DNA of 60,647 bases, the filler included. It is 4 parts of 4 records of this genome, joined end to end, with 100 filler letters (N's around TTAATTAATTAA, not from the genome) between each part and the next. Parts side by side here need not be neighbours in the genome. Positions count along the whole stretch, not along the records: positions 26,168 to 41,780 come from SRR22947725_4539; 3 more parts are not named here. One strand, written 5' to 3'. The notes beneath the pieces were generated by a model. The model did no database searches. It saw nothing but the letters and a program-made list of their open reading frames with translations, and was not told the origin of the DNA. The position numbers were made by a program, and so were the translations under genes. Below, piece after piece: positions 1-60,647 of this stretch (position 1 is the first letter of the stretch; each line of letters begins with the position of its first letter).

Positions 1-843
1 ATAGGCGTGGGAGGTCGTGAAATTGGCTATATGTTTGGTCAGTACAAACGTTTAAAAAATGAGTTTACAGGTGTATTAACAGGTAAAGGAATCTCTTGGG
101 GGGGATCACTTATTCGCCCTGAGGCAACGGGTTATGGAGCAGTTTATTTTGCTCAGAACATGTTGCAAACTAGGGGAGAATCTATTGAAGGGAAGAAAGT
201 AGTTATTTCTGGATCTGGAAATGTAGCGCAGTATGCCGCTGAAAAGGCCATTCAACTTGGCGCAACCGTTCTTACCTTGTCCGATTCATCTGGATTCATC
301 TACGACCCAGATGGCATAGATCAAGAAAAACTAGCCTACGTTATGCAGTTAAAAAACATTGATCGCAAGCGAATTCACGAATATGTAGCGCGCTATCCAA
401 AGGCAGGCTTCAATAAAGCTCAGAAGCCCTGGGGAATTGCTTGTGATATTGCGATGCCTTGTGCGACACAGAACGAACTCGATGAAAAAAGCGCAAAACA
501 GCTGGTTGATAATGGCTGCTACTGTATTAGCGAAGGCGCAAACATGCCATCAACTCCAGAAGCGATTATTCAATTTCACGCAAACAAAGTATTATATGCT
601 CCCGGCAAAGCGTCTAACGCAGGCGGAGTTGCTGTTTCTGGCCTTGAGATGGCACAAAACTCCTTACGCTATAATTGGACCCGTCAAGAAGTTGATAAGC
701 GCCTACAAGACATTATGGAAGATATCCACAAGGCTTGTTTGGAATATGGAGCTGAAAAAGGAGTTATTAATTATGAAAAAGGCGCTAACATAGCAGGTTT
801 TGTTAAGGTTGCTGATGCCATGCTTGCACAAGGTGTTGTATAA
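1..843 (+). CDS. gdhA: NADP-specific glutamate dehydrogenase, 5'-truncated by the window edge
   Basis: The frame is open from base 1 (IGVGGREIG). Motifs: GGSLIRPEATGYG, nucleotide-binding SGSGNVA, PCATQNE, EGANMP, PGKASNAGGVAVSGLEM and the C-terminal GANIAGFVKVADAM. Confidence 0.96.
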   Translation: MGVGGREIGYMFGQYKRLKNEFTGVLTGKGISWGGSLIRPEATGYGAVYFAQNMLQTRGESIEGKKVVISGSGNVAQYAAEKAIQLGATVLTLSDSSGFIYDPDGIDQEKLAYVMQLKNIDRKRIHEYVARYPKAGFNKAQKPWGIACDIAMPCATQNELDEKSAKQLVDNGCYCISEGANMPSTPEAIIQFHANKVLYAPGKASNAGGVAVSGLEMAQNSLRYNWTRQEVDKRLQDIMEDIHKACLEYGAEKGVINYEKGANIAGFVKVADAMLAQGVV

Positions 844-875
844 TATACCACAGCCATGATTTCACCGTTTCTTAT

Positions 876-3158
876 ATGATGATAACAATCAGGCAATTAA
901 TTAATTTGTTGTTCGTGACACTATGTGTTAATGTTCTCATTGCTCAAAATAGGCAATGGGAATCTATATATTCGTATAACAACACGACACTTGCGACACT
1001 TTTAAACGACCAGATTGTTACTGCTGCTGATAACGCTATTTTTGTGTACAACACCACGCAAAACACCTTCGAAACAATTACTACTATAGAGGGCCTCTCT
1101 GGAGAAAACTTTTCAGCGATAGCAATTTATGAAAATTACATTTTAGCAGGACAAGAAAACGGGACGCTTGCTAAAATTAATAGCTTTTCAAAAGAAGTTA
1201 AACTAGATAATTCTATCGAACGGAATTCTGCCATAAATGCAAACGAAAAATCCATTAATCACATTTATGTAGGAGAAGACATAGCCTATTTATCTACAGG
1301 CTTTGGTGTTGTTGAAATTAACCCGTTGACCCTAGAATTTGGAGACACGTATTATTTTGGATCGACCAGCAGCAGAATAGCTGTAATGCAAACACTAGTG
1401 TTTCAAAATCAAATTTATGCTGCTACAGCTCAAGGGATTTATCGAACTCCGCTAAATAACAAACAACGCCTTGAATTCTCAAGCTGGGAGCGGGTGTCAT
1501 TAGGGAAATGGTCAGCTATTTGGATTCAAGATGGAAACGTATTTGCCGCTCAGGACTTGGGTAATGCGGTTAGCTTTCACCAATGCACACCTACTTTAGT
1601 CGAAAAAGTCCGTTTTTCGGGTGCCGTTAAACATGTTGAACCTCATGAAAATGGCGTTGTATTAACCCTTTCGAAAGTGTATAAACTCGATAAGACGTTT
1701 ATTGTTAAAGAGACAATTTCAGATATTGAAGAAGTTAGCAACAACACATATACATTTGGACTCGTACATAACGGAGAAACCTGGCTTGGAACCTCAAACC
1801 AAGGTTTAATTCGATACACATCACCAGAAAACTACAGCTTTGTGAGCCCACAAGGGCCTCTAAAAAACAGCATTTTTGACATTGAGTCTTTATCAAGTGA
1901 ATTATGGATAGCACACGGAGATTATACGTTGTTTTACAATCCTTCCCCTAATAAAAGATATGGATTAAGCCATTCCAAAGAAGGCCAATGGATTAATGTT
2001 GAAAACAGCGCGCTTTTTAACGCAGTAAACCTTTCTAGGGTAGTTGCACACCCTAATATTATTGGGACTGCTTATGCGTGTTCTTTTAGTAGTGGCATCG
2101 TGCTTTTAGAAGACAATACCCCAGTAGTTTTATGGAATCAAACCAATAGCGGCTTAGAGAGTTTATCATTCGTTGGTCCAGATTACGTGAGTATCCGCGT
2201 ACGTGATGCCATTGTTGACGAGCAAGGCAACCTATGGTCCATAACCACATTTGTACAAGAAGGATTAAAAAAACTCAGCCCTTCAGGCCAATGGACGTCT
2301 TATGACTTGTCAGAAGTTGTTTTGGATTACAAAAAGGAGTCAGGGTACTCAAATCTAGAGCTATTTAACAATAAATACCTATTCTTTGGTGGCGTAGAAA
2401 GTGGTCTTATTGGTGTAGACATTTCTCAATCGCCTCCACTTATGAAACGAATTATGGGTGGCGACAGCGGCCTGCCAAGTGATGATGTGCGGAGTATACG
2501 ATTGGACAAAGACAACCGACTATGGGTTGGAACACGTGAAGGAATTGCGGTATTGTATGCCCCCAATCGTTTTTTTGAGGAGGATACGCAGCTCCGTTCA
2601 ATCGTAATTTCAGACGGGGGAAACCTTCGAGAATTGTTGAGCGGGCAGCTCATCACAGATATCGAAGTAGATGGCAACAATCAGAAATGGATAAGTACAG
2701 CAAATGCCGGAGTATTTTTGGTGAGCCCAAATGGCACAGAAACCTTACAATATTTCACAAAAGAGAACAGCCCACTTCCAACGTCTTCTGTTAAAACAAT
2801 AGGGATTGACAATAGCACCGGGAAAGTATTTTTGGGGACTCTAAAAGGGATGGTGTCTTTTCAAGGAGACGCATATCAAGAGTCCGAATCTCTTGATCAG
2901 GTGAATGTATTTCCCAATCCTGTTAGACCAAATTATACTGGTAAATTGACTATTAGAGGTTTACAGCAAAATGCACGTATAAAAATCACAGATATTGCAG
3001 GAAACTTAGTCTATGACACTTCAAGTGAAGGAGGAAGTATTAGCTGGGATTTACGCTCATTTTCCGGTAAACGCGTAGCTTCTGGAGTATATTTGATTTT
3101 TGTTTCTACAAAAGACGGGCTAGACAGCACGGTAAAAAAAGTAATGATTATTAATTGA
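876..3158 (+). CDS. porZ: PorZ-like type IX secretion system component (beta-propeller repeats plus C-terminal T9SS CTD)
   Basis: Signal peptide; repeated propeller blades (D..GNLW, DKDNRLWVGT, DGNNQKWIST, FTKENSPLP); CTD VNVFPNPV...GVYLIFV...KKVMIIN. It lies directly upstream of recO, the usual Bacteroidota position. Confidence 0.8.
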   Translation: MMITIRQLINLLFVTLCVNVLIAQNRQWESIYSYNNTTLATLLNDQIVTAADNAIFVYNTTQNTFETITTIEGLSGENFSAIAIYENYILAGQENGTLAKINSFSKEVKLDNSIERNSAINANEKSINHIYVGEDIAYLSTGFGVVEINPLTLEFGDTYYFGSTSSRIAVMQTLVFQNQIYAATAQGIYRTPLNNKQRLEFSSWERVSLGKWSAIWIQDGNVFAAQDLGNAVSFHQCTPTLVEKVRFSGAVKHVEPHENGVVLTLSKVYKLDKTFIVKETISDIEEVSNNTYTFGLVHNGETWLGTSNQGLIRYTSPENYSFVSPQGPLKNSIFDIESLSSELWIAHGDYTLFYNPSPNKRYGLSHSKEGQWINVENSALFNAVNLSRVVAHPNIIGTAYACSFSSGIVLLEDNTPVVLWNQTNSGLESLSFVGPDYVSIRVRDAIVDEQGNLWSITTFVQEGLKKLSPSGQWTSYDLSEVVLDYKKESGYSNLELFNNKYLFFGGVESGLIGVDISQSPPLMKRIMGGDSGLPSDDVRSIRLDKDNRLWVGTREGIAVLYAPNRFFEEDTQLRSIVISDGGNLRELLSGQLITDIEVDGNNQKWISTANAGVFLVSPNGTETLQYFTKENSPLPTSSVKTIGIDNSTGKVFLGTLKGMVSFQGDAYQESESLDQVNVFPNPVRPNYTGKLTIRGLQQNARIKITDIAGNLVYDTSSEGGSISWDLRSFSGKRVASGVYLIFVSTKDGLDSTVKKVMIIN

Positions 3159-3883
3159 TGGAACATCCGTCGAAAGCTTTTGTATTACACACCATAAAAT
3201 ATGGTGAGACGAGTGTGATCCTTCACTGTTATACCCAACGGCATGGAGTTAGAGCATTTATTGTCAAAGGCGTGCGCTCAGCTAAGCGCAACAAAGCGTT
3301 TTCCATGGGGATGTTTCAACCCCTAACGCAATTAGAAGTCGTAGCAACCACACCCAAGCGCTCAGGTCTTTCGGTATTAAAATCTGCCAAAATCACCAAC
3401 CCTTATACCACGGTTAATGTGGAGATTACAAAATCGAGTGTATGCATGTTTTTGGCTGAAGTTTTGCGATCAGTACTTAACGAAGAAGAAGAAAACCTGG
3501 CTCTTTATGCCTTTTTAGAGCATGCATTCTATTGGTTAGACACTCAAGAGCAAACAGCAAATTTTCACCTTTTTGTGTTGATTCATCTAACCAAGTATTT
3601 GGGCTTTTTCCCCGAAGTAACAAGTGTTAGTTATCCGTATTTTGACCTTCAAAGCGGACAGTTTTCTGAACACGCTGTAAGCAAGCACTGCATTAGCGGA
3701 GAAGAAATAGTTTTGTTAAAACAATACTTAGGTATAAAATTTGATAGGATACAAACAGTTTTGGTCTCTTCTGAACAACGAAGAAAGCTTTTGAATGTAT
3801 TATTACAATATTATCATATGCATATACAGGAGTTTAAAACACCAAAATCATTAGAGGTTTTATATGAAGTATTTCATAAGTAG
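3155..3883 (+). CDS. recO: DNA repair protein RecO
   Basis: N-terminal OB-fold pattern VLHTIKYGETSVILHCYT..G...FIVKG, then FQPL and LTKYLGFFP, and C-terminal KSLEVL. The start may be the ATG at 3158. Confidence 0.92.
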   Translation: MMEHPSKAFVLHTIKYGETSVILHCYTQRHGVRAFIVKGVRSAKRNKAFSMGMFQPLTQLEVVATTPKRSGLSVLKSAKITNPYTTVNVEITKSSVCMFLAEVLRSVLNEEEENLALYAFLEHAFYWLDTQEQTANFHLFVLIHLTKYLGFFPEVTSVSYPYFDLQSGQFSEHAVSKHCISGEEIVLLKQYLGIKFDRIQTVLVSSEQRRKLLNVLLQYYHMHIQEFKTPKSLEVLYEVFHK

Positions 3884-6329
3884 TTTTTTGCTTGCTTTTG
3901 GGCTTAGTTGCTTTGCTCAGCGCGTTGTGCTTAAAGACGCTGTAACACATCAAGCTCTTCCAAACGTATCGGTCGTGGATATTAAAAAAGAACACTTCTC
4001 AACTTCAGATTCTCTTGGAATAGTGTATTTAGATTCTTTTTCCGACAAAGCTCAGATTAGATTTATTCATATGGGCTACAGCACGCAACAGCAGCACAAG
4101 AGCCAGATCAAAGCTAACCAGATAATTTGGATGATCCCTGGAGCTGAAAACCTCAATGAGATCGTATTGTCTGTCTCAAGGATGACCGTAAAAAAGCAAC
4201 GATTAGCCCAGCAAGTTGGAATTTTAACCCAAGATGAAATCCAAAAGCAAAGTCCTGAAAACACCGCAGTTATGTTACGCGAAGTTCCTGGAGTTCGCGT
4301 ACAACAATCACAAGGAGGCGGAGGAAGTCCAGTGCTACGAGGGTTTGAAGCAAACCGTGTCCTTTTGGTGGTTGATGGAGTACGCCTAAATAATGGGATT
4401 TCTCGTTCAGGTCACTTACATAACGCATTGACAATTGATCCACTTAGTTTAAGTCGAACGGAAATTATTTTTGGCCCTTCATCGGTTGGGTATGGCTCCG
4501 ACGCTCTTGGTGGTGTAATACACTTTTACACTAAAACCCCGCTAATTAATCAAGATAAAAAAATACATTTTTCGGGTTCTTCGTCTTATGCGTTTAAGCA
4601 AAATACTCTAAAGCAATCCCTTCACTTTGAATACAGTGCTCCAAAATGGGCCATGTTACAACAACTTTCATTCTCCAAATATGGAGATGTTGTTATGGGA
4701 AATCGAAGAGCACATGGGTATAACGACTGGGGGGAAGTAACTCAATATTCTCAAAATAATGACCGATATTTTAATGCTAGCCCCTCTAAGAATTCGGATT
4801 CCTCGATTCAACAAAACTCTGGTTACCAACAACTTGATCTTTTCCAAAAATGGATTTACCATTCTTCCAATGGAATCAAATTTACGTTAAACCTTCAAGG
4901 CTCAACAACTGAAAACATTCCACGGTTTGATAAGCTTACTGAAAAGTGGGAAGGTGATCTGCGATTTGCACGTTGGGAATATGGACCACAAAAACGCATA
5001 TTAGTTTCACCTCAACTTAGCTTCGTGGGGAATACAACGTTGATGGATTCTGGAAAAATTATTGCAGCCGTGCAATTATTGGAAGAATCTAGAATACAAC
5101 GAAAATTTTCCAGTTTGTCACGCCAAACCCAGCAAGAGCAAGTTTATGTGTATAGCCTAAATGCGGATTTTAAAGCCAAAACATTAAATAAAAGTGAGCT
5201 TTCATATGGAGCTGAAATAACCCACAATCGTGTTCGTTCTGTGGCTTTTGCCCAGCAGCTTGTCGTACAAGGGACTACCATAACAAGTCTTGATCCAAAA
5301 ACGGCAATTGCTACTCGTTATCCCAGTGCGGGAAGCACTTATGCAACAGTTGCGGCCTATATGGACTATCGTAAGTATTTGACCCCAAAGAGCACCCTTA
5401 ACTTAGGCGCACGCCATACACTAACAGAAATAGACGCACGTTGGTCTGAACAATCCCTTATTGATGTAGGCCTTGGGCATGTTTATCAAAATCACCAATC
5501 ATCAAATGTGACGATTGGCTTTAATTATCAATCAAAGAAACAATGGCAACTCAAGGCCTTATTTTCTACAGGGTTTAGAGCCCCAAATATTGATGATTTA
5601 GGAAAGACTCGCGAAAACAATGGCTTATTGTCCGTTCCAAATTTGGAACTTAAACCAGAATATATTTATAGCACCGACCTAGGCGCAAGAAAGCAGTGGG
5701 AAGACGGCTCATATATTGAAGGCAATGGGTATTTTGCTTTTGTAAACGACTATATCGCTCGTGGCCCTTACATGCTTGTGCACGATTATTCAACCTCCGA
5801 CCCGAAAACCATGATTTTCTCTGGGGATGAGGTAATTACAACGGCCAATATTAATGTCGGATCAGTTAAAGTGGCGGGTTTTAGCACACAAGCCAAGTTG
5901 CAGCTCAATACAAAGCTTTCATACCAGGGATCTGCCACACTAACCAAAGGTTGGGGTAATACAAAAAGTGGGAACCTTCCATCGATTAGCCCTTTGTTCA
6001 TTGCACAAAAGCTGGAATGGGAACTACTCAAGGGAGAAGTCTCTTTACGATGGTATTACGCCGGAGCAAAAGCAGCACACAACTATAGCCCTTGGGGAGA
6101 AGATGGGCTTGAAGAAACACCCTTACTTTCTAATGAAATGGAAACACCGATCTATGCAGGCGCCCCATCCTGGCACCGTTGGGACATTGAAGTAGGATTT
6201 CCATTAAGTAACGCAGTAAAGCTTTCAGGAGGTATTTTTAACCTATGGGACACGCATTACCGCGAATTTGCTTCAGGGATTTCAGCGCCAGGGCGCACCC
6301 TTAAGCTTGTTGTTCGCTACGATTTGTAA
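3864..6329 (+). CDS. TonB-dependent outer-membrane receptor
   Basis: Signal peptide; plug motifs SQGGGGSPVLRGFEANRVLLVVDGVRLNN and FGPSSVGYGSDALGGVI; GFRAPNIDD; C-terminal NLWDTHY...PGRT. Substrate not determinable. Confidence 0.9.
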   Translation: MKYFISSFLLAFGLSCFAQRVVLKDAVTHQALPNVSVVDIKKEHFSTSDSLGIVYLDSFSDKAQIRFIHMGYSTQQQHKSQIKANQIIWMIPGAENLNEIVLSVSRMTVKKQRLAQQVGILTQDEIQKQSPENTAVMLREVPGVRVQQSQGGGGSPVLRGFEANRVLLVVDGVRLNNGISRSGHLHNALTIDPLSLSRTEIIFGPSSVGYGSDALGGVIHFYTKTPLINQDKKIHFSGSSSYAFKQNTLKQSLHFEYSAPKWAMLQQLSFSKYGDVVMGNRRAHGYNDWGEVTQYSQNNDRYFNASPSKNSDSSIQQNSGYQQLDLFQKWIYHSSNGIKFTLNLQGSTTENIPRFDKLTEKWEGDLRFARWEYGPQKRILVSPQLSFVGNTTLMDSGKIIAAVQLLEESRIQRKFSSLSRQTQQEQVYVYSLNADFKAKTLNKSELSYGAEITHNRVRSVAFAQQLVVQGTTITSLDPKTAIATRYPSAGSTYATVAAYMDYRKYLTPKSTLNLGARHTLTEIDARWSEQSLIDVGLGHVYQNHQSSNVTIGFNYQSKKQWQLKALFSTGFRAPNIDDLGKTRENNGLLSVPNLELKPEYIYSTDLGARKQWEDGSYIEGNGYFAFVNDYIARGPYMLVHDYSTSDPKTMIFSGDEVITTANINVGSVKVAGFSTQAKLQLNTKLSYQGSATLTKGWGNTKSGNLPSISPLFIAQKLEWELLKGEVSLRWYYAGAKAAHNYSPWGEDGLEETPLLSNEMETPIYAGAPSWHRWDIEVGFPLSNAVKLSGGIFNLWDTHYREFASGISAPGRTLKLVVRYDL

Positions 6330-6372
6330 CTACTCACTTCAAGAAGAACATAATTTTTTGGGCTAAAATGGT

Positions 6373-6380
6373 TACTTTCG
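6373..6380 (+). promoter_or_regulatory. Bacteroidota -7 promoter element variant (TACTTTCG) upstream of ileS
   Basis: Matches TAnnTTTG with one mismatch, in the short intergenic region before ileS. Confidence 0.5.
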
Positions 6381-6405
6381 CAAGCATAATTTTTAGGCCA
6401 ATCGT

Positions 6406-9400
6406 TTGTTTCCAACGTACTCACATCTTGATTTAACAACTACCGCAGCAGAGATTGCTTCTTTTTGGGAGGAACATCTTGTTTTTGAGGCTAGCGTAGA
6501 AATACGAGAAGGCATGCCTCCATTTGTGTTCTTCGAAGGACCTCCTTCTGCCAATGGCCTTCCTGGAATTCATCACGTTTTAGCACGCGCATTAAAGGAT
6601 ATATTTTGCAGGTATAAAACCCAACAAGGCTTTCAGGTAAAGCGTAAAGCAGGATGGGATACCCACGGACTCCCTGTTGAGCTAGGCGTTGAAAAGGAAC
6701 TGGGCATTACCAAAGAAGATATTGGAAAAACCATAAGTGTTTCAGACTACAACAAAGCTTGTCGTGAAGCTGTGATGCGGTATACAGACATTTGGAATGA
6801 CCTAACAAAAAAAATGGGCTACTGGGTAGATATGGACGATCCATATGTCACTTATGACGCCAAGTACATGGAGTCTGTTTGGTGGCTACTTGCCACGCTT
6901 TATGAAAAAGGGATTATTTACAAAGGGTATACTATTCAGCCATATTCACCCATGGCAGGAACAGGACTTTCATCACATGAACTTAACCAACCAGGTTGTT
7001 ATAGAGATGTCAGTGATACTTCAGTAACGGCACAGTTTAAAACGCACGACGCATCCTTGCCAGCGTCGCTTCGGGGAAGTCTACCACTACATATTTTAGC
7101 TTGGACTACAACACCATGGACACTTCCTTCCAATACAGCACTTACAGTAGGGCCTAAAATCACGTATGCCGTTGTACAAACGTTTAACCAGTATACGCAC
7201 GCACCTGTACGCGTTCTATTAGCTGAAAAGCTTATTACAAAGCAGTTTGGTAAGAAATACCAGCAGATTGAAGATCAAGCATTACTTTCTGGCTACGATA
7301 AAACCGCTAAAAACATTCCTTTTTGGATCGAGCAATCGATTTTGGGGGCTGACCTTGTTGGAATAACATACGAACAATTATGGGCTGAAGCTCCACTTCC
7401 TTATCAAAATCCTGAGAATGCGTTTCGTATTATTTCTGGAAACTTTGTAACCACAGAAGATGGTACAGGCATCGTACATACTGCACCCACTTTTGGTGCT
7501 GATGATGCTTTAGTTGCCAAAGAAGCTACGCCTCCAATACCACCGCTTTTGGTTCTAGACGACCAAGAACAACCCGTACCATTGGTCGACTTACAAGGAA
7601 AGTTTAGACCCGAAGTAGGTCTTGTTGGCGGAAAGCTTATCAAAAATGAATTTTACCCTAAAGCAACGGCTCCTGAAAAATCGGTAGACGTAGAAATTGC
7701 GATTCGGCTAAAAGAAGAAAACAAAGCATTCAATGTCGAAAAATACGTACACAGTTACCCACACTGTTGGCGTACTGATGCACCGATTTTGTATTATCCG
7801 CTAGACTCTTGGTTTATCAATGTGCAGGGACACAAAGATCAAATGGTTGCCTTGAATAAAACCATTCAATGGAAGCCTACAAAAACTGGGGAAGGACGAT
7901 TTGGAAATTGGCTTGCTAATGCCAACGATTGGAATTTATCACGTTCTCGTTTTTGGGGAATTCCGCTTCCTATTTGGCGTACATCGGACGGAAGTGAGAC
8001 TCGTGTTTTTGGATCAGCAAAAGCACTTAAAGAAGCTGTAGATGAGGCAGTTGTAGCTGGATTAATGCTTAAAAATCCGCTGGATAGTTTTGTGCCTGAC
8101 GATATGTCTGAACAAAATTATCAGCAGCTAGATTTACACAAAGATATTGTTGATGAATTAGTCTTACTTAGTGAATCGGGAAAACCTATGTATCGTGAAT
8201 CCGATCTTATCGACGTTTGGTTTGACTCTGGAGCAATGCCTTATGCTCAATGGCATTATCCATTCGAAAACAAAGAAAAAATTGATGAGGGAACTGCATT
8301 TCCAGCGGATTATATCGCTGAAGGAGTAGACCAAACACGCGGATGGTTTTACACCTTACACACCATTGCTACACTTGTTTTTGATAGTGTTGCTTATAAA
8401 AATGTAGTTTCCAATGGATTGGTGTTGGATAAAAGCGGTCAAAAAATGTCTAAGCGACTAGGCAATGCCGCAGATCCGTTTGAGACCTTAGAAAAATATA
8501 GCCCAGATGCCACCCGATGGTACATGATTAGCAATGCTAACCCATGGGATAATCTAAAATTTGACCTAGAAGGAATTGAGGAAGTACGAAGAAAATTCTT
8601 TGGCACCCTGTATAACACCTATTCGTTTTTTGTTCTGTACGCTAATATTGATGGGTTTACTTATGCCGAAGACGAAATTGCTGTAGCAGAACGACCAGAA
8701 ATAGATCAATGGATCCTTTCAGAACTGCATAGTCTTGTTCAAAAGACAACAGATTATTTTGATTCCTATGAGCCAACACGCGCTTGTCGTGCGATAGCAC
8801 ACTTTGTAACAGAAGATTTGAGTAATTGGTATGTGCGTTTGTGTCGTCGCCGTTTTTGGAAAGGCAGCTACGAAGCAGATAAAATTGCCGCCTATCAGAC
8901 ACTTTATGAATGTTTATTGAGTGTGGCTAAAATGATAGCTCCTGTTGCTCCGTTCTATGCAGATCGTTTATACCAAGATTTAAATGGGATTACCAAAAAG
9001 GAGAGAGCATCCTCAGTACACCTAGCCTATTATCCAAAAGTAAACACACCCTATATCGACTCGGAGCTTGAGCAAAAAATGCAGCGCGCACAGAAAATTA
9101 CTTCGTTGGTATTGTCGTTGAGAAAGCGAGAAAAAATAAAAGTTCGCCAACCCCTGCAGCGCATTATGATTCCTGTTTTGGACGCTACTGAGCGCAAGCA
9201 AGTTGAAGCAGTGTCGGCACTTATAGCCGCTGAGGTTAATGTAAAGACTGTTGAATTGCTCGATGATACGGCCTCTATTTTAGTAAAAGAGGTTAAACCA
9301 AATTTTAAAACATTAGGTCCTCGTTTTGGAAAGGATATGAAAAAAGTAGCTCAGGCCATTCAAGTTCTTGATGCAAATCAGGTGCAATCCTTAGAACAAA

Positions 9401-9810
9401 AAGGTAGCCTAATGCTTGAAATTGATGATAAAAGCTGTAATTTAGAACTAACAGATGTGGTAATAAGCTCTAAAGATGTGGCGGGCTGGTTGGTCGCCTC
9501 AGAACAAGGGGTCACCGTAGCCTTGGATGTTCAAATGAACGAGGAACTTCGCTTAGAAGGGATGGCGCGCGAGCTTGTAAATAGGTTGCAAAACATGCGT
9601 AAGGACAAGGGCTTGGCAGTAACTGACACCATTGAAGTTACCCTAAAAGAAAGTGGGGAGTTGAATGCCATTTTAAAACAAAACAAAACGTATATTCAAC
9701 ATGAAATTTTAGCCACTACGATTCATGTGGTAAATGAGTTAAAAAAGAACGCAACGGACCTGTCATTTGATTCGTTGCAGACTAAAGTACAAATGATTAA
9801 ATCTTTATAG
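6406..9810 (+). CDS. ileS: Isoleucine--tRNA ligase, type 2 (IleRS2)
   Basis: EGPPSANGLPGIHH, GWDTHGLPVE, editing-domain WTTTPWTLP and GTGIVH, DWNLSRSRFWG, EGVDQTRGWF, KMSKR; long C-terminus without a Cys zinc finger. Start codon uncertain (TTG; see findings). Confidence 0.97.
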   Translation: MFPTYSHLDLTTTAAEIASFWEEHLVFEASVEIREGMPPFVFFEGPPSANGLPGIHHVLARALKDIFCRYKTQQGFQVKRKAGWDTHGLPVELGVEKELGITKEDIGKTISVSDYNKACREAVMRYTDIWNDLTKKMGYWVDMDDPYVTYDAKYMESVWWLLATLYEKGIIYKGYTIQPYSPMAGTGLSSHELNQPGCYRDVSDTSVTAQFKTHDASLPASLRGSLPLHILAWTTTPWTLPSNTALTVGPKITYAVVQTFNQYTHAPVRVLLAEKLITKQFGKKYQQIEDQALLSGYDKTAKNIPFWIEQSILGADLVGITYEQLWAEAPLPYQNPENAFRIISGNFVTTEDGTGIVHTAPTFGADDALVAKEATPPIPPLLVLDDQEQPVPLVDLQGKFRPEVGLVGGKLIKNEFYPKATAPEKSVDVEIAIRLKEENKAFNVEKYVHSYPHCWRTDAPILYYPLDSWFINVQGHKDQMVALNKTIQWKPTKTGEGRFGNWLANANDWNLSRSRFWGIPLPIWRTSDGSETRVFGSAKALKEAVDEAVVAGLMLKNPLDSFVPDDMSEQNYQQLDLHKDIVDELVLLSESGKPMYRESDLIDVWFDSGAMPYAQWHYPFENKEKIDEGTAFPADYIAEGVDQTRGWFYTLHTIATLVFDSVAYKNVVSNGLVLDKSGQKMSKRLGNAADPFETLEKYSPDATRWYMISNANPWDNLKFDLEGIEEVRRKFFGTLYNTYSFFVLYANIDGFTYAEDEIAVAERPEIDQWILSELHSLVQKTTDYFDSYEPTRACRAIAHFVTEDLSNWYVRLCRRRFWKGSYEADKIAAYQTLYECLLSVAKMIAPVAPFYADRLYQDLNGITKKERASSVHLAYYPKVNTPYIDSELEQKMQRAQKITSLVLSLRKREKIKVRQPLQRIMIPVLDATERKQVEAVSALIAAEVNVKTVELLDDTASILVKEVKPNFKTLGPRFGKDMKKVAQAIQVLDANQVQSLEQKGSLMLEIDDKSCNLELTDVVISSKDVAGWLVASEQGVTVALDVQMNEELRLEGMARELVNRLQNMRKDKGLAVTDTIEVTLKESGELNAILKQNKTYIQHEILATTIHVVNELKKNATDLSFDSLQTKVQMIKSL

Positions 9811-9819
9811 CACAAGACT

Positions 9820-10197
9820 ATGGAACAGACAAATCGATATTCCGACGAAGCACTCCTAGAATTTAAGGAGCTTATTGAACAAAAAATCGCAAAAGCACAA
9901 AAAGATCTTGATCTTATACGCAGCGCTTATATGAATGATGGAAACAACGGTACTGATGATACAGCACCTACATTCAAAGCGTTTGAAGAAGGCTCAGAGA
10001 CGATGTCTAAAGAGGCCAATACACAGCTCGCTATTCGACAAGAAAAGTTTATTAGAGACTTAAAAAATGCCTTAATCCGTATTGAGAATAAAACCTACGG
10101 TGTATGCCGTGTTACAGGTAAACTAATCAACACGGAGCGCTTAAAGCTTGTACCACATGCAACGTTAAGCATCGAGGCTAAAAACATGCAGCGTTAA
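9820..10197 (+). CDS. TraR/DksA-family transcription factor
   Basis: Coiled coil followed by ALIRIENKTYGVCRVTGKLI...RL..VPHATLSIEAK; sits between ileS and lspA. Confidence 0.88.
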   Translation: MEQTNRYSDEALLEFKELIEQKIAKAQKDLDLIRSAYMNDGNNGTDDTAPTFKAFEEGSETMSKEANTQLAIRQEKFIRDLKNALIRIENKTYGVCRVTGKLINTERLKLVPHATLSIEAKNMQR

Positions 10198-10200
10198 TAC

Positions 10201-10836
10201 ATGACGCTACGTAAAATTTTTTGGATAGTTTTTGTGGTCTTGGTCATCGACCAAGTACTTAAGGCTTACATAAAGCTGAATTACTCACTAACTTTTTACG
10301 GAAGCGATGCCATTATTGATTGGGGATGGTTTCGGTTGTTATTTGTTGAAAATAAAGGAATGGCCTGGGGCGCAAGACTCAATGACATTGTTCCATTTAT
10401 ATCCGATCATACGGCAAAGCTACTACTTAGTATTTTCCGTCTTTTAGCAGTTTCTGGAATTGGTTATTGGTTAGTTCGTGCTGTAAAACAACACGCCCCT
10501 AAAGGGCAATTGATAGCTGTATCCTTAATTTTTGCGGGAGCACTGGGGAACATTATCGATTCGGTTTTTTACGGCCTTCTTTTTTCGAATAGCTTTGGTC
10601 AAATTGCGACCTTCTTACCTGCTGAAGGAGGATATGCCCCATTGATGTTTGGGCATGTAGTAGATATGTTTCAGTTTCCTATGGTTTCTTGGACGTGGCC
10701 ACAATGGATTCCAGGATTTGGCGGAAATAGCTTTACTTTTTTTGAACCTGTTTTTAATGTAGCAGATAGCGCCATAAGTATTGGCGTCGTTTTGTTGTTA
10801 TTGCAACAACGAAAGACAGCAGTTCAAAACGAATAA
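10201..10836 (+). CDS. lspA: Lipoprotein signal peptidase II
   Basis: DQVLK, VENKGMAWG, GALGNIID, VVDM and PVFNVAD catalytic-Asp motifs; hydrophobic segments. Confidence 0.95.
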   Translation: MTLRKIFWIVFVVLVIDQVLKAYIKLNYSLTFYGSDAIIDWGWFRLLFVENKGMAWGARLNDIVPFISDHTAKLLLSIFRLLAVSGIGYWLVRAVKQHAPKGQLIAVSLIFAGALGNIIDSVFYGLLFSNSFGQIATFLPAEGGYAPLMFGHVVDMFQFPMVSWTWPQWIPGFGGNSFTFFEPVFNVADSAISIGVVLLLLQQRKTAVQNE

Positions 10837-11378
10837 ACTTTGGCTGGAGTGACAATAACGTCAAGGGGTTGATCGGTAGCTTCTAGCCCATCGATCAAGT
10901 TTACAGCATCAAAATAAGAAATCCCAATAGTTTTTACACTTGAAGAACAACGTGTCAAAAACCGATCATAATATCCTTTTCCATATCCTACCCGATGCCC
11001 AGTTTTATCAAAGCACAATAGTGGGACAACAACTGTTGTAATATTGGTCGACTCAATTATTACATTATCTACAGGCTCCGGGATACCCCATTGGTTTAAT
11101 GAAAGAGGAGTGTTTTTTTGCCATAACACAGCTTCCATATGCCCAATGTCATCACGTACTTTTGGGACACAAATTTGGTAGTCACTTAGCGCATCAAACC
11201 AGCGTTTTGTTGGAAGTTCTTGGTTTATAGACATATACAGCATTACTACTTTTCCTTGGATAAGTTTTTTTGAAGTTGTAGCAGCAAGAATATCTTGGCT
11301 AGCACGATCTAATTCTGAGGCAGAAAGAATGCTTCTTTTGTTGTGATAATGCTGCCGTAAGAACTTCTTATTGTGCAT
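10824..11378 (-). CDS. 5-formyltetrahydrofolate cyclo-ligase
   Basis: N-terminal KKFLRQ, WGIPEP, VVPLLCFDKTGHRVGYGKGYYDRFL, DQPLD. Start placed at ATG 11378 rather than the track's 11399. Confidence 0.93.
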   Translation of the reverse strand: MHNKKFLRQHYHNKRSILSASELDRASQDILAATTSKKLIQGKVVMLYMSINQELPTKRWFDALSDYQICVPKVRDDIGHMEAVLWQKNTPLSLNQWGIPEPVDNVIIESTNITTVVVPLLCFDKTGHRVGYGKGYYDRFLTRCSSSVKTIGISYFDAVNLIDGLEATDQPLDVIVTPAKVYSF

Positions 11379-11425
11379 GTCTAAATATAACAGTTTCACT
11401 GGTAAGTTTTTGTATTTTAGTCTCC

Positions 11426-13225
11426 ATGACTAAGGAGGTCCTAAAACAACAAGTTTCTTCTCTTCCAAACGAGCCGGGGGTATATCAATACTACAACGAG
11501 CAGCTTGATATAATTTATGTAGGCAAGGCAAAAGACCTTAAAAAAAGGGTGTCGTCGTATTTTAGAAAAAAGGTGGATTCGCGTAAAACCAAAAACTTAG
11601 TCAATGCAATTCATAGTCTAAAGCACATTGTTGTTCCTACCGAGTCGGACGCATTAATTTTGGAAAACACCCTTATAAAAGAACACCAACCCAAGTACAA
11701 TATTTTATTGCGTGATGATAAAACCTACCCGTGGATTTGTATCAAAAAAGAACGCTATCCCAGAGTATTTGCAACCCGTAAAGTTATCCAAGACGGATCG
11801 GAATATTTTGGTCCTTTCACAAATTCCAAAACCATTCGAGTTATCCTTGACTTAATTAATGAGTTGTATCCATTGCGGACATGTCACTATGATTTAACTC
11901 AAGAAAACATTGCTAGCGAAAAGTATAAGGTTTGTTTAGAATACCATATTGGAAATTGTTTGGCTCCCTGTGCTGGCAAGCAAACCACAACGCATTATGA
12001 AGAAGCCATTGGCCATATTCGCGCGATATTACAGGGGAAATTTAATCAGGTAAAGGAAGCCTTTAAAAAAGAAATGAGTGCAGCCGCCGAAACCCTTCAG
12101 TTTGAACACGCCCAAAAAGTCAAGCTAAAAATGGAGGCATTACAACATTATCAAGCCAAGTCAGCTGTTGTAAGCGCCAAAGTTAATGCCGTTGATGTTT
12201 GTACGATTGTCTCGGACGAGACTACAGCTTTTGTCAATTTTCTTCAGGTAGCATACGGGTCTATTGTTCGGTTTCATAGTCTTAGCCTAAAAAAGAAACT
12301 AGATGAAACTGACGAAGAAATTCTCCGCGTTGCAGTAGTAGAATTGCGGCGTCGTTTTGAGTCCACTTCAAAAGAGGTTTTACTTCCCTTTCAAGTTGAT
12401 TTAGGAGAAGATGTTCGAGTAACCGTTCCCAAAATTGGTGATAAAAAACACCTTTTGAGCTTATCCATGCGCAATGCCAAACAAAACCGATTAGAACAAC
12501 TTAAGCAGATCAAGCTTATTGACCCAGAGCAACACGCACAACGTATTATGGCTCAAATGCAACGTGATTTACGCCTACCAGAACTTCCCACACACATTGA
12601 GTGTTTTGATAATTCCAATATTCAAGGGAGCAATCCAGTTGCTGCATGTGTAGTTTTTCGTCAGGGAAAACCTAGCAAAAAGGAATACCGCCATTACAGC
12701 ATTAAAACGGTGGAAGGGCCCGATGATTTTGCATCAATGGAGGAGGTTGTATTTCGTCGGTATAAACGCTTGCTAAATGAAGGCCAACCCTTACCACAAC
12801 TGGTTGTTATTGATGGCGGAAAAGGGCAGCTAAGCGCTGCACTTAAAAGTTTTGATGTACTGGGTATTCGTGGGAAAGTGGCCATATTGGGGATTGCAAA
12901 ACGTTTGGAAGAACTCTATTTCCCAAATGACCCGATTCCCTTATATTTGGATAAACGCTCTGAAACACTACGGATAATTCAACAACTTCGTAACGAAGCA
13001 CATCGTTTTGGCATTCGGTTACATCGAAACAAGCGTAGTAAGGACGCCATTCACTCTACGCTAGAAACTATTCCCGGTGTTGGAGAAAAAACAATAACGG
13101 AGTTATTAAAAAAATTCAAATCCGTGAAGCGGATTAAAGAAGCCTCAAAAGAAGTCCTAACCCAAACCCTTGGCCCTATAAAAGCCAAAATCGTATATGA
13201 GCACCTACACAATGAAACATTTTAG
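11426..13225 (+). CDS. uvrC: Excinuclease ABC subunit C
   Basis: GIY-YIG PGVYQY...IYVGKAKDLKKRV, Cys cluster RTC...CLEYHIGNCLAPC, RNase H-like ECFDNS and DGGKGQ, RNEAHRF, C-terminal HhH IPGVGEK. Confidence 0.97.
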   Translation: MTKEVLKQQVSSLPNEPGVYQYYNEQLDIIYVGKAKDLKKRVSSYFRKKVDSRKTKNLVNAIHSLKHIVVPTESDALILENTLIKEHQPKYNILLRDDKTYPWICIKKERYPRVFATRKVIQDGSEYFGPFTNSKTIRVILDLINELYPLRTCHYDLTQENIASEKYKVCLEYHIGNCLAPCAGKQTTTHYEEAIGHIRAILQGKFNQVKEAFKKEMSAAAETLQFEHAQKVKLKMEALQHYQAKSAVVSAKVNAVDVCTIVSDETTAFVNFLQVAYGSIVRFHSLSLKKKLDETDEEILRVAVVELRRRFESTSKEVLLPFQVDLGEDVRVTVPKIGDKKHLLSLSMRNAKQNRLEQLKQIKLIDPEQHAQRIMAQMQRDLRLPELPTHIECFDNSNIQGSNPVAACVVFRQGKPSKKEYRHYSIKTVEGPDDFASMEEVVFRRYKRLLNEGQPLPQLVVIDGGKGQLSAALKSFDVLGIRGKVAILGIAKRLEELYFPNDPIPLYLDKRSETLRIIQQLRNEAHRFGIRLHRNKRSKDAIHSTLETIPGVGEKTITELLKKFKSVKRIKEASKEVLTQTLGPIKAKIVYEHLHNETF

Positions 13226-15419
13226 CTTTCTACTATTATTTATCACATGTTTAGCAACCGCACAACCCGCAACGGAAGATCTTAAAGTTGGCCTTATTCT
13301 AAGCGGAGGTGGTGCTAAAGGGATGGCGCATGTGGGGGTGCTAAAAGAAATTGAACGCGCTGGAGTTCGCATCGACTACATTGGCGGAACTAGTATGGGA
13401 GCCATTATTGGAGGTCTGTACGCATGTGGATACACTGCAGATCAGTTGGAGCAATTACTAGTAGAATCGGATTTAAACGACTTGGTTAATGATAGTTTTG
13501 ATAGAGATTTTAAGTCTTTTGATGATAAGGAAGATAGCGAACGGTATGCAATCACCCTACCGCTTTACAAAGGAGAAATACAGTTTCCTATTTCTTTTTC
13601 GAAAGGTCAAAACATCTATAATTTATTTGTGCAACTCATGCACGACCAGCGCAATATTCGAGACTTTAGCCAGTTACCGATTCCCTTTTACTGTATGGCA
13701 ACAGATGTGGATACAGGAGAAAAGGTGCTTTTGGACAAAGGCTTTTTACCCTTAGCAGTAAACGCAAGTAGCGCGCTACCTACACTGTTTTCACCAGTAA
13801 AAATACAAGGGCGTTCACTTATTGACGGCGGTGTTTCTGACAACTACCCTATAGGTGAAATGCTTGAAAAGGACATTGATATTATAATAGGAGTAGACGT
13901 ACAATCAAGCTTAAGCACAGAAGAAGAAGCAACATCATTTTCAGAAATTTTACTTCGAATTAGTAGTTTTCAAACCGAGAAGGAAATGGCTCCAAAAAAA
14001 GAAAAAACAGACATCTATATTCATCCTGAACTAAGCGAATACAATTTGCTTTCATTCTCCGATCAGAAAGCTATAATTGCTCTTGGAGAGCAAGCAGGCA
14101 AAGAAGCCTCAGATCAATTAGTAGCGTTGGCAAAACAACAAAAACCAACGGTTCGTCCAATAAAATACACACCAACTACTTTTCAATTAGACGTCTTGTC
14201 TCTATCAAAACCCAAGAATTACAACTACAATTATTTAAAAGGAAAAATCAGATTAAAAACTTCATCTCGTTATCCATTTGAAAAATTGCGTGGAGGGATG
14301 ACCAATTTAGCCGCCACACAAAATTTCGAAGCTTTTCGCTATACTCTTACAACACAAAACGGGAAAGAAACCCTTTCACTTAAGTTAACAGAAACAAAGC
14401 ACAAGGCGCTTTTTCGTGGGAGTATAAATTACAACGATTTAATGGGCGCTTCTGCACTTGTAAACCTAACGCGAAGACACCTGTTATTAAAAAACGACGA
14501 GACATCGTTAGATATTATTTTTGGTGAATACTTTAGATATGCGTTTTCCTATTTTATTGATAAAGGGCGGTTTTGGAGTATTGGATTTAGCTCAACATTA
14601 GACCAATTTGAAACGCAAACCCCCTTTACTGTTAAGGCAGTAGATTCTAAAACTACTTTTGAAGCATCACAAATACGAGTATTTGCACAGCGGACCATGT
14701 TTTATGTTCAGACATTGTTTAGAGAAGAAATGGTCTTAGGGGCTGGATTGGGATACCAACGAAATAGACTTAAAACAGACGTATTTGACAGTCAAAAAGA
14801 GGCTTTTTTATTTGCTGATAATGCAGGGTATTACAGTGCTCTTGGGTACTTAAAAATTGATACTCGTGATGATGCATTTTACCCTAAGCGAGGAGGTTTT
14901 TTTGATGGCTCTATGGAATATTATTATGCAGTAAAATCTTTTGACCACCAAATCGATTTTAGCCCTTTTGTAATAGGAAAGGCACAGATGGGAGCGACAT
15001 TCCCGCTTGGAAAAAAACAGACACTTTCTTTAAATACCATGGGTGGATTCACTATTGGAAGTCCAACCGTTTCTACTTTTGATTTTAGGCTTGGCGGATA
15101 TGGCAACGCCCCTGTATTGAATTACCACCCATTTGTTGGTTTAACACAACACCATGTAGGGGGAGATAGTTTTATTAAAGGAGAAATTATAGTAGATTAC
15201 GAGTTTATTCCAAAACACCACGCCAGATTATTGATGCATGCTGGGATAATAAAAGATGATATTTTTAATTCTAGTGATTGGATTAACACCCCAGACTACT
15301 TTGGCACAGCATTAGCATATGGATTAGAGACCTTTTCAGGGCCAGTTGAATTCATTGCCGCATATAGTCCACAGATTAAACGCATGGTATATCACATAAG
15401 TCTTGGCTGGAGATTTTAA
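13212..15419 (+). CDS. Patatin-like phospholipase with C-terminal beta-barrel (PlpD/type Vd-like architecture)
   Basis: Signal peptide MKHFSF...; LSGGGAKG oxyanion loop, GTSMG nucleophile, DGG; Omp85-like C-terminus DTRDDAFYPKRG...ISLGWRF. Confidence 0.88.
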   Translation: MKHFSFLLLFITCLATAQPATEDLKVGLILSGGGAKGMAHVGVLKEIERAGVRIDYIGGTSMGAIIGGLYACGYTADQLEQLLVESDLNDLVNDSFDRDFKSFDDKEDSERYAITLPLYKGEIQFPISFSKGQNIYNLFVQLMHDQRNIRDFSQLPIPFYCMATDVDTGEKVLLDKGFLPLAVNASSALPTLFSPVKIQGRSLIDGGVSDNYPIGEMLEKDIDIIIGVDVQSSLSTEEEATSFSEILLRISSFQTEKEMAPKKEKTDIYIHPELSEYNLLSFSDQKAIIALGEQAGKEASDQLVALAKQQKPTVRPIKYTPTTFQLDVLSLSKPKNYNYNYLKGKIRLKTSSRYPFEKLRGGMTNLAATQNFEAFRYTLTTQNGKETLSLKLTETKHKALFRGSINYNDLMGASALVNLTRRHLLLKNDETSLDIIFGEYFRYAFSYFIDKGRFWSIGFSSTLDQFETQTPFTVKAVDSKTTFEASQIRVFAQRTMFYVQTLFREEMVLGAGLGYQRNRLKTDVFDSQKEAFLFADNAGYYSALGYLKIDTRDDAFYPKRGGFFDGSMEYYYAVKSFDHQIDFSPFVIGKAQMGATFPLGKKQTLSLNTMGGFTIGSPTVSTFDFRLGGYGNAPVLNYHPFVGLTQHHVGGDSFIKGEIIVDYEFIPKHHARLLMHAGIIKDDIFNSSDWINTPDYFGTALAYGLETFSGPVEFIAAYSPQIKRMVYHISLGWRF

Positions 15420-15442
15420 CACTTTAGATTGATGCTTTTACG

Positions 15443-15450
15443 TATTTTTG
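15443..15450 (+). promoter_or_regulatory. Bacteroidota -7 promoter element (TATTTTTG)
   Basis: Exact TAnnTTTG just upstream of the ATGs at 15456/15459. Confidence 0.5.
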
Positions 15451-15455
15451 CCCTT

Positions 15456-16283
15456 ATGATGAATAAACAGTGGTTATGGTTATTTGCACTTGTTTGTACA
15501 AATCCTCTTTTTGCTCAAGAAGTTTTAGACAATAGCGCTGTTCAAAATGCTCTAAACGAGCAAACCCACGAGTCTTTTCAGGGTGGAGAATGGTTTAAGT
15601 TTAGGATACACTACGGCATATTTAATGCAAGCTATGCAACTATTGCCGTTGATGAAGAAATTTGGGAGGGTAAACCTGTTTATCACGCAAAAGGGATTGG
15701 CAGAACTACAGGATTGGCACGATGGTTTTTTAAATTGGATGATTTTTACGAATCATATTTTACAAAAGATATTATTCGCCCGTTAAATTTTATTCGAAAC
15801 ATTAACGAAGGAGGCTATAAAAAACACGTGATCATTCGCTTTGACCATGAAAAGTCTACAGCCAACGTCAACGACTTACTTAAAAAGAAAAAGGGAACAT
15901 TTAGCACAGCACCTCAAGTACAAGACCTTATTTCATGTTTTTATTTTTTGCGCAATCAATTTGACGTTTCTTCAATTAACAAAGGAGAATTTATCGTTGT
16001 AAATTTGTTTTTTGACGAATCGAATTATGCGTTTAAGTTTAAATATTTAGGAAAAGAACAATTAAAAACGAAATTCGGTTATGTAAACACGCTAAAATTC
16101 CGACCCTATGTCCAGTCGGGAAGGGTGTTTAACAGCAGCGAAATTATTACACTTTGGGTAAGCGACGACCACAATAAAATTCCATTACGCTTGCAAGCGG
16201 CCTTACGTGTGGGAAGTATAACCGCCGACTTAGATGCATTTAAAGGACTCAAAAACCCATTTGAAATTGTTGTTAAAAATTAA
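15456..16283 (+). CDS. DUF3108-family exported protein
   Basis: Signal peptide; FQGGEWFKFRIHYG, G.E.LKTKFG, LWVSDD.NKIP patterns typical of DUF3108 in Bacteroidota. Confidence 0.75.
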   Translation: MMNKQWLWLFALVCTNPLFAQEVLDNSAVQNALNEQTHESFQGGEWFKFRIHYGIFNASYATIAVDEEIWEGKPVYHAKGIGRTTGLARWFFKLDDFYESYFTKDIIRPLNFIRNINEGGYKKHVIIRFDHEKSTANVNDLLKKKKGTFSTAPQVQDLISCFYFLRNQFDVSSINKGEFIVVNLFFDESNYAFKFKYLGKEQLKTKFGYVNTLKFRPYVQSGRVFNSSEIITLWVSDDHNKIPLRLQAALRVGSITADLDAFKGLKNPFEIVVKN

Positions 16284-17514
16284 TCACTTTTTACTGCTTT
16301 GCGCAGTATTGGCGACACTTTCATGTAGTCGCGAAAAGGATAAAATACCAGAAACTATTACTCCTGCTCCAGAGCAAGAAGTGTTTTCCTTTGGATTTCG
16401 ACTTAATGACTTTGAAGTGGTTCGTGATACCGTACGCAGCGGAGACACGTTTACTGATATTTTTCTTTCAAAAGGATTTAATCACCAACAGATTTATAAT
16501 ATAAATCGTAAAACTAAAAAGCGGTATAACTTTAGAAAAATTCAACCTAAAAGGCCCTATGCGTTTTTATTTACTAAAGACTCTTTAGCAACTCCAATAG
16601 CATTTGTTTACCAACCGTCTATGTTCGACTATGTGGTTGTGCACCTCAAAGACTCCATTTATGCAGAGCAGCGTAAAAAGGAAGTTAAGTTGCGCGCTTT
16701 TGAAGCGCAAGGAGTTATTACTAGTTCGCTTTCTGAAACCTTAGATGCCCAGCGTCTTAGCCCACTTTTGGCGTATGATTTATCTGATATTTATGCATGG
16801 AGCATCGATTTTTTCCGATTAGAAAAGGGCGATCGTTTTAAAATTGTTTATACACAGAAATATGTAGATGATTCAATCTATGTTGGGCTAAATCGCATTC
16901 ACGCTGCGTATTTCGAACACCGAAAAAAGCCCTATTATGCGATCGAATTTGAATCTGATTCCGAGAAAGGCATTACTGAGTTTTTTGATGAAGATGGTAA
17001 AAACTTACGACGTGCTTTTTTGCAAGCCCCAGTTCAATTCTCACGTATTTCTTCTCGTTACAATAAGCGTCGACGTATTTCGTATTATGGCAAAACAAAA
17101 CCGCACTACGGAACAGATTTTGCCGCCCCAGTCGGTACTCCAATTCGAGCTACTGCAAGTGGGACTGTTATAGCATCAGGATATACGCGAGGCAACGGAA
17201 ATTATGTAACACTAAGGCATAACGGAACTTACAAGACACAATATTTGCATATGAAAAAGCGAAAGGTTCGAAAGGGACAATTTGTTCAGCAGGGAGACTT
17301 GATAGGTACTGTTGGCATGACTGGATACACTTCCGGCCCACACGTTTGCTACCGTTTTTGGAAAAACGGAAAACAAGTAGATCCTTTTAGACAACAATTA
17401 CCTGAAGCAAAGCCAATTGCTCCTGCATTAAAAAAACAATACATGGTAGAGATGCAACCATTAAAAGAAGCACTAGACTGTATCGAATTTCATCTTTCAG
17501 AATCAACATCATAA
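16234..17514 (+). CDS. M23-family peptidoglycan DD-metalloendopeptidase (lipoprotein)
   Basis: Lipobox LSC; HYGTDFAAP (HxxxD), YLHM and GPHVCY. The true start is probably a downstream TTG near 16267. Confidence 0.9.
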   Translation: MHLKDSKTHLKLLLKINHFLLLCAVLATLSCSREKDKIPETITPAPEQEVFSFGFRLNDFEVVRDTVRSGDTFTDIFLSKGFNHQQIYNINRKTKKRYNFRKIQPKRPYAFLFTKDSLATPIAFVYQPSMFDYVVVHLKDSIYAEQRKKEVKLRAFEAQGVITSSLSETLDAQRLSPLLAYDLSDIYAWSIDFFRLEKGDRFKIVYTQKYVDDSIYVGLNRIHAAYFEHRKKPYYAIEFESDSEKGITEFFDEDGKNLRRAFLQAPVQFSRISSRYNKRRRISYYGKTKPHYGTDFAAPVGTPIRATASGTVIASGYTRGNGNYVTLRHNGTYKTQYLHMKKRKVRKGQFVQQGDLIGTVGMTGYTSGPHVCYRFWKNGKQVDPFRQQLPEAKPIAPALKKQYMVEMQPLKEALDCIEFHLSESTS

Positions 17515-17515
17515 T

Positions 17516-19147
17516 ATGTCATTTACAAACACAAATCCAACCGCTACAACAAGTTGGAAAAATTTAGAAAAACTCGCAAACAGCAGAAGTACTTTACACG
17601 CGTATTTCAATGCGGACTCTGAACGCGCTACTGCGTTTTCAATAGCCTGGGATCAGTTTTTTGTGGACTACTCCAAAACCCATATCGATGCTGAGATTAA
17701 AGCAAGCTTAGTTTCACTTGCTAAGGAAGTAGGCTTAGAAGGTGCTCGAGAAGCGTATTTTGGGGGCTCAACGATCAATCAAACAGAAGGCCGTGCGGTA
17801 CTTCATACGGCCTTACGGGCAAAGCAAGATTCCGACATTCGTGTGGATGGGACCAATGTTGTTCCAGAAGTTTACGCTGTACGAAAAAAGATCCGTGCGT
17901 TTAGCGAGTCGGTTATTGATGGAAGTAAAAAAAGCAGCTCCGGACAGGCGTTTACCGATGTAGTAAATATTGGTATCGGAGGGTCTGATTTGGGCCCCGC
18001 CATGATTACAGAAGCATTAGGATATTATAAAAACCATCTTAATGTTCACTTTATATCAAATGTTGACGGAGATCATGTGATGGAAGTCCTAAAAAAAGTG
18101 AATCCCAAGACCACACTATTTGTAGTTGTTTCCAAAACCTTTAGCACACAAGAAACATTGACCAATGCCACTACTGCAAAAAAATGGCTCGTAAATGAAC
18201 TTGGAGAAGCTGCAGTGGGGGATCATTTTGTGGCAGTATCTACTAACTTGTCAGCAATAGATGCGTTTGGCATTCAAGCTGAAAACGTATTTCCTATGAA
18301 TGATTGGGTAGGCGGACGCTTTTCGCTGTGGAGCGCAGTTGGCCTTTCTGTAGCACTGGCTGTTGGCCCAGATAACTTTGAAGCGCTGCTCGAAGGAGCC
18401 AATGCCATGGATACGCATTTTGAAACGACCCCTTTGGAGGATAATATTCCCGTAATGTTAGCCTTGATTACCGTGTGGTACAATAACTTTTTGGATGCGC
18501 AGTCCGAAGCCATTATTCCCTATTCGCAATACTTGCATCGCCTACCAGCCTATTTGCAACAAGGAATTATGGAAAGCAATGGAAAATCTGTTGATCGGGA
18601 TGGCGTACAAGTTACTTATGAAACTGGGAATATTATTTGGGGTGAACCGGGGACCAACTCTCAACATGCATTTTTCCAGCTTATGCACCAAGGAACCAAA
18701 CTGATTCCTGCTCATTTTATTGGGTTTACTAACCCCCTTCATGGAAATCAAGACCACCACGACAAGCTGATGGCAAACTTTTTTGCACAAACCGAAGCCT
18801 TGATGCAAGGAAAAACAGAAACACAAGTCCGCGAAGAATTGGTTGAAAAGGGAATTACAGGAACAGCTTTAGAAAAACTAGTCCCATTTAAAAAATTTAA
18901 CGGAGATAATCCCACCACCACACTTCTTATTGAGAAACTAACCCCCAAAACATTAGGAGCACTTGTTGCTATGTATGAGCACAAAATTTTTGTGGAAGGT
19001 GTAGTATGGAATATTTACAGTTATGATCAATGGGGCGTAGAACTTGGAAAGCAATTGGCCAATGTGATTCTTAAGGAGTTTTCTTCTAAAGAAGAAGTTG
19101 CGCATGATGCCTCAACGGCACAATTACTTGCACGATACAAGCGTTAG
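17516..19147 (+). CDS. pgi: Glucose-6-phosphate isomerase
   Basis: EGRAVLHTALR, IGIGGSDLGP, SKTFSTQET, DWVGGRFSLWS, MESNGK, YDQWGVELGK. Confidence 0.98.
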   Translation: MSFTNTNPTATTSWKNLEKLANSRSTLHAYFNADSERATAFSIAWDQFFVDYSKTHIDAEIKASLVSLAKEVGLEGAREAYFGGSTINQTEGRAVLHTALRAKQDSDIRVDGTNVVPEVYAVRKKIRAFSESVIDGSKKSSSGQAFTDVVNIGIGGSDLGPAMITEALGYYKNHLNVHFISNVDGDHVMEVLKKVNPKTTLFVVVSKTFSTQETLTNATTAKKWLVNELGEAAVGDHFVAVSTNLSAIDAFGIQAENVFPMNDWVGGRFSLWSAVGLSVALAVGPDNFEALLEGANAMDTHFETTPLEDNIPVMLALITVWYNNFLDAQSEAIIPYSQYLHRLPAYLQQGIMESNGKSVDRDGVQVTYETGNIIWGEPGTNSQHAFFQLMHQGTKLIPAHFIGFTNPLHGNQDHHDKLMANFFAQTEALMQGKTETQVREELVEKGITGTALEKLVPFKKFNGDNPTTTLLIEKLTPKTLGALVAMYEHKIFVEGVVWNIYSYDQWGVELGKQLANVILKEFSSKEEVAHDASTAQLLARYKR

Positions 19148-19159
19148 TGGCAGTATAGT

Positions 19160-20848
19160 TTATTGAATATCCTTAATTCGAAGCTGTAACGAAATATTCC
19201 CTTGCCAAGTGTTTTCTTCCAAAGCATATGCAATCTGCAAAGGACTCCCTGATTTCAGTAAATCGATAGAACTTCCAAGCCCAAATCCAATAGCGTCAAT
19301 AGGGGTGCTTTCACCTTGACTAAGCCGTGCTTTTAGGTGTGTTTTATCGTTCCCTATTAATTTTGCAGAACCACTATCTGTAACTTCTTCAGCAAAAAAC
19401 ACAGGGCTTCTGTTTTCTGGACCAAAAGGCTCCATTTGTTTTAGTAGACGCAGTAATTTAGGCGAGATTGCATCAAAAGGAAGCGCTACATCAACGTCTA
19501 ATACACGCTCTTTTTGCTCAGGCATTAGAGTTTTTTTCACTTCAGCATCAAATGCCTTTTTAAACGCCTCGTATGCATGTTCTTTTAGCGTGACACCTGC
19601 AGCATATTTGTGCCCGCCAAATTGTATAATATGCGCACTACAGGCCTCGATCGCCTTATACACATCAAATCCGCGAACTGAACGAGCAGATGCCGCTAGC
19701 ACCCCTTCGCTTGCTCGCGTGAAAACAAGTGTAGGTCTGTAGTATGTTTCAATAAGCCTTGAAGCAACGATGCCAATAACTCCTTTATGCCAATGCGAGG
19801 CGTAAACAACAGTTGTTGCGCCATTCTGTTCATTGTTTTCTTCAATTTGCGCTAAGGCTTCCTGCGTAATTTCTTGCTCTACACTCCGGCGCGAGGTATT
19901 AAAAACTTCAATTTCTTTTGCCATATGTTGCGCCAGCTCTTCTGTCGGAGCCAACATCAATTCTACGGCATAAAGCCCGTGCTTCATGCGCCCTGCAGCA
20001 TTTATTCTGGGCGCAATACCGAAGACTACATCTGAAATAAGTTGTTCGTTAGGCTTATCTCGCATGAGGGCTTTTAGCCCTGGTCTCGGATTTGCATTGA
20101 GCCGTTGGAGGCCCAAAAAGGCTAAGGCTCTATTTTCATTCGTGATAGGCACAATATCTGCTGCGATAGCTACAGCAACAAAATCCAAATATTCGAGTAA
20201 TAAAGTATTATCTCCCCCTTGCTGTTGTACAATCCCTTGTATTAACTTAAACCCTACACCACACCCACAAAGTTCTTTGTACGGATATTCGCAATCGCTG
20301 CGTTTGGGGTCTAAAACGGCATAGGCCTCTGGTAGGATTTTTCCTGGAGTGTGGTGATCACAAACAATGACATCTATGCCCAAGGATTTTGCATAAGCAA
20401 TTTGTTCGACGGCTTTAATTCCACAATCTAACGCGATCATGCAGCGGATGTTCTGCTTATGTGCGGTATCGATCCCTAGCATAGAAAGACCATACCCCTC
20501 AGCGTATCGATCAGGAACATAAGGAGTAGCAGGGACACCCTGACTACGTAAAAAATGAGTAAGCATACTCACCGATGTGGTTCCATCTACATCATAATCA
20601 CCATAGACCATAATGGGCTCTTTATGATCAATAGCATGTTGAATTCGCTTCACGCTTTTCTTCATGTCTTGCATTAAGAACGGATCGTGAAGTTGACTCC
20701 AATTTGGTCTAAAAAATGTTTTTGCTTCTTCAAAAGTCCGAATGCCACGTTGCACCAGCAATACGGCAATAATTTCAGAAACGCCCAGGCATTCCATTAG
20801 GTCCTTTACGAGGCTTTTATCAGGAATTGTTTTTCGACTCCAACGCAT
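19160..20848 (-). CDS. recJ: Single-stranded-DNA-specific exonuclease RecJ
   Basis: YGDYDVDG, PDRYAEGYG, DCG, DHH, PRINAAGR, GGH..AAG, PFGPEN. Start moved to ATG 20848 (MRWSRK), just after the rsmI stop. Confidence 0.96.
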   Translation of the reverse strand: MRWSRKTIPDKSLVKDLMECLGVSEIIAVLLVQRGIRTFEEAKTFFRPNWSQLHDPFLMQDMKKSVKRIQHAIDHKEPIMVYGDYDVDGTTSVSMLTHFLRSQGVPATPYVPDRYAEGYGLSMLGIDTAHKQNIRCMIALDCGIKAVEQIAYAKSLGIDVIVCDHHTPGKILPEAYAVLDPKRSDCEYPYKELCGCGVGFKLIQGIVQQQGGDNTLLLEYLDFVAVAIAADIVPITNENRALAFLGLQRLNANPRPGLKALMRDKPNEQLISDVVFGIAPRINAAGRMKHGLYAVELMLAPTEELAQHMAKEIEVFNTSRRSVEQEITQEALAQIEENNEQNGATTVVYASHWHKGVIGIVASRLIETYYRPTLVFTRASEGVLAASARSVRGFDVYKAIEACSAHIIQFGGHKYAAGVTLKEHAYEAFKKAFDAEVKKTLMPEQKERVLDVDVALPFDAISPKLLRLLKQMEPFGPENRSPVFFAEEVTDSGSAKLIGNDKTHLKARLSQGESTPIDAIGFGLGSSIDLLKSGSPLQIAYALEENTWQGNISLQLRIKDIQ

Positions 20849-20849
20849 A

Positions 20850-21545
20850 TCAAGCTCCTTCAACAATAAGTACAAACTCTCCTTTTGGAGGGTGTTCAGT
20901 AAAATGTTCTTCAAGCGAGGCTAGTGATCCGCGCACCGTTTCCTCAAACTTTTTGGTAATTTCTCTCGAAGCACTTGCTTTTCGATCTTTTCCGAGCACA
21001 TCCCCTAGCTGTGTTAGTGTTTTTACTATTCGGTGAGGGGATTCATAAAAAATCATTGTTCTATTTTCCTCGGTCAATGCATTTAGGCGTGTTTGTCTTC
21101 CTTTTTTTTGTGGAAGAAATCCCTCAAAAACAAAACGCTCTGAAGGCAACCCACTAAGAGTTAAGGCTGGGATTAATGCTGTGGCACCAGGAAGCGCATA
21201 AACAGGAATTAGCTGCTCTACACAACTACGAACCAATAAAAATCCAGGATCGGAAATTCCAGGACTTCCTGCATCAGAAATCAAAGCTATTTTTTTTCCT
21301 TGGGTAAGTTCGTCAGCAATTTTAGTCACCGCTTTATGCTCGTTGTGCATATGATACGAACGCATGGGTGCACTAATATCGTAATGCTTTAGGAGTTTTC
21401 CAGATGTACGGGTATCTTCTGCTAAAATTAAATCGGCAGTACGAAGCACGTCTAAGGCTCTAAGCGTAATGTCTGCTAGATTTCCAATAGGAGTAGGCAC
21501 AAGCCACAGCCCCCAATCGTCTATATGTTCTTTTTGGTTTTCCAA
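20850..21545 (-). CDS. rsmI: 16S rRNA C1402 2'-O-methyltransferase
   Basis: VPTPIGNLADIT.RAL, AEDTR, SDAGSPGISDPG, FEGFLP, FYESPHR, REITKKFEE, KGEFV. The TTG start is uncertain. Confidence 0.95.
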   Translation of the reverse strand: MENQKEHIDDWGLWLVPTPIGNLADITLRALDVLRTADLILAEDTRTSGKLLKHYDISAPMRSYHMHNEHKAVTKIADELTQGKKIALISDAGSPGISDPGFLLVRSCVEQLIPVYALPGATALIPALTLSGLPSERFVFEGFLPQKKGRQTRLNALTEENRTMIFYESPHRIVKTLTQLGDVLGKDRKASASREITKKFEETVRGSLASLEEHFTEHPPKGEFVLIVEGA

Positions 21546-21564
21546 GGGTTTAGTGATAATTCAT

Positions 21565-22011
21565 CTAGGCCTTGTATAGGCTAGTTATATATTCAATAAA
21601 TTCGTTAAGCTCTTTTTCTTTCGTACTCCAATCGTAGTCAGGTTGTACTTGTTTTTTGATAAAGAGCTGTGCTTCTTCTGGATTTTCTTTTGATTTTAGC
21701 ATAGACATAATACGCTGATAGTCCGTGTTACTTCCCTCAAAAAGGTTGTCTATAAAGGTGTCTTCAATAGACTCAAATTCCGCTTCTACTACGGGCTCTT
21801 GTAGCGCTTGTTCCAACGCTGTAGGCATTGAGACGGTTTCATCCTCAGCAGCACTCAGACTCGCTTCCTTAGGAGCAGATAGCGCAATAATTTCTAGTGC
21901 CATTTGATGGATTTCTTCGTTGCTTATTCGATTTCGTTTACGTAAAATCTCGTGCGCTAAACTCATCAAAGCTGCTTCAGTGGTTTTTTGAATAACTTTT
22001 TCTTCCATCAT
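21565..22011 (-). CDS. Hypothetical protein (acidic, Flavobacteria-type)
   Basis: ORF fills the rsmI-tdk interval; patterns LMSLAHEIL and FIDNLFEGS..DYQRIMSML; no function recognised. Confidence 0.7.
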   Translation of the reverse strand: MMEEKVIQKTTEAALMSLAHEILRKRNRISNEEIHQMALEIIALSAPKEASLSAAEDETVSMPTALEQALQEPVVEAEFESIEDTFIDNLFEGSNTDYQRIMSMLKSKENPEEAQLFIKKQVQPDYDWSTKEKELNEFIEYITSLYKA

Positions 22012-22033
22012 AATTTTTGCTGCCTAAATTTAA

Positions 22034-22041
22034 TACTTTTG
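22034..22041 (+). promoter_or_regulatory. Bacteroidota -7 promoter element (TACTTTTG) upstream of tdk
   Basis: Exact TAnnTTTG in the divergent intergenic region. Confidence 0.5.
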
Positions 22042-22086
22042 AATGGTTCGCGCACAGAAAAGCGTGACAAGTACAAAACAATAATA

Positions 22087-22728
22087 ATGTTTCTTGAAAA
22101 CACACCACATCAAAAGGAATCGTTTGGCTGGATTGAAGTCATTACAGGATCTATGTTTTCGGGTAAAACGGAAGAGCTTATACGCCGTTTAAAACGAGCA
22201 ACTTTTGCGAAGCAAAACGTGGCTATATTCAAACCCGAGATAGACAGTCGATATGATCAAGACAAGGTAGTATCACATGATGCTAATGAAATTATTTCAA
22301 CAGCAGTCCCTGCAGCTACAAACATTCGCCTTTTGGCAGATGATTGTGATGTTGTGGGCATTGATGAAGCGCAATTTTTTGACGATGAAATTGTGCGAGT
22401 TTGTAATGACTTGGCAAACCGAGGCATTCGTGTTATTGTAGCGGGACTTGATATGGACTTCAAAGGAAATCCATTTGGCCCTATGCCACAACTTATGGCA
22501 ATCGCCGAGCATGTTACAAAAGTACACGCTATTTGTACCCGGACAGGACAGCTCGCTAACCATAGCTTTAGAAAAAATGAAAATGAACGCTTGGTTATGC
22601 TAGGTGAAACAGAAGAATATGAGCCGCTTAGTCGCGCAGCATTTTACAAGGCGATGCTCCGTGAAAAGGTCCGTATAATGGATGTAATAGTCGAAGAAAT
22701 TGATCCTAAAAAAAGCAAAAAGGCCTAA
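22087..22728 (+). CDS. tdk: Thymidine kinase
   Basis: P-loop GSMFSGKTEEL, FKP.IDSRY, IDEAQFF, AGLDMDF. Start placed at ATG 22087 (MFLEN). Confidence 0.96.
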   Translation: MFLENTPHQKESFGWIEVITGSMFSGKTEELIRRLKRATFAKQNVAIFKPEIDSRYDQDKVVSHDANEIISTAVPAATNIRLLADDCDVVGIDEAQFFDDEIVRVCNDLANRGIRVIVAGLDMDFKGNPFGPMPQLMAIAEHVTKVHAICTRTGQLANHSFRKNENERLVMLGETEEYEPLSRAAFYKAMLREKVRIMDVIVEEIDPKKSKKA

Positions 22729-22733
22729 GTCTC

Positions 22734-23834
22734 ATGAGTGAAACTATACTAGAAATACACCTTCCTCATTTAAAGCATAATTATCATTTCCTGAAAAATC
22801 GCTTAAGACCAACCACAAAACTTTTGGCTGTTGTTAAAGCCTTTGGATATGGAAGCGACGCTGTTGCAGTTGCCAAATGTCTTGCTCAAGAAGGAGTTGA
22901 TTATTTTGGGGTTGCTTACGTAAACGAGGGGATACAACTTCGTAAAGCAGGAATTACTCAACCCATTTTAGTCTTGCATCCACAGGTCACCAATTTGCAA
23001 AAACTAATAGCACACGATTTGGAGCCGAGTGTATATAGTCAAAGATTATTCGAGGCTTTGTTAGCAGAATTAAAACAAGCTGGGAAAAAGAATTACCCCG
23101 TTCACTTAAAGTTTAATACAGGCTTAAATAGGTTAGGATTAAATCCAGATGATTGTTCAACTATTTTAACCAAATTGGAACACAACAAAGAACACATACG
23201 TTTACAAGGAGTTTTTTCGCATTTGGCGGCATCAGACGATTTGACGGAAGATCCTTTTACTATCTCACAGCTAAATGCCTTTAAGCAAGTAGTTGATTTG
23301 GTAAAACCATTACACCCCGATGCTATTGTTCATACGCTCAACACATCGGGAGTAATGCATTATCCACAAGCGCAGTACGACATGGTCCGTACCGGGATAA
23401 GCTTGTATGGTTATGGAAATACACCAGAAGTAGATATTCAGTTAAGACCTGTACTGAAACTTAAAACAATCATTTCCCAAATACACCAACTTGAAGCTGG
23501 GGATTCGCTAGGCTATAATCGTGCGTTTGTTGCAACACAACCTACACAAACAGCTACGTTACCGCTGGGACATGCAGATGGAATTGGCCGTATTTACGGA
23601 AACGGTAATGGCTTTGTATTCATTCATGGAAAGAAAGCACCTATCCTCGGCAATGTGTGTATGGATATGATTATGGTAGATGTTACTAACATCGATTGTG
23701 AAGAAGGAGATGAAGTGCTTGTCATTGGTCCACATGGTACAGCTGAGGACTTGGCAAACAGTGCAGGAACCATTTCATACGAACTTATTACAGGGCTTTC
23801 GCAACGGATTCAACGTCGTATAATTGCCAATTAG
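22734..23834 (+). CDS. alr: Alanine racemase
   Basis: AVVKAFGYG with the PLP lysine, HLKFNTGLNRLG, SHLA, VCMDM, GTISYEL. Confidence 0.95.
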   Translation: MSETILEIHLPHLKHNYHFLKNRLRPTTKLLAVVKAFGYGSDAVAVAKCLAQEGVDYFGVAYVNEGIQLRKAGITQPILVLHPQVTNLQKLIAHDLEPSVYSQRLFEALLAELKQAGKKNYPVHLKFNTGLNRLGLNPDDCSTILTKLEHNKEHIRLQGVFSHLAASDDLTEDPFTISQLNAFKQVVDLVKPLHPDAIVHTLNTSGVMHYPQAQYDMVRTGISLYGYGNTPEVDIQLRPVLKLKTIISQIHQLEAGDSLGYNRAFVATQPTQTATLPLGHADGIGRIYGNGNGFVFIHGKKAPILGNVCMDMIMVDVTNIDCEEGDEVLVIGPHGTAEDLANSAGTISYELITGLSQRIQRRIIAN

Positions 23835-23905
23835 TTACAAATAAAACATTTTGTTAATTTTTTGATAAAGCCTTTATTCTATGTCGGTTTAAATGACTTA
23901 TGCCG

Positions 23906-23913
23906 TACATTCG
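23906..23913 (+). promoter_or_regulatory. Bacteroidota -7 promoter element variant (TACATTCG) upstream of asd
   Basis: Same TAnnTTCG-CA variant as before ileS, 16 nt upstream of the ATG. Confidence 0.45.
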
Positions 23914-23929
23914 CAGCAAAATTTAAATT

Positions 23930-24916
23930 ATGCGCGTAGCTGTAGTTGGTGCCACTGGAATGGTTGGTGAAGTAATGTTACAAGTTTTGGCCGAGCGCCA
24001 GTTTCCTATTAGTGAGTTAATTCCTGTAGCGTCAGCACGCTCAGTAGGAAAAAAATTAGACTACAATGGTAAAACGTATACAGTTGTTGGTTTAGAAGAT
24101 GCCGTTAGTATGAAGCCTGACGTAGCGTTGTTTTCCGCTGGCGGTGACACGTCTTTGGCATGGGCTCCTAAGTTTGCGGAAGTAGGATGTACGGTTATTG
24201 ACAATTCTTCGGCTTGGCGTATGCACCCAGATCATAAACTGATTGTCCCTGAAATTAACGCAAGTGAGCTCACTAGCGCAGACAAAATTATTGCAAACCC
24301 AAATTGCTCTACCATTCAAATGGTAATGGCACTGGCACCAATTCACAAAGCTTTTGGAATTGAGCGGGTTGTTGTTTCTACCTATCAATCTATCACAGGA
24401 ACGGGTGTTAAAGCGGTCCAACAACTTGAAAATGAATACAAAGGCATTGAAGGGGATAAGGCTTATCCGCATGCGATTCATCGAAATGCGTTGCCCCATT
24501 GTGATGTTTTTCTAGATAACGATTACACCAAAGAAGAAATGAAACTGGTTAACGAAACACATAAAATATTAGATCCTAATATCCGTGTTACCGCCACAGC
24601 CGTTCGAATTCCTGTAGTAGGTGGACACAGTGAGGCGATTAACCTTACGCTTACCAAACCTGTAAATGTTGATGAAGTACGTAGCTTACTATCTGCAACG
24701 CCAGGAGTAGTAGTACAAGATAACTTAGAAGCCAACGACTATCCGATGCCTCTAGCTGCTCACGGAAAGGATGAGGTTTTTGTAGGCCGTATTCGAAAAG
24801 ATAATTCTCAAGAAAATGGACTCAATCTATGGATTGTAGCAGATAACCTTCGCAAAGGTGCTGCCACAAATACTGTTCAAATTGCAGAATACTTAGCTGC
24901 TGAAAACTTGATATAA
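23930..24916 (+). CDS. asd: Aspartate-semialdehyde dehydrogenase
   Basis: VVGATGMVG, IDNSSAWR, ANPNCSTIQ with the catalytic Cys, VRIPV..GHSE, DNLRKGAATN. Confidence 0.97.
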   Translation: MRVAVVGATGMVGEVMLQVLAERQFPISELIPVASARSVGKKLDYNGKTYTVVGLEDAVSMKPDVALFSAGGDTSLAWAPKFAEVGCTVIDNSSAWRMHPDHKLIVPEINASELTSADKIIANPNCSTIQMVMALAPIHKAFGIERVVVSTYQSITGTGVKAVQQLENEYKGIEGDKAYPHAIHRNALPHCDVFLDNDYTKEEMKLVNETHKILDPNIRVTATAVRIPVVGGHSEAINLTLTKPVNVDEVRSLLSATPGVVVQDNLEANDYPMPLAAHGKDEVFVGRIRKDNSQENGLNLWIVADNLRKGAATNTVQIAEYLAAENLI

Positions 24917-24920
24917 CCTA

Positions 24921-26067
24921 CTATTGATCTTCCATTTCAAAATCCTCCATAAACTTGGTCGTGTAATCACCAGCAACATAATCGGGATGATCCATTAATT
25001 GACGGTGGAACGGAATAGTAGTTTTGATTCCTTCAATTACAAATTCATCTAGTGCACGTTTCATTTTACTGATAGCCTCTTCACGAGTTTGTGCAGTTGT
25101 AATTAACTTGGCAATCATGGAATCGTAGTGCGGAGGAATCATATACCCGCTGTAAACATGCGTATCAAGACGAACACCATGTCCACCTGGAGTATGCAGT
25201 GTTTTTATCATGCCAGGCGATGGTCGAAAGTCATTGTAAGGATCTTCTGCATTTATTCTACATTCAATAGAATGCAATTCTGGAAAGTAGTTTTTTCCTT
25301 CTATTGGAAATCCTGCGGCTACTTTAATCTGCTCAGCAATCAAGTCAAAATTGATGACTTGTTCAGTAATAGGATGCTCTACTTGGATACGCGTATTCAT
25401 TTCCATAAAGTAGAAATTACGATGCTTATCAACTAGAAACTCTACGGTACCCGCTCCTTCATATTTGATATACTCGGCAGCTTTCACAGCAGCAGCACCC
25501 ATATCCTTACGAAGCTTATCAGTCATAAAGGGACTAGGCGTTTCTTCAGTCAGTTTTTGATGTCGTCGTTGGACAGAGCAATCGCGCTCAGACAGATGGC
25601 ATGCTTTGCCAAAGGAGTCTCCAACCACTTGTATTTCGATATGGCGAGGCTCTTCAATAAGCTTTTCCATATACATGTCGTCGTTTCCAAATGCAGCTTT
25701 AGACTCTTGTCGTGCGTCTTCCCAAGCTTTTTCTAGGTCTTCCTCACTCCAAACAGCACGCATTCCTTTTCCTCCACCTCCAGCAGTAGCCTTTAGCATA
25801 ACGGGATATCCTACTTCTTTAGCAAGTTTTATACAGTCTTTAAATGAAGCAATAATTCCTTCAGACCCTGGTATAGTGGGGACGCCAGCTTCCTTCATGG
25901 TCGCTTTGGCCGTAGCCTTATCACCCATTTGTTGGATCATTTGAGCAGAAGCTCCAATAAATTTGATTTTATGCTCTTCGCATATTTTCGAAAACTTAGC
26001 GTTTTCTGACAAAAAACCATAGCCGGGATGGATGGCATCTGCATTGGTGATTTCTGCAGCAGCAATA
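24921..26067 (-). CDS. accC: Acetyl-CoA carboxylase biotin carboxylase subunit, 5'-truncated at the contig end
   Basis: The frame continues to the linker ([22 protein letters not shown]); [49 protein letters not shown]. Confidence 0.96.
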
Positions 26068-26167
26068 NNNNNNNNNNNNNNNNNNNNNNNNNNNNNNNNN
26101 NNNNNNNNNNNTTAATTAATTAANNNNNNNNNNNNNNNNNNNNNNNNNNNNNNNNNNNNNNNNNNNN
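26068..26167. other. Artificial contig linker
   Basis: 44 N + TTAATTAATTAA (stops in all six frames) + 44 N. Confidence 0.98.
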
Positions 26168-26288
26168 AGCAGATATTAAAAATGAAAGACGTCTATACTT
26201 TATCTCTTATGCCTGGTTACATATTTTAGGGTTTGTCTGTGAAAACCACACAGACGGCGAATTTTGCAAAATAGGTATATTTTGGATC

Positions 26289-27143
26289 TTATATTAGAAC
26301 TTTGCCCACTTCTATATGTCCCATTCGAAAACTGTTTGGTGACACGCCTGTTTTGGATTTGAAAAACCGGGTAAAATGTCCTTGCGCGGAAAAGCCAAGC
26401 AACTCAGAGATTTCTACGATCGGTAGCTCTGGATTGCTGAGCAGATTGGCTGCCCGCTCGCAGCATAATGTGTCAATGTATGTTCTTGGGCTAAGTCCAG
26501 TACACATTCGAAATCGATAATAGAATTGCGAGCGGGACAGTCCGACGTCTTTGGCAACCTTGTTAAGGTCTATTTCTTTTGTAGGCCCTTCTCGGAAGAA
26601 TCGTATTGCTTTGCGGACACGTGGATCGTTGGCGAACGTACGCTGTGAATTTACGTCTGAAATCGCATCTGTTTTCGAACACTGAAGAACTGAAAAGAAC
26701 AAATCGCGCAACAATGAGTCAAAGTGATCATCTTCTGTATGAAAATCGGCCATTTGACCCGCCAAATTTTGCGCCTGGTAATGAAGTTTGGAACTGACAG
26801 TGGCTGTTGCTTGATGAAAGGGCAACTTGTGAAAGCCCGTGAGTATATGATTGCCTTGTTCCCCAAACCACAGCATATCTATATAGAGCGCTAGCAAGAT
26901 TGTTGGCTCAATTCCAGTTCCAATTTCTCTTTCATTAGAGTGCACGACCCAGGGATTGACCACAATCATCTGAGAATCTGTCAGTTGATCGATTTTTCCA
27001 TCAACTCGAAAACTCAAATCAGGTCCGGATATTTTGATCAAGGCATGCACTTGAGAATGAGCATGTTCTAAAACTGGTTCAGTTGCTGACAAAAGAGCAA
27101 CACGCCCAAATGCACCTACAGCGATTCCTAATGCTTCAGCCAA
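26289..27143 (-). CDS. AraC/XylS-family transcriptional regulator
   Basis: C-terminal double HTH VAKDVGLSRSQFYYRF...IVEISELLGFSAQGHFTRFFKSKTGVSP; N-terminal cupin-like HAH. Likely start is TTG 27143, preceded by GGAGG. Divergent from gabD. Confidence 0.92.
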   Translation of the reverse strand: MAEALGIAVGAFGRVALLSATEPVLEHAHSQVHALIKISGPDLSFRVDGKIDQLTDSQMIVVNPWVVHSNEREIGTGIEPTILLALYIDMLWFGEQGNHILTGFHKLPFHQATATVSSKLHYQAQNLAGQMADFHTEDDHFDSLLRDLFFSVLQCSKTDAISDVNSQRTFANDPRVRKAIRFFREGPTKEIDLNKVAKDVGLSRSQFYYRFRMCTGLSPRTYIDTLCCERAANLLSNPELPIVEISELLGFSAQGHFTRFFKSKTGVSPNSFRMGHIEVGKVLI

Positions 27144-27287
27144 TTCGCCTCCAAAAGTTGCGACAAGAAATAATCGGACAAAAAGGTAAATAGCACTTGG
27201 GGAAGGCAAAGACAACCTCAAGCATAATAGTTAAAGTGAAGTTAACAAAAGCGTGATGCTGAACGAAAAAAGTTTAAGGAAATAATT

Positions 27288-28757
27288 GTGGTAAAATTGC
27301 CAAATTTTTTAAAAACAGACTGCTATATTGGAGGCAAATGGGTTGCTGCATCCTCAGGGAGGCGCATGGATGTGACTGATCCTGCCTCGGGTGCACTTTT
27401 GGCATCAGTTCCTCGAATGGGTGTGGCTGAAACCGATAATGCAATCGCCGCAGCGCAGATAGCGTTTCCCGAGTGGAGCCGCCGCACGGCTGCTGAGCGC
27501 GCGTTGGTTCTTCAGAAATGGGCAGTATTGATACGCTCGCACGCTGAAGATTTGGCCCAACTTATGACGCAAGAGCAGGGCAAGCCGTTTGCGGAGTCTC
27601 TTGGAGAAATTGAGTATGCCGCAAGCTTCTTGAGCTGGTTTGCTGAAGAAGGTCGTCGGCTATATGGTGATATTATCCCTGCTCACCGTAATGACGCTCG
27701 CATACTTGTTACCCGAAACCCGCTCGGTGTCGTTGGTGGAATTACCCCCTGGAATTTTCCTGTCGCTATGGTCACACGAAAAACAGCACCTGCCTTAGCC
27801 GCTGGTAATTGTATGGTTCTGAAACCAGCCGAAGCAACGCCGCTCTCTGCCCTTGCTGTTGCGGCATTGGGCGATATGGCGGGACTGCCTGCTGGTGTCT
27901 TTAATGTGGTTACCGGGGATCGCGAAGACGCTCCGGTAATTGGAAAGACATTAGTTGATAGCCCGTTGGTGCGCAAGATTGGGTTCACTGGTTCCACTGT
28001 TGTTGGCAAGCAACTCATGCGTGAGTGTGCCACCAATATGACAAAAATTAGTCTGGAGCTTGGCGGAAACGCTGCCTTTATAGTATTTGAAGATGCAGAT
28101 ATTGAAGCTGCACTAGACGGCATTCAAATCTGCAAATTTCGGAACTCGGGTCAAACCTGTATTGCTGCAAATCGTATTCTCGTGCAGGAAAGCATTCACG
28201 TCAAGTTTGTTGCTGCCCTAAGTGAGCGTGCCAATCAAATACAAGTCGGTCACGGGCTTGAGAAAGCAACAAATATGGGACCTTTGATTGATGACCGAGG
28301 CATAAAAAAAATTGAACGCCTTATCGCTGATGCAGTCAGTAAAGGGGCAAAAATTCATGTTGGTGGTAATCGACATAAAGCTGGTGGCACGTATTTCCAA
28401 CCCACCGTGATGACGAATGTTTCGACTAACATGGATCTTGCGCATGAGGAGTTGTTTGGCCCCGTCGCAGCGATTTCAACGTTCCGTGATGAAAATGATG
28501 CCATTTCGATGGCGAACGACACTCCCTATGGTCTCGCGGGTTATTTCTACAGTCGAGATGTAGGTCGGATATTTCGAGTTGCTGATGCGCTTGAGGTTGG
28601 CATCGTCGGCGTAAACACCGGTCTAATTTCAACCGAAGTCGCGCCTTTTGGTGGAGTCAAAGAATCTGGAATTGGCCGCGAGGGCTCAAAATACGGCATC
28701 GAAGACTGGACTGAACTCAAATACATCTGCCTAGCAGGACTGGAGACAACCGCATGA
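27288..28757 (+). CDS. gabD: NAD(P)-dependent succinate-semialdehyde dehydrogenase (GabD family)
   Basis: ITPWNFP, GFTGST, LELGGNA, KFRNSGQTC with the catalytic Cys, EELFGP, APFGGVKESGIGREGSKYG; RBS AAGGA before the GTG. Confidence 0.88.
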   Translation: MVKLPNFLKTDCYIGGKWVAASSGRRMDVTDPASGALLASVPRMGVAETDNAIAAAQIAFPEWSRRTAAERALVLQKWAVLIRSHAEDLAQLMTQEQGKPFAESLGEIEYAASFLSWFAEEGRRLYGDIIPAHRNDARILVTRNPLGVVGGITPWNFPVAMVTRKTAPALAAGNCMVLKPAEATPLSALAVAALGDMAGLPAGVFNVVTGDREDAPVIGKTLVDSPLVRKIGFTGSTVVGKQLMRECATNMTKISLELGGNAAFIVFEDADIEAALDGIQICKFRNSGQTCIAANRILVQESIHVKFVAALSERANQIQVGHGLEKATNMGPLIDDRGIKKIERLIADAVSKGAKIHVGGNRHKAGGTYFQPTVMTNVSTNMDLAHEELFGPVAAISTFRDENDAISMANDTPYGLAGYFYSRDVGRIFRVADALEVGIVGVNTGLISTEVAPFGGVKESGIGREGSKYGIEDWTELKYICLAGLETTA

Positions 28758-29071
28758 TTGTTGAAGAACGCATTTATACCCTGCAAATCGGCAAGGTACC
28801 TGAATATCTTAAGCTTTACGCAGCAGAGGGTTTTGCCGTGCAAACACGCATTTTGGGCAATCTTCTTGGGTATTATCAAGTTGAGTTTGGGCCACAGAAC
28901 CAGATTGTGCACCTTTGGTCCTATTCTGATCTTGTTGATCGTACGGTTCGACGCAAGGAGCTTATTGGTGATCCTGACTGGCAGGCATACGTTAAGAAAA
29001 TCCGCCCGCTTGTTCGATATCAGGAAAATAAATTGCTAATCCCTGCGCCGTTTATGCAGCCAAAATTATAG
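28754..29071 (+). CDS. NIPSNAP-family protein
   Basis: MIVEERIYTL..GK, HLWSY.DL.DR..RR..L..DPDW and L.PAPF patterns; ATGA overlap with gabD. Confidence 0.85.
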   Translation: MIVEERIYTLQIGKVPEYLKLYAAEGFAVQTRILGNLLGYYQVEFGPQNQIVHLWSYSDLVDRTVRRKELIGDPDWQAYVKKIRPLVRYQENKLLIPAPFMQPKL

Positions 29072-29091
29072 AGTTTGAAAGAGAGTTATTC

Positions 29092-29721
29092 ATGGAACTT
29101 CATTTATACGAAGACGTTATAGCAGCGGGACAACAGGTTGAGCTTTCAGATACCATTGCGCGCGCAATTTATGTGACTGCTGGAAAAATTTCTATCGATG
29201 GAGAGGGCATTGCATGCGACGGTGGGTTTGTTGCGGATGGGCCAGTTACGCTTCTTGCAGGGTCTGAGGGTGCATCACTGTGGCGTTGGGATTTGTCAAA
29301 TGCAGATGAACAGGCGTCCACACACAGGGTCTCCAAGAAATTGTCAGGGCCAGTAACCACAGCGATGGCGCATTCTGACAGCTTTCTTCGACTTGATAGT
29401 GTGGCGTTCCCGCCCGCAGGGACGGCGATGCTACATACGCATCAGGGCCCAGGCATTCGTTGTCTTCGTGAAGGATTGGTTCGGATTGATACAGAAGGTA
29501 CGTCAACCCCTTATGGCCCTGGTGGCTCGTGGTTTGAAAGTGGGCCTGAGCCGGTCTTCCTGCAAGCCGTGGAAGATATTCCAAGTCGTTTTATTCGTGC
29601 AATGGTCTTGCCAAAGGCACTATTAGGAAAATCATCCATTCACTATGTAAACGAGGAAGATCGTGGGAAACCCAAATCGCAATCCTATAGGAACTTTGGT
29701 GAGATTAGCTTGGCGTTATGA
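29092..29721 (+). CDS. Hypothetical protein with probable cupin fold
   Basis: D.V.FPP...LHTHQGPGIRC...G.SWFE pattern resembles a cupin metal site (HxH...E); translationally coupled to the next gene. Confidence 0.6.
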   Translation: MELHLYEDVIAAGQQVELSDTIARAIYVTAGKISIDGEGIACDGGFVADGPVTLLAGSEGASLWRWDLSNADEQASTHRVSKKLSGPVTTAMAHSDSFLRLDSVAFPPAGTAMLHTHQGPGIRCLREGLVRIDTEGTSTPYGPGGSWFESGPEPVFLQAVEDIPSRFIRAMVLPKALLGKSSIHYVNEEDRGKPKSQSYRNFGEISLAL

Positions 29722-31418
29722 ATATGTTATTTCAATCTAAATCTAAATCTCTAACGGGTGCAAAAATCTTGGTTGAATGCTTGCGTCAACAGGATGTGAA
29801 AAACACGTATCTTGTTCCAGGTGAAAGCTACTTGTCGGTCTTGGATGCCTTAACCGACGTTCCTGAGATCGAACTTACCGTTTGTCGACAGGAAGGTGGC
29901 GCGGCGATGATGGCAGCGGCACACGGCAAACTGACGGGTCGACCCGGGATATGCATGGTCACACGCGGGCCAGGAGCGACAAATGCGTCTGCTGGTTTAC
30001 ATATAGCGTGCCAAGATGCGATTCCGATGATCCTGTTTGTGGGTCAAGTTGCCCGTGAAATGCGCGAGCGCGAAGCGTTTCAGGAAATCGACTATCGCCG
30101 GATGTTTGGGCAAGTCGCCAAATGGGTGGCCGAAGTCGATAGCCCGGATCGTATGGCCGAAATTGTATCTCGCGCTTTTCATGTGGCTATGTCAGGCCGC
30201 CCCGGCCCTGTAGTGCTTGCAGTTCCCGAAGACATGTTGACGGAACACACGAAGGTAAACGTGCCGAACTTGGGGCTAGCCAAACCTGCACGCGCAACCA
30301 TTACGTCCCACGATGCTGATGAATTTTTGAACACGCTTCGTTCTGCTAAATCGCCTTTGATAATTGTCGGTGGCGGGGTCTGGTCGAACGATGCGCGCCG
30401 CGATTTGGAAGACTTTGCGACCAAGTGGGCGGTTCCTGTTGCCGCTTCATTCCGATGTCAGGACTATTTTAACAACGTCCATCCCTGCTATGCAGGGGAT
30501 TCTGGGATTGGGATTAATCCAATCTTGGCCGCACGGATCAGAAATGCCGACGTATTGATTTTGCTTGGCACACGGTTCAGCGAAATGGAATCAAGTGGAT
30601 ATTCGCTGGTGGGTATTCCGCAGGGCGATCAGCACATTATCCATGTGTACCCAGACCCTGAGGAGATTGGCCGTGTATATAAACCACAGCTTGGAGTTGC
30701 GGCGCCGCCGGATGAAGTGATTGCATCTTTGCTACATCGCGACATACCGGATTTCGACTTGACCGCACGCCGCGCGACAGTTGCGCAGTGCAACGCTGAA
30801 TATAATGCATGGTCGACATTACCTGAAGGTCGTGGTGATCTGGCTATGGCAGACGTGATGCGCCACATAGAGGGCGTTCTCACGGACGATGCAATCGTAA
30901 CAAACGGGGCAGGTAATTACACGGTTTGGATCCACAGGTTTCACAAACACCGCCAGTATCCGTCGCAGCTTGCGCCAATCTCAGGATCGATGGGATATGG
31001 TGTTCCCGCTGCTGTAGCGGCCGCGCGCGTTATGCCAGAACGTCAAATAGTCTGTTTTGCAGGAGATGGGTGTTTTTTGATGCATGGTCAAGAGCTTGCG
31101 ACTGCGGTTCAATATAAATCAAATCTTGTTATCATTGTAGTCAATAACGGGATGTACGGCACAATTCGTATGCATCAAGAGCGCAACTATCCCGGTCGGA
31201 TAAGTGGCACTGATTTGGTTAATCCAGATTTTGCAGCGCTCGCTAAATCCTATGGTTGTCACGGTGAAACCGTTACTAGAACAGATCAGTTTTCAGGAGC
31301 TTGGGAACGCGCCAACGTCCATGAGGGGCCAAGTTTGATTGAGCTTCAGGTTGATCCCAAACTGATCACACCTACACAAACAATAAACGACATCAGGAAA
31401 GCGTCGAAGACATCTTAG
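29718..31418 (+). CDS. Thiamine-diphosphate-dependent enzyme, acetolactate-synthase-like family (probably catabolic)
   Basis: VPGESYL.VLDAL, RQEGGA with the activating Glu, VTRGPGATN, AFQE, GSMGYG, ThDP motif GDG...NN. No small regulatory subunit is adjacent. Confidence 0.9.
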   Translation: MNMLFQSKSKSLTGAKILVECLRQQDVKNTYLVPGESYLSVLDALTDVPEIELTVCRQEGGAAMMAAAHGKLTGRPGICMVTRGPGATNASAGLHIACQDAIPMILFVGQVAREMREREAFQEIDYRRMFGQVAKWVAEVDSPDRMAEIVSRAFHVAMSGRPGPVVLAVPEDMLTEHTKVNVPNLGLAKPARATITSHDADEFLNTLRSAKSPLIIVGGGVWSNDARRDLEDFATKWAVPVAASFRCQDYFNNVHPCYAGDSGIGINPILAARIRNADVLILLGTRFSEMESSGYSLVGIPQGDQHIIHVYPDPEEIGRVYKPQLGVAAPPDEVIASLLHRDIPDFDLTARRATVAQCNAEYNAWSTLPEGRGDLAMADVMRHIEGVLTDDAIVTNGAGNYTVWIHRFHKHRQYPSQLAPISGSMGYGVPAAVAAARVMPERQIVCFAGDGCFLMHGQELATAVQYKSNLVIIVVNNGMYGTIRMHQERNYPGRISGTDLVNPDFAALAKSYGCHGETVTRTDQFSGAWERANVHEGPSLIELQVDPKLITPTQTINDIRKASKTS

Positions 31419-31450
31419 GCGACATCATAAGAAGAAAGGGAGTAAAGCTA

Positions 31451-32203
31451 ATGGATCAAAAAAAGGTTGTAATCGTGACGGGCGGATCAATGGGGATTGG
31501 CCGAGCCATTGCTGATCGATTTGCAAATGATGGGGCCGATGTTGTCATTGCTGACATAGCAGGTGCCGCTGAGGCAGCAAACGAAATGGTAGCAGCAGGC
31601 GCAAGTGCAATTGGCGTGACGTGTGATATCTCTGATCCTGTGTCGTGTGACGCGATGGTTTTGGCTGCGGTCAACGCCTTTGGTCGGATTGACACGCTGG
31701 TGAATAACGCAGGCCTGTATTCGACTCTAAAACTTACTGATTTTTCCAAAATTAAACCCGAAGATTGGCAGCGTGTTTTGAATGTTAATGTCATGGGGCA
31801 GGCCTTCGTGACTGCCGCTGTTCTACCAACAATGCAGACACAAAACAAAGGCGAGATTGTGAACATGTCTTCGGGAACACCGTTCAAAGGAGTTCCTTAT
31901 CTGCTGCACTACGTTGCAAGTAAAGGCGCAATCAATGCGATGACTAAAGCACTAGCAAAAGAACTGGGTGAATTTGGCATTCGGGTTAATGGTGTTGCGC
32001 CAGGCTTTACGTTGTCAGATGGGGTTAAAGCAAACCCGCATCAAATCGAAAAACTGCAAGAAATATCCGTCAAATCGCGTGTTATCGCCCGTGATCAACT
32101 GCCCGAAGACGTTGTTGGTGCGGTGGTATTCCTTGCTTCAGACGATGCTGCATTTATGACGGGCCAAACGCTTGTCGTCGATGGCGGCGCTTATTTTCAC
32201 TAA
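31451..32203 (+). CDS. Classical short-chain dehydrogenase/reductase (likely NAD-preferring)
   Basis: TGGSMGIG, acidic residue in IADI, NNAG, catalytic YVASK, TGQTLVVDGG. Confidence 0.93.
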   Translation: MDQKKVVIVTGGSMGIGRAIADRFANDGADVVIADIAGAAEAANEMVAAGASAIGVTCDISDPVSCDAMVLAAVNAFGRIDTLVNNAGLYSTLKLTDFSKIKPEDWQRVLNVNVMGQAFVTAAVLPTMQTQNKGEIVNMSSGTPFKGVPYLLHYVASKGAINAMTKALAKELGEFGIRVNGVAPGFTLSDGVKANPHQIEKLQEISVKSRVIARDQLPEDVVGAVVFLASDDAAFMTGQTLVVDGGAYFH

Positions 32204-32236
32204 CGCATACAATCAAACAAAAAAGGAGAAGACAAA

Positions 32237-33223
32237 ATGAAACGACGTACATTTATAAAGGCAACAACATTGACAGCTGCAGCTTTGGCAACACCAGGGC
32301 TGGTGCGTGCTGCAACCGCGAAAAAACTTCGTGTTGGAACTATCACACCGGGTAGTCATTATTGGACACAGACAATGGATCGTGTTGGTGTCTCACTGGC
32401 TGAAAAAAGTGGTGGGATGTTTGAAACTCAAGTGTTTCCGTCAGGTCAGCTTGGCAACGAAGCAACAATGATCCAGCAAATTCAGGCTGGTGGCCTTGAA
32501 ATGGGTTTTTTGACAGTTGCTGAGTTTTCAAACCGGATTGAAGACATGGCAGCGTTGTTCGCGCCCTACCTTGTGCCAGACGTGGCTCATGCATCAAAAC
32601 TTTTGACTGGTGAGACCGCAACTGGAATGCTTGATCAGTTCTCAACATTGGGAATGAAAGGCCTTGGTTTTGGTCTGGGTGGTATGAGACATCTCATATC
32701 ACGCAATCCAGTGTTGACATCAGCAGACCTTGCAGGGCGCAAGTATCGGATCACGCCCTTTGCAGCGTTGCGTGATTTTTACGAATTAATGGATGTTGCG
32801 CCAACCCCGGTTCCCTTACCTGGATTGTTTGATGCATTAGCGAACGGTCAGGTTGACGGCGCGGACATTGATCTTGAACTGGCATGGAAATTGAAATTGT
32901 TTGATCAGGCACCTAACCTGACAGCCACTAGCCAGATGATGTTCCCAGTTGTTGCAGTGGTTTCTGGCAAGTATTGGGCCGCTCTTGATAATGCTGAAAA
33001 GAAAATGTTGTCGGAAACGGTGTCAGAACAAATTGATTGGCTTTTTGCGCAGTATATAGAGTCTGATCCCAAATGGTTGGATGATCTGAAAGGGACCGGA
33101 ATGAACGTTACAACAGCAGAGCCTGGATTTTTTGGAGATACTTTGGCAGAATGGTCGAATATTTGGGAGCCCAAAGCACCATCCATCATCAGTCTACGCA
33201 AAGAAGCCGCATTGTTGATGTAA
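32237..33223 (+). CDS. dctP: TRAP transporter substrate-binding protein with twin-arginine signal
   Basis: MKRRTFIK Tat signal, VFPSGQLGNE, conserved Arg in KYRIT, FDALANGQVDG; RBS AAGGAG. Confidence 0.9.
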   Translation: MKRRTFIKATTLTAAALATPGLVRAATAKKLRVGTITPGSHYWTQTMDRVGVSLAEKSGGMFETQVFPSGQLGNEATMIQQIQAGGLEMGFLTVAEFSNRIEDMAALFAPYLVPDVAHASKLLTGETATGMLDQFSTLGMKGLGFGLGGMRHLISRNPVLTSADLAGRKYRITPFAALRDFYELMDVAPTPVPLPGLFDALANGQVDGADIDLELAWKLKLFDQAPNLTATSQMMFPVVAVVSGKYWAALDNAEKKMLSETVSEQIDWLFAQYIESDPKWLDDLKGTGMNVTTAEPGFFGDTLAEWSNIWEPKAPSIISLRKEAALLM

Positions 33224-33231
33224 GTCAATTT

Positions 33232-33259
33232 GACCGCCTGTTTTCAATAACAGGCGGTC
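33232..33259 (+). terminator. Stem-loop after dctP (mRNA stabiliser or partial terminator)
   Basis: GACCGCCTGTT-TTCAAT-AACAGGCGGTC, a perfect 11-bp stem; no clear U-tract. Confidence 0.7.
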
Positions 33260-33285
33260 TTACCCTTTCATAAAAGGCCAATACC

Positions 33286-33837
33286 ATGAATTTTGTCGTC
33301 AAATTATCGGCTTGGATCGCTAAATTAGAAGCACTTATATTAAAAGTGCTCGTAGCATTTGTATTGTTGTTGATGGTTGTCAATGTCGTCAGTCGGGCTT
33401 TAAATTCATCTTTGTATTGGGCTGATGAACTCGCAATTAATGTAATGGTGATATTCGCTTTCGTAGGATCCAGCCTGATGTTTGCACAAAGGCGAAATTT
33501 TGCCGTCACACTCGTATCAGACGTTGTTTCAAATAAGAACTGTCGACGAATGGCGATTTTTGTCCAATGTGTGAATGTGCTATTTGCACTTTTTCTGGCT
33601 TATGCAACCTGGCTTTGGTTTGACCCATTAACCTTGGTAAGAAATGGCTTTCAATTGCAAGGGTTTTTTGAAGAGACCTACAACAGCGTCTATCAGGAAG
33701 TAACAAATACCATCGGTGTTCGCAGGGTATGGTTCTTTCTTGTGATGCCAATGTTCGCATTCACCTTATTCGTTCACAGTTGCGCCTGTCTCGTCCAAGA
33801 CTTGCAAAACCAAAACACATTGGACACGTCGAAATGA
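33286..33837 (+). CDS. dctQ: TRAP transporter small permease
   Basis: NVVSR...LYWADELA motif and four hydrophobic segments; lies between dctP and dctM. Confidence 0.88.
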   Translation: MNFVVKLSAWIAKLEALILKVLVAFVLLLMVVNVVSRALNSSLYWADELAINVMVIFAFVGSSLMFAQRRNFAVTLVSDVVSNKNCRRMAIFVQCVNVLFALFLAYATWLWFDPLTLVRNGFQLQGFFEETYNSVYQEVTNTIGVRRVWFFLVMPMFAFTLFVHSCACLVQDLQNQNTLDTSK

Positions 33838-35090
33838 TAACCGTCATTGTCTTTGTTGTATTGCTTTTTGTTGGAGCACCTATTGGAATTGTTCTAGCCG
33901 TTTCGGCAGCTGTCTACTTAATTGACGCGGGTAATTCCGCTTTGATTGGATCTTACGCACTGCAACTGATGTCAGGTATTGGTAAATATGGTTTGCTGGC
34001 AATCCCTCTGTTTATGCTCGTGGGTGAAATGATGAACGGGGGTGGTATCACCACCAGGCTGGTCGGGATGGCGCGTGCGATTGTTGGCACTATGAAAGGT
34101 GGCCTTGTTTATGTGAATATTCTTGCAAATATGATGATGGCTTCGATCCTTGGCTCAGCTACAGCACAAATTGCGATCATGTCAAAAGTTATGGTTCCCG
34201 AAATGGAACGGGAAGGATACTCAAAGACTTTCGCCGTGGCCACAACAACTGCAGCTGGGCTTTTGTCACCCGTTATTCCGCCATCAATGATGTTTGTTGT
34301 ATATGGTGTTCTTGCACAAATTTCGATTGGTGATCTCTTCATTGCTGGCATCGTACCAGGATTGATGATGGCTGGGGGATTTATGATTGTGATTTTCATC
34401 ATGGGATTGGTGAGTCCATTTCCTGAAGCTCCCAAACTATCGAAGCCGGAACGCGTCGCATTGTTTCGTGATGGATTAATAACACTGACCATTCCAGCTT
34501 CAATTATTGGCTGTATTACTTTGGGGCTTGCAACACCGACAGAATCTGCTGCCATCGCCGCAGTAATGGCATACCTGATCGGTAAGTTCGCAACCAAAGA
34601 GCTGGTTGAACGCGACATACCACAAATGTTGCTAACAGCAGGGTCCAACGCGGCACTTGTTCTATTCATGGTGGCTACAGCAAATGTTTTTAGCTGGATA
34701 TTGATTTATGGCCAGATCCCCCAAAGCTTGGCGGCATGGATCGTAATTTTTGCTGAGAACCCCATTTTGTTCTTGCTGCTTCTAAACCTCATAATGCTTT
34801 TAGTAGGAATGGTGATCGACGGAATACCAGCGCTGATTATGGTAGTTCCAATTGTCCTGCCCGTGGCGACGGCTGTCTACGGGATTGATCCCTATCATCT
34901 CGGGATTGTCTTATGCCTGAATCTGACTTTGGGGCTTGTGACCCCACCCGTTGGTGTTGCGCTGTACGTAGCTGCAACAGTGTCAAATGTTAAGGCTGGG
35001 GCTATTTTCAAAACGGCATTACCCTTTGTTGTGGTCGCAGCATTGGTCGTGGTTTTAATTAGTGTTTTACCCGCTTTGATAATCCGATGA
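33834..35090 (+). CDS. dctM: TRAP transporter large permease
   Basis: LLAIPLFML.GEMM..GG, VIPPS, TPTESA, TPPVG. Start at ATG 33834, overlapping the dctQ stop. Confidence 0.93.
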   Translation: MITVIVFVVLLFVGAPIGIVLAVSAAVYLIDAGNSALIGSYALQLMSGIGKYGLLAIPLFMLVGEMMNGGGITTRLVGMARAIVGTMKGGLVYVNILANMMMASILGSATAQIAIMSKVMVPEMEREGYSKTFAVATTTAAGLLSPVIPPSMMFVVYGVLAQISIGDLFIAGIVPGLMMAGGFMIVIFIMGLVSPFPEAPKLSKPERVALFRDGLITLTIPASIIGCITLGLATPTESAAIAAVMAYLIGKFATKELVERDIPQMLLTAGSNAALVLFMVATANVFSWILIYGQIPQSLAAWIVIFAENPILFLLLLNLIMLLVGMVIDGIPALIMVVPIVLPVATAVYGIDPYHLGIVLCLNLTLGLVTPPVGVALYVAATVSNVKAGAIFKTALPFVVVAALVVVLISVLPALIIR

Positions 35091-35160
35091 CTGGACAAAG
35101 AAAATTAAAAACCCATACCAGCATCGACACTAAGATGAATTTTTCATTCAGTTATAATAA

Positions 35161-35206
35161 CTGCATATCTGGGTCATCCCTGCAATTTTTTATCTTTACC
35201 TGCAAT
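35161..35206 (+). repeat. Phased short direct repeats (CTGCA cores at 35161, 35180 and 35200)
   Basis: CCTGCAAT occurs exactly at 35179-35186 and 35199-35206, with a partial copy about 19 nt upstream, in the intergenic region before the aldehyde dehydrogenase. Confidence 0.5.
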
Positions 35207-35232
35207 ATGGTTACTAATTGGGACATAAAAAT

Positions 35233-36747
35233 ATGATATTTACTCCACACGGCAAACATTTCATCGCGAGCAATTTGGTTGGGAGCGATACCAAATTCAG
35301 CTCAAAACCAGCCCATGGGCCTGCTCATAATTTCTCAGTTGGTTCGCCGCCACATATTGATGCAGCCGTCAATGCTGCCGAAAATGCTTTTTGGTCTTTT
35401 GGCTATTCCAGTCGCAAAGAACGCGCAGAATTTTTGAATGTTATTGCGGATGAGATTGATCTGCATGGTGACGCAATCACCGAAATTGGTACGCAAGAAA
35501 CTGGGTTGCCAGAGGCACGTCTGCAAGGCGAACGTGGCCGCACGACTGGTCAACTGCGATTGTTCGCAAACCATATTTTGGTTGGAGATTATCTAGATTT
35601 TCGTCATGATGAGGCCTTGCCAGGGCGTTCTCCGTTGCCGCGTTCAGATTTGAAAATGATACAGCGACCCATTGGCCCTGTTGCGGTGTTTGGTGCGTCC
35701 AACTTTCCGCTTGCGTTTTCAACGGCAGGTGGCGATACCGCTGCCGCTTTGGCTGCGGGCTGTCCTGTTGTGGTTAAAGGTCACACCGCCCATCCTGGCA
35801 CAGGTGAGATTGTCGCAGAGGCCGTGCAAGTGGCAATCCACAAATGTGATATGCATCCTGGCGTTTTCTCTTTGGTGCAGGGTGGCAATCTTGAGGTTGG
35901 ACAAGCTTTGGTGCAGCATCCACTGATCAAAGCAGTTGGCTTTACGGGATCACTGTCTGGTGGTCGTGCCTTATTTGATCTCTGCGCCCGCCGCCCAGAA
36001 CCTATTCCTTTTTTTGGTGAACTTGGTTCAATCAACCCGATGTTCATTCTGCCGGATGCTGCGAAAATACGAGGGGCTGAAATCGGAGCAGGATGGGCGG
36101 TTTCTTTGACGATGGGGGCTGGTCAATTTTGTACAAATCCTGGAGTCGCTGTGATCCTGAAAGATCACGCTGAAGCTTTTACCGCTGCCACAGCCAAGGC
36201 GTTAGGGGAGGTTGGTCCGCAAATTATGCTGACGGATGAGATCGCAACGGCATTTAGGAACGGCCAGTCGCGAATTGCGAGCAGAGAGGGGGTTCAAGGC
36301 GTTCTGACATCGATATGTGATCAACGCAGTGCCACGCCCTATCTCTATCAAACTACAGCGGCACAATGGTTGGCCAATGAGGAGTTGGGCGAAGAGATTT
36401 TTGGCCCAATTGGCCTGATCGTTTTAGCTGACGGTTTGGAGCAAATGCACAGCGTGGCTCATGCTTTGAAAGGCCAGCTGACATGCACATTGCATATGAA
36501 TGCTTCTGATGGAGAAGCTGCTAAATTACTGATGCCAATTTTGGAACGCAAGGCTGGGCGCATATTGGCTAATGGTTTCCCTACGGGCGTCGAGGTTAGT
36601 GAGGCGATGGTTCATTGTGGACCTTATCCAGCGTCAACTAACTTCGGGGCCACGTCTGTTGGCACAATGTCAATCAGGCGTTTCACTAGACCGGTTTGCT
36701 ACCAAGATATTTCCTTGGATCATTTGCCAGAATGTTTTGTAACTTAG
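35233..36747 (+). CDS. Alpha-ketoglutaric semialdehyde (2,5-dioxovalerate) dehydrogenase-like aldehyde dehydrogenase
   Basis: ETGLPEARLQGERGRT.GQL, VFGASNFPLAFSTAGGD, ELGSINP, GQFCTNPG, NGFPTGVEV, signatures of the KGSADH subfamily. Confidence 0.88.
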   Translation: MIFTPHGKHFIASNLVGSDTKFSSKPAHGPAHNFSVGSPPHIDAAVNAAENAFWSFGYSSRKERAEFLNVIADEIDLHGDAITEIGTQETGLPEARLQGERGRTTGQLRLFANHILVGDYLDFRHDEALPGRSPLPRSDLKMIQRPIGPVAVFGASNFPLAFSTAGGDTAAALAAGCPVVVKGHTAHPGTGEIVAEAVQVAIHKCDMHPGVFSLVQGGNLEVGQALVQHPLIKAVGFTGSLSGGRALFDLCARRPEPIPFFGELGSINPMFILPDAAKIRGAEIGAGWAVSLTMGAGQFCTNPGVAVILKDHAEAFTAATAKALGEVGPQIMLTDEIATAFRNGQSRIASREGVQGVLTSICDQRSATPYLYQTTAAQWLANEELGEEIFGPIGLIVLADGLEQMHSVAHALKGQLTCTLHMNASDGEAAKLLMPILERKAGRILANGFPTGVEVSEAMVHCGPYPASTNFGATSVGTMSIRRFTRPVCYQDISLDHLPECFVT

Positions 36748-36914
36748 TTGGAAAATTTTTTGTAATCTGGGCATTGTCAAAAAAACTTGATGTTCCACTG
36801 ATTGGCTCTTAATTTTATCGCTAGCTCATTTGCAAAATTTGATGCTTGATCTACTTTGTCTGACGACACCCCGTCTAGACCAATCGTCTGGGCCATTCCC
36901 GCATTTGATAGAAT

Positions 36915-37604
36915 CTAATCTAAAAAATAGTCAATGTGATATGCGCGAGCTTTAGTGATTGTTTCATTCAAACGTTCCAAATGAAACCGCATTAATTTGA
37001 TGGCATCTGCACTCTCCTTAGAATTAAGAGCGTTAAATATCTGAATATGATCCTTGTAAATTTCTTCCATCCCGGCGATGTCCGCCAGGGCCAACGTGCA
37101 CAATCGATCAACATGTGATTTGGTTTCTAATATCATTTTAAAAGCGGCTCCAACACCTGCAGCTATGCACAGCAGTTCATGGAATTCATAATCCAGTTCT
37201 TGAAACTGGTCAAAGGTGCCATGTTCTATGACATGTTTTTGACGATCTAGATTTAATTGAATGGGTTCTAGGTCTTCGGTCGTAGCTGTTTCGCAAATTC
37301 TACGACAAACTTCTACCTCTACTGCAGTGCGTAAGAAACGAATGTTTAGAATCTCTTGGATTGAAATCTTACAAACTCGTGTGGCCATTTGTGGTCTGAT
37401 TTGTAGCATATTCATTTCGCCAAGGCGTAAAAATGCCTCACGGACAGGTTGACGGGACACTTGAAATTTTTTAGCAACTTCAACCTCAGACAATTTGGTG
37501 TTGGGTATCAAACGCAAGGCGATTATATCCGCACGCAAATATTGAAAGATGTCTTCGGCGACGGTTTGTCGCTTAGGGTTCTTAATTGTCGCGTTCAAAT
37601 TCAT
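36915..37604 (-). CDS. GntR-family (FadR/FCD) transcriptional regulator
   Basis: wHTH LSEVEVAKKFQVSRQPVREAF; FCD His motifs D.EFH, DH..I and M..HL. Start ATG 37604 with RBS AAGGA. Divergent from the second TRAP operon. Confidence 0.93.
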   Translation of the reverse strand: MNLNATIKNPKRQTVAEDIFQYLRADIIALRLIPNTKLSEVEVAKKFQVSRQPVREAFLRLGEMNMLQIRPQMATRVCKISIQEILNIRFLRTAVEVEVCRRICETATTEDLEPIQLNLDRQKHVIEHGTFDQFQELDYEFHELLCIAAGVGAAFKMILETKSHVDRLCTLALADIAGMEEIYKDHIQIFNALNSKESADAIKLMRFHLERLNETITKARAYHIDYFLD

Positions 37605-37741
37605 TTCGGTCCTTTTTGTTGGTCTGCACTTGATGTTAGATTTCGCAGAATGCACCTTACAAATGCATTGCACTAAATTATCACCACAATCTAATATGTA
37701 AATATACTCTTCTGCCTTAAGACTCAACTTTTTGCATATAA

Positions 37742-37821
37742 TTCATATTTATATGAAGTAAATTATAATTACCATACTAGTCAACATTTTACTTGACGCA
37801 AGAGAATTCTCGACCTACGAA
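37742..37821 (+). promoter_or_regulatory. Candidate operator and sigma70 promoter for the second TRAP operon
   Basis: Perfect inverted repeat TTCATAT-TT-ATATGAA (37742-37757), palindromes AATTATAATT and ACTAGT, then TTGACG (37793-37798), a 17-nt spacer and TACGAA (37816-37821). Confidence 0.45.
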
Positions 37822-37893
37822 TTAGGCGTTCCAACGATTCCACCATCCATTACTAAACGGATTGTGGAGACTTAACATCTGGGAGGATGAATT

Positions 37894-38898
37894 ATGACAT
37901 TAGTGAACACTGTTAAGAAATTAACTAAAACTGTGGTGCTTGCGTCTGGTTTGGTTGCCGTAAGTGCGTCAGCCAGCTTTGCACAGGACATAACACTTCG
38001 CGGCGCTAGCCAGTTTGATGAGAACCACGCATTTACCAAAACTATGGTTAAATTCGAGGAATTAATTGCCGCAAAATATGATGGTGAAATAAAATTTGAT
38101 ATGCGCTTGAACGGCGAATTAGGTGTTGAAAAAGATTACGTATCATTCCTACAACAAGGTGTTGCGATTGATTATGCAATTATGGCTCCGTCCAACATGG
38201 CCAAATTTTCACCATCAATTCCTTTGATGGATATGCCATTCTTGTTCCGCGACTTGGCGCATTGGAATGCGGCATTGTCTAGCGATGTTATGGCTCCACT
38301 TGAAATAGAACTTTTGGAAAAAGCAGACATCAAAATCATTGGCTACACTGGTGGTGGTACACGTAACTTGTTGTCTAAGAACCCAATTGGGAATTTGGAC
38401 GAGCTTAAGGGTCACAAAATGCGCGTTATGGGTGCCCCAATCCAAGCACAAATCTTTGCTGCTTTGACGGCTGCTCCATCTGCGATTGCGTATAATGAAG
38501 TATACAACGCGATCCAAACAGGTGTTATTGCTGGTTTTGAAAACGAAGCTGCAAGTATCCAAAACTTGAAGTTTTACGAAGTTGCTCCGCACCTGACGTT
38601 GACCAAACATACAATCACTGTGCGTCCTATCGTAATGAGCGGCAAAACATTCCGTAAATTACCTGAGGCATTGCAAACAGCCGTTCTCGCAGCAGGTAAA
38701 GAAGCAGGCGCTTTTGGTCGTGAGCTGGAATCAAGCGAAGATGCAGTGAAACTACAAGAAATGGTAGACGCTGGTCAGTTGACTGTTCAAGAATTTGCAA
38801 ACCGCGAAAAATTGCTTGAAATGGTTATCCCTGTTCAAAACGATTATGCTTCTACTATAGAAGCCACTGATTTGTTGGCTGCAATCCGGGTCAAGTAA
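37894..38898 (+). CDS. dctP: TRAP transporter substrate-binding protein
   Basis: Sec signal ending ASFA, NGELGVE, PFLFRD, conserved Arg in KMRVM, EVYNAIQTGVI.GFEN, FYEV; RBS GGAGG. Confidence 0.92.
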   Translation: MTLVNTVKKLTKTVVLASGLVAVSASASFAQDITLRGASQFDENHAFTKTMVKFEELIAAKYDGEIKFDMRLNGELGVEKDYVSFLQQGVAIDYAIMAPSNMAKFSPSIPLMDMPFLFRDLAHWNAALSSDVMAPLEIELLEKADIKIIGYTGGGTRNLLSKNPIGNLDELKGHKMRVMGAPIQAQIFAALTAAPSAIAYNEVYNAIQTGVIAGFENEAASIQNLKFYEVAPHLTLTKHTITVRPIVMSGKTFRKLPEALQTAVLAAGKEAGAFGRELESSEDAVKLQEMVDAGQLTVQEFANREKLLEMVIPVQNDYASTIEATDLLAAIRVK

Positions 38899-38910
38899 TC
38901 ATTATAAATC

Positions 38911-38943
38911 AAACCATCAGCAGTTCCGGCTGCTGATGGTTTT
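38911..38943 (+). terminator. Stem-loop / intrinsic terminator after the second dctP
   Basis: AAACCATCAGCAG-TTCCGG-CTGCTGATGGTTT, a 13-bp stem ending in a T run. Confidence 0.75.
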
Positions 38944-38978
38944 GTGTATTCTGTATATAATTAACTGTGGGAGCAATT

Positions 38979-39473
38979 ATGATTGGACGTTGGCTTGAAA
39001 CCTTTTGCCAAGGGCTAAGATATTTGATGGGTTTTCTGGTTGGAATCCTGGCCATTCCCGTCGGTATGCAGGTAATTGCACGTTATACAGGGATCATTCC
39101 TGTATATTTGTGGACAGAGGAACTCTCAACTTTTATTTTTGTTTGGGTTGTAATGATTGGCTCAATGGTCGCAGTCTGGGAAGGGACCCATTTTGATGTG
39201 CGTGTCATTCCCGATGCCAACCAACCATTTATGATTTTTTTACAAAAAGCAGTGGTCTTGATTTTGATCGGCGTCTTCGCTGTACTGTTTGCATGGTACG
39301 GCATTGAGTATGCTAAATTTGGTTATCTTCAAAACTCGGTTATGATGCGGGCCAATTTGGCAATAACATTTGTATCAGTGCCAATTGCGGGTGCTATCTG
39401 GACGGCCTTCACAACCTATCGTTTATACGAGGCATTTGAACAATACCGCGCAACAAATGAGGTTTCGCAATGA
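38979..39473 (+). CDS. dctQ: TRAP transporter small permease
   Basis: QVIARY...WTEELS, HFDV; four hydrophobic segments. Confidence 0.9.
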   Translation: MIGRWLETFCQGLRYLMGFLVGILAIPVGMQVIARYTGIIPVYLWTEELSTFIFVWVVMIGSMVAVWEGTHFDVRVIPDANQPFMIFLQKAVVLILIGVFAVLFAWYGIEYAKFGYLQNSVMMRANLAITFVSVPIAGAIWTAFTTYRLYEAFEQYRATNEVSQ

Positions 39474-40780
39474 TTATTTCAACGGGTCTAGCATGCGCTA
39501 TCCTAGTCGGTGGCTTTCTGTTGCTTGTTATACTTCGAATTCCCGTTGCATTTGCATTGGGTATCGCAATTATCCCGATTGTAATGTTTGATATACGCCT
39601 TACACCGTTCATCATCCTTGATCGTATGTTTCAATCATACAACTCGTTCATCTTACTGGCCGTTCCATTTTTCTTATTAGCGGCCAACCTAATGAATTCT
39701 GGTAAAATTACTGATAAGTTGATCGAATTGGCGCGAGTAATAACCGGCTGGATGCCAGGTGGCTTAGGACATGTGAATGTGGCTGTGTCAATGTTGTTTG
39801 CAGGCATTTCTGGCTCCTCTACTGCTGATGCGGCTGGTTGTGGTAAAATTCTGATCCCAGCGATGGTGAAAGAAGGGTACGACACGCGTTTCGCCGTCGC
39901 CATAACCGCTTGTTCTTCTGTGATGGGAGTTATTATCCCACCAAGTATTTTGATGGTTGTTTGGGGCGGCGTGATGCAGGTGTCGGTTGGTGCACTGTTC
40001 TTGGCAGGAGCCATTCCTGGTTTGATGATTGGCCTGACGCTAATGGCAACTGTATATGGCTATGCCAAAGTATATGATTACCCCACTGCAGGTAAGCCGT
40101 CTTTGACCGAATTCTGGAGCGCACTAAAGGGCGCAAGCCTCGCGATGTTAACCCCATTACTGGTAATAGGTGGAATTGTTGGAGGTCTAGTAACCCCAAC
40201 CGAGAGCGCGATAATCGCGGCAGGGTATTCACTGATTTTGGGTATGTTTGTGTATCGTACCGTGACCGTGCGCGATTTGGGCCATATTTTCTATGATACA
40301 GGACGGTTTGCTTCGATTTCGTTGTTTGCTATTGGCACTGCATCCGCATTTGGTTGGATGCTGGCGTTTTATAACGTCCCACGTTTAATTGTAGATACGA
40401 TGACAGCGTTGGAGTTTGGACCATTTGGAACAGCACTGGTTATTGCGGGCCTCTTCTTATTCTTTGGGCTGTTTATCGATGCTATTCCGACCATTATTAT
40501 TTTGGGGACAGTACTGTTGCCTGTAGCTACTGGTGCAGATATTCATCCTGTTGTATTCGCCATCATCGGTATCGTTTCACTGGCATTCGGATTGGTGACA
40601 CCACCTTATGGGCTCTGCTTATTGATTTCCGCCTCTATCAGTGGTTTGAATGTGGTGCAGGTCATGCGTGACGTTGTGATTATTTTAATCCCAATGCTGG
40701 TTATCCTGATACTCATTATATTGTTCCCTGAAATTGCGCTGTGGTTACCAAAAACCATAATGCCCGATATTTTCAGATAA
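39470..40780 (+). CDS. dctM: TRAP transporter large permease
   Basis: LLAVPFFLLAANLM, FAGISGSSTADAA, IIPPSI, TPTESA, TPPYG. Confidence 0.94.
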   Translation: MIISTGLACAILVGGFLLLVILRIPVAFALGIAIIPIVMFDIRLTPFIILDRMFQSYNSFILLAVPFFLLAANLMNSGKITDKLIELARVITGWMPGGLGHVNVAVSMLFAGISGSSTADAAGCGKILIPAMVKEGYDTRFAVAITACSSVMGVIIPPSILMVVWGGVMQVSVGALFLAGAIPGLMIGLTLMATVYGYAKVYDYPTAGKPSLTEFWSALKGASLAMLTPLLVIGGIVGGLVTPTESAIIAAGYSLILGMFVYRTVTVRDLGHIFYDTGRFASISLFAIGTASAFGWMLAFYNVPRLIVDTMTALEFGPFGTALVIAGLFLFFGLFIDAIPTIIILGTVLLPVATGADIHPVVFAIIGIVSLAFGLVTPPYGLCLLISASISGLNVVQVMRDVVIILIPMLVILILIILFPEIALWLPKTIMPDIFR

Positions 40781-40788
40781 ATAATAAG

Positions 40789-41748
40789 ATGTCTGTTAAT
40801 GAGAAAACGTTAAAAATTGCCTGCATTGGTGAGGCGATGATTGAGATGATTGTGAATCCAGAGACGTTCACTGCCAACTTAGATGTTGCAGGGGATGTCT
40901 TGAATGTAAGCATTTATTTGCGCCGAAACTTAGATGCAAAACACACGGTTTCTTTCTTTTCTACGGTTGGTACTGATGCAATGTCAGATCATATTGTTGA
41001 ACGGGTTCAATCTGAGGGTATTTCAACACAAAACCTACAGCGTCATCCACACAAGGTGCCAGGGATTTATTCAATCCAAACAGCTGCGGATGGCGAACGT
41101 TCTTTTTGTTATTGGCGTAATGATTCAGCAGCTCGTACTATGTTTTCCACTCCACAAGGTCCAGATTTTTCATCACTTAATGGGTACGATGTGGTATTTT
41201 TTTCGGCAATAACATTGGCTATTTTGCCCCAACCTGTTCGTGATGGTTTGTTTGATTGGATTTCTGGGTTTCGAACACGCGGTGGACGCATCGCATTTGA
41301 CAGCAATTTTCGACCATCGCTTTGGGAAAATATTGAAACTACTCAAACAGAAGTGACGCGTGCATGGTCTGTAACTGATATTGCATTGCCCTCGGTCGAT
41401 GATGAAATGGGTATATTTCTTGATATTGATGAAGAGGCAGTTTTGGGGCGCCTGCGCGCGTCCGGAGTTCGTTTGGGTGCGTTGAAGCGCGGGGCTAAGG
41501 GACCGTTGGCAATTTCCTTTCAAGGGATGGATCAAATAGATTATCCAATTGCAAGGCATGTCGTTGATACTACAGCCGCAGGAGATTCATTTGACGGTGC
41601 TTTTTTGGCTAGTTACCTCACACATAATGATCATGGCGCGGCGATGAAAGCGGGGCATGAGTGCTCGTTGAAGGTAATAGGTTATCGTGGAGCTATCATA
41701 CCTCGTATCGATGAGGTCACAGATACTTTTGATGGTATTGTCAGATAA
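40789..41748 (+). CDS. kdgK: PfkB-family sugar kinase, 2-keto-3-deoxygluconate kinase-like
   Basis: IGEAMIE, GERSF.YWR.DSAAR, FDSNFRPSLW, DTTAAGDSF. Start ATG 40789. Confidence 0.82.
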   Translation: MSVNEKTLKIACIGEAMIEMIVNPETFTANLDVAGDVLNVSIYLRRNLDAKHTVSFFSTVGTDAMSDHIVERVQSEGISTQNLQRHPHKVPGIYSIQTAADGERSFCYWRNDSAARTMFSTPQGPDFSSLNGYDVVFFSAITLAILPQPVRDGLFDWISGFRTRGGRIAFDSNFRPSLWENIETTQTEVTRAWSVTDIALPSVDDEMGIFLDIDEEAVLGRLRASGVRLGALKRGAKGPLAISFQGMDQIDYPIARHVVDTTAAGDSFDGAFLASYLTHNDHGAAMKAGHECSLKVIGYRGAIIPRIDEVTDTFDGIVR

Positions 41749-41780
41749 ACTTGACGGGCAAGCGGCTAATCCTTAATTCT

Positions 41781-41880
41781 NNNNNNNNNNNNNNNNNNNN
41801 NNNNNNNNNNNNNNNNNNNNNNNNTTAATTAATTAANNNNNNNNNNNNNNNNNNNNNNNNNNNNNNNNNNNNNNNNNNNN
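41781..41880. other. Artificial contig linker
   Basis: 44 N + TTAATTAATTAA + 44 N. Confidence 0.98.
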
Positions 41881-41882
41881 CT

Positions 41883-42674
41883 ATTGGCTATAAAAATCAT
41901 GCGGCTGGAGGTGGGTCTGTTTCTTTAGGTCAAGAAAATATTGCTTGGGGAACAACAAATTTTACGGCTGGTTATCAAAATATTGCTGGTGACACTAATT
42001 CCAGTATTGGAACAGCTGGTAGTGCTACGGCTTTAGGCCTTCAAACTATAGCATCTGGTAGAAGTTCGTTTAGTGCAAATAAAAACACTTCAGCTGTTAA
42101 TCAAGCATCAACTGCTTTAGGATTATCCACTACTTCGGATAATTTTGGTATGCTTGCAATTGGAGTGAATAATGAAGCTGGTATTGGCGACACTTCGATT
42201 GACCCAAATGATTATGGTGGGTATTATTATGCAGATGGCACTTATACAGGATCAAATCCAGGTGTTGCATTTGTTATTGGAAATGGAGATATTGATTCAT
42301 CAACTGGAAAAGGTGGAGACAACCCTTCCAATGCATTTATAATAAGTTATGATGGTAATGCTACGCTATCAAATAATTTAACTATAAATTCAGATGCAAG
42401 ATTAAAGTCTAACATAGTTTCTCTTGGAAGTACACTCTCTAGACTTTTATTAATTGATGGGAAAAGCTACACAATGAAGACTAATGAGTCAATTTTTAAA
42501 ATTGGACTTTTAGCTCAGGAGGTACAAACTATATTTCCAGAACTAGTAAAAACAGCAAATAATTCTGAAGGAACACTATCGGTCAATTACCAAGGGATGA
42601 TTCCTGTGTTACTAAATGCTATTAAAGAGCAACAAGCTCAAATTAAAGAACTTAAAGCTTTAATTAAAAAATAA
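41883..42674 (+). CDS. Fibre/adhesin-like protein with YadA-head-like repeats and a C-terminal peptidase S74 intramolecular chaperone, 5'-truncated
   Basis: The frame is open from the contig start: IGYKNHAAGGGSVSLGQENIAWGTTNFTAGYQNIA...ATALGLQTIASGRSSFS...STALG (about 14-residue repeats), then SDARLKSNI, IGLLAQEV, VNY and a terminal coiled coil. Confidence 0.82.
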   Translation: MGYKNHAAGGGSVSLGQENIAWGTTNFTAGYQNIAGDTNSSIGTAGSATALGLQTIASGRSSFSANKNTSAVNQASTALGLSTTSDNFGMLAIGVNNEAGIGDTSIDPNDYGGYYYADGTYTGSNPGVAFVIGNGDIDSSTGKGGDNPSNAFIISYDGNATLSNNLTINSDARLKSNIVSLGSTLSRLLLIDGKSYTMKTNESIFKIGLLAQEVQTIFPELVKTANNSEGTLSVNYQGMIPVLLNAIKEQQAQIKELKALIKK

Positions 42675-44873
42675 ATGAGACTTATAATATTAAGCATTAG
42701 TTTTTTTTATTTGATATTTAATTCCACTGCGAAAACATTGGAAGAAAAAGATCATTTTAACGTGAGTTTAGACTTTGAGGCTCGTACATCAATTTTAGTG
42801 TCAAAAATGACCTTAGAGGAAAAAATATCACAGTTAGGAAATAATGCTCCTGCAATTCCAAGGTTAGGAGTTCTCGAGTACAATTGGTGGAATGAATGTC
42901 TTCACGGAGTTGCTAGAGCTGGAACGGCAACAGTTTTCCCTCAGGCAATTGGGATGGCTGCAACGTTCAATCCAAGTCTTATAAATGATGTTGCTGTTGT
43001 TGTAAGCGATGAAGCTCGTGCAAAACATCATGAAGCCCTAAGGAATAAGGATTACAGTCAGTACAAAGGGCTTACATTTTGGTCTCCAAATATTAATATC
43101 TTTAGAGACCCAAGGTGGGGGCGAGGACATGAAACTTATGGTGAAGACCCCTACTTAACTGGGCAAATTGGAATTCAATTTGTAAAAGGTCTGCAAGGAA
43201 ATGATCCAAAATATCTAAAATTAGTAGCGACAGCTAAACATTTTGCAGTGCATAGTGGACCAGAATCTGAAAGACATTTTTTTAACGCCACTGTAAACCA
43301 AAGGGATCTTTGGGAAACTTACTTTCCTGCATTTGAAGATTTAGTTGTTAAGGGGGGTGTTTATTCAGTGATGGGTGCATATAATAGAGTTAACGGAGAA
43401 TCTGCTAGTGCTAGCAATTATTTATTACAAGAAATTCTACGTGATAAATGGGGTTTTAACGGTTATGTTGTATCTGATTGTGGAGCAATTAATGATATTC
43501 ATGCAAATCATAAAATAGTTAAAACTCCTGAGGAATCTGCGGCTTTAGGAGTAATTACAGGTTGTGATTTAAATTGCGGTGGTATATATCAAAGGTATCT
43601 TCTAGAATCTGTTACATTGGGATTGATTTCAGAAAAAGAAATTAACACAGCGGTTTATAGATTATTTCTAGCGAGAATGAGGTTAGGAATGTTTGACCCT
43701 GCTGAAATTGTTTCATATGCACAAATTCCTTTTGAAATTAACAACAGTCAAAAACATGATGAGTTGTCATTAAAAACTGCTCTTAGTTCAATGACGCTTT
43801 TAAAAAATAATGGAGCACTTCCGATTGACATAAATAAAATCAATAAAATTGCAGTTGTTGGACCTAACGCAGATAATATAAACGCATTACTTGGTAATTA
43901 CCATGGCACACCTTCAAACCCAGTGACCTTTATTAATGGTTTAAATGATTATGTTAGCAAAAAAGCTGAAATAACTTACTCCAAAGGAGTAGATTTAGTA
44001 AAGGATGGAGATGATGGTTTAAATTTACTCAGTGATTCAATTATTAATGAAGTTAAAATAGCTGATATGGCAATTTTTGTGGGAGGGTTAGATGCTACTT
44101 GGGAAGGGGAAGAAATGCCTGGAGGAATTAATGTAGATGGATTTTATAATGGGGATAGAACAAAGATAGAATTACCAGAAATTCAACAAAAAGCAATTAA
44201 AGACATGGTCAAAACTGGGACCCCTGTTGTATTGGTTTTAATGGCAGGAAGTTCAATTGCATTAAACGGATTAGAAAAGGAATTAGAAGCTGTTTTAATG
44301 GCGTGGTACCCAGGCCAACGAGGGGGAAATGCTATAACTAGTGTTTTATTTGGAGATTATAACCCTAGCGGAAAATTACCTGTAACTTTTTATAGCTCAA
44401 CAGCTGAATTACCTGATTTTAAGGATTATAACATGCAAGCAGGAAAAGGCTTTACTTACCGCTACTATAAAGGCGAGGCTCTTTACCCTTTTGGTCATGG
44501 ATTGAGTTATACTAATTTCAAGTACTCTAAGCTAAGGGCTGATAAAACAAATTTAAATGAAAAAGAAAATTTTAAAATCTCGTTTAATGTTAAAAATATT
44601 GGAGATTATGATGGTGATGAAGTTGTTCAGGTTTATATAAAAGATCTTGAATCAAAACTCAAGATGCCAATTAAACAGTTAAGAAGCTTTAAGCGCGTCT
44701 CATTAAATATGGGAGATGAAAAAATAGTTGAATTTGAATTTAAGCCGATTGAAGATTTTAGTTATTATGACACAGATCAACAAAAGTATATGGTTGATAA
44801 AGGAAGTTTCGAAATTCAAGTAGGTTCTTCAAGTCAAGATATTCGACTAAAGAAAATAATATATGTTGATTAA
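42675..44873 (+). CDS. Glycoside hydrolase family 3, beta-xylosidase-like
   Basis: Signal peptide; WWNECLHG, FPQAIG, WSPNINIFRDPRWGRGHETYGEDP, KHF, nucleophile VVSDCGA, YPFGHGLSYT, C-terminal Fn3-like domain. Confidence 0.9.
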   Translation: MRLIILSISFFYLIFNSTAKTLEEKDHFNVSLDFEARTSILVSKMTLEEKISQLGNNAPAIPRLGVLEYNWWNECLHGVARAGTATVFPQAIGMAATFNPSLINDVAVVVSDEARAKHHEALRNKDYSQYKGLTFWSPNINIFRDPRWGRGHETYGEDPYLTGQIGIQFVKGLQGNDPKYLKLVATAKHFAVHSGPESERHFFNATVNQRDLWETYFPAFEDLVVKGGVYSVMGAYNRVNGESASASNYLLQEILRDKWGFNGYVVSDCGAINDIHANHKIVKTPEESAALGVITGCDLNCGGIYQRYLLESVTLGLISEKEINTAVYRLFLARMRLGMFDPAEIVSYAQIPFEINNSQKHDELSLKTALSSMTLLKNNGALPIDINKINKIAVVGPNADNINALLGNYHGTPSNPVTFINGLNDYVSKKAEITYSKGVDLVKDGDDGLNLLSDSIINEVKIADMAIFVGGLDATWEGEEMPGGINVDGFYNGDRTKIELPEIQQKAIKDMVKTGTPVVLVLMAGSSIALNGLEKELEAVLMAWYPGQRGGNAITSVLFGDYNPSGKLPVTFYSSTAELPDFKDYNMQAGKGFTYRYYKGEALYPFGHGLSYTNFKYSKLRADKTNLNEKENFKISFNVKNIGDYDGDEVVQVYIKDLESKLKMPIKQLRSFKRVSLNMGDEKIVEFEFKPIEDFSYYDTDQQKYMVDKGSFEIQVGSSSQDIRLKKIIYVD

Positions 44874-44874
44874 A

Positions 44875-47073
44875 ATGAGAACTCTATTTATAAAATATGT
44901 ACAAAATCAAGTATTATTAATTTCCTTCATTTTAATAGCAATACTTTCAAATCAGACTAAAGCACATAGTCAAGATGTCAATAAAAACGAGGTATTACTA
45001 AACATTAAAATTGATAGCATAATTTCAATCTTAACTTTGGAAGAAAAAATTGCAATGTGCCATGCTCAATCCAAATTTAGTTCACCAGGTGTGCCGAGAC
45101 TTGGAATTCCTGAGTTATGGATGTCTGACGGTCCTCACGGAATTCGACCAGAAATGAATTGGGATAATTGGGACTATGCAAATTGGACCAACGATTATGT
45201 AACTGCTTTTCCAGCTTTAACATGCTTAGCTGCAACTTTTAATCCCGATTTATCCAATGAATACGGAGTGAGTTTAGGTGAAGAGGCTAGGTATAGAAAA
45301 AAGGATGTTCTACTTGGTCCTGGAGTTAACATTTATAGAACTCCACTAAATGGCAGAAATTTTGAATATTTAGGAGAAGACCCTTTCTTGGCCTCAGAGA
45401 TGGTGGTACCATATATTCATGGAGTTCAGCAAAATGGAGTTGCAGCTTGTGTAAAACATTACGCTTTAAACAATCAAGAACAATGGAGAGGGCATATTAA
45501 TGTTGAAGTGAGCGACAGAGCTTTACATGAGATTTATTTGCCAGCCTTCAAGGCTGCGATAATTAAAGGTAAATCTTGGTCAATAATGGGTGCTTACAAT
45601 AAATTTAGAGGGGAGCATTGTTGTCATAATCAAATTCTATTAAATGATATTTTAAAAAATAATTGGGCTTTTGATGGAGTTGTAGTTTCAGATTGGGCAG
45701 GCACACATGATACTAATCAAGCGATACATAATGGATTAGATATTGAAATGGGAACTCCATCAAATAAAAATATTTCCAAAAGATATCCCTACAATAATAA
45801 TTTCTTAGGGCTTAGTTTTTTAGAAAAAATAAACGCTGGTGAGGTAAAAGAAGATCTTTTAAATGATAAAGTGAAAAGAATTCTTCGATTAATGTATAGG
45901 ACAACACTAAATCAAAATCGTCCATTAGGTAGTATCAATAATAAAGCGCATTCAAACACAGCTTATAAAGTTGCAACTGAGGGAATCGTTTTATTAAAAA
46001 ATGAAGACAATCTTCTGCCAATAGATATTTACAAAAAACTAAACATAGCCATTATTGGTGAAAATGCTGAAAAATCGATGACTGTTGGTGGTGGATCTTC
46101 AGAATTAAAAGTAGCTTATGAAATTTCTCCTATTGAAGGATTAAAAAAACATTTTAAAAATGCAAATTTCAAATTTTCAACTGGCTATAACTCTAATGGA
46201 AATGAAGCTGAAAACAAGAGACTCAATAACGAGGCATTGTCCATTGCAAAAGAATCTGATATTGTTTTATTTATAGGAGGTTTAAACAAAAACTCTTCTC
46301 AAGACTCTGAAGGTTCGGACAGACAGCAATATAATCTACCATATAATCAAGACGATTTAATAGATTCAATTTCTAGGGTTAACAAAAATATAGCAGTTAT
46401 TTTAATTAGTGGAAATGCGATAAGCATGCCGTGGTTATCAAATGTAAAAACAGTTATGCAATCTTGGTATCTTGGAAGTGAAGCTGGTAATGCCATCGCT
46501 TCAGTCTTAAGTGGACAAGTTAACCCCTCAGGAAAACTTCCATTTACCTTTTCAAAAAAATTAATGGATAATGGAGCCCATTATTATGGGGAATTATCCT
46601 ATCCAGGAAACGGTGAAACTCAATTTTATAAGGAAGATATTTTAGTAGGTTATCGCTGGCATGATACAAAAAAGATAAAACCTAATTTTGCTTTTGGACA
46701 TGGACTTTCATATACTTCTTTTGATTTGTCTAAAATAAATTCAGATAAAAAATCTTACTCAGCAACAGATTCAATTAAAATAAGTTGTGTAATAAAAAAT
46801 ACTGGAACTATAGAAGGGTCTGAAGTTGTTCAAGTTTATATAGGAAAAAAGAATTCAAAAGTAAAGAGAGCTTTAAAAGAGTTAAAAGGGTTTAAAAAAA
46901 TATCTGTATTACAAGGCGAATCTAAAAAAATTGAAATTAAAATTGGTGTAAGTAAACTTGCCTTTTATGATGAAAAAAAATCTGATTGGAATATTGAAAA
47001 AGGAGAATATATAGTCTATGTTGGTAATGCCTCTGACAATATTTCTAAAGAATTAAAAATCACAATTATATAA
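44875..47073 (+). CDS. Glycoside hydrolase family 3, beta-glucosidase-like
   Basis: SDGPHGIR, GPGVNIYRTPLNGRNFEYLGEDP, KHY, nucleophile VVSDW, GGGSS, FGHGLSYT. Confidence 0.9.
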   Translation: MRTLFIKYVQNQVLLISFILIAILSNQTKAHSQDVNKNEVLLNIKIDSIISILTLEEKIAMCHAQSKFSSPGVPRLGIPELWMSDGPHGIRPEMNWDNWDYANWTNDYVTAFPALTCLAATFNPDLSNEYGVSLGEEARYRKKDVLLGPGVNIYRTPLNGRNFEYLGEDPFLASEMVVPYIHGVQQNGVAACVKHYALNNQEQWRGHINVEVSDRALHEIYLPAFKAAIIKGKSWSIMGAYNKFRGEHCCHNQILLNDILKNNWAFDGVVVSDWAGTHDTNQAIHNGLDIEMGTPSNKNISKRYPYNNNFLGLSFLEKINAGEVKEDLLNDKVKRILRLMYRTTLNQNRPLGSINNKAHSNTAYKVATEGIVLLKNEDNLLPIDIYKKLNIAIIGENAEKSMTVGGGSSELKVAYEISPIEGLKKHFKNANFKFSTGYNSNGNEAENKRLNNEALSIAKESDIVLFIGGLNKNSSQDSEGSDRQQYNLPYNQDDLIDSISRVNKNIAVILISGNAISMPWLSNVKTVMQSWYLGSEAGNAIASVLSGQVNPSGKLPFTFSKKLMDNGAHYYGELSYPGNGETQFYKEDILVGYRWHDTKKIKPNFAFGHGLSYTSFDLSKINSDKKSYSATDSIKISCVIKNTGTIEGSEVVQVYIGKKNSKVKRALKELKGFKKISVLQGESKKIEIKIGVSKLAFYDEKKSDWNIEKGEYIVYVGNASDNISKELKITII

Positions 47074-47090
47074 ATAATCTTTAATACAAA

Positions 47091-47546
47091 TTAATTTATA
47101 ATAACTCCATCTGCTAAGAAAGATATTTTGTATTCTGGCTGAGTTATTTTTTCAATTTCTTCAATTGATTTATTTGCATCATCGGCGTAATGTCTAAGAA
47201 GATCAACACTAATTGTGTCTTTCTTTGCTATTCCTTGCATAACAACTCTATTGTTTTCTTGCCCTTGTTTTGGAACAAAAAATCCATAATCTTTAAATCT
47301 AACCAAAATCGTATCCTGGTCTACTATCACATTCATCCAACATCCTTTTTTTGGACATGTTGACAAAATAGTTCCCTCTATTTTAGTTTCAACTTCAGCT
47401 TGATTTTCAGTTAAATTTTTGACCTTAACAAAGTCACTAATATTATTTGATGTGATTTTTTCACCGTAAAAGTTTAGTTCTTTGGGTTGACTTTCATTAC
47501 AGGATAAAAGTGAAAGAAAAAATATAGCTATTATCAATTTATTCAT
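47091..47546 (-). CDS. DUF4920-family lipoprotein
   Basis: Lipobox LLSC; YGEKIT, C..KGCWM, VRFKDYGFFVP, LRHYADDA. Start ATG 47546. Confidence 0.8.
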   Translation of the reverse strand: MNKLIIAIFFLSLLSCNESQPKELNFYGEKITSNNISDFVKVKNLTENQAEVETKIEGTILSTCPKKGCWMNVIVDQDTILVRFKDYGFFVPKQGQENNRVVMQGIAKKDTISVDLLRHYADDANKSIEEIEKITQPEYKISFLADGVIIN

Positions 47547-47566
47547 CTGAAAAATTATTTTTAGTT

Positions 47567-47574
47567 CAAATATA
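47567..47574 (-). promoter_or_regulatory. Bacteroidota -7 promoter element (TATATTTG) for the DUF4920 gene
   Basis: Exact TAnnTTTG on the minus strand, 20 nt upstream of the ATG. Confidence 0.55.
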
Positions 47575-47589
47575 ATTAAACTAAATTTT

Positions 47590-47691
47590 ATGAAAAACAT
47601 ATTTCTCCTAACTATTTGCTGTTTAATGATGTCTTGTAATGATTCTGAAAAAGAAAACAGCACAATCGAAAATCATTTTATGTTGATGTAA
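47590..47691 (+). pseudogene. 33-codon ORF with a lipoprotein signal peptide (gene remnant or micro-lipoprotein)
   Basis: MKNIFLLTICCLMMSC-NDSEKENSTIENHFMLM*; absent from the ORF track because of its size. Confidence 0.5.
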
Positions 47692-47758
47692 AAAATAATA
47701 ACTAATAATTATTTGCGTTATCTTTAACTAAAAAATTAATCCCCTATAAACACTTGAC

Positions 47759-49876
47759 ATGAAAAATTTCTTTATAATTATAATTACCTCTTTATTTTTA
47801 GTTAACTGTAATAATTCTAACCCTATGATGAATCAGTGGTCTGACAAATCAGCTGAATTTGGAGGTGTCCCTGCTTTTGATAAAATGAATCCAAAACAAG
47901 TCAAAGAAGCAATGCTTGCTGGGATGGAGTTGAGCCTTAAAGATATTGATAAGATTGCCAATAATTTAGATACTCCAACTTTTGAAAATACAATTGAAGA
48001 AATGGAAAGGTCTGGTAAACTTTTAAACGATGTTTATTCCTATTATGGAATTTTATCGAGCAATATGTCAAGCCCAGAATTTAGAAAGATTCAGGGAGAA
48101 ATTGCTCCCAAACTTTCAGAGTACTCTTCATTAATAAGTCAAAATGAAAAACTATTTAAAAGAATAAGCTCTATATATGAGGCTTCGTTAACTACCCCTC
48201 TAGAAAATGACAAACAAAGAGTGCTAGATTTAACATACAAAAGTTTTGCAATGAGTGGTGCAGCGTTAGATGCAGATAAAAAACAGAGATACGCAGATAT
48301 TAATTTAGAACTATCTAAATTATACAATGATTTTTCTAACAATGTTTTACACGATGAAGAAAATTATGTAACCTATTTAGATAAATCTCAATTAGACGGT
48401 CTTTCGCAGGGATTTATTAAATCAGCAAATAATATAGCGAAAGATAAAGGATTTGAAAATAAATATGCAATTACAAATACAAGATCATCTATGGATCCTT
48501 TTTTGACCTACTCTACAAATAGAGAAATTAGGGAAGTAGTATGGAAAAACTATTATTCAAGAGGGGATAACGGTGATGAATTTGACAATAATAAAATTAT
48601 TGCAGAGATATTAAAGCTAAGAAAAGAAAGGGTTGGTCTATTGGGTCACGATAATTATGCTCAGTGGAGACTTCAAGATAGAATGGCTAAAACTCCTGAA
48701 AATGCTATGTCGTTAATGGAAGCTGTATGGCCAGCAGCAATCGCTAGAGTTGATGAAGAGGTGGCGGATATGCAAAAAGTTGCAGATGAAACTAGTAGTG
48801 TCAAAATAACCATAGAGCCTTGGGACTACAGATTTTACTCTGAAAAAGTTAGAAAAATAAAATACGATTTAGACTCTGATGAAGTTAAACAATACCTACA
48901 GCTAGATAAATTGACTGAAGCAATGTTTTACGTTGCTGGTGAATTATTTAACTTTAAATTCATAGCCCTTGAAAAAGGAAGGGTTCCTGTTTTTCATGAG
49001 GATGTAAACGTTTGGGAGGTTAAGGATAAAAAATCAGATGAACATATAGGTTTATGGTACTTAGATCCATACGCAAGACAAGGCAAAAGATCTGGGGCTT
49101 GGGCTACAACTTACAGAAGTCACACTACATTAGATGGGAAGACTAATGTATTAGCGTCAAATAATTCAAATTTTGTTAAACCCGCACCTGGTGAAGCATT
49201 GCTAGTTTCTTGGGATGATGCAACAACATTCTTTCACGAATTTGGTCATGCTTTGCACTTCTTTTCATCAAACGTTAAATACCCAACATTAAATGGTGGT
49301 GTTAGAGATTATACTGAATTTCAATCACAATTATTAGAAAGGTGGCTTTCAACCGACAGAGTTATAAATCAATTTTTAGTACATAATGATACTGGTGAAC
49401 CGATGCCAAAAGAGCTAGTGAATAAAATTAAAAAAGCTTCGACATTTAATCAAGGTTTTGGCACAACTGAATACTTGGCTTCAGCTATTATGGATATGAA
49501 ATTTCATTTAGCAGATCCAAAAAATATAGATGTAGATAAATTTGAAAGAAAAACTTTGGCTGATCTAAAGATGCCTTCTGAATTACCCATGAGGCACAGG
49601 ACACCACACTTTGGACATGTCTTTTCTGGTGAAGGATATGCAACAGCTTATTACGGATATATGTGGGCCGATGTCTTAACTGCTGATGCTTCAGAGGCAT
49701 TTGCTGAAGCTCCAGGAGGTTTTTATGATAAAGATGTCGCTAAAAAATTAGTAGATTATTTGTTTTCACCTAGAAATTCAATCGACCCTGCAGAAGCATA
49801 CAGACTATTTAGAGGAAGAGATGCTAAAATAGAGGCTCTAATGAGGGATCGTGGATTTCCAGTAATTGGAGAGTAA
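47759..49876 (+). CDS. dcp: M3-family metallopeptidase (peptidyl-dipeptidase Dcp-like), lipoprotein
   Basis: Lipobox LVNC; PTFENTI, PWDY.FY, KRSGAW, zinc motif HEFGH, E.QSQ..E, HFGHVFSG.GY...YY.Y.WA, YRLFRGR. Confidence 0.9.
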   Translation: MKNFFIIIITSLFLVNCNNSNPMMNQWSDKSAEFGGVPAFDKMNPKQVKEAMLAGMELSLKDIDKIANNLDTPTFENTIEEMERSGKLLNDVYSYYGILSSNMSSPEFRKIQGEIAPKLSEYSSLISQNEKLFKRISSIYEASLTTPLENDKQRVLDLTYKSFAMSGAALDADKKQRYADINLELSKLYNDFSNNVLHDEENYVTYLDKSQLDGLSQGFIKSANNIAKDKGFENKYAITNTRSSMDPFLTYSTNREIREVVWKNYYSRGDNGDEFDNNKIIAEILKLRKERVGLLGHDNYAQWRLQDRMAKTPENAMSLMEAVWPAAIARVDEEVADMQKVADETSSVKITIEPWDYRFYSEKVRKIKYDLDSDEVKQYLQLDKLTEAMFYVAGELFNFKFIALEKGRVPVFHEDVNVWEVKDKKSDEHIGLWYLDPYARQGKRSGAWATTYRSHTTLDGKTNVLASNNSNFVKPAPGEALLVSWDDATTFFHEFGHALHFFSSNVKYPTLNGGVRDYTEFQSQLLERWLSTDRVINQFLVHNDTGEPMPKELVNKIKKASTFNQGFGTTEYLASAIMDMKFHLADPKNIDVDKFERKTLADLKMPSELPMRHRTPHFGHVFSGEGYATAYYGYMWADVLTADASEAFAEAPGGFYDKDVAKKLVDYLFSPRNSIDPAEAYRLFRGRDAKIEALMRDRGFPVIGE

Positions 49877-50133
49877 TGAATATTGAGATTATCGGCTTAA
49901 TTGCAGCTGTATTTACTACCTCATCTTTTTTTCCACAAGTAGTAAAAATTTGGAAGACAAAGCAAACTAAAGACATTTCTACTACAATGTATATTGCAAT
50001 GATGATTGGAACTTGTTTTTGGTTAGCCTATGGAATACTAATAAATAGTTTTGCTATTATTGTTGCAAACATTGTTTCTGGACTACTAGTTTTATTTGTG
50101 CTTGTTTTTAAAATATTCCATAGAAATAACTGA
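49876..50133 (+). CDS. SemiSWEET / PQ-loop transporter
   Basis: IGLIAA..TT.SF.PQV.K..KTK.TKDIS, W..YG, AN; three helices; TAATG overlap with the M3 peptidase. Confidence 0.88.
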   Translation: MNIEIIGLIAAVFTTSSFFPQVVKIWKTKQTKDISTTMYIAMMIGTCFWLAYGILINSFAIIVANIVSGLLVLFVLVFKIFHRNN

Positions 50134-50204
50134 TAATTCAAAGGTTATTTAAAATTTTATAAGCTTATTAGTTAATAATCAGAGTTTTATATTTAGTATT
50201 CAAT

Positions 50205-50212
50205 TATGTTTG
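50205..50212 (+). promoter_or_regulatory. Bacteroidota -7 promoter element (TATGTTTG)
   Basis: Exact TAnnTTTG, 23 nt before the DUF805 ATG. Confidence 0.5.
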
Positions 50213-50235
50213 TGTGAACTTTAAAAACAATTTTT

Positions 50236-50622
50236 ATGAATTATTACTTACACGTTTTACAAAACTTTAATAATTTTTCTGGAAGGGCCAGAAGAAAAGA
50301 ATATTGGATGTATACTTTAATTTACATGCCGATATTATTTTTAGGAATGTTTGCTGATAATGCATTGGGCACTACTTTTCAGATGGATGTAATGGGGCAA
50401 TCTGTTGATATTGGTTATGGGTGGATCTATGTGATTGTTGCGACATTGCACTTTTTGCCTTCTTTATCGGTAGTAGTTAGAAGACTTCACGATGTTGGAA
50501 AATCAGGATGGTTTTATTTAATCATACTTATACCCTTAATAGGAATTATTTGGATGTTGGTCTTACTTGTTTCTAATGGAGATGTTGGAGAAAATAAATA
50601 TGGCGCTGATCCAAAAGCATAA
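50236..50622 (+). CDS. DUF805 (YhaH-like) membrane protein
   Basis: FSGRARRKEYW, VRRLHDVGKSGW, NKYGADPK. Confidence 0.9.
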   Translation: MNYYLHVLQNFNNFSGRARRKEYWMYTLIYMPILFLGMFADNALGTTFQMDVMGQSVDIGYGWIYVIVATLHFLPSLSVVVRRLHDVGKSGWFYLIILIPLIGIIWMLVLLVSNGDVGENKYGADPKA

Positions 50623-50640
50623 CTTCAATTTATAATATAT

Positions 50641-50673
50641 AAAAAAAACCATCCTTTTACAGATGGCTTTTTT
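50641..50673. terminator. Probable bidirectional intrinsic terminator
   Basis: A-run, CCATC...GATGG stem, T-run between convergent genes. Pairing is better on the minus strand (GCCATCT/GGATGGT with G-U pairs). Confidence 0.65.
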
Positions 50674-50721
50674 ATTTATATCAACCTAAAATAATTTAGG
50701 GGATTGTGTTTTTTATGTTGA

Positions 50722-51268
50722 TTACAGTTTAAAAATAATCCCTAAAGTTGGGCTTGCCCATCTGTTAGCAATTTCTCCTTCCCAACCAATTTGCATCGCT
50801 GAATTATCACCAGACTTTGCATAAGATAAAATATTAGCTAAACCGAAGTCTATGATAATATTTTCAGTCATGAAGTAATTTAAACCAAATCCTGCACCTA
50901 ATGAAGTCATTCCGTCATCGAAACTGTCTCCACTATCGAAGGATAAACCTAAACTAAAATACATTTTGTTTCTATCGTTTAAGTCCATGAAATAATTTCT
51001 AGCTCCTAATGTAATATTAGTGTCAGACATCTTATTTCCATCAACTTCCATGCTTTCTAATCCAATAGCGACTCCAACAGCCCACTTATCAGAAATAAAA
51101 GTTGCAATAGCTGGTGCAATTTCAGATCCGCTAGTTTCAATACCATCGATTTCTGAAGAACCAAATGTAACAGCTCCACCTAAAATCCAGTCACCCTTAG
51201 CAAAACCATAACTAGCTTCGTCTTGAGCCTGAATAGCAGGAACTGAAATAAACAATAATGTAATAAAA
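50722..51268 (-). CDS. Outer-membrane beta-barrel protein, 5'-truncated
   Basis: End of a signal peptide (AIQAQ), GFAKGDW.LGG, alternating beta-strands (GFGLNYF), C-terminal LGIIFKL; the frame runs into the linker. Confidence 0.75.
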
Positions 51269-51368
51269 NNNNNNNNNNNNNNNNNNNNNNNNNNNNNNNN
51301 NNNNNNNNNNNNTTAATTAATTAANNNNNNNNNNNNNNNNNNNNNNNNNNNNNNNNNNNNNNNNNNNN
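51269..51368. other. Artificial contig linker
   Basis: 44 N + TTAATTAATTAA + 44 N. Confidence 0.98.
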
Positions 51369-52300
51369 TTTCGCTTATGCCATCCCTAGTTTGGAAGCTC
51401 TTTGCATTACGGAACAATGTAGATGTTGTCCACATGCACGTTTTTAGAACTTTTCAAAACGTGCTGCTCTATTTCTTTTGTAAATTATTATCAATACCCT
51501 ATATCTTGGACGCCCACGGAGCAGTGCCTTATCATCGAAATAAAAAAACTTTGAAATTTCTCTTCGATCTCCTTATTGGAAAGCGAATATTAAGGGATGC
51601 TAAACACCTGGTTGCTGAGACTGTTGTTGGCAAAGAGGAATATTTAGCATTAATGCCAAGTCTTAATCCGGATGAAATTGTTGTTTTGTCCCCTCCGTTT
51701 GATACTGACGAGTTCCTTTGTCTCCCGAATCCAGGTTTGTTTAGGGCAAAATTTGGGATCGACAATAATTTGAAAGTCGTGATGTTTTTGGGAAGAATAC
51801 ACTATATAAAAGGCAATGATTTCTTAATCAGAGGTTTCGCCGAAGCCTTGAAGGTTAGGTCTGATATTTTCTTAGTCCTAGTTGGTCCGGATGATGGGCA
51901 TATGGCTGAATGCAAGGGACTTGTTGAAGAATTGGGTATATCAGAAAGTGTCTTATTCACTGGTTTTCTCGGAGGAGAGCAAAAGAATTCAGCATTGGTT
52001 GATGCAGATATTGTTGTCCAACTATCTAGATTCGAGCAGGGAGCGTGGGCTCCGTTGGAAGGTGTTTTGTGCAAAACCCCAATTATTGTTACATCAAGTA
52101 CAGGGACGGGTGAGGACGTAAAGCGCTTGAAAGCCGGGTATTTGGTGGATTTTGACGATAATAAAATGTTGTCAGATACTATTATTCAAATACTCCAAAA
52201 TCCAGACGATGCTCAGAAGTTAACAAATGATGCAAGAATGTTCATCATAGAAAACTTGTCGATGAATGCTCGAATTGGCGAATATACCGCTTTATACTAG
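51369..52300 (+). CDS. GT4-family glycosyltransferase, 5'-truncated
   Basis: DVVHMH, HG, FLGRIHYIKG, GPDDG, FTGF and the E-x7-E motif SRFEQGAWAPLEG. Confidence 0.88.
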
Positions 52301-52336
52301 TAAATTGAAATTATAAATAATTAGGTTTGGGGTATT

Positions 52337-53929
52337 ATGTTGAAGCGCTTCTTTAGAATCCAGCTACTTGAAAGATTTCGTTTGCTCAGTATTTGGATAA
52401 CTAGAGTTTTGTTTGGAAGAGATGCTGTTCCATCAAATGGCGTTAAAAGAAAGTTTATATTTAATACACAATACATACATGCTTATTCCGAATTGGAGTT
52501 TATGTGTGCTGCTCAGCTTCGCCTGAGAGGGCATGAGGTCGTAGTTATTATTTGTGACGGTTTGCCTTACACAGAGAGGGAAATTATAGATTTACCCCGA
52601 ATGGAGTCATTTAGAAGTTGTTCGGCCAGAACTCGGCGATACTGTAATGCTTATGGTATTCCTTTTATCAACATCAACTCTTTCTTGAGCGAAGAAGAAA
52701 AACAAAAATGTAAGCAATTGTCTTCGGGGTTGATTGATGATCTTCAGAATTACAAACAAAATAATATTAATTTGGGCGAGTTTGCGAAAAGAAATCACGC
52801 TCACTATTTTAAAGGTGACGTTAGTCCAAAGGGAAAATTTGAGGGCATCTATCGAAAAGCTTTTGAAGCAGCAAGCCTGATTGAAACATCGTTTAACAAA
52901 ATACTGGCACTATATCATGATTATGATTTAGTGACTGCAAATGGAAAGTTCATTCAGAGTGGTATACCTGTTGAGTTGGCAAGGCATAACGGTCAGTCTT
53001 TTTATACTTATGAAGTGTTTGCCCAGGGTGATGGCGTCATCTTGGACAAAAATAGGTGTTCGTTAGAACAGCGTATGGATGATGTATGGGATGGATTAAA
53101 AAAATCAAAGCTCAGTCAAAACGATTTAAAAAAACTCTATCATTCGTTTGATCTTCAGCAAAGAAGCATTAGTTCGAAACATGACTTATGGGATGAAAAC
53201 AGAATTGATGACGAGCAAAGGATCATAGAGATACTTGGATTAGATCGGGACAAGAAAATTATAACATGCTACCCAAATGTATATTGGGACTCGGTGCATA
53301 TGGGTATGAACTCGGTTTCCAAAGATTTAACTCATTGGCTGATTGATATGATTAACTTCGCCAAATTAAATGAAGATATTCAATTAGTTATTCGCACCCA
53401 TCCAGCTGAACTTAAGGTTGCGGATCTTATCAAATCAAAGTTTACTATGGTCGACACACTCAAAGAAGCTTTTAAAAAACTTCCGTCGAACGTTTTTATC
53501 ATTGAGCCCAAGAGCAATCTATCAAGCTATTCTTTGGCACAGATTTCAGATGCGAACTTAGTTTGGAATGGAACAATAGGACTAGAGTTGGCTTTACGAG
53601 GAATTAAACCGATAGTAGTTGCTGACGCTTACTATTCTAATAAGGGATTCACAATTGATTTTTTGAACTTTAGGGAGCTGATTACTTACCTGTTGAGAGT
53701 AAACAGCAAGCTTACCTTAAATAATGAAGAAAAAAGGCTAGCAGAAATTTTTAGCTATAACGTGAGATTTAATCGAAAATTTAATGCACCGTATTATTTC
53801 AGAACATGGTGTTACCTCGTTAGTTTTCGTGGAGTCTTGCAAGGTAAAAGCAATACTTTGGATAATCTTGTGAGCTTTCTTCTTGATCAAAAGTCCTATT
53901 TAAACATCGGTGCATTTGATTTTGACTAG
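52337..53929 (+). CDS. Capsule-polysaccharide biosynthesis-like protein (KpsC/KpsS-like GT-B fold)
   Basis: N..WDS, LVIRTHPAE (HP motif), SSY.L, GTIGLELA..G..P.V...AYY; polysaccharide cluster context. Confidence 0.6.
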   Translation: MLKRFFRIQLLERFRLLSIWITRVLFGRDAVPSNGVKRKFIFNTQYIHAYSELEFMCAAQLRLRGHEVVVIICDGLPYTEREIIDLPRMESFRSCSARTRRYCNAYGIPFININSFLSEEEKQKCKQLSSGLIDDLQNYKQNNINLGEFAKRNHAHYFKGDVSPKGKFEGIYRKAFEAASLIETSFNKILALYHDYDLVTANGKFIQSGIPVELARHNGQSFYTYEVFAQGDGVILDKNRCSLEQRMDDVWDGLKKSKLSQNDLKKLYHSFDLQQRSISSKHDLWDENRIDDEQRIIEILGLDRDKKIITCYPNVYWDSVHMGMNSVSKDLTHWLIDMINFAKLNEDIQLVIRTHPAELKVADLIKSKFTMVDTLKEAFKKLPSNVFIIEPKSNLSSYSLAQISDANLVWNGTIGLELALRGIKPIVVADAYYSNKGFTIDFLNFRELITYLLRVNSKLTLNNEEKRLAEIFSYNVRFNRKFNAPYYFRTWCYLVSFRGVLQGKSNTLDNLVSFLLDQKSYLNIGAFDFD

Positions 53930-53955
53930 TGTATGCATCAGAGGAGGATAGGCTT

Positions 53956-54167
53956 GTGAAAAGTAACGCCATGGCTTTTTTTCTGATCTTAAGGTAATAA
54001 ATAATCAAAAAAGAGCTTTTACCCTAGCATTTGGCAGCTCTCTGATTACTATCAATATCGACTTCTTTATAGCCACCAATATGGGTGCAGTTATTGACGG
54101 GGTAGTAAATATTTTTTCTGCAAAGAGTGTAGGCGAAGTGCCCACAACTCCGCTGGAGTTAGACTGA
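53956..54167 (+). pseudogene. Possible eroded gene fragment
   Basis: RBS GAGGAGG (53941-53947) precedes GTG 53956, which stops after 13 codons. One extra T in the T7 tract (53976-53982) would join it to a longer frame with a hydrophobic segment ending at TGA 54167. Confidence 0.3.
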
Positions 54168-54324
54168 TGCCATTTTTTACGTCGATCAACGCGTTTTTCC
54201 ATTCAAAAAATTCTGCACAGCAAACAACAAAAGAGATTTTGGTGCACTTGAGCTGTGACAGTGACCTAACTAAAATTGAAACCACATCTATGAGCTATTG
54301 GAGGCAATAAAGAAGGGGATGAAA

Positions 54325-55230
54325 ATGCATACGTTATTGTATAAAATCGTATTAAAATTTGTAGTGAGGTCTCGGCTCAACATATTAATTGGTCGCAAGC
54401 TGTTTTATAATGACGGTGGTTTCATTTCAAATGCAATTGGTCGGCACGTAAAAAAAAGAGATACAAAAAACTCAAAAAAATTAGGTTTTCATTCTTACCA
54501 AAACAGTGCTGTGCAGGATCTTAGATTGAAAGGATTTTTGATATCTAATAACACTGTGGATGAAGCGCTTATGGACGACTTAGCAAAGACTTGGGATCGT
54601 TGGGCAAGTAAGCAAGAGGTTCCCGATGATGGAAGATTGGAGCTTAGCTCAGCTGATAGTTCAGATGATGTCAACGAGTTTTTGCCTATGTTACAGAAGT
54701 TGATAACTAAGGAGGTTGAAGATACACTAGAATCCTATTTTGAAAGCTACTCCAGAATTATCAATTTCCACATTTATAGAAACAGAAAAGCGTTAAATCG
54801 GAGTGAACTTAATTCCTATGGGGCAACTGCTAACTGGCATACGGATGGAAGCACTTCTGAATCTATTAAACTTTTTTTCATGCTGTCTGAAGTAAACGAA
54901 AAAAACGGACCTATGGAGGTGATTTCGAGGGCAGATACAAAGAAGGTTATAAAGAACAATAAGTTGTTTTATCCTGATACAACGGGCGAGACTGTTAATT
55001 ATATTAGCAAGGAGTGTGAAATAACGAGCCTTCGAGGCAAAAAAGGGACTTCATTCTTCGGGCTGACAAATGATGTGCTTCACAGAGCTACGATACCTAA
55101 TGAAGGTGAGTTTAGAGACCTCATAGTGTTCTATATAACATCGTCATCAAAAAAGAGGTCGGTCGAACAACAATTAAAAGAAGCGAAGTATCGTGAGGTT
55201 ATTGGACTTCAAAGGCTTGTGATGAATTAG
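54325..55230 (+). CDS. PhyH-like Fe(II)/2-oxoglutarate-dependent dioxygenase
   Basis: WHTDG (HxD), IKLFFMLSEV...NGP, G.KGT...LHRA (distal His) and a following Arg (FRD). Start is ATG 54319 or 54325. Confidence 0.75.
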   Translation: MHTLLYKIVLKFVVRSRLNILIGRKLFYNDGGFISNAIGRHVKKRDTKNSKKLGFHSYQNSAVQDLRLKGFLISNNTVDEALMDDLAKTWDRWASKQEVPDDGRLELSSADSSDDVNEFLPMLQKLITKEVEDTLESYFESYSRIINFHIYRNRKALNRSELNSYGATANWHTDGSTSESIKLFFMLSEVNEKNGPMEVISRADTKKVIKNNKLFYPDTTGETVNYISKECEITSLRGKKGTSFFGLTNDVLHRATIPNEGEFRDLIVFYITSSSKKRSVEQQLKEAKYREVIGLQRLVMN

Positions 55231-55827
55231 AAATTTATGGTTAATTTGAGCTATTGACATTTGTTGAGGCCTGGATTTGCTGCGGATATTGATCGGTTGG
55301 TAATTAATTTGCTAGACGTTAGAATGTGGTTTTCCAGAAAGATTTCTGAATAGATGCCTTTCACCACCGTCAGTGCTGAGGGTTAGCATTTGATGCTATT
55401 GTCTTGAGCGCGAAAAAACTGAGATGAAGGCCCGAACGAAGAAAATAAGCGCGTTTAGTTATAAATCCGGAGTGAAGATAAAGAATCCCCAGTGAGATGA
55501 GAGGAAAGAAGGTTGAGTGAACCGTGTTAGTGCTGAAGTGTTGTGACGCATGAGATCTGACGTGTTTTGGGGCATAACTCCTTGGCGGATTAGGTTATGA
55601 TCGTGGAAAAATCAAATCGTGCTTAAAGGCTAGTTAATGCTTTTTCAACGCCAAATTCACTCTAAAGCTCGCGTGAACCGCCCAATTACCAACGCGAGAA
55701 TGAGAGCATGAACCGCATTATTTCGTTTGATACCCGACTCTTGCGCGCAACATTAGCGCAGCAAATGAGCAGATGAGACAAGCTCTTTTTAACCTAGGTT
55801 TCGATTAGGCAAAAATCTCCTTAATTT

Positions 55828-56643
55828 GTGATAGTTAGCGATAGTGATAAAAAATTGAAAAATGACCCTAATTTTGAACTTCTTATGTATGAGCAAACTG
55901 AGTGGCCTGGTGACAGGATACCATTGGATGATCTCAATATTATCGCTCACCGCTACAGTAGAGGTATGGAGCTCTGCGTCCATGCTGATGTCCTGGAGAT
56001 CGGCAGTGGATCCACTATTGGCAAATTAGAACTTGCAAAAACAGTTAAAAGTTATGTGTCGGTTGATATCTCGAAAGAAAATATTGCGAGGTCAAAAGTT
56101 CTTTGTCAAAAGTTAGGACTGGGTCAGTACGAAGCGGATGCGCATAAGCTGCCGTTCTCTGATAACGCTTTCGACACTGTCATCGCCTTAGCAATGATAT
56201 ACTATCTGGATAGCAAGGTTTTTTTAAGCGAAGTGAGGAGGGTCCTGAGACCAGGTGGAAAACTATTTTTTTGTTCTAGTAACAAAGATGTCCCCGGGTT
56301 TGTCCCAGCTCCTGGGTCGCATGAATACCTCAGTATAACTGAATGGTCTGCTCTACTGCGATCAGAAGGGTTTAGAGTGAGTGTCGAAGGGGCCTTTAAA
56401 AAGCCTCACGTATTGCCTTTAGGCGTCAGGGCTCGATTGATTTCGATAGCTAAATCAGGATTAGATCTATTGGGCTTGTTGAAACTATGGATTATTTTTA
56501 GAAAAATGGTCAAAGGTCCTCGGCACGTCATTCCAGAAAAGCTGAGTGAATTCCCCAAGTGCAATGAGCGGTCTGAATCTTTGAATGGAAATGCTGTTAA
56601 CAGTACCTACCGGGTATTGTATTTCGAGTGTGAAGTTGAGTGA
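55828..56643 (+). CDS. Class I SAM-dependent methyltransferase
   Basis: HRY, VLEIGSGS, VDIS, DAHKLPFSDNAFDTV, EVRRVLRPGG. Confidence 0.88.
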   Translation: MIVSDSDKKLKNDPNFELLMYEQTEWPGDRIPLDDLNIIAHRYSRGMELCVHADVLEIGSGSTIGKLELAKTVKSYVSVDISKENIARSKVLCQKLGLGQYEADAHKLPFSDNAFDTVIALAMIYYLDSKVFLSEVRRVLRPGGKLFFCSSNKDVPGFVPAPGSHEYLSITEWSALLRSEGFRVSVEGAFKKPHVLPLGVRARLISIAKSGLDLLGLLKLWIIFRKMVKGPRHVIPEKLSEFPKCNERSESLNGNAVNSTYRVLYFECEVE

Positions 56644-56814
56644 TTTACGTCGAACATGCTATAGGCTTATTTGTTATCTTCTGGACACTTTGACCAACAC
56701 TCCCGCACAAAACTAAAATTTTACAACTAGCCTGACATAGAGAAGCATAGTGAAATCAAAACCAATTACTCGGATACAAAACCAGCAACGCACAAGTCAT
56801 AAATAGGAAAAGAA

Positions 56815-57957
56815 ATGAGAAAAGTACCTTTTTTCGATTATCCAGGCATTTACACCCGCTTTGAGTCAGAGTTTACCAAAATTTTCAAAGATGTTTGTTC
56901 ACGTGGTGCCTTTATAATGCAACGGGACCTTGTGGATTTTGAGCGTGAGCTTGCGGAGTATTTGAACGTTAAGCATGTACTTGGTGTGGCAGATGGAACG
57001 AATGCTATATATCTTGGGCTCCAAGCTTTAGGTATATCGGAAGGTGACGAAGTCATCATGTCTTCTCATACTTACGTTGCCACAGCAAATGCAGTAAAGA
57101 TGGTTGGAGCATCACCTGTATTTGCAGATATTGATGAAAATAAATTGTTGTGCCCTATTTCTGCTGCTTCAAAAGTTACCAATAAGACGAAGGCTATTAT
57201 GCCTACTCAGTTAAATGGTCGATGTGCTGACATGGATGCGCTTAGGCTAGTCGCTGAAAATAGCCAGATTTTTCTGATAGAAGACAGTGCGCAGGGACTT
57301 GGTGCGCGTTATAAAAATGAATATGCTGGCACTTTTGGTTCTTTTGGAACTTTAAGTTTCTATCCAGCTAAACTTATAGGGTGCTTTGGGGACGGTGGCG
57401 CTATTATGACTAATGACGACGCGTTGGCTAAAACTCTCTGGTCGATGCGAGACCATGGCCGTGACGTTACAGGAACGGTGACGATGTGGGGTACTAACTC
57501 TCGCCTGGATAATTTGCAGGCAGCGTTCCTTCGCCTTCGGCTGCAGCATTTCGATGAGGACATCCATCGTCGACGGTATATTGCTGCTCGTTACCACCAA
57601 GGTCTAAAAGTTAGAAATGAGATTGGATTACCTCCAGCTCCAACAGATGATGGCAAGCATTTCGATGTCTACCAAAATTATGAGTGTACAGCCGAAAACA
57701 GAGATGAATTGCGCAGCTTCCTGCAGGAGCGAGGTATTGGAACATTGGTCCAGTGGGCGGGTGTGCCGGTCCACCATTTTGAAAGTTTAGGCTATGGTAA
57801 GGAAAAATTTGATGATCTACCTCTGACCAACAAATTCTTTGAACAATGCCTCATGTTACCAATGAACATGAGTCTGTCTGATGACGATGTAGATTATGTA
57901 ATCGAGTCCATTATCGAGTTTTATTCAAAGAGAAAAGATGATCATGCTCAAAAATAA
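56815..57957 (+). CDS. DegT/DnrJ/EryC1/StrS-family sugar aminotransferase
   Basis: VPFFD, GT.A, GDEVI, IEDSAQ, SFYPAK with the PLP lysine, GDGG, NSRLDNLQAA, LPM. Confidence 0.93.
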   Translation: MRKVPFFDYPGIYTRFESEFTKIFKDVCSRGAFIMQRDLVDFERELAEYLNVKHVLGVADGTNAIYLGLQALGISEGDEVIMSSHTYVATANAVKMVGASPVFADIDENKLLCPISAASKVTNKTKAIMPTQLNGRCADMDALRLVAENSQIFLIEDSAQGLGARYKNEYAGTFGSFGTLSFYPAKLIGCFGDGGAIMTNDDALAKTLWSMRDHGRDVTGTVTMWGTNSRLDNLQAAFLRLRLQHFDEDIHRRRYIAARYHQGLKVRNEIGLPPAPTDDGKHFDVYQNYECTAENRDELRSFLQERGIGTLVQWAGVPVHHFESLGYGKEKFDDLPLTNKFFEQCLMLPMNMSLSDDDVDYVIESIIEFYSKRKDDHAQK

Positions 57958-58795
57958 GTATAGCGGCACTACAGAATTACTCGCGGCTTACATTCGAAGA
58001 GATGTAGTGGATATGACTCACCTAGGCGGGAGTTCACACGTTGGTTCTGGCCTATCAATATCAGATATTCTGGCAGTTTTATATGGCTACGTATTGCGTG
58101 TTGATCCCAACAACCCTTCTCACAAAGATCGAGATCGTTTTATTTTATCCAAGGGCCATGCGGGAGCAGCGGTTTATGCAGCCCTAGCGGAGACTGGTTT
58201 TTTCGAGCGTGAGAGACTTAAATCCCACTATAAAAATGGTTCAACCTTAAGTGGACATGTGTCGCATAAAGGGGTTCCCGGTGTGGAGTTTTCGACGGGA
58301 TCATTAGGACATGGATTAAGTGTAGCTGCCGGCATGGCAAAAGCAGCAAAACTAAGGAAAAGTAAAAACAGGGTGGTCACGCTCTTGTCTGACGGAGAGT
58401 GTGATGAGGGCTCTAATTGGGAAGCAATAATGTTTGCATCCCATCATAATCTAAACAACCTAATTGCGATTGTAGATTACAATAAAATTCAGTCGCTTGG
58501 TTCAACCGAGGCAACATTAGGGCTAGAGCCATTAGCAGATAAATTTCAAGCTTTTGGTTGGAGCGTCATGGAAGCTGATGGGCATAACCATGAGGACCTC
58601 AAAGAGCGATTGGAACAAGCCAGTATGGAGACGGCCCGTCCCTCAATGCTTATCTGTCACACCATTAAGGGTAAGGGTGTATCGTTTATGGAAAATTCAG
58701 TGCTATGGCATTACCGATCTCCTCAAGGTGATGAATATAAGTCTGCAAGTATGGAACTACAAAATGTAATAACAGCTCTTGAGGTTGCAGACTGA
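57944..58795 (+). CDS. Split transketolase-like enzyme, N-terminal (ThDP-binding) subunit
   Basis: SHVGS.LS, RDRFILSKGH, STGSLGHG, SDGECDEG...N ThDP motif, DGH, TIKGKG...WH. Confidence 0.92.
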   Translation: MLKNKYSGTTELLAAYIRRDVVDMTHLGGSSHVGSGLSISDILAVLYGYVLRVDPNNPSHKDRDRFILSKGHAGAAVYAALAETGFFERERLKSHYKNGSTLSGHVSHKGVPGVEFSTGSLGHGLSVAAGMAKAAKLRKSKNRVVTLLSDGECDEGSNWEAIMFASHHNLNNLIAIVDYNKIQSLGSTEATLGLEPLADKFQAFGWSVMEADGHNHEDLKERLEQASMETARPSMLICHTIKGKGVSFMENSVLWHYRSPQGDEYKSASMELQNVITALEVAD

Positions 58796-59712
58796 TGCGT
58801 GATGCCTTCATTGACGAACTGATGTGTTTAGCCAAAGCTGACCCTTCGATCATGCTCTTGACTGGGGACTTAGGATTTGGAGTATTAGACGATTTTGCCT
58901 CTGAACTTCCGGCTCAATTTATTAACGTCGGCGTGGCAGAGCAAAACATGGCGGGGATTGCTGCTGGTCTCGCCCTAGAAGGTCACAAAGTTTATACTTA
59001 TTCTATCGCAAACTTCACCACGCTAAGATGCCTTGAGCAAATCAGGAATGACATTTGTTATCACGATGCAAATGTTACTTTGGTGTCAGTGGGTGCCGGG
59101 TTTTCATATGGTCAGCTTGGCGTCTCTCATTTTGCGACCGAGGACCTTGCGATACTGAGAGCTCTGCCAAGAATGATGGTAGTGGCACCGTCAGATCCAT
59201 GGGAGGCAAAAATCTTAACGAGGCAGATGTCAGCTGTTTCTGGTCCGAAGTACCTGAGAATTGACAAAGGTGAAGGTGGAAGCCCAGAGAAGCCATCAGA
59301 TGTGCACTTGGGCAAAGGCCGGGTCGTATGTGAAGGTACAGATGTTACGATCGTTTCTATAGGTGCGATACTATCCGAGGCGTTAAAAGCTGCGGGTTTG
59401 TTAGAAAATCTTGGGGTGTCTGCTAGAGTTATTAGCCTTAATACTATCAAACCTTTTGACCGCTCGATTATTTTTGATGCTTGCAAAGATACTGGTGGTA
59501 TAATTTCTATTGAAGAGCACATCGAAATTGGCGGTTTGGCTGGAGCAATATCCGAAGCATGTCTTACTGCCAACATCACTCCTGGGTTCTTTCATCGAAT
59601 TGGGTTGAAGGATGAGTATCCAACAATAGTTGGTGATCAAAAATTCTTGCGCGATACTTATGGTATGAACTCGGAGCGAATAGTGGCCACTATTTTAACC
59701 GCCTTAAACTAA
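58795..59712 (+). CDS. Split transketolase-like enzyme, C-terminal (pyrimidine-binding) subunit
   Basis: MRDAF, LTGDLG, NVGVAEQNM, EQIRND, G.SH..ED, YLR, IEEH...GGL; TGATG coupling to the N-subunit. Confidence 0.92.
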   Translation: MRDAFIDELMCLAKADPSIMLLTGDLGFGVLDDFASELPAQFINVGVAEQNMAGIAAGLALEGHKVYTYSIANFTTLRCLEQIRNDICYHDANVTLVSVGAGFSYGQLGVSHFATEDLAILRALPRMMVVAPSDPWEAKILTRQMSAVSGPKYLRIDKGEGGSPEKPSDVHLGKGRVVCEGTDVTIVSIGAILSEALKAAGLLENLGVSARVISLNTIKPFDRSIIFDACKDTGGIISIEEHIEIGGLAGAISEACLTANITPGFFHRIGLKDEYPTIVGDQKFLRDTYGMNSERIVATILTALN

Positions 59713-59913
59713 ATATCTGATAATTTCATTTATTTTAGAGGTATGCTTAATGTTATTGGCAAATAATTCAGTTAATTAAAAATTTACTGTTACACAATCA
59801 CTTTGAATAAAGTTAGGGTAGAAATATGTTTCAGATTGTAGACGGATTAAATTGGCTTAGTCAGGATATGAAAGTGTTTATGTTTAAACTATGGCTGGGA
59901 AGCTAGAGCCCGT

Positions 59914-60647
59914 ATGCTCAAGGAAGCAAAGACTTTTCATTTAAAGCTGAATGCAAAACCCAGGGGGACTGTGCTTTCCATCTCAACTCTGGCAATGATT
60001 GTAATTGTCAGTTCATTTGGCCCATACATTAGCGACATTGGTTTGAGGCTTGAACATCCGGTAATTTACATATCCTTTATATTACTCTTGGTGGCTAAAA
60101 GTTCCGCCTCATATAGAAGAACCTTTTCATTAGATTTGGTTCTGTTGTGCCTTGTGATTTTGTTGTCTGTCCCGATCATAGGGGTGCTTCAAGGTAACTA
60201 CATCCGAGCTTCGTTAGCTTTGGCCCAGTTTGAGAATTACTTGCAGGCGCCTGTAGTGTTATTACTTTTTATATTAGCTTTACAACGAGCACCTCACGGT
60301 GACGTTAATGGGCTTTTCTCCCGGCTTACGGTTATTTTACTGTGCATGCTTGCTTTAAATACACTGTTTTCATTGTATTTGGTTTTGCATCCAGCCTCAG
60401 AACTAATTAACGTCTTTGCTGGTTCAAGAATGGATCTGACCACTCAATCTAGGTCGCCAGGTTTGTCTGTAACTGAGCTTACCGTGGCAAGTGGAAGAAT
60501 TGCAGGTGTCTTTGGTCAGGTATATGAAGCTGGGTATGCGTACTCCCTGGGACTTTTCCTTTGGGTTTTCAATTACAAAGGTACCGGCAAGGGTGTGTGG
60601 TTGCCCTATTGTCTATTACTTTTAATTTTGACCGGTGGCCTTTTAAC
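59914..60647 (+). CDS. Polytopic membrane protein, Wzy/O-antigen-ligase-like, 3'-truncated
   Basis: Not in the ORF track because there is no stop before the window end. Manual translation MLKEAKTF...SFGPYISDIGLRLEH...GRIAGVFGQVYEAG...LLILTGGLL is open, with several hydrophobic segments and an R..G.F motif. Confidence 0.65.
   Translation, partial: MLKEAKTFHLKLNAKPRGTVLSISTLAMIVIVSSFGPYISDIGLRLEHPVIYISFILLLVAKSSASYRRTFSLDLVLLCLVILLSVPIIGVLQGNYIRASLALAQFENYLQAPVVLLLFILALQRAPHGDVNGLFSRLTVILLCMLALNTLFSLYLVLHPASELINVFAGSRMDLTTQSRSPGLSVTELTVASGRIAGVFGQVYEAGYAYSLGLFLWVFNYKGTGKGVWLPYCLLLLILTGGLL

Follow-up and report, generated by a model that had tools for sequence, protein, structure and literature searches.

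An AraC-family regulator and the nine co-oriented genes divergent from it form a conserved unit that has about an even chance of being a substrate-inducible uptake-and-catabolism operon, in which a carboxylate would be converted to a 2-oxo acid, decarboxylated by a ThDP-dependent enzyme and oxidised at the level of the resulting aldehyde, these reactions and their order being the ones that we infer. The cluster can be regarded as a conserved and apparently expressed import route, along which a thiamine-dependent step probably shortens an organic acid to a product resembling succinate; literature searches brought up no account of the gene cluster, in keeping with the initial annotation, which had not recognised the gene set as a described pathway.

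The conserved unit extends from the AraC gene through a second aldehyde dehydrogenase (26289-36747; Table 1) in the window, that is, the whole analysed stretch of 60,647 nucleotides. The eight co-oriented genes recognised at the outset are all present as open reading frames, and a ninth, encoding ALDH2, is to be added to them. The AraC gene is separated by a 66-nt gap from the start of the ALDH gene, and the three stop/start overlaps previously proposed are real, amounting to 4 nt each in the ALDH/NIPSNAP and bicupin/ThDP pairs and to ATGA between dctQ and dctM, as read in the junction sequence. The ATG at 33834 is the likely start of dctM, the Pfam DctM match beginning at residue 39 of the long reading frame. 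Gene families were confirmed by Pfam and NCBIfam for every gene but that of the 209-aa protein.

Table 1. Genes of the conserved unit and artificial joints of the window
Feature	Position	Strand	Basis or remark
Contig-joining spacer	26068-26167	.	44 N + TTAATTAATTAA + 44 N; left limit of the operon contig
AraC-family regulator	26289-27221	-	PF12833 (72.1 bits) and PF00165; divergent from the operon
GabD-like NAD(P)-dependent aldehyde dehydrogenase (ALDH)	27288-28757	+	PF00171 (567 bits)
Small NIPSNAP-family protein	28754-29071	+	PF07978 (94.5 bits)
209-aa bicupin	29092-29721	+	AF2 fold; without Pfam family
ThDP-dependent enzyme, PRK08199 subfamily	29718-31418	+	All three TPP_enzyme domains (Pfam); NF006052
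Classical short-chain dehydrogenase/reductase (SDR)	31451-32203	+	PF13561, PF00106
TRAP solute-binding protein DctP	32237-33223	+	PF03480 (156 bits); NF037995 (161.8, cut-off 50)
TRAP small membrane subunit DctQ	33286-33837	+	PF04290 (55.6 bits)
TRAP large membrane subunit DctM	33834-35090 (longest ORF from 33729)	+	PF06808 (329 bits); TIGR00786 (357.5, cut-off 268)
Second, divergent aldehyde dehydrogenase (ALDH2)	35218-36747	+	PF00171 (146 bits)
Two further contig-joining spacers	41781-41880; 51269-51368		Same make-up: 44 N + TTAATTAATTAA + 44 N

The window consists of four contigs joined end to end by artificial spacers, so that the rest of it provides no genuine context for the operon; the operon contig is a 15.6-kb record of its own (26168-41780, GC 46%), encoding proteins 82-92% identical to those of Rhodobacteraceae, the contigs joined to it are Bacteroidota-like, and these flanks are therefore not the genomic context of the operon. 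Its host is a marine roseobacter-type alphaproteobacterium, separate from the Bacteroidota-like contigs. The operon is present in DNA as well as RNA libraries of marine origin. Thirteen DNA runs contain 0.93 or more of the sampled words of the stretch and 6 RNA runs 0.36-0.73; together these 19 runs represent 12 studies, and 5 of the DNA runs carry a flag as libraries from which this DNA may itself derive. One RNA-library contig (5,009 nt, 30060-35068) spans the ThDP, SDR and DctPQM genes and a second (3,394 nt) those of the SDR and DctPQM; the operon is apparently expressed, such contigs being no proof of transcription or of one transcript.

That these genes work together is indicated by a survey of 80 related loci around bicupin homologues, 21 of which carry the operon (17 with the core and TRAP genes, 2 with the core without a full TRAP hit, 2 partial). 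The gene order recurs in different families and in two classes; the hosts belong to several alphaproteobacterial families, with two gammaproteobacteria, and comprise Rhodobacteraceae/Paracoccaceae, Stappiaceae (Roseibium/Labrenzia), Pelagibius, Hoeflea, a Granulosicoccus MAG and Njordibacter. An independent clustering of neighbouring ORFs recovers the same partners: AraC in 23 loci (lying within 8 kb of the bicupin gene), NIPSNAP and ALDH in 20 each, ThDP enzyme, DctP and DctQ in 19 each, DctM in 18. The idea of a self-contained uptake and degradation route is thus borne out as regards co-conservation, but the unit is not quite self-contained as first drawn, because ALDH2 belongs to it, both in the closest relatives and in Njordibacter; its gene is found in 6 of the 21 operon loci, after dctM in L002-L006 and directly after the SDR gene in L055.

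In the remaining loci the bicupin occurs either with the SDR alone (30/80) or without the other genes (29/80), the SDR being its partner in 51 loci altogether, with an identity of 63-88% in the operon loci and 64-69% in the pair-only loci. Five pair-only genomes were searched, and orthologues of the operon ThDP enzyme or NIPSNAP protein were found in none of them, the best ThDP relative being 39% identical in four genomes and 51% in one, and the best NIPSNAP relative at most 44%. The pair, which in three pair-only loci has housekeeping genes as neighbours, is therefore an independent module that does not depend on the ThDP and ALDH steps, and the reverse order of steps is possible. The bicupin is the cluster's hallmark enzyme.

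The ThDP enzyme scores 829.9 bits against NF006052 (cut-off 539) and 338.2 against TIGR00118 (cut-off 538.35), and falls below the cut-off of every acetolactate-synthase model of NCBIfam; judged by these scores, it is a member of the uncharacterised PRK08199 subfamily and not an ordinary biosynthetic acetolactate synthase. In Azospirillum a member of this family is found in the arrangement LysR / ThDP-ALDH. Homologues of the enzyme are named 'acetolactate synthase large subunit' in the JGI automatic annotation. This label speaks for an accidental adjacency of the genes, or for a role of the ThDP enzyme in branched-chain amino-acid synthesis, but such a reading, to which we attach almost no probability, is refuted by the TIGR00118 score and by the gene order shared across two classes; moreover, the genes are coupled by stop/start overlaps and no small-subunit gene adjoins that of the ThDP enzyme.

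For the ThDP enzyme we infer either decarboxylation of 2-oxo acids or C-C lyase activity. The second function, which as a full explanation of the operon seems unlikely to us, would have it split an acyloin or 1,2-diketone as a C-C lyase or hydrolase, in the way of cyclohexane-1,2-dione hydrolase or benzaldehyde lyase: the SDR would produce the keto group, and of the two carbonyl fragments released succinic semialdehyde would pass to the GabD-like dehydrogenase and the second aldehyde to ALDH2. The solved relatives of the enzyme include benzaldehyde lyase and 2-hydroxyacyl-CoA lyases (~130-152 bits, the best relative scoring 238), the SDR is similar to 2ew8, a dehydrogenase of benzylic alcohols, two different aldehyde dehydrogenases are present in the unit, and the need for a true succinate-semialdehyde dehydrogenase would be accounted for without passage through 2-oxoglutarate. 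However, 15 of the 21 operon loci lack ALDH2, lyases and decarboxylases are not told apart by any sequence feature tested, and we know of no candidate natural substrate.

The first dehydrogenase had been named GabD, and its sequence agrees with a GabD-like, succinate-semialdehyde dehydrogenase-like enzyme: among solved structures E. coli GabD (3jz4) matches it best, with 613.7 bits across residues 6-482, and the two share the VTRK, KFRN and REGSKYG stretches, which we take to contain the Arg/Arg/Ser residues by which succinate-semialdehyde dehydrogenases bind the carboxylate. It scores 638.8 bits against TIGR01780 (cut-off 646.35) and 659.8 against NF008415 (cut-off 828), as compared with 395 against the StyD model; since it is much nearer to true succinate-semialdehyde than to aryl-aldehyde dehydrogenases, an aliphatic C4/C5 semialdehyde fits better than a simple aromatic aldehyde. 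ALDH2 is closest to the NADP+ ALDH of S. meliloti (3v4c, 753 bits) and then to that of Vibrio harveyi (1eyy), a branch that presumably takes in ketoglutarate-semialdehyde dehydrogenases. These relationships would suit a C5 route ending in a 2-oxoglutarate shunt, in which the bicupin and SDR make a C5 keto-aldehyde from the imported acid, ALDH2 oxidises 2,5-dioxopentanoate to 2-oxoglutarate, the ThDP enzyme yields succinic semialdehyde and the GabD-like enzyme succinate. The last three enzymes would catalyse known reactions that follow neatly on one another, and in the cyanobacterial TCA shunt a ThDP decarboxylase is likewise encoded beside a succinate-semialdehyde dehydrogenase. We nevertheless consider this route unlikely: ALDH2 is limited to a minority of the operon loci, decarboxylating 2-oxoglutarate would bring no gain to a substrate-specific operon because it is already a central metabolite (full TCA cycle), and a scan of 14 control genomes, among them that of Synechococcus elongatus with its TCA shunt, gave no protein above the NF006052 cut-off, so that the operon enzyme lies outside the family of that genome's ThDP enzymes.

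The NIPSNAP protein, whose solved relatives are uncharacterised Agrobacterium proteins (1vqy, 2ap6), is probably accessory to the aldehyde step; in all five plasmid contexts of its homologues an ALDH-family gene lies in the cluster, in two of them directly upstream. Around the nearest homologues (53-57% identical), in three of the five, the cluster includes TauE/SafE or YeiH-type exporters or a sulfite oxidase, together with an ALDH and with genes similar to those of SDH and fumarase. Roseobacters figure prominently among the degraders of sulfonates, and sulfonates are carried by TRAP systems; a route for an imported organosulfonate can thus be imagined, in which the GabD-like enzyme oxidises a sulfo-aldehyde, like the sulfolactaldehyde and 3-sulfopropanal dehydrogenases, and the ThDP enzyme takes the carboxyl or the sulfonate group off a sulfo-2-oxo acid, like Xsc or sulfopyruvate decarboxylase. 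This is very improbable, since the 236 bits of the ThDP enzyme against the Xsc-type model NF005713 are far under the cut-off of 620, the NIPSNAP link rests on those homologues only, and the neighbour clustering shows neither a sulfite exporter nor a sulfite dehydrogenase or phosphotransacetylase as a conserved companion of the operon.

The 209-aa protein has no Pfam or NCBIfam match at default thresholds, so that its naming as a cupin holds for the fold and not for a Pfam family; Cupin_2 matches the protein family weakly (14 of 16 members, best E 6e-4). Its AF2 model (pLDDT 86.4) is that of a small bicupin, closest to BacB (3h7j; Z 12.9, rmsd 2.7, 158 residues) and AerE (5zbf; Z 12.4, rmsd 2.5, 152 residues), the scores of other bicupins (Z 12.7-11.2) being barely below these. 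Among 37 members, with identities down to 28%, the invariant residues are G31, H115, G121, R123, G128, W147, E149, F167, R169 and P174, and H117 is nearly so; H115, H117 and E149 are a candidate metal site, Arg100, Arg123 and Arg169 being conserved. Of the solved relatives of the SDR, 8cxa ranks first and (S)-1-phenylethanol dehydrogenase second (2ew8; E 1.3e-50).

KduI (9kcz, Z 9.9) and an IolB-like isomerase (2qjv, Z 11.4) are also structural neighbours of the bicupin model, and KduD is among the NCBIfam matches of the SDR (162.7 bits, cut-off 369). A sugar-acid or uronate route could follow, with the bicupin and SDR, in the manner of KduI and KduD, isomerising and reducing a keto-deoxy-uronate and the ThDP enzyme and ALDH forming an oxidative side branch; an independent bicupin-SDR pair would suit entry into KDG metabolism, and next on the contig lies a module of GntR regulator, TRAP system and PfkB kinase, whose DctP2 matches Sulfitobacter 4nx1/4ovp (E 5e-160). 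The route is improbable, however: in the related loci compared the module has no conserved adjacency to the operon, metagenome contigs end between the two (~36830-36870), DNA collinearity with L002 stops at window position ~36751, the conserved unit contains neither kinase nor aldolase, and the operon DctP is nearest to SPO1773, not to uronate binders.

The transport genes point to an imported carboxylate as the best reading of the substrate. DctP begins with the twin-arginine motif MKRRTFIK, in agreement with the Tat signal noted at the outset, and the arginine of KYRIT (R171), to which carboxylate binding had been ascribed, does not vary among the 12 orthologues aligned. In Njordibacter the TRAP system is replaced by TctCBA (a TTT system) and an MFS transporter, as expected if the enzymes act on an imported carboxylate; and three bicupin-only loci (L066, L072, L073) have an AraC homologue, paired with an MFS transporter in L072 and with TctC in L073. 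From indirect hints, an aromatic or hydroaromatic acid appears to be the most likely substrate. The best solved relative of DctP is R. pomeroyi SPO1773 (4paf/4pai/4pbh; E 6.3e-91), the ligands of which we take to be hydroxybenzoates or benzoate, and a Roseibium paralogue, 44% identical, is encoded in one cluster with genes for an ALDH, LysR and 3-hydroxyanthranilate dioxygenase, the identities of DctP to these two being ~44-55%. Further hints are the similarity of the SDR to (S)-1-phenylethanol dehydrogenase and the neighbours in 20 of the 29 bicupin-only loci, which include UbiD (3), GST (4), DSBA-like proteins (2), Mo-hydroxylases (2) and, once each, a UbiX-like flavoprotein, an FMN-dependent alpha-hydroxy-acid dehydrogenase, a mandelate-racemase/MLE-family protein and an intradiol dioxygenase; only housekeeping neighbours are seen in 4 of the 20.

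In the preferred uptake-and-catabolism reading, the Tat-exported DctP would bind the carboxylate via Arg171 and DctQM would carry it in, the AraC protein turning the operon on in response to the imported compound or an early product. The bicupin, as a metal enzyme using H115, H117 and E149 and holding the acid group(s) by Arg100, Arg123 and Arg169, may together with the SDR turn the acid into the 2-oxo acid required, a dehydrogenation being combined with an isomerisation, tautomerisation or oxygenation; the PRK08199-type enzyme would then remove C1 as CO2, leaving an aldehyde that still bears an acidic group, which the GabD-like dehydrogenase, helped by the NIPSNAP protein, could oxidise to succinate, glutarate or a similar dicarboxylate, ALDH2 serving a second or alternative aldehyde.

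The two closest structures to the bicupin belong to biosynthesis, BacB to that of bacilysin and AerE to that of aeruginosin; both act on aryl or dihydroaryl 2-oxo acids together with SDR reductases, and the AerE entry has 4-hydroxyphenylpyruvate bound, according to its title. With an aromatic or hydroaromatic substrate, the proposed route would correspond in function to the mandelate or arylpyruvate routes, which lead from a hydroxy acid to a 2-oxo acid, an aldehyde and finally an acid.

The operon is made up of eight co-oriented genes on the plus strand, which the ORF list, together with the Pfam and NCBIfam models, places at exactly the coordinates proposed in the initial annotation, with an AraC-family gene on the opposite strand (see the table below). 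The overlaps described there between the genes for the aldehyde dehydrogenase (first ALDH) and the NIPSNAP protein, and between those for the 209-aa protein and the ThDP enzyme, are found in the ORF list and measure four bases each; the start of dctM is likely to be the ATG at 33834, which overlaps the stop of dctQ as ATGA. The N-terminus of DctP, to which a Tat signal had been ascribed, reads MKRRTFIK, and the arginine of its KYRIT motif (Arg171) is conserved without exception in the 12 orthologues that were aligned. Overall, what had been observed holds, while the interpretation built upon it, a self-contained route of uptake and degradation for an organic acid, is reasonable and partly supported.

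Features of the operon, of its contig and of the segments joined to it; positions count along the whole stretch
Feature	Position	Strand	Match or composition
Segment 1	1-26067		GC 40.4%
accC (biotin carboxylase) ORF	24921-26012	-	
Artificial spacer	26068-26167		
Segment 2 (operon contig)	26168-41780		GC 46.0%
AraC-family gene	26289-27221	-	
Aldehyde dehydrogenase (first ALDH)	27288-28757	+	PF00171, 567 bits
NIPSNAP	28754-29071	+	PF07978, 94.5 bits
209-aa protein (bicupin)	29092-29721	+	no family match
ThDP enzyme	29718-31418	+	three TPP_enzyme domains
SDR	31451-32203	+	PF13561, PF00106
DctP	32237-33223	+	PF03480
DctQ	33286-33837	+	PF04290
DctM	ORF from 33729	+	PF06808
Second aldehyde dehydrogenase (ALDH2)	35218-36747		
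Downstream module	36915-41748		GntR/FCD regulator (-), second TRAP system, PfkB kinase
Perfect 14-bp hairpin, between dctP2 and dctQ2	38911-38942		
Artificial spacer	41781-41880		
Segment 3	41881-51268		GC 32.6%
Artificial spacer	51269-51368		
Segment 4	51369-60647		GC 40.7%

A script run over the window located the three artificial spacers, each of 100 nt and composed of 44 N, TTAATTAATTAA and 44 N; since they join separate contigs, gene neighbourhoods across the TTAATTAATTAA spacers are not real. A gene transfer into a Bacteroidota genome, suggested by the GC content of the operon, higher than that of its flanks, and by the truncation of accC, is rejected in view of the artificial nature of these spacers; the accC ORF lacks about the first 85 profile positions because its contig ends at 26067, rather than through an insertion or decay to a pseudogene. 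Segment 1 carries genes of Bacteroidota type (PorZ, T9SS sorting domains, a TonB receptor and DUF3108), and its asd and accC products share only about 50% identity with their counterparts in three alphaproteobacterial genomes; the proteins of the operon contig share 82-92% identity with their counterparts in six loci (L001-L006), which belong to Rhodobacteraceae genomes and MAGs and to one MAG labelled Granulosicoccus, and its DNA is 82% identical to that of a Rhodobacteraceae MAG over 8.8 kb. On these grounds the operon most likely derives from a roseobacter-type bacterium, and its contig may have been binned together with a Bacteroidota genome. The 9.4-kb segment 3, which encodes two tandem GH3 glycosidases, a Peptidase_S74-domain protein and an M3 peptidase, has a GC content clearly unlike that of the 40% GC contigs of the record, which likewise suggests a mixed bin.

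The extent of the unit is defined at its downstream side by three observations. ALDH2, a second and divergent aldehyde dehydrogenase, is the next gene after dctM, with no strong terminator-like site found between the two, and its position is kept in loci L002-L006, while in Njordibacter it directly follows the SDR gene; DNA collinearity with the L002 locus stops at about position 36751; and metagenome contigs of three runs showed loose ends at 36830-36860. Contigs of three public runs (X6, X10 and X14) have unlike sequence upstream of about 36830-36870, a region across which the depth in X10 rises from about 13 to 47. The conserved unit is therefore 26289-36747, and the join at about 36830-36870 is either variable among strains or a branch of the assembly. 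The module beyond it, whose DctP2 matches Sulfitobacter 4nx1/4ovp (E 5e-160), probably serves the uptake of a sugar acid or uronate, and its linkage to the operon is uncertain. A scan for promoters and terminators remained at the level of shuffled sequence, with 24 promoter-like and 19 terminator-like sites where 24.9 and 17.7, respectively, were expected.

That the gene set would recur in other genomes, as the initial annotation required of a real system, is borne out. Bicupin relatives were found in 259 species genomes, and the best 80 loci of these were classed by tblastn with the proteins of the window: the operon is carried by 21 of the 80, namely 17 with the complete ALDH-NIPSNAP-bicupin-ThDP-SDR set and DctPQM, two with the enzyme core but without a full TRAP match (L042 and the Njordibacter locus L055) and two partial loci (L001, cut by its own contig end, and L017, without an ALDH match); 30 loci have the bicupin followed by the SDR only, and 29 the bicupin without the other genes. 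Unsupervised clustering of the neighbouring ORFs returned the same partners and no others (AraC in 23 loci, NIPSNAP and ALDH in 20 each, ThDP, DctP and DctQ in 19 each, DctM in 18). The 21 operon loci belong to Rhodobacteraceae/Paracoccaceae, Roseibium/Labrenzia, Pelagibius, Hoeflea, unclassified Alphaproteobacteria, a Granulosicoccus MAG and Njordibacter, and include the cultured strains Planktotalea frisia SH6-1, Pelagimonas varians DSM 23678, Roseibium album CECT 5095 and Ruegeria meonggei CECT 8411. In Njordibacter tctCBA lies beside the AraC gene in place of the TRAP genes, and an MFS gene follows ALDH2; among the bicupin-only loci the AraC gene is divergent or adjacent in three (L066, L072 and L073), with an MFS transporter added in L072 and a TctC binding protein in L073. 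Such swapping of transporters around constant enzymes is as expected for a route that degrades an imported carboxylate.

The 209-aa protein, which had been called a cupin, deserves that name by fold rather than by family model: no cupin Pfam model scores above its gathering threshold (the window protein reaches 11.8 bits with Cupin_2, whose threshold is 27.2, and weak matches to this model occur in 14 of the 16 family members compared, with a best E of 6e-4), and yet the structure model (pLDDT 86.4) is almost all beta, with two small barrels of the double-stranded beta-helix fold. Almost all of its top 50 structural matches (Foldseek, exhaustive structural alignment) are cupins or bicupins, with Z up to 12.9; a search of PDB sequences gives a weak match to Dke1 (E 0.19). 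A profile search of 1.84 billion representatives returned 748 clusters at 50% identity with E <= 1e-3, mostly of 200-230 aa or fragments, and a collection of 5.8 billion proteins holds 2307 homologues, none with a Pfam domain on record; the protein atlas clusters are named only "cupin" or "hypothetical", and no match was found in the plasmid collection. Across 37 members, down to 28% identity, G31, H115, G121, R123, G128, W147, E149, F167, R169 and P174 are invariant and H117, R100 and D102 nearly so. H115, H117 and E149, all in the C-terminal barrel, would form a 2-His-1-Glu metal site, with the arginines placed for carboxylate groups.

The top enzyme matches of the bicupin's size are, by a small margin, BacB (Z 12.9) and AerE (Z 12.4), both of the same size class (BacB chain 224 aa, AerE 210 aa). 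Each of these enzymes takes a 2-oxo acid as its substrate and works ahead of an SDR partner (BacG and AerF, respectively), and the AerE structure carries bound 4-hydroxyphenylpyruvate; the two share, however, only 13% sequence identity with the bicupin, which has no conserved His in its N-terminal barrel, and they serve bacilysin and aeruginosin biosynthesis, whereas the context of the operon is catabolic and without a prephenate decarboxylase. A bicupin adjoining an SDR as a self-sufficient two-gene module is also known in KduI/KduD (5-keto-4-deoxyuronate isomerase and reductase), but there the structural match is weaker (Z 9.9), and the operon has neither KDG kinase nor aldolase. Bicupin and SDR alone, without regulator or transporter, occur in many uncultured alphaproteobacterial MAGs (L019-L049 and others, the 30 loci of this class); the three such loci inspected have unrelated housekeeping neighbours. 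In five of these genomes the best ThDP relative is at 39% identity (four genomes) or 51% (one), against 63-83% in the operon genomes, and the best NIPSNAP relative at no more than 44%, against 70-91%. The absence of close ThDP and NIPSNAP relatives resolves the operon into a bicupin-SDR module, a ThDP-ALDH(-NIPSNAP) module, a transporter and a regulator; judged from these genomic comparisons, the bicupin and SDR are an independent module.

The possibility that the ThDP enzyme is an ordinary biosynthetic acetolactate synthase is contradicted by the score against TIGR00118 (338.2 bits, cut-off 538.35); every other acetolactate synthase model is missed as well, no gene for the small regulatory subunit adjoins it (the neighbours being the bicupin and SDR genes), and the model for sulfoacetaldehyde acetyltransferase (Xsc, NF005713) is missed too, at 236.1 bits with a cut-off of 620. 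No named model is passed; the enzyme belongs instead to NF006052 (PRK08199, "thiamine pyrophosphate protein"), scoring 829.9 bits with a cut-off of 539 over its full length (residues 7-564 on profile positions 3-556 of 559). PF02776, PF00205 and PF02775 (domains N, M and C) are all matched, and the translation contains "AGDGCF...VVNNGMYG", which we take to be the GDG...NN ThDP/Mg motif, and "CRQEGGAAMMA", presumably the catalytic Glu region of the N domain. Solved relatives reach only 238 bits, and none of 14 control genomes, Synechococcus elongatus included, has an NF006052 member above cut-off. From the wider contexts of the family no single function emerges: a CaiB-type CoA-transferase is the neighbour in R. 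leguminosarum, a LysR gene faces a ThDP-ALDH pair in Azospirillum, and MFS genes are found elsewhere.

The first ALDH falls short of the succinate-semialdehyde dehydrogenase model TIGR01780 by 7.6 bits (638.8, cut-off 646.35) and more widely of the GabD model NF008415 (659.8, cut-off 828), and is clearly closely related to E. coli GabD (3jz4, 613.7 bits). Its VTRK, KFRN and REGSKYG stretches align with those of the E. coli enzyme and, by analogy with human succinate-semialdehyde dehydrogenase, may supply the Arg, Arg and Ser that hold the distal carboxylate of the substrate. The enzyme appears to be a succinate-semialdehyde dehydrogenase proper and not one for aryl aldehydes, so that the aldehyde is likely to have a carboxylate group three or four atoms away from its carbonyl. 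ALDH2 is related to the S. meliloti enzyme 3v4c (753 bits) and to a Vibrio harveyi ALDH. The NIPSNAP protein matches PF07978 far above the gathering cut-off of 22.3 bits (residues 3-101 on profile positions 1-101 of 102), and all five plasmid homologues examined have an ALDH-family gene in their cluster; three of the five have the look of sulfonate clusters, and the remaining two are of the monooxygenase kind. The former, a conserved arrangement on plasmids of Paracoccus, Pseudorhizobium and Pseudomonas (L088, L089 and L090), combine an SDH-like four-subunit oxidoreductase, a two-subunit fumarase-like hydratase, NIPSNAP and ALDH with exporters of YeiH type (all three) and TauE type (two of three) and, in one, a nearby sulfite oxidase; this looks like an undescribed route for a sulfonated analogue of succinate.

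The transporter is a TRAP system by all three Pfam models (PF03480, PF04290 and PF06808), and also by NF037995 (161.8 bits, cut-off 50) and TIGR00786 (357.5 bits, cut-off 268). The structure model of DctP is poor (pLDDT 49) and was used to retrieve the titles of PDB entries only; the closest solved relative is SPO1773 of Ruegeria pomeroyi (4paf, 4pai and 4pbh; E 6.3e-91 over residues 14-326), reportedly crystallised with hydroxybenzoates or benzoate. Both proteins have the K-x-R-I-T-P motif with its Arg, but SPO1773 is a paralogue and not an orthologue, with 43% identity to DctP (4paf, Foldseek) as compared to 69-91% among true orthologues. The preprint 10.1101/2021.12.03.471092 mentions SPO1773 only as one of its aligned sequences. 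Another paralogue, 44% identical, is found in Roseibium album (L087, G003:C4:623500-643400, about 5837-11054), in a cluster with an ALDH and a LysR gene where it lies between 3-hydroxyanthranilate dioxygenase and a fused DctQM; the arrangement points to 3-hydroxyanthranilate, or an aminohydroxybenzoate like it, as the compound taken up by this TRAP system.

In the 20 bicupin-only loci examined, out of 29, the neighbours include UbiD decarboxylases (three), a UbiX-like flavoprotein, an FMN-dependent alpha-hydroxy-acid dehydrogenase, a mandelate-racemase/MLE protein, an intradiol dioxygenase, GSTs (four), DSBA-like proteins (two) and Mo-hydroxylases (two), and are of the housekeeping kind only in four. 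Together with SPO1773, the Roseibium paralogue, the ligand of AerE and the second-best solved relative of the SDR, (S)-1-phenylethanol dehydrogenase, these neighbours point, along indirect lines, to an aromatic or hydroaromatic substrate; the first ALDH, being unlike an aryl-aldehyde dehydrogenase, counts against it. The general mechanism, in which an imported carboxylate is converted to a 2-oxo acid that the ThDP enzyme decarboxylates to an aldehyde oxidized in turn, has in our estimate about an even chance of being correct, and an aromatic substrate is somewhat less likely than this mechanism. A fuller proposal can be put forward tentatively, as one that we would rather expect to fail in some part than to hold: a catabolic pathway so far undescribed, expressed and present throughout the ocean, for an aromatic or hydroaromatic acid of algal or plant origin, in which a new family of small bicupins (2-His-1-Glu, with no Pfam model) would catalyse the committed step, a new ThDP clade then releasing an aldehyde of succinic-semialdehyde type, and the bare bicupin-SDR pair, common in uncultured marine alphaproteobacterial MAGs, representing the minimal form of the same chemistry. 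Because the operon has cultured carriers, the question is directly testable.

The 9.5-kb stretch 27288-36747 is present almost verbatim in 13 DNA runs (share 0.93-0.99), of which five are flagged as possible sources of the window's DNA, and partly in six RNA runs (share 0.36-0.73), these 19 rows coming from 12 studies. Of four runs compared with the operon contig, two metatranscriptome libraries gave contigs that span several genes, one of 5,009 nt (30060-35068) from the ThDP gene to dctM and the other of 3,394 nt (31398-34791) from the SDR gene to dctM; such bridging contigs are consistent with co-transcription, short of proving it. Much of the dissolved organic carbon that algae release passes through bacteria of the roseobacter type. 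The cluster is present, in copies that are almost identical, in metagenomes from marine samples and seawater in several studies, as well as in metatranscriptome libraries, and the compound degraded is probably one regularly available at sea.

The initial annotation did not recognise the gene set as a described pathway, and none was found in literature word searches; two known systems offer a parallel. In the mandelate pathway of Pseudomonas putida MdlB is followed by the benzoylformate decarboxylase MdlC and by the benzaldehyde dehydrogenase MdlD; as proposed for the operon, a hydroxy acid gives a 2-oxo acid, a ThDP decarboxylase an aldehyde and an NAD(P)-dependent ALDH an acid one carbon shorter, the genes being clustered and inducible. 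The enzymes differ: the dehydrogenase is an FMN enzyme there and an SDR here, the enolase-type racemase has no counterpart in the operon, the ThDP enzyme falls into the PRK08199 clade, with scores of only about 131-141 bits to chains of benzoylformate decarboxylase, the ALDH is GabD-like, and bicupin, NIPSNAP and TRAP transporter are added. In the cyanobacterial TCA shunt 2-oxoglutarate decarboxylase, an acetolactate-synthase-like ThDP enzyme, is encoded beside succinate-semialdehyde dehydrogenase, the same pairing as in the operon, where, however, the pair is part of a transporter-linked, AraC-controlled set with three further enzymes; moreover, the Synechococcus elongatus genome has no NF006052 member above cut-off. 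The operon shares its logic with the mandelate and arylpyruvate routes or with the cyanobacterial shunt, and its enzymes, as far as their sequences place them, are outside those families; three protein groups in it, the bicupin family, the PRK08199 ThDP clade and the bacterial NIPSNAP proteins, have no assigned reaction. The cluster is a genuine, widespread and uncharacterised catabolic operon, and a variant of a familiar design.
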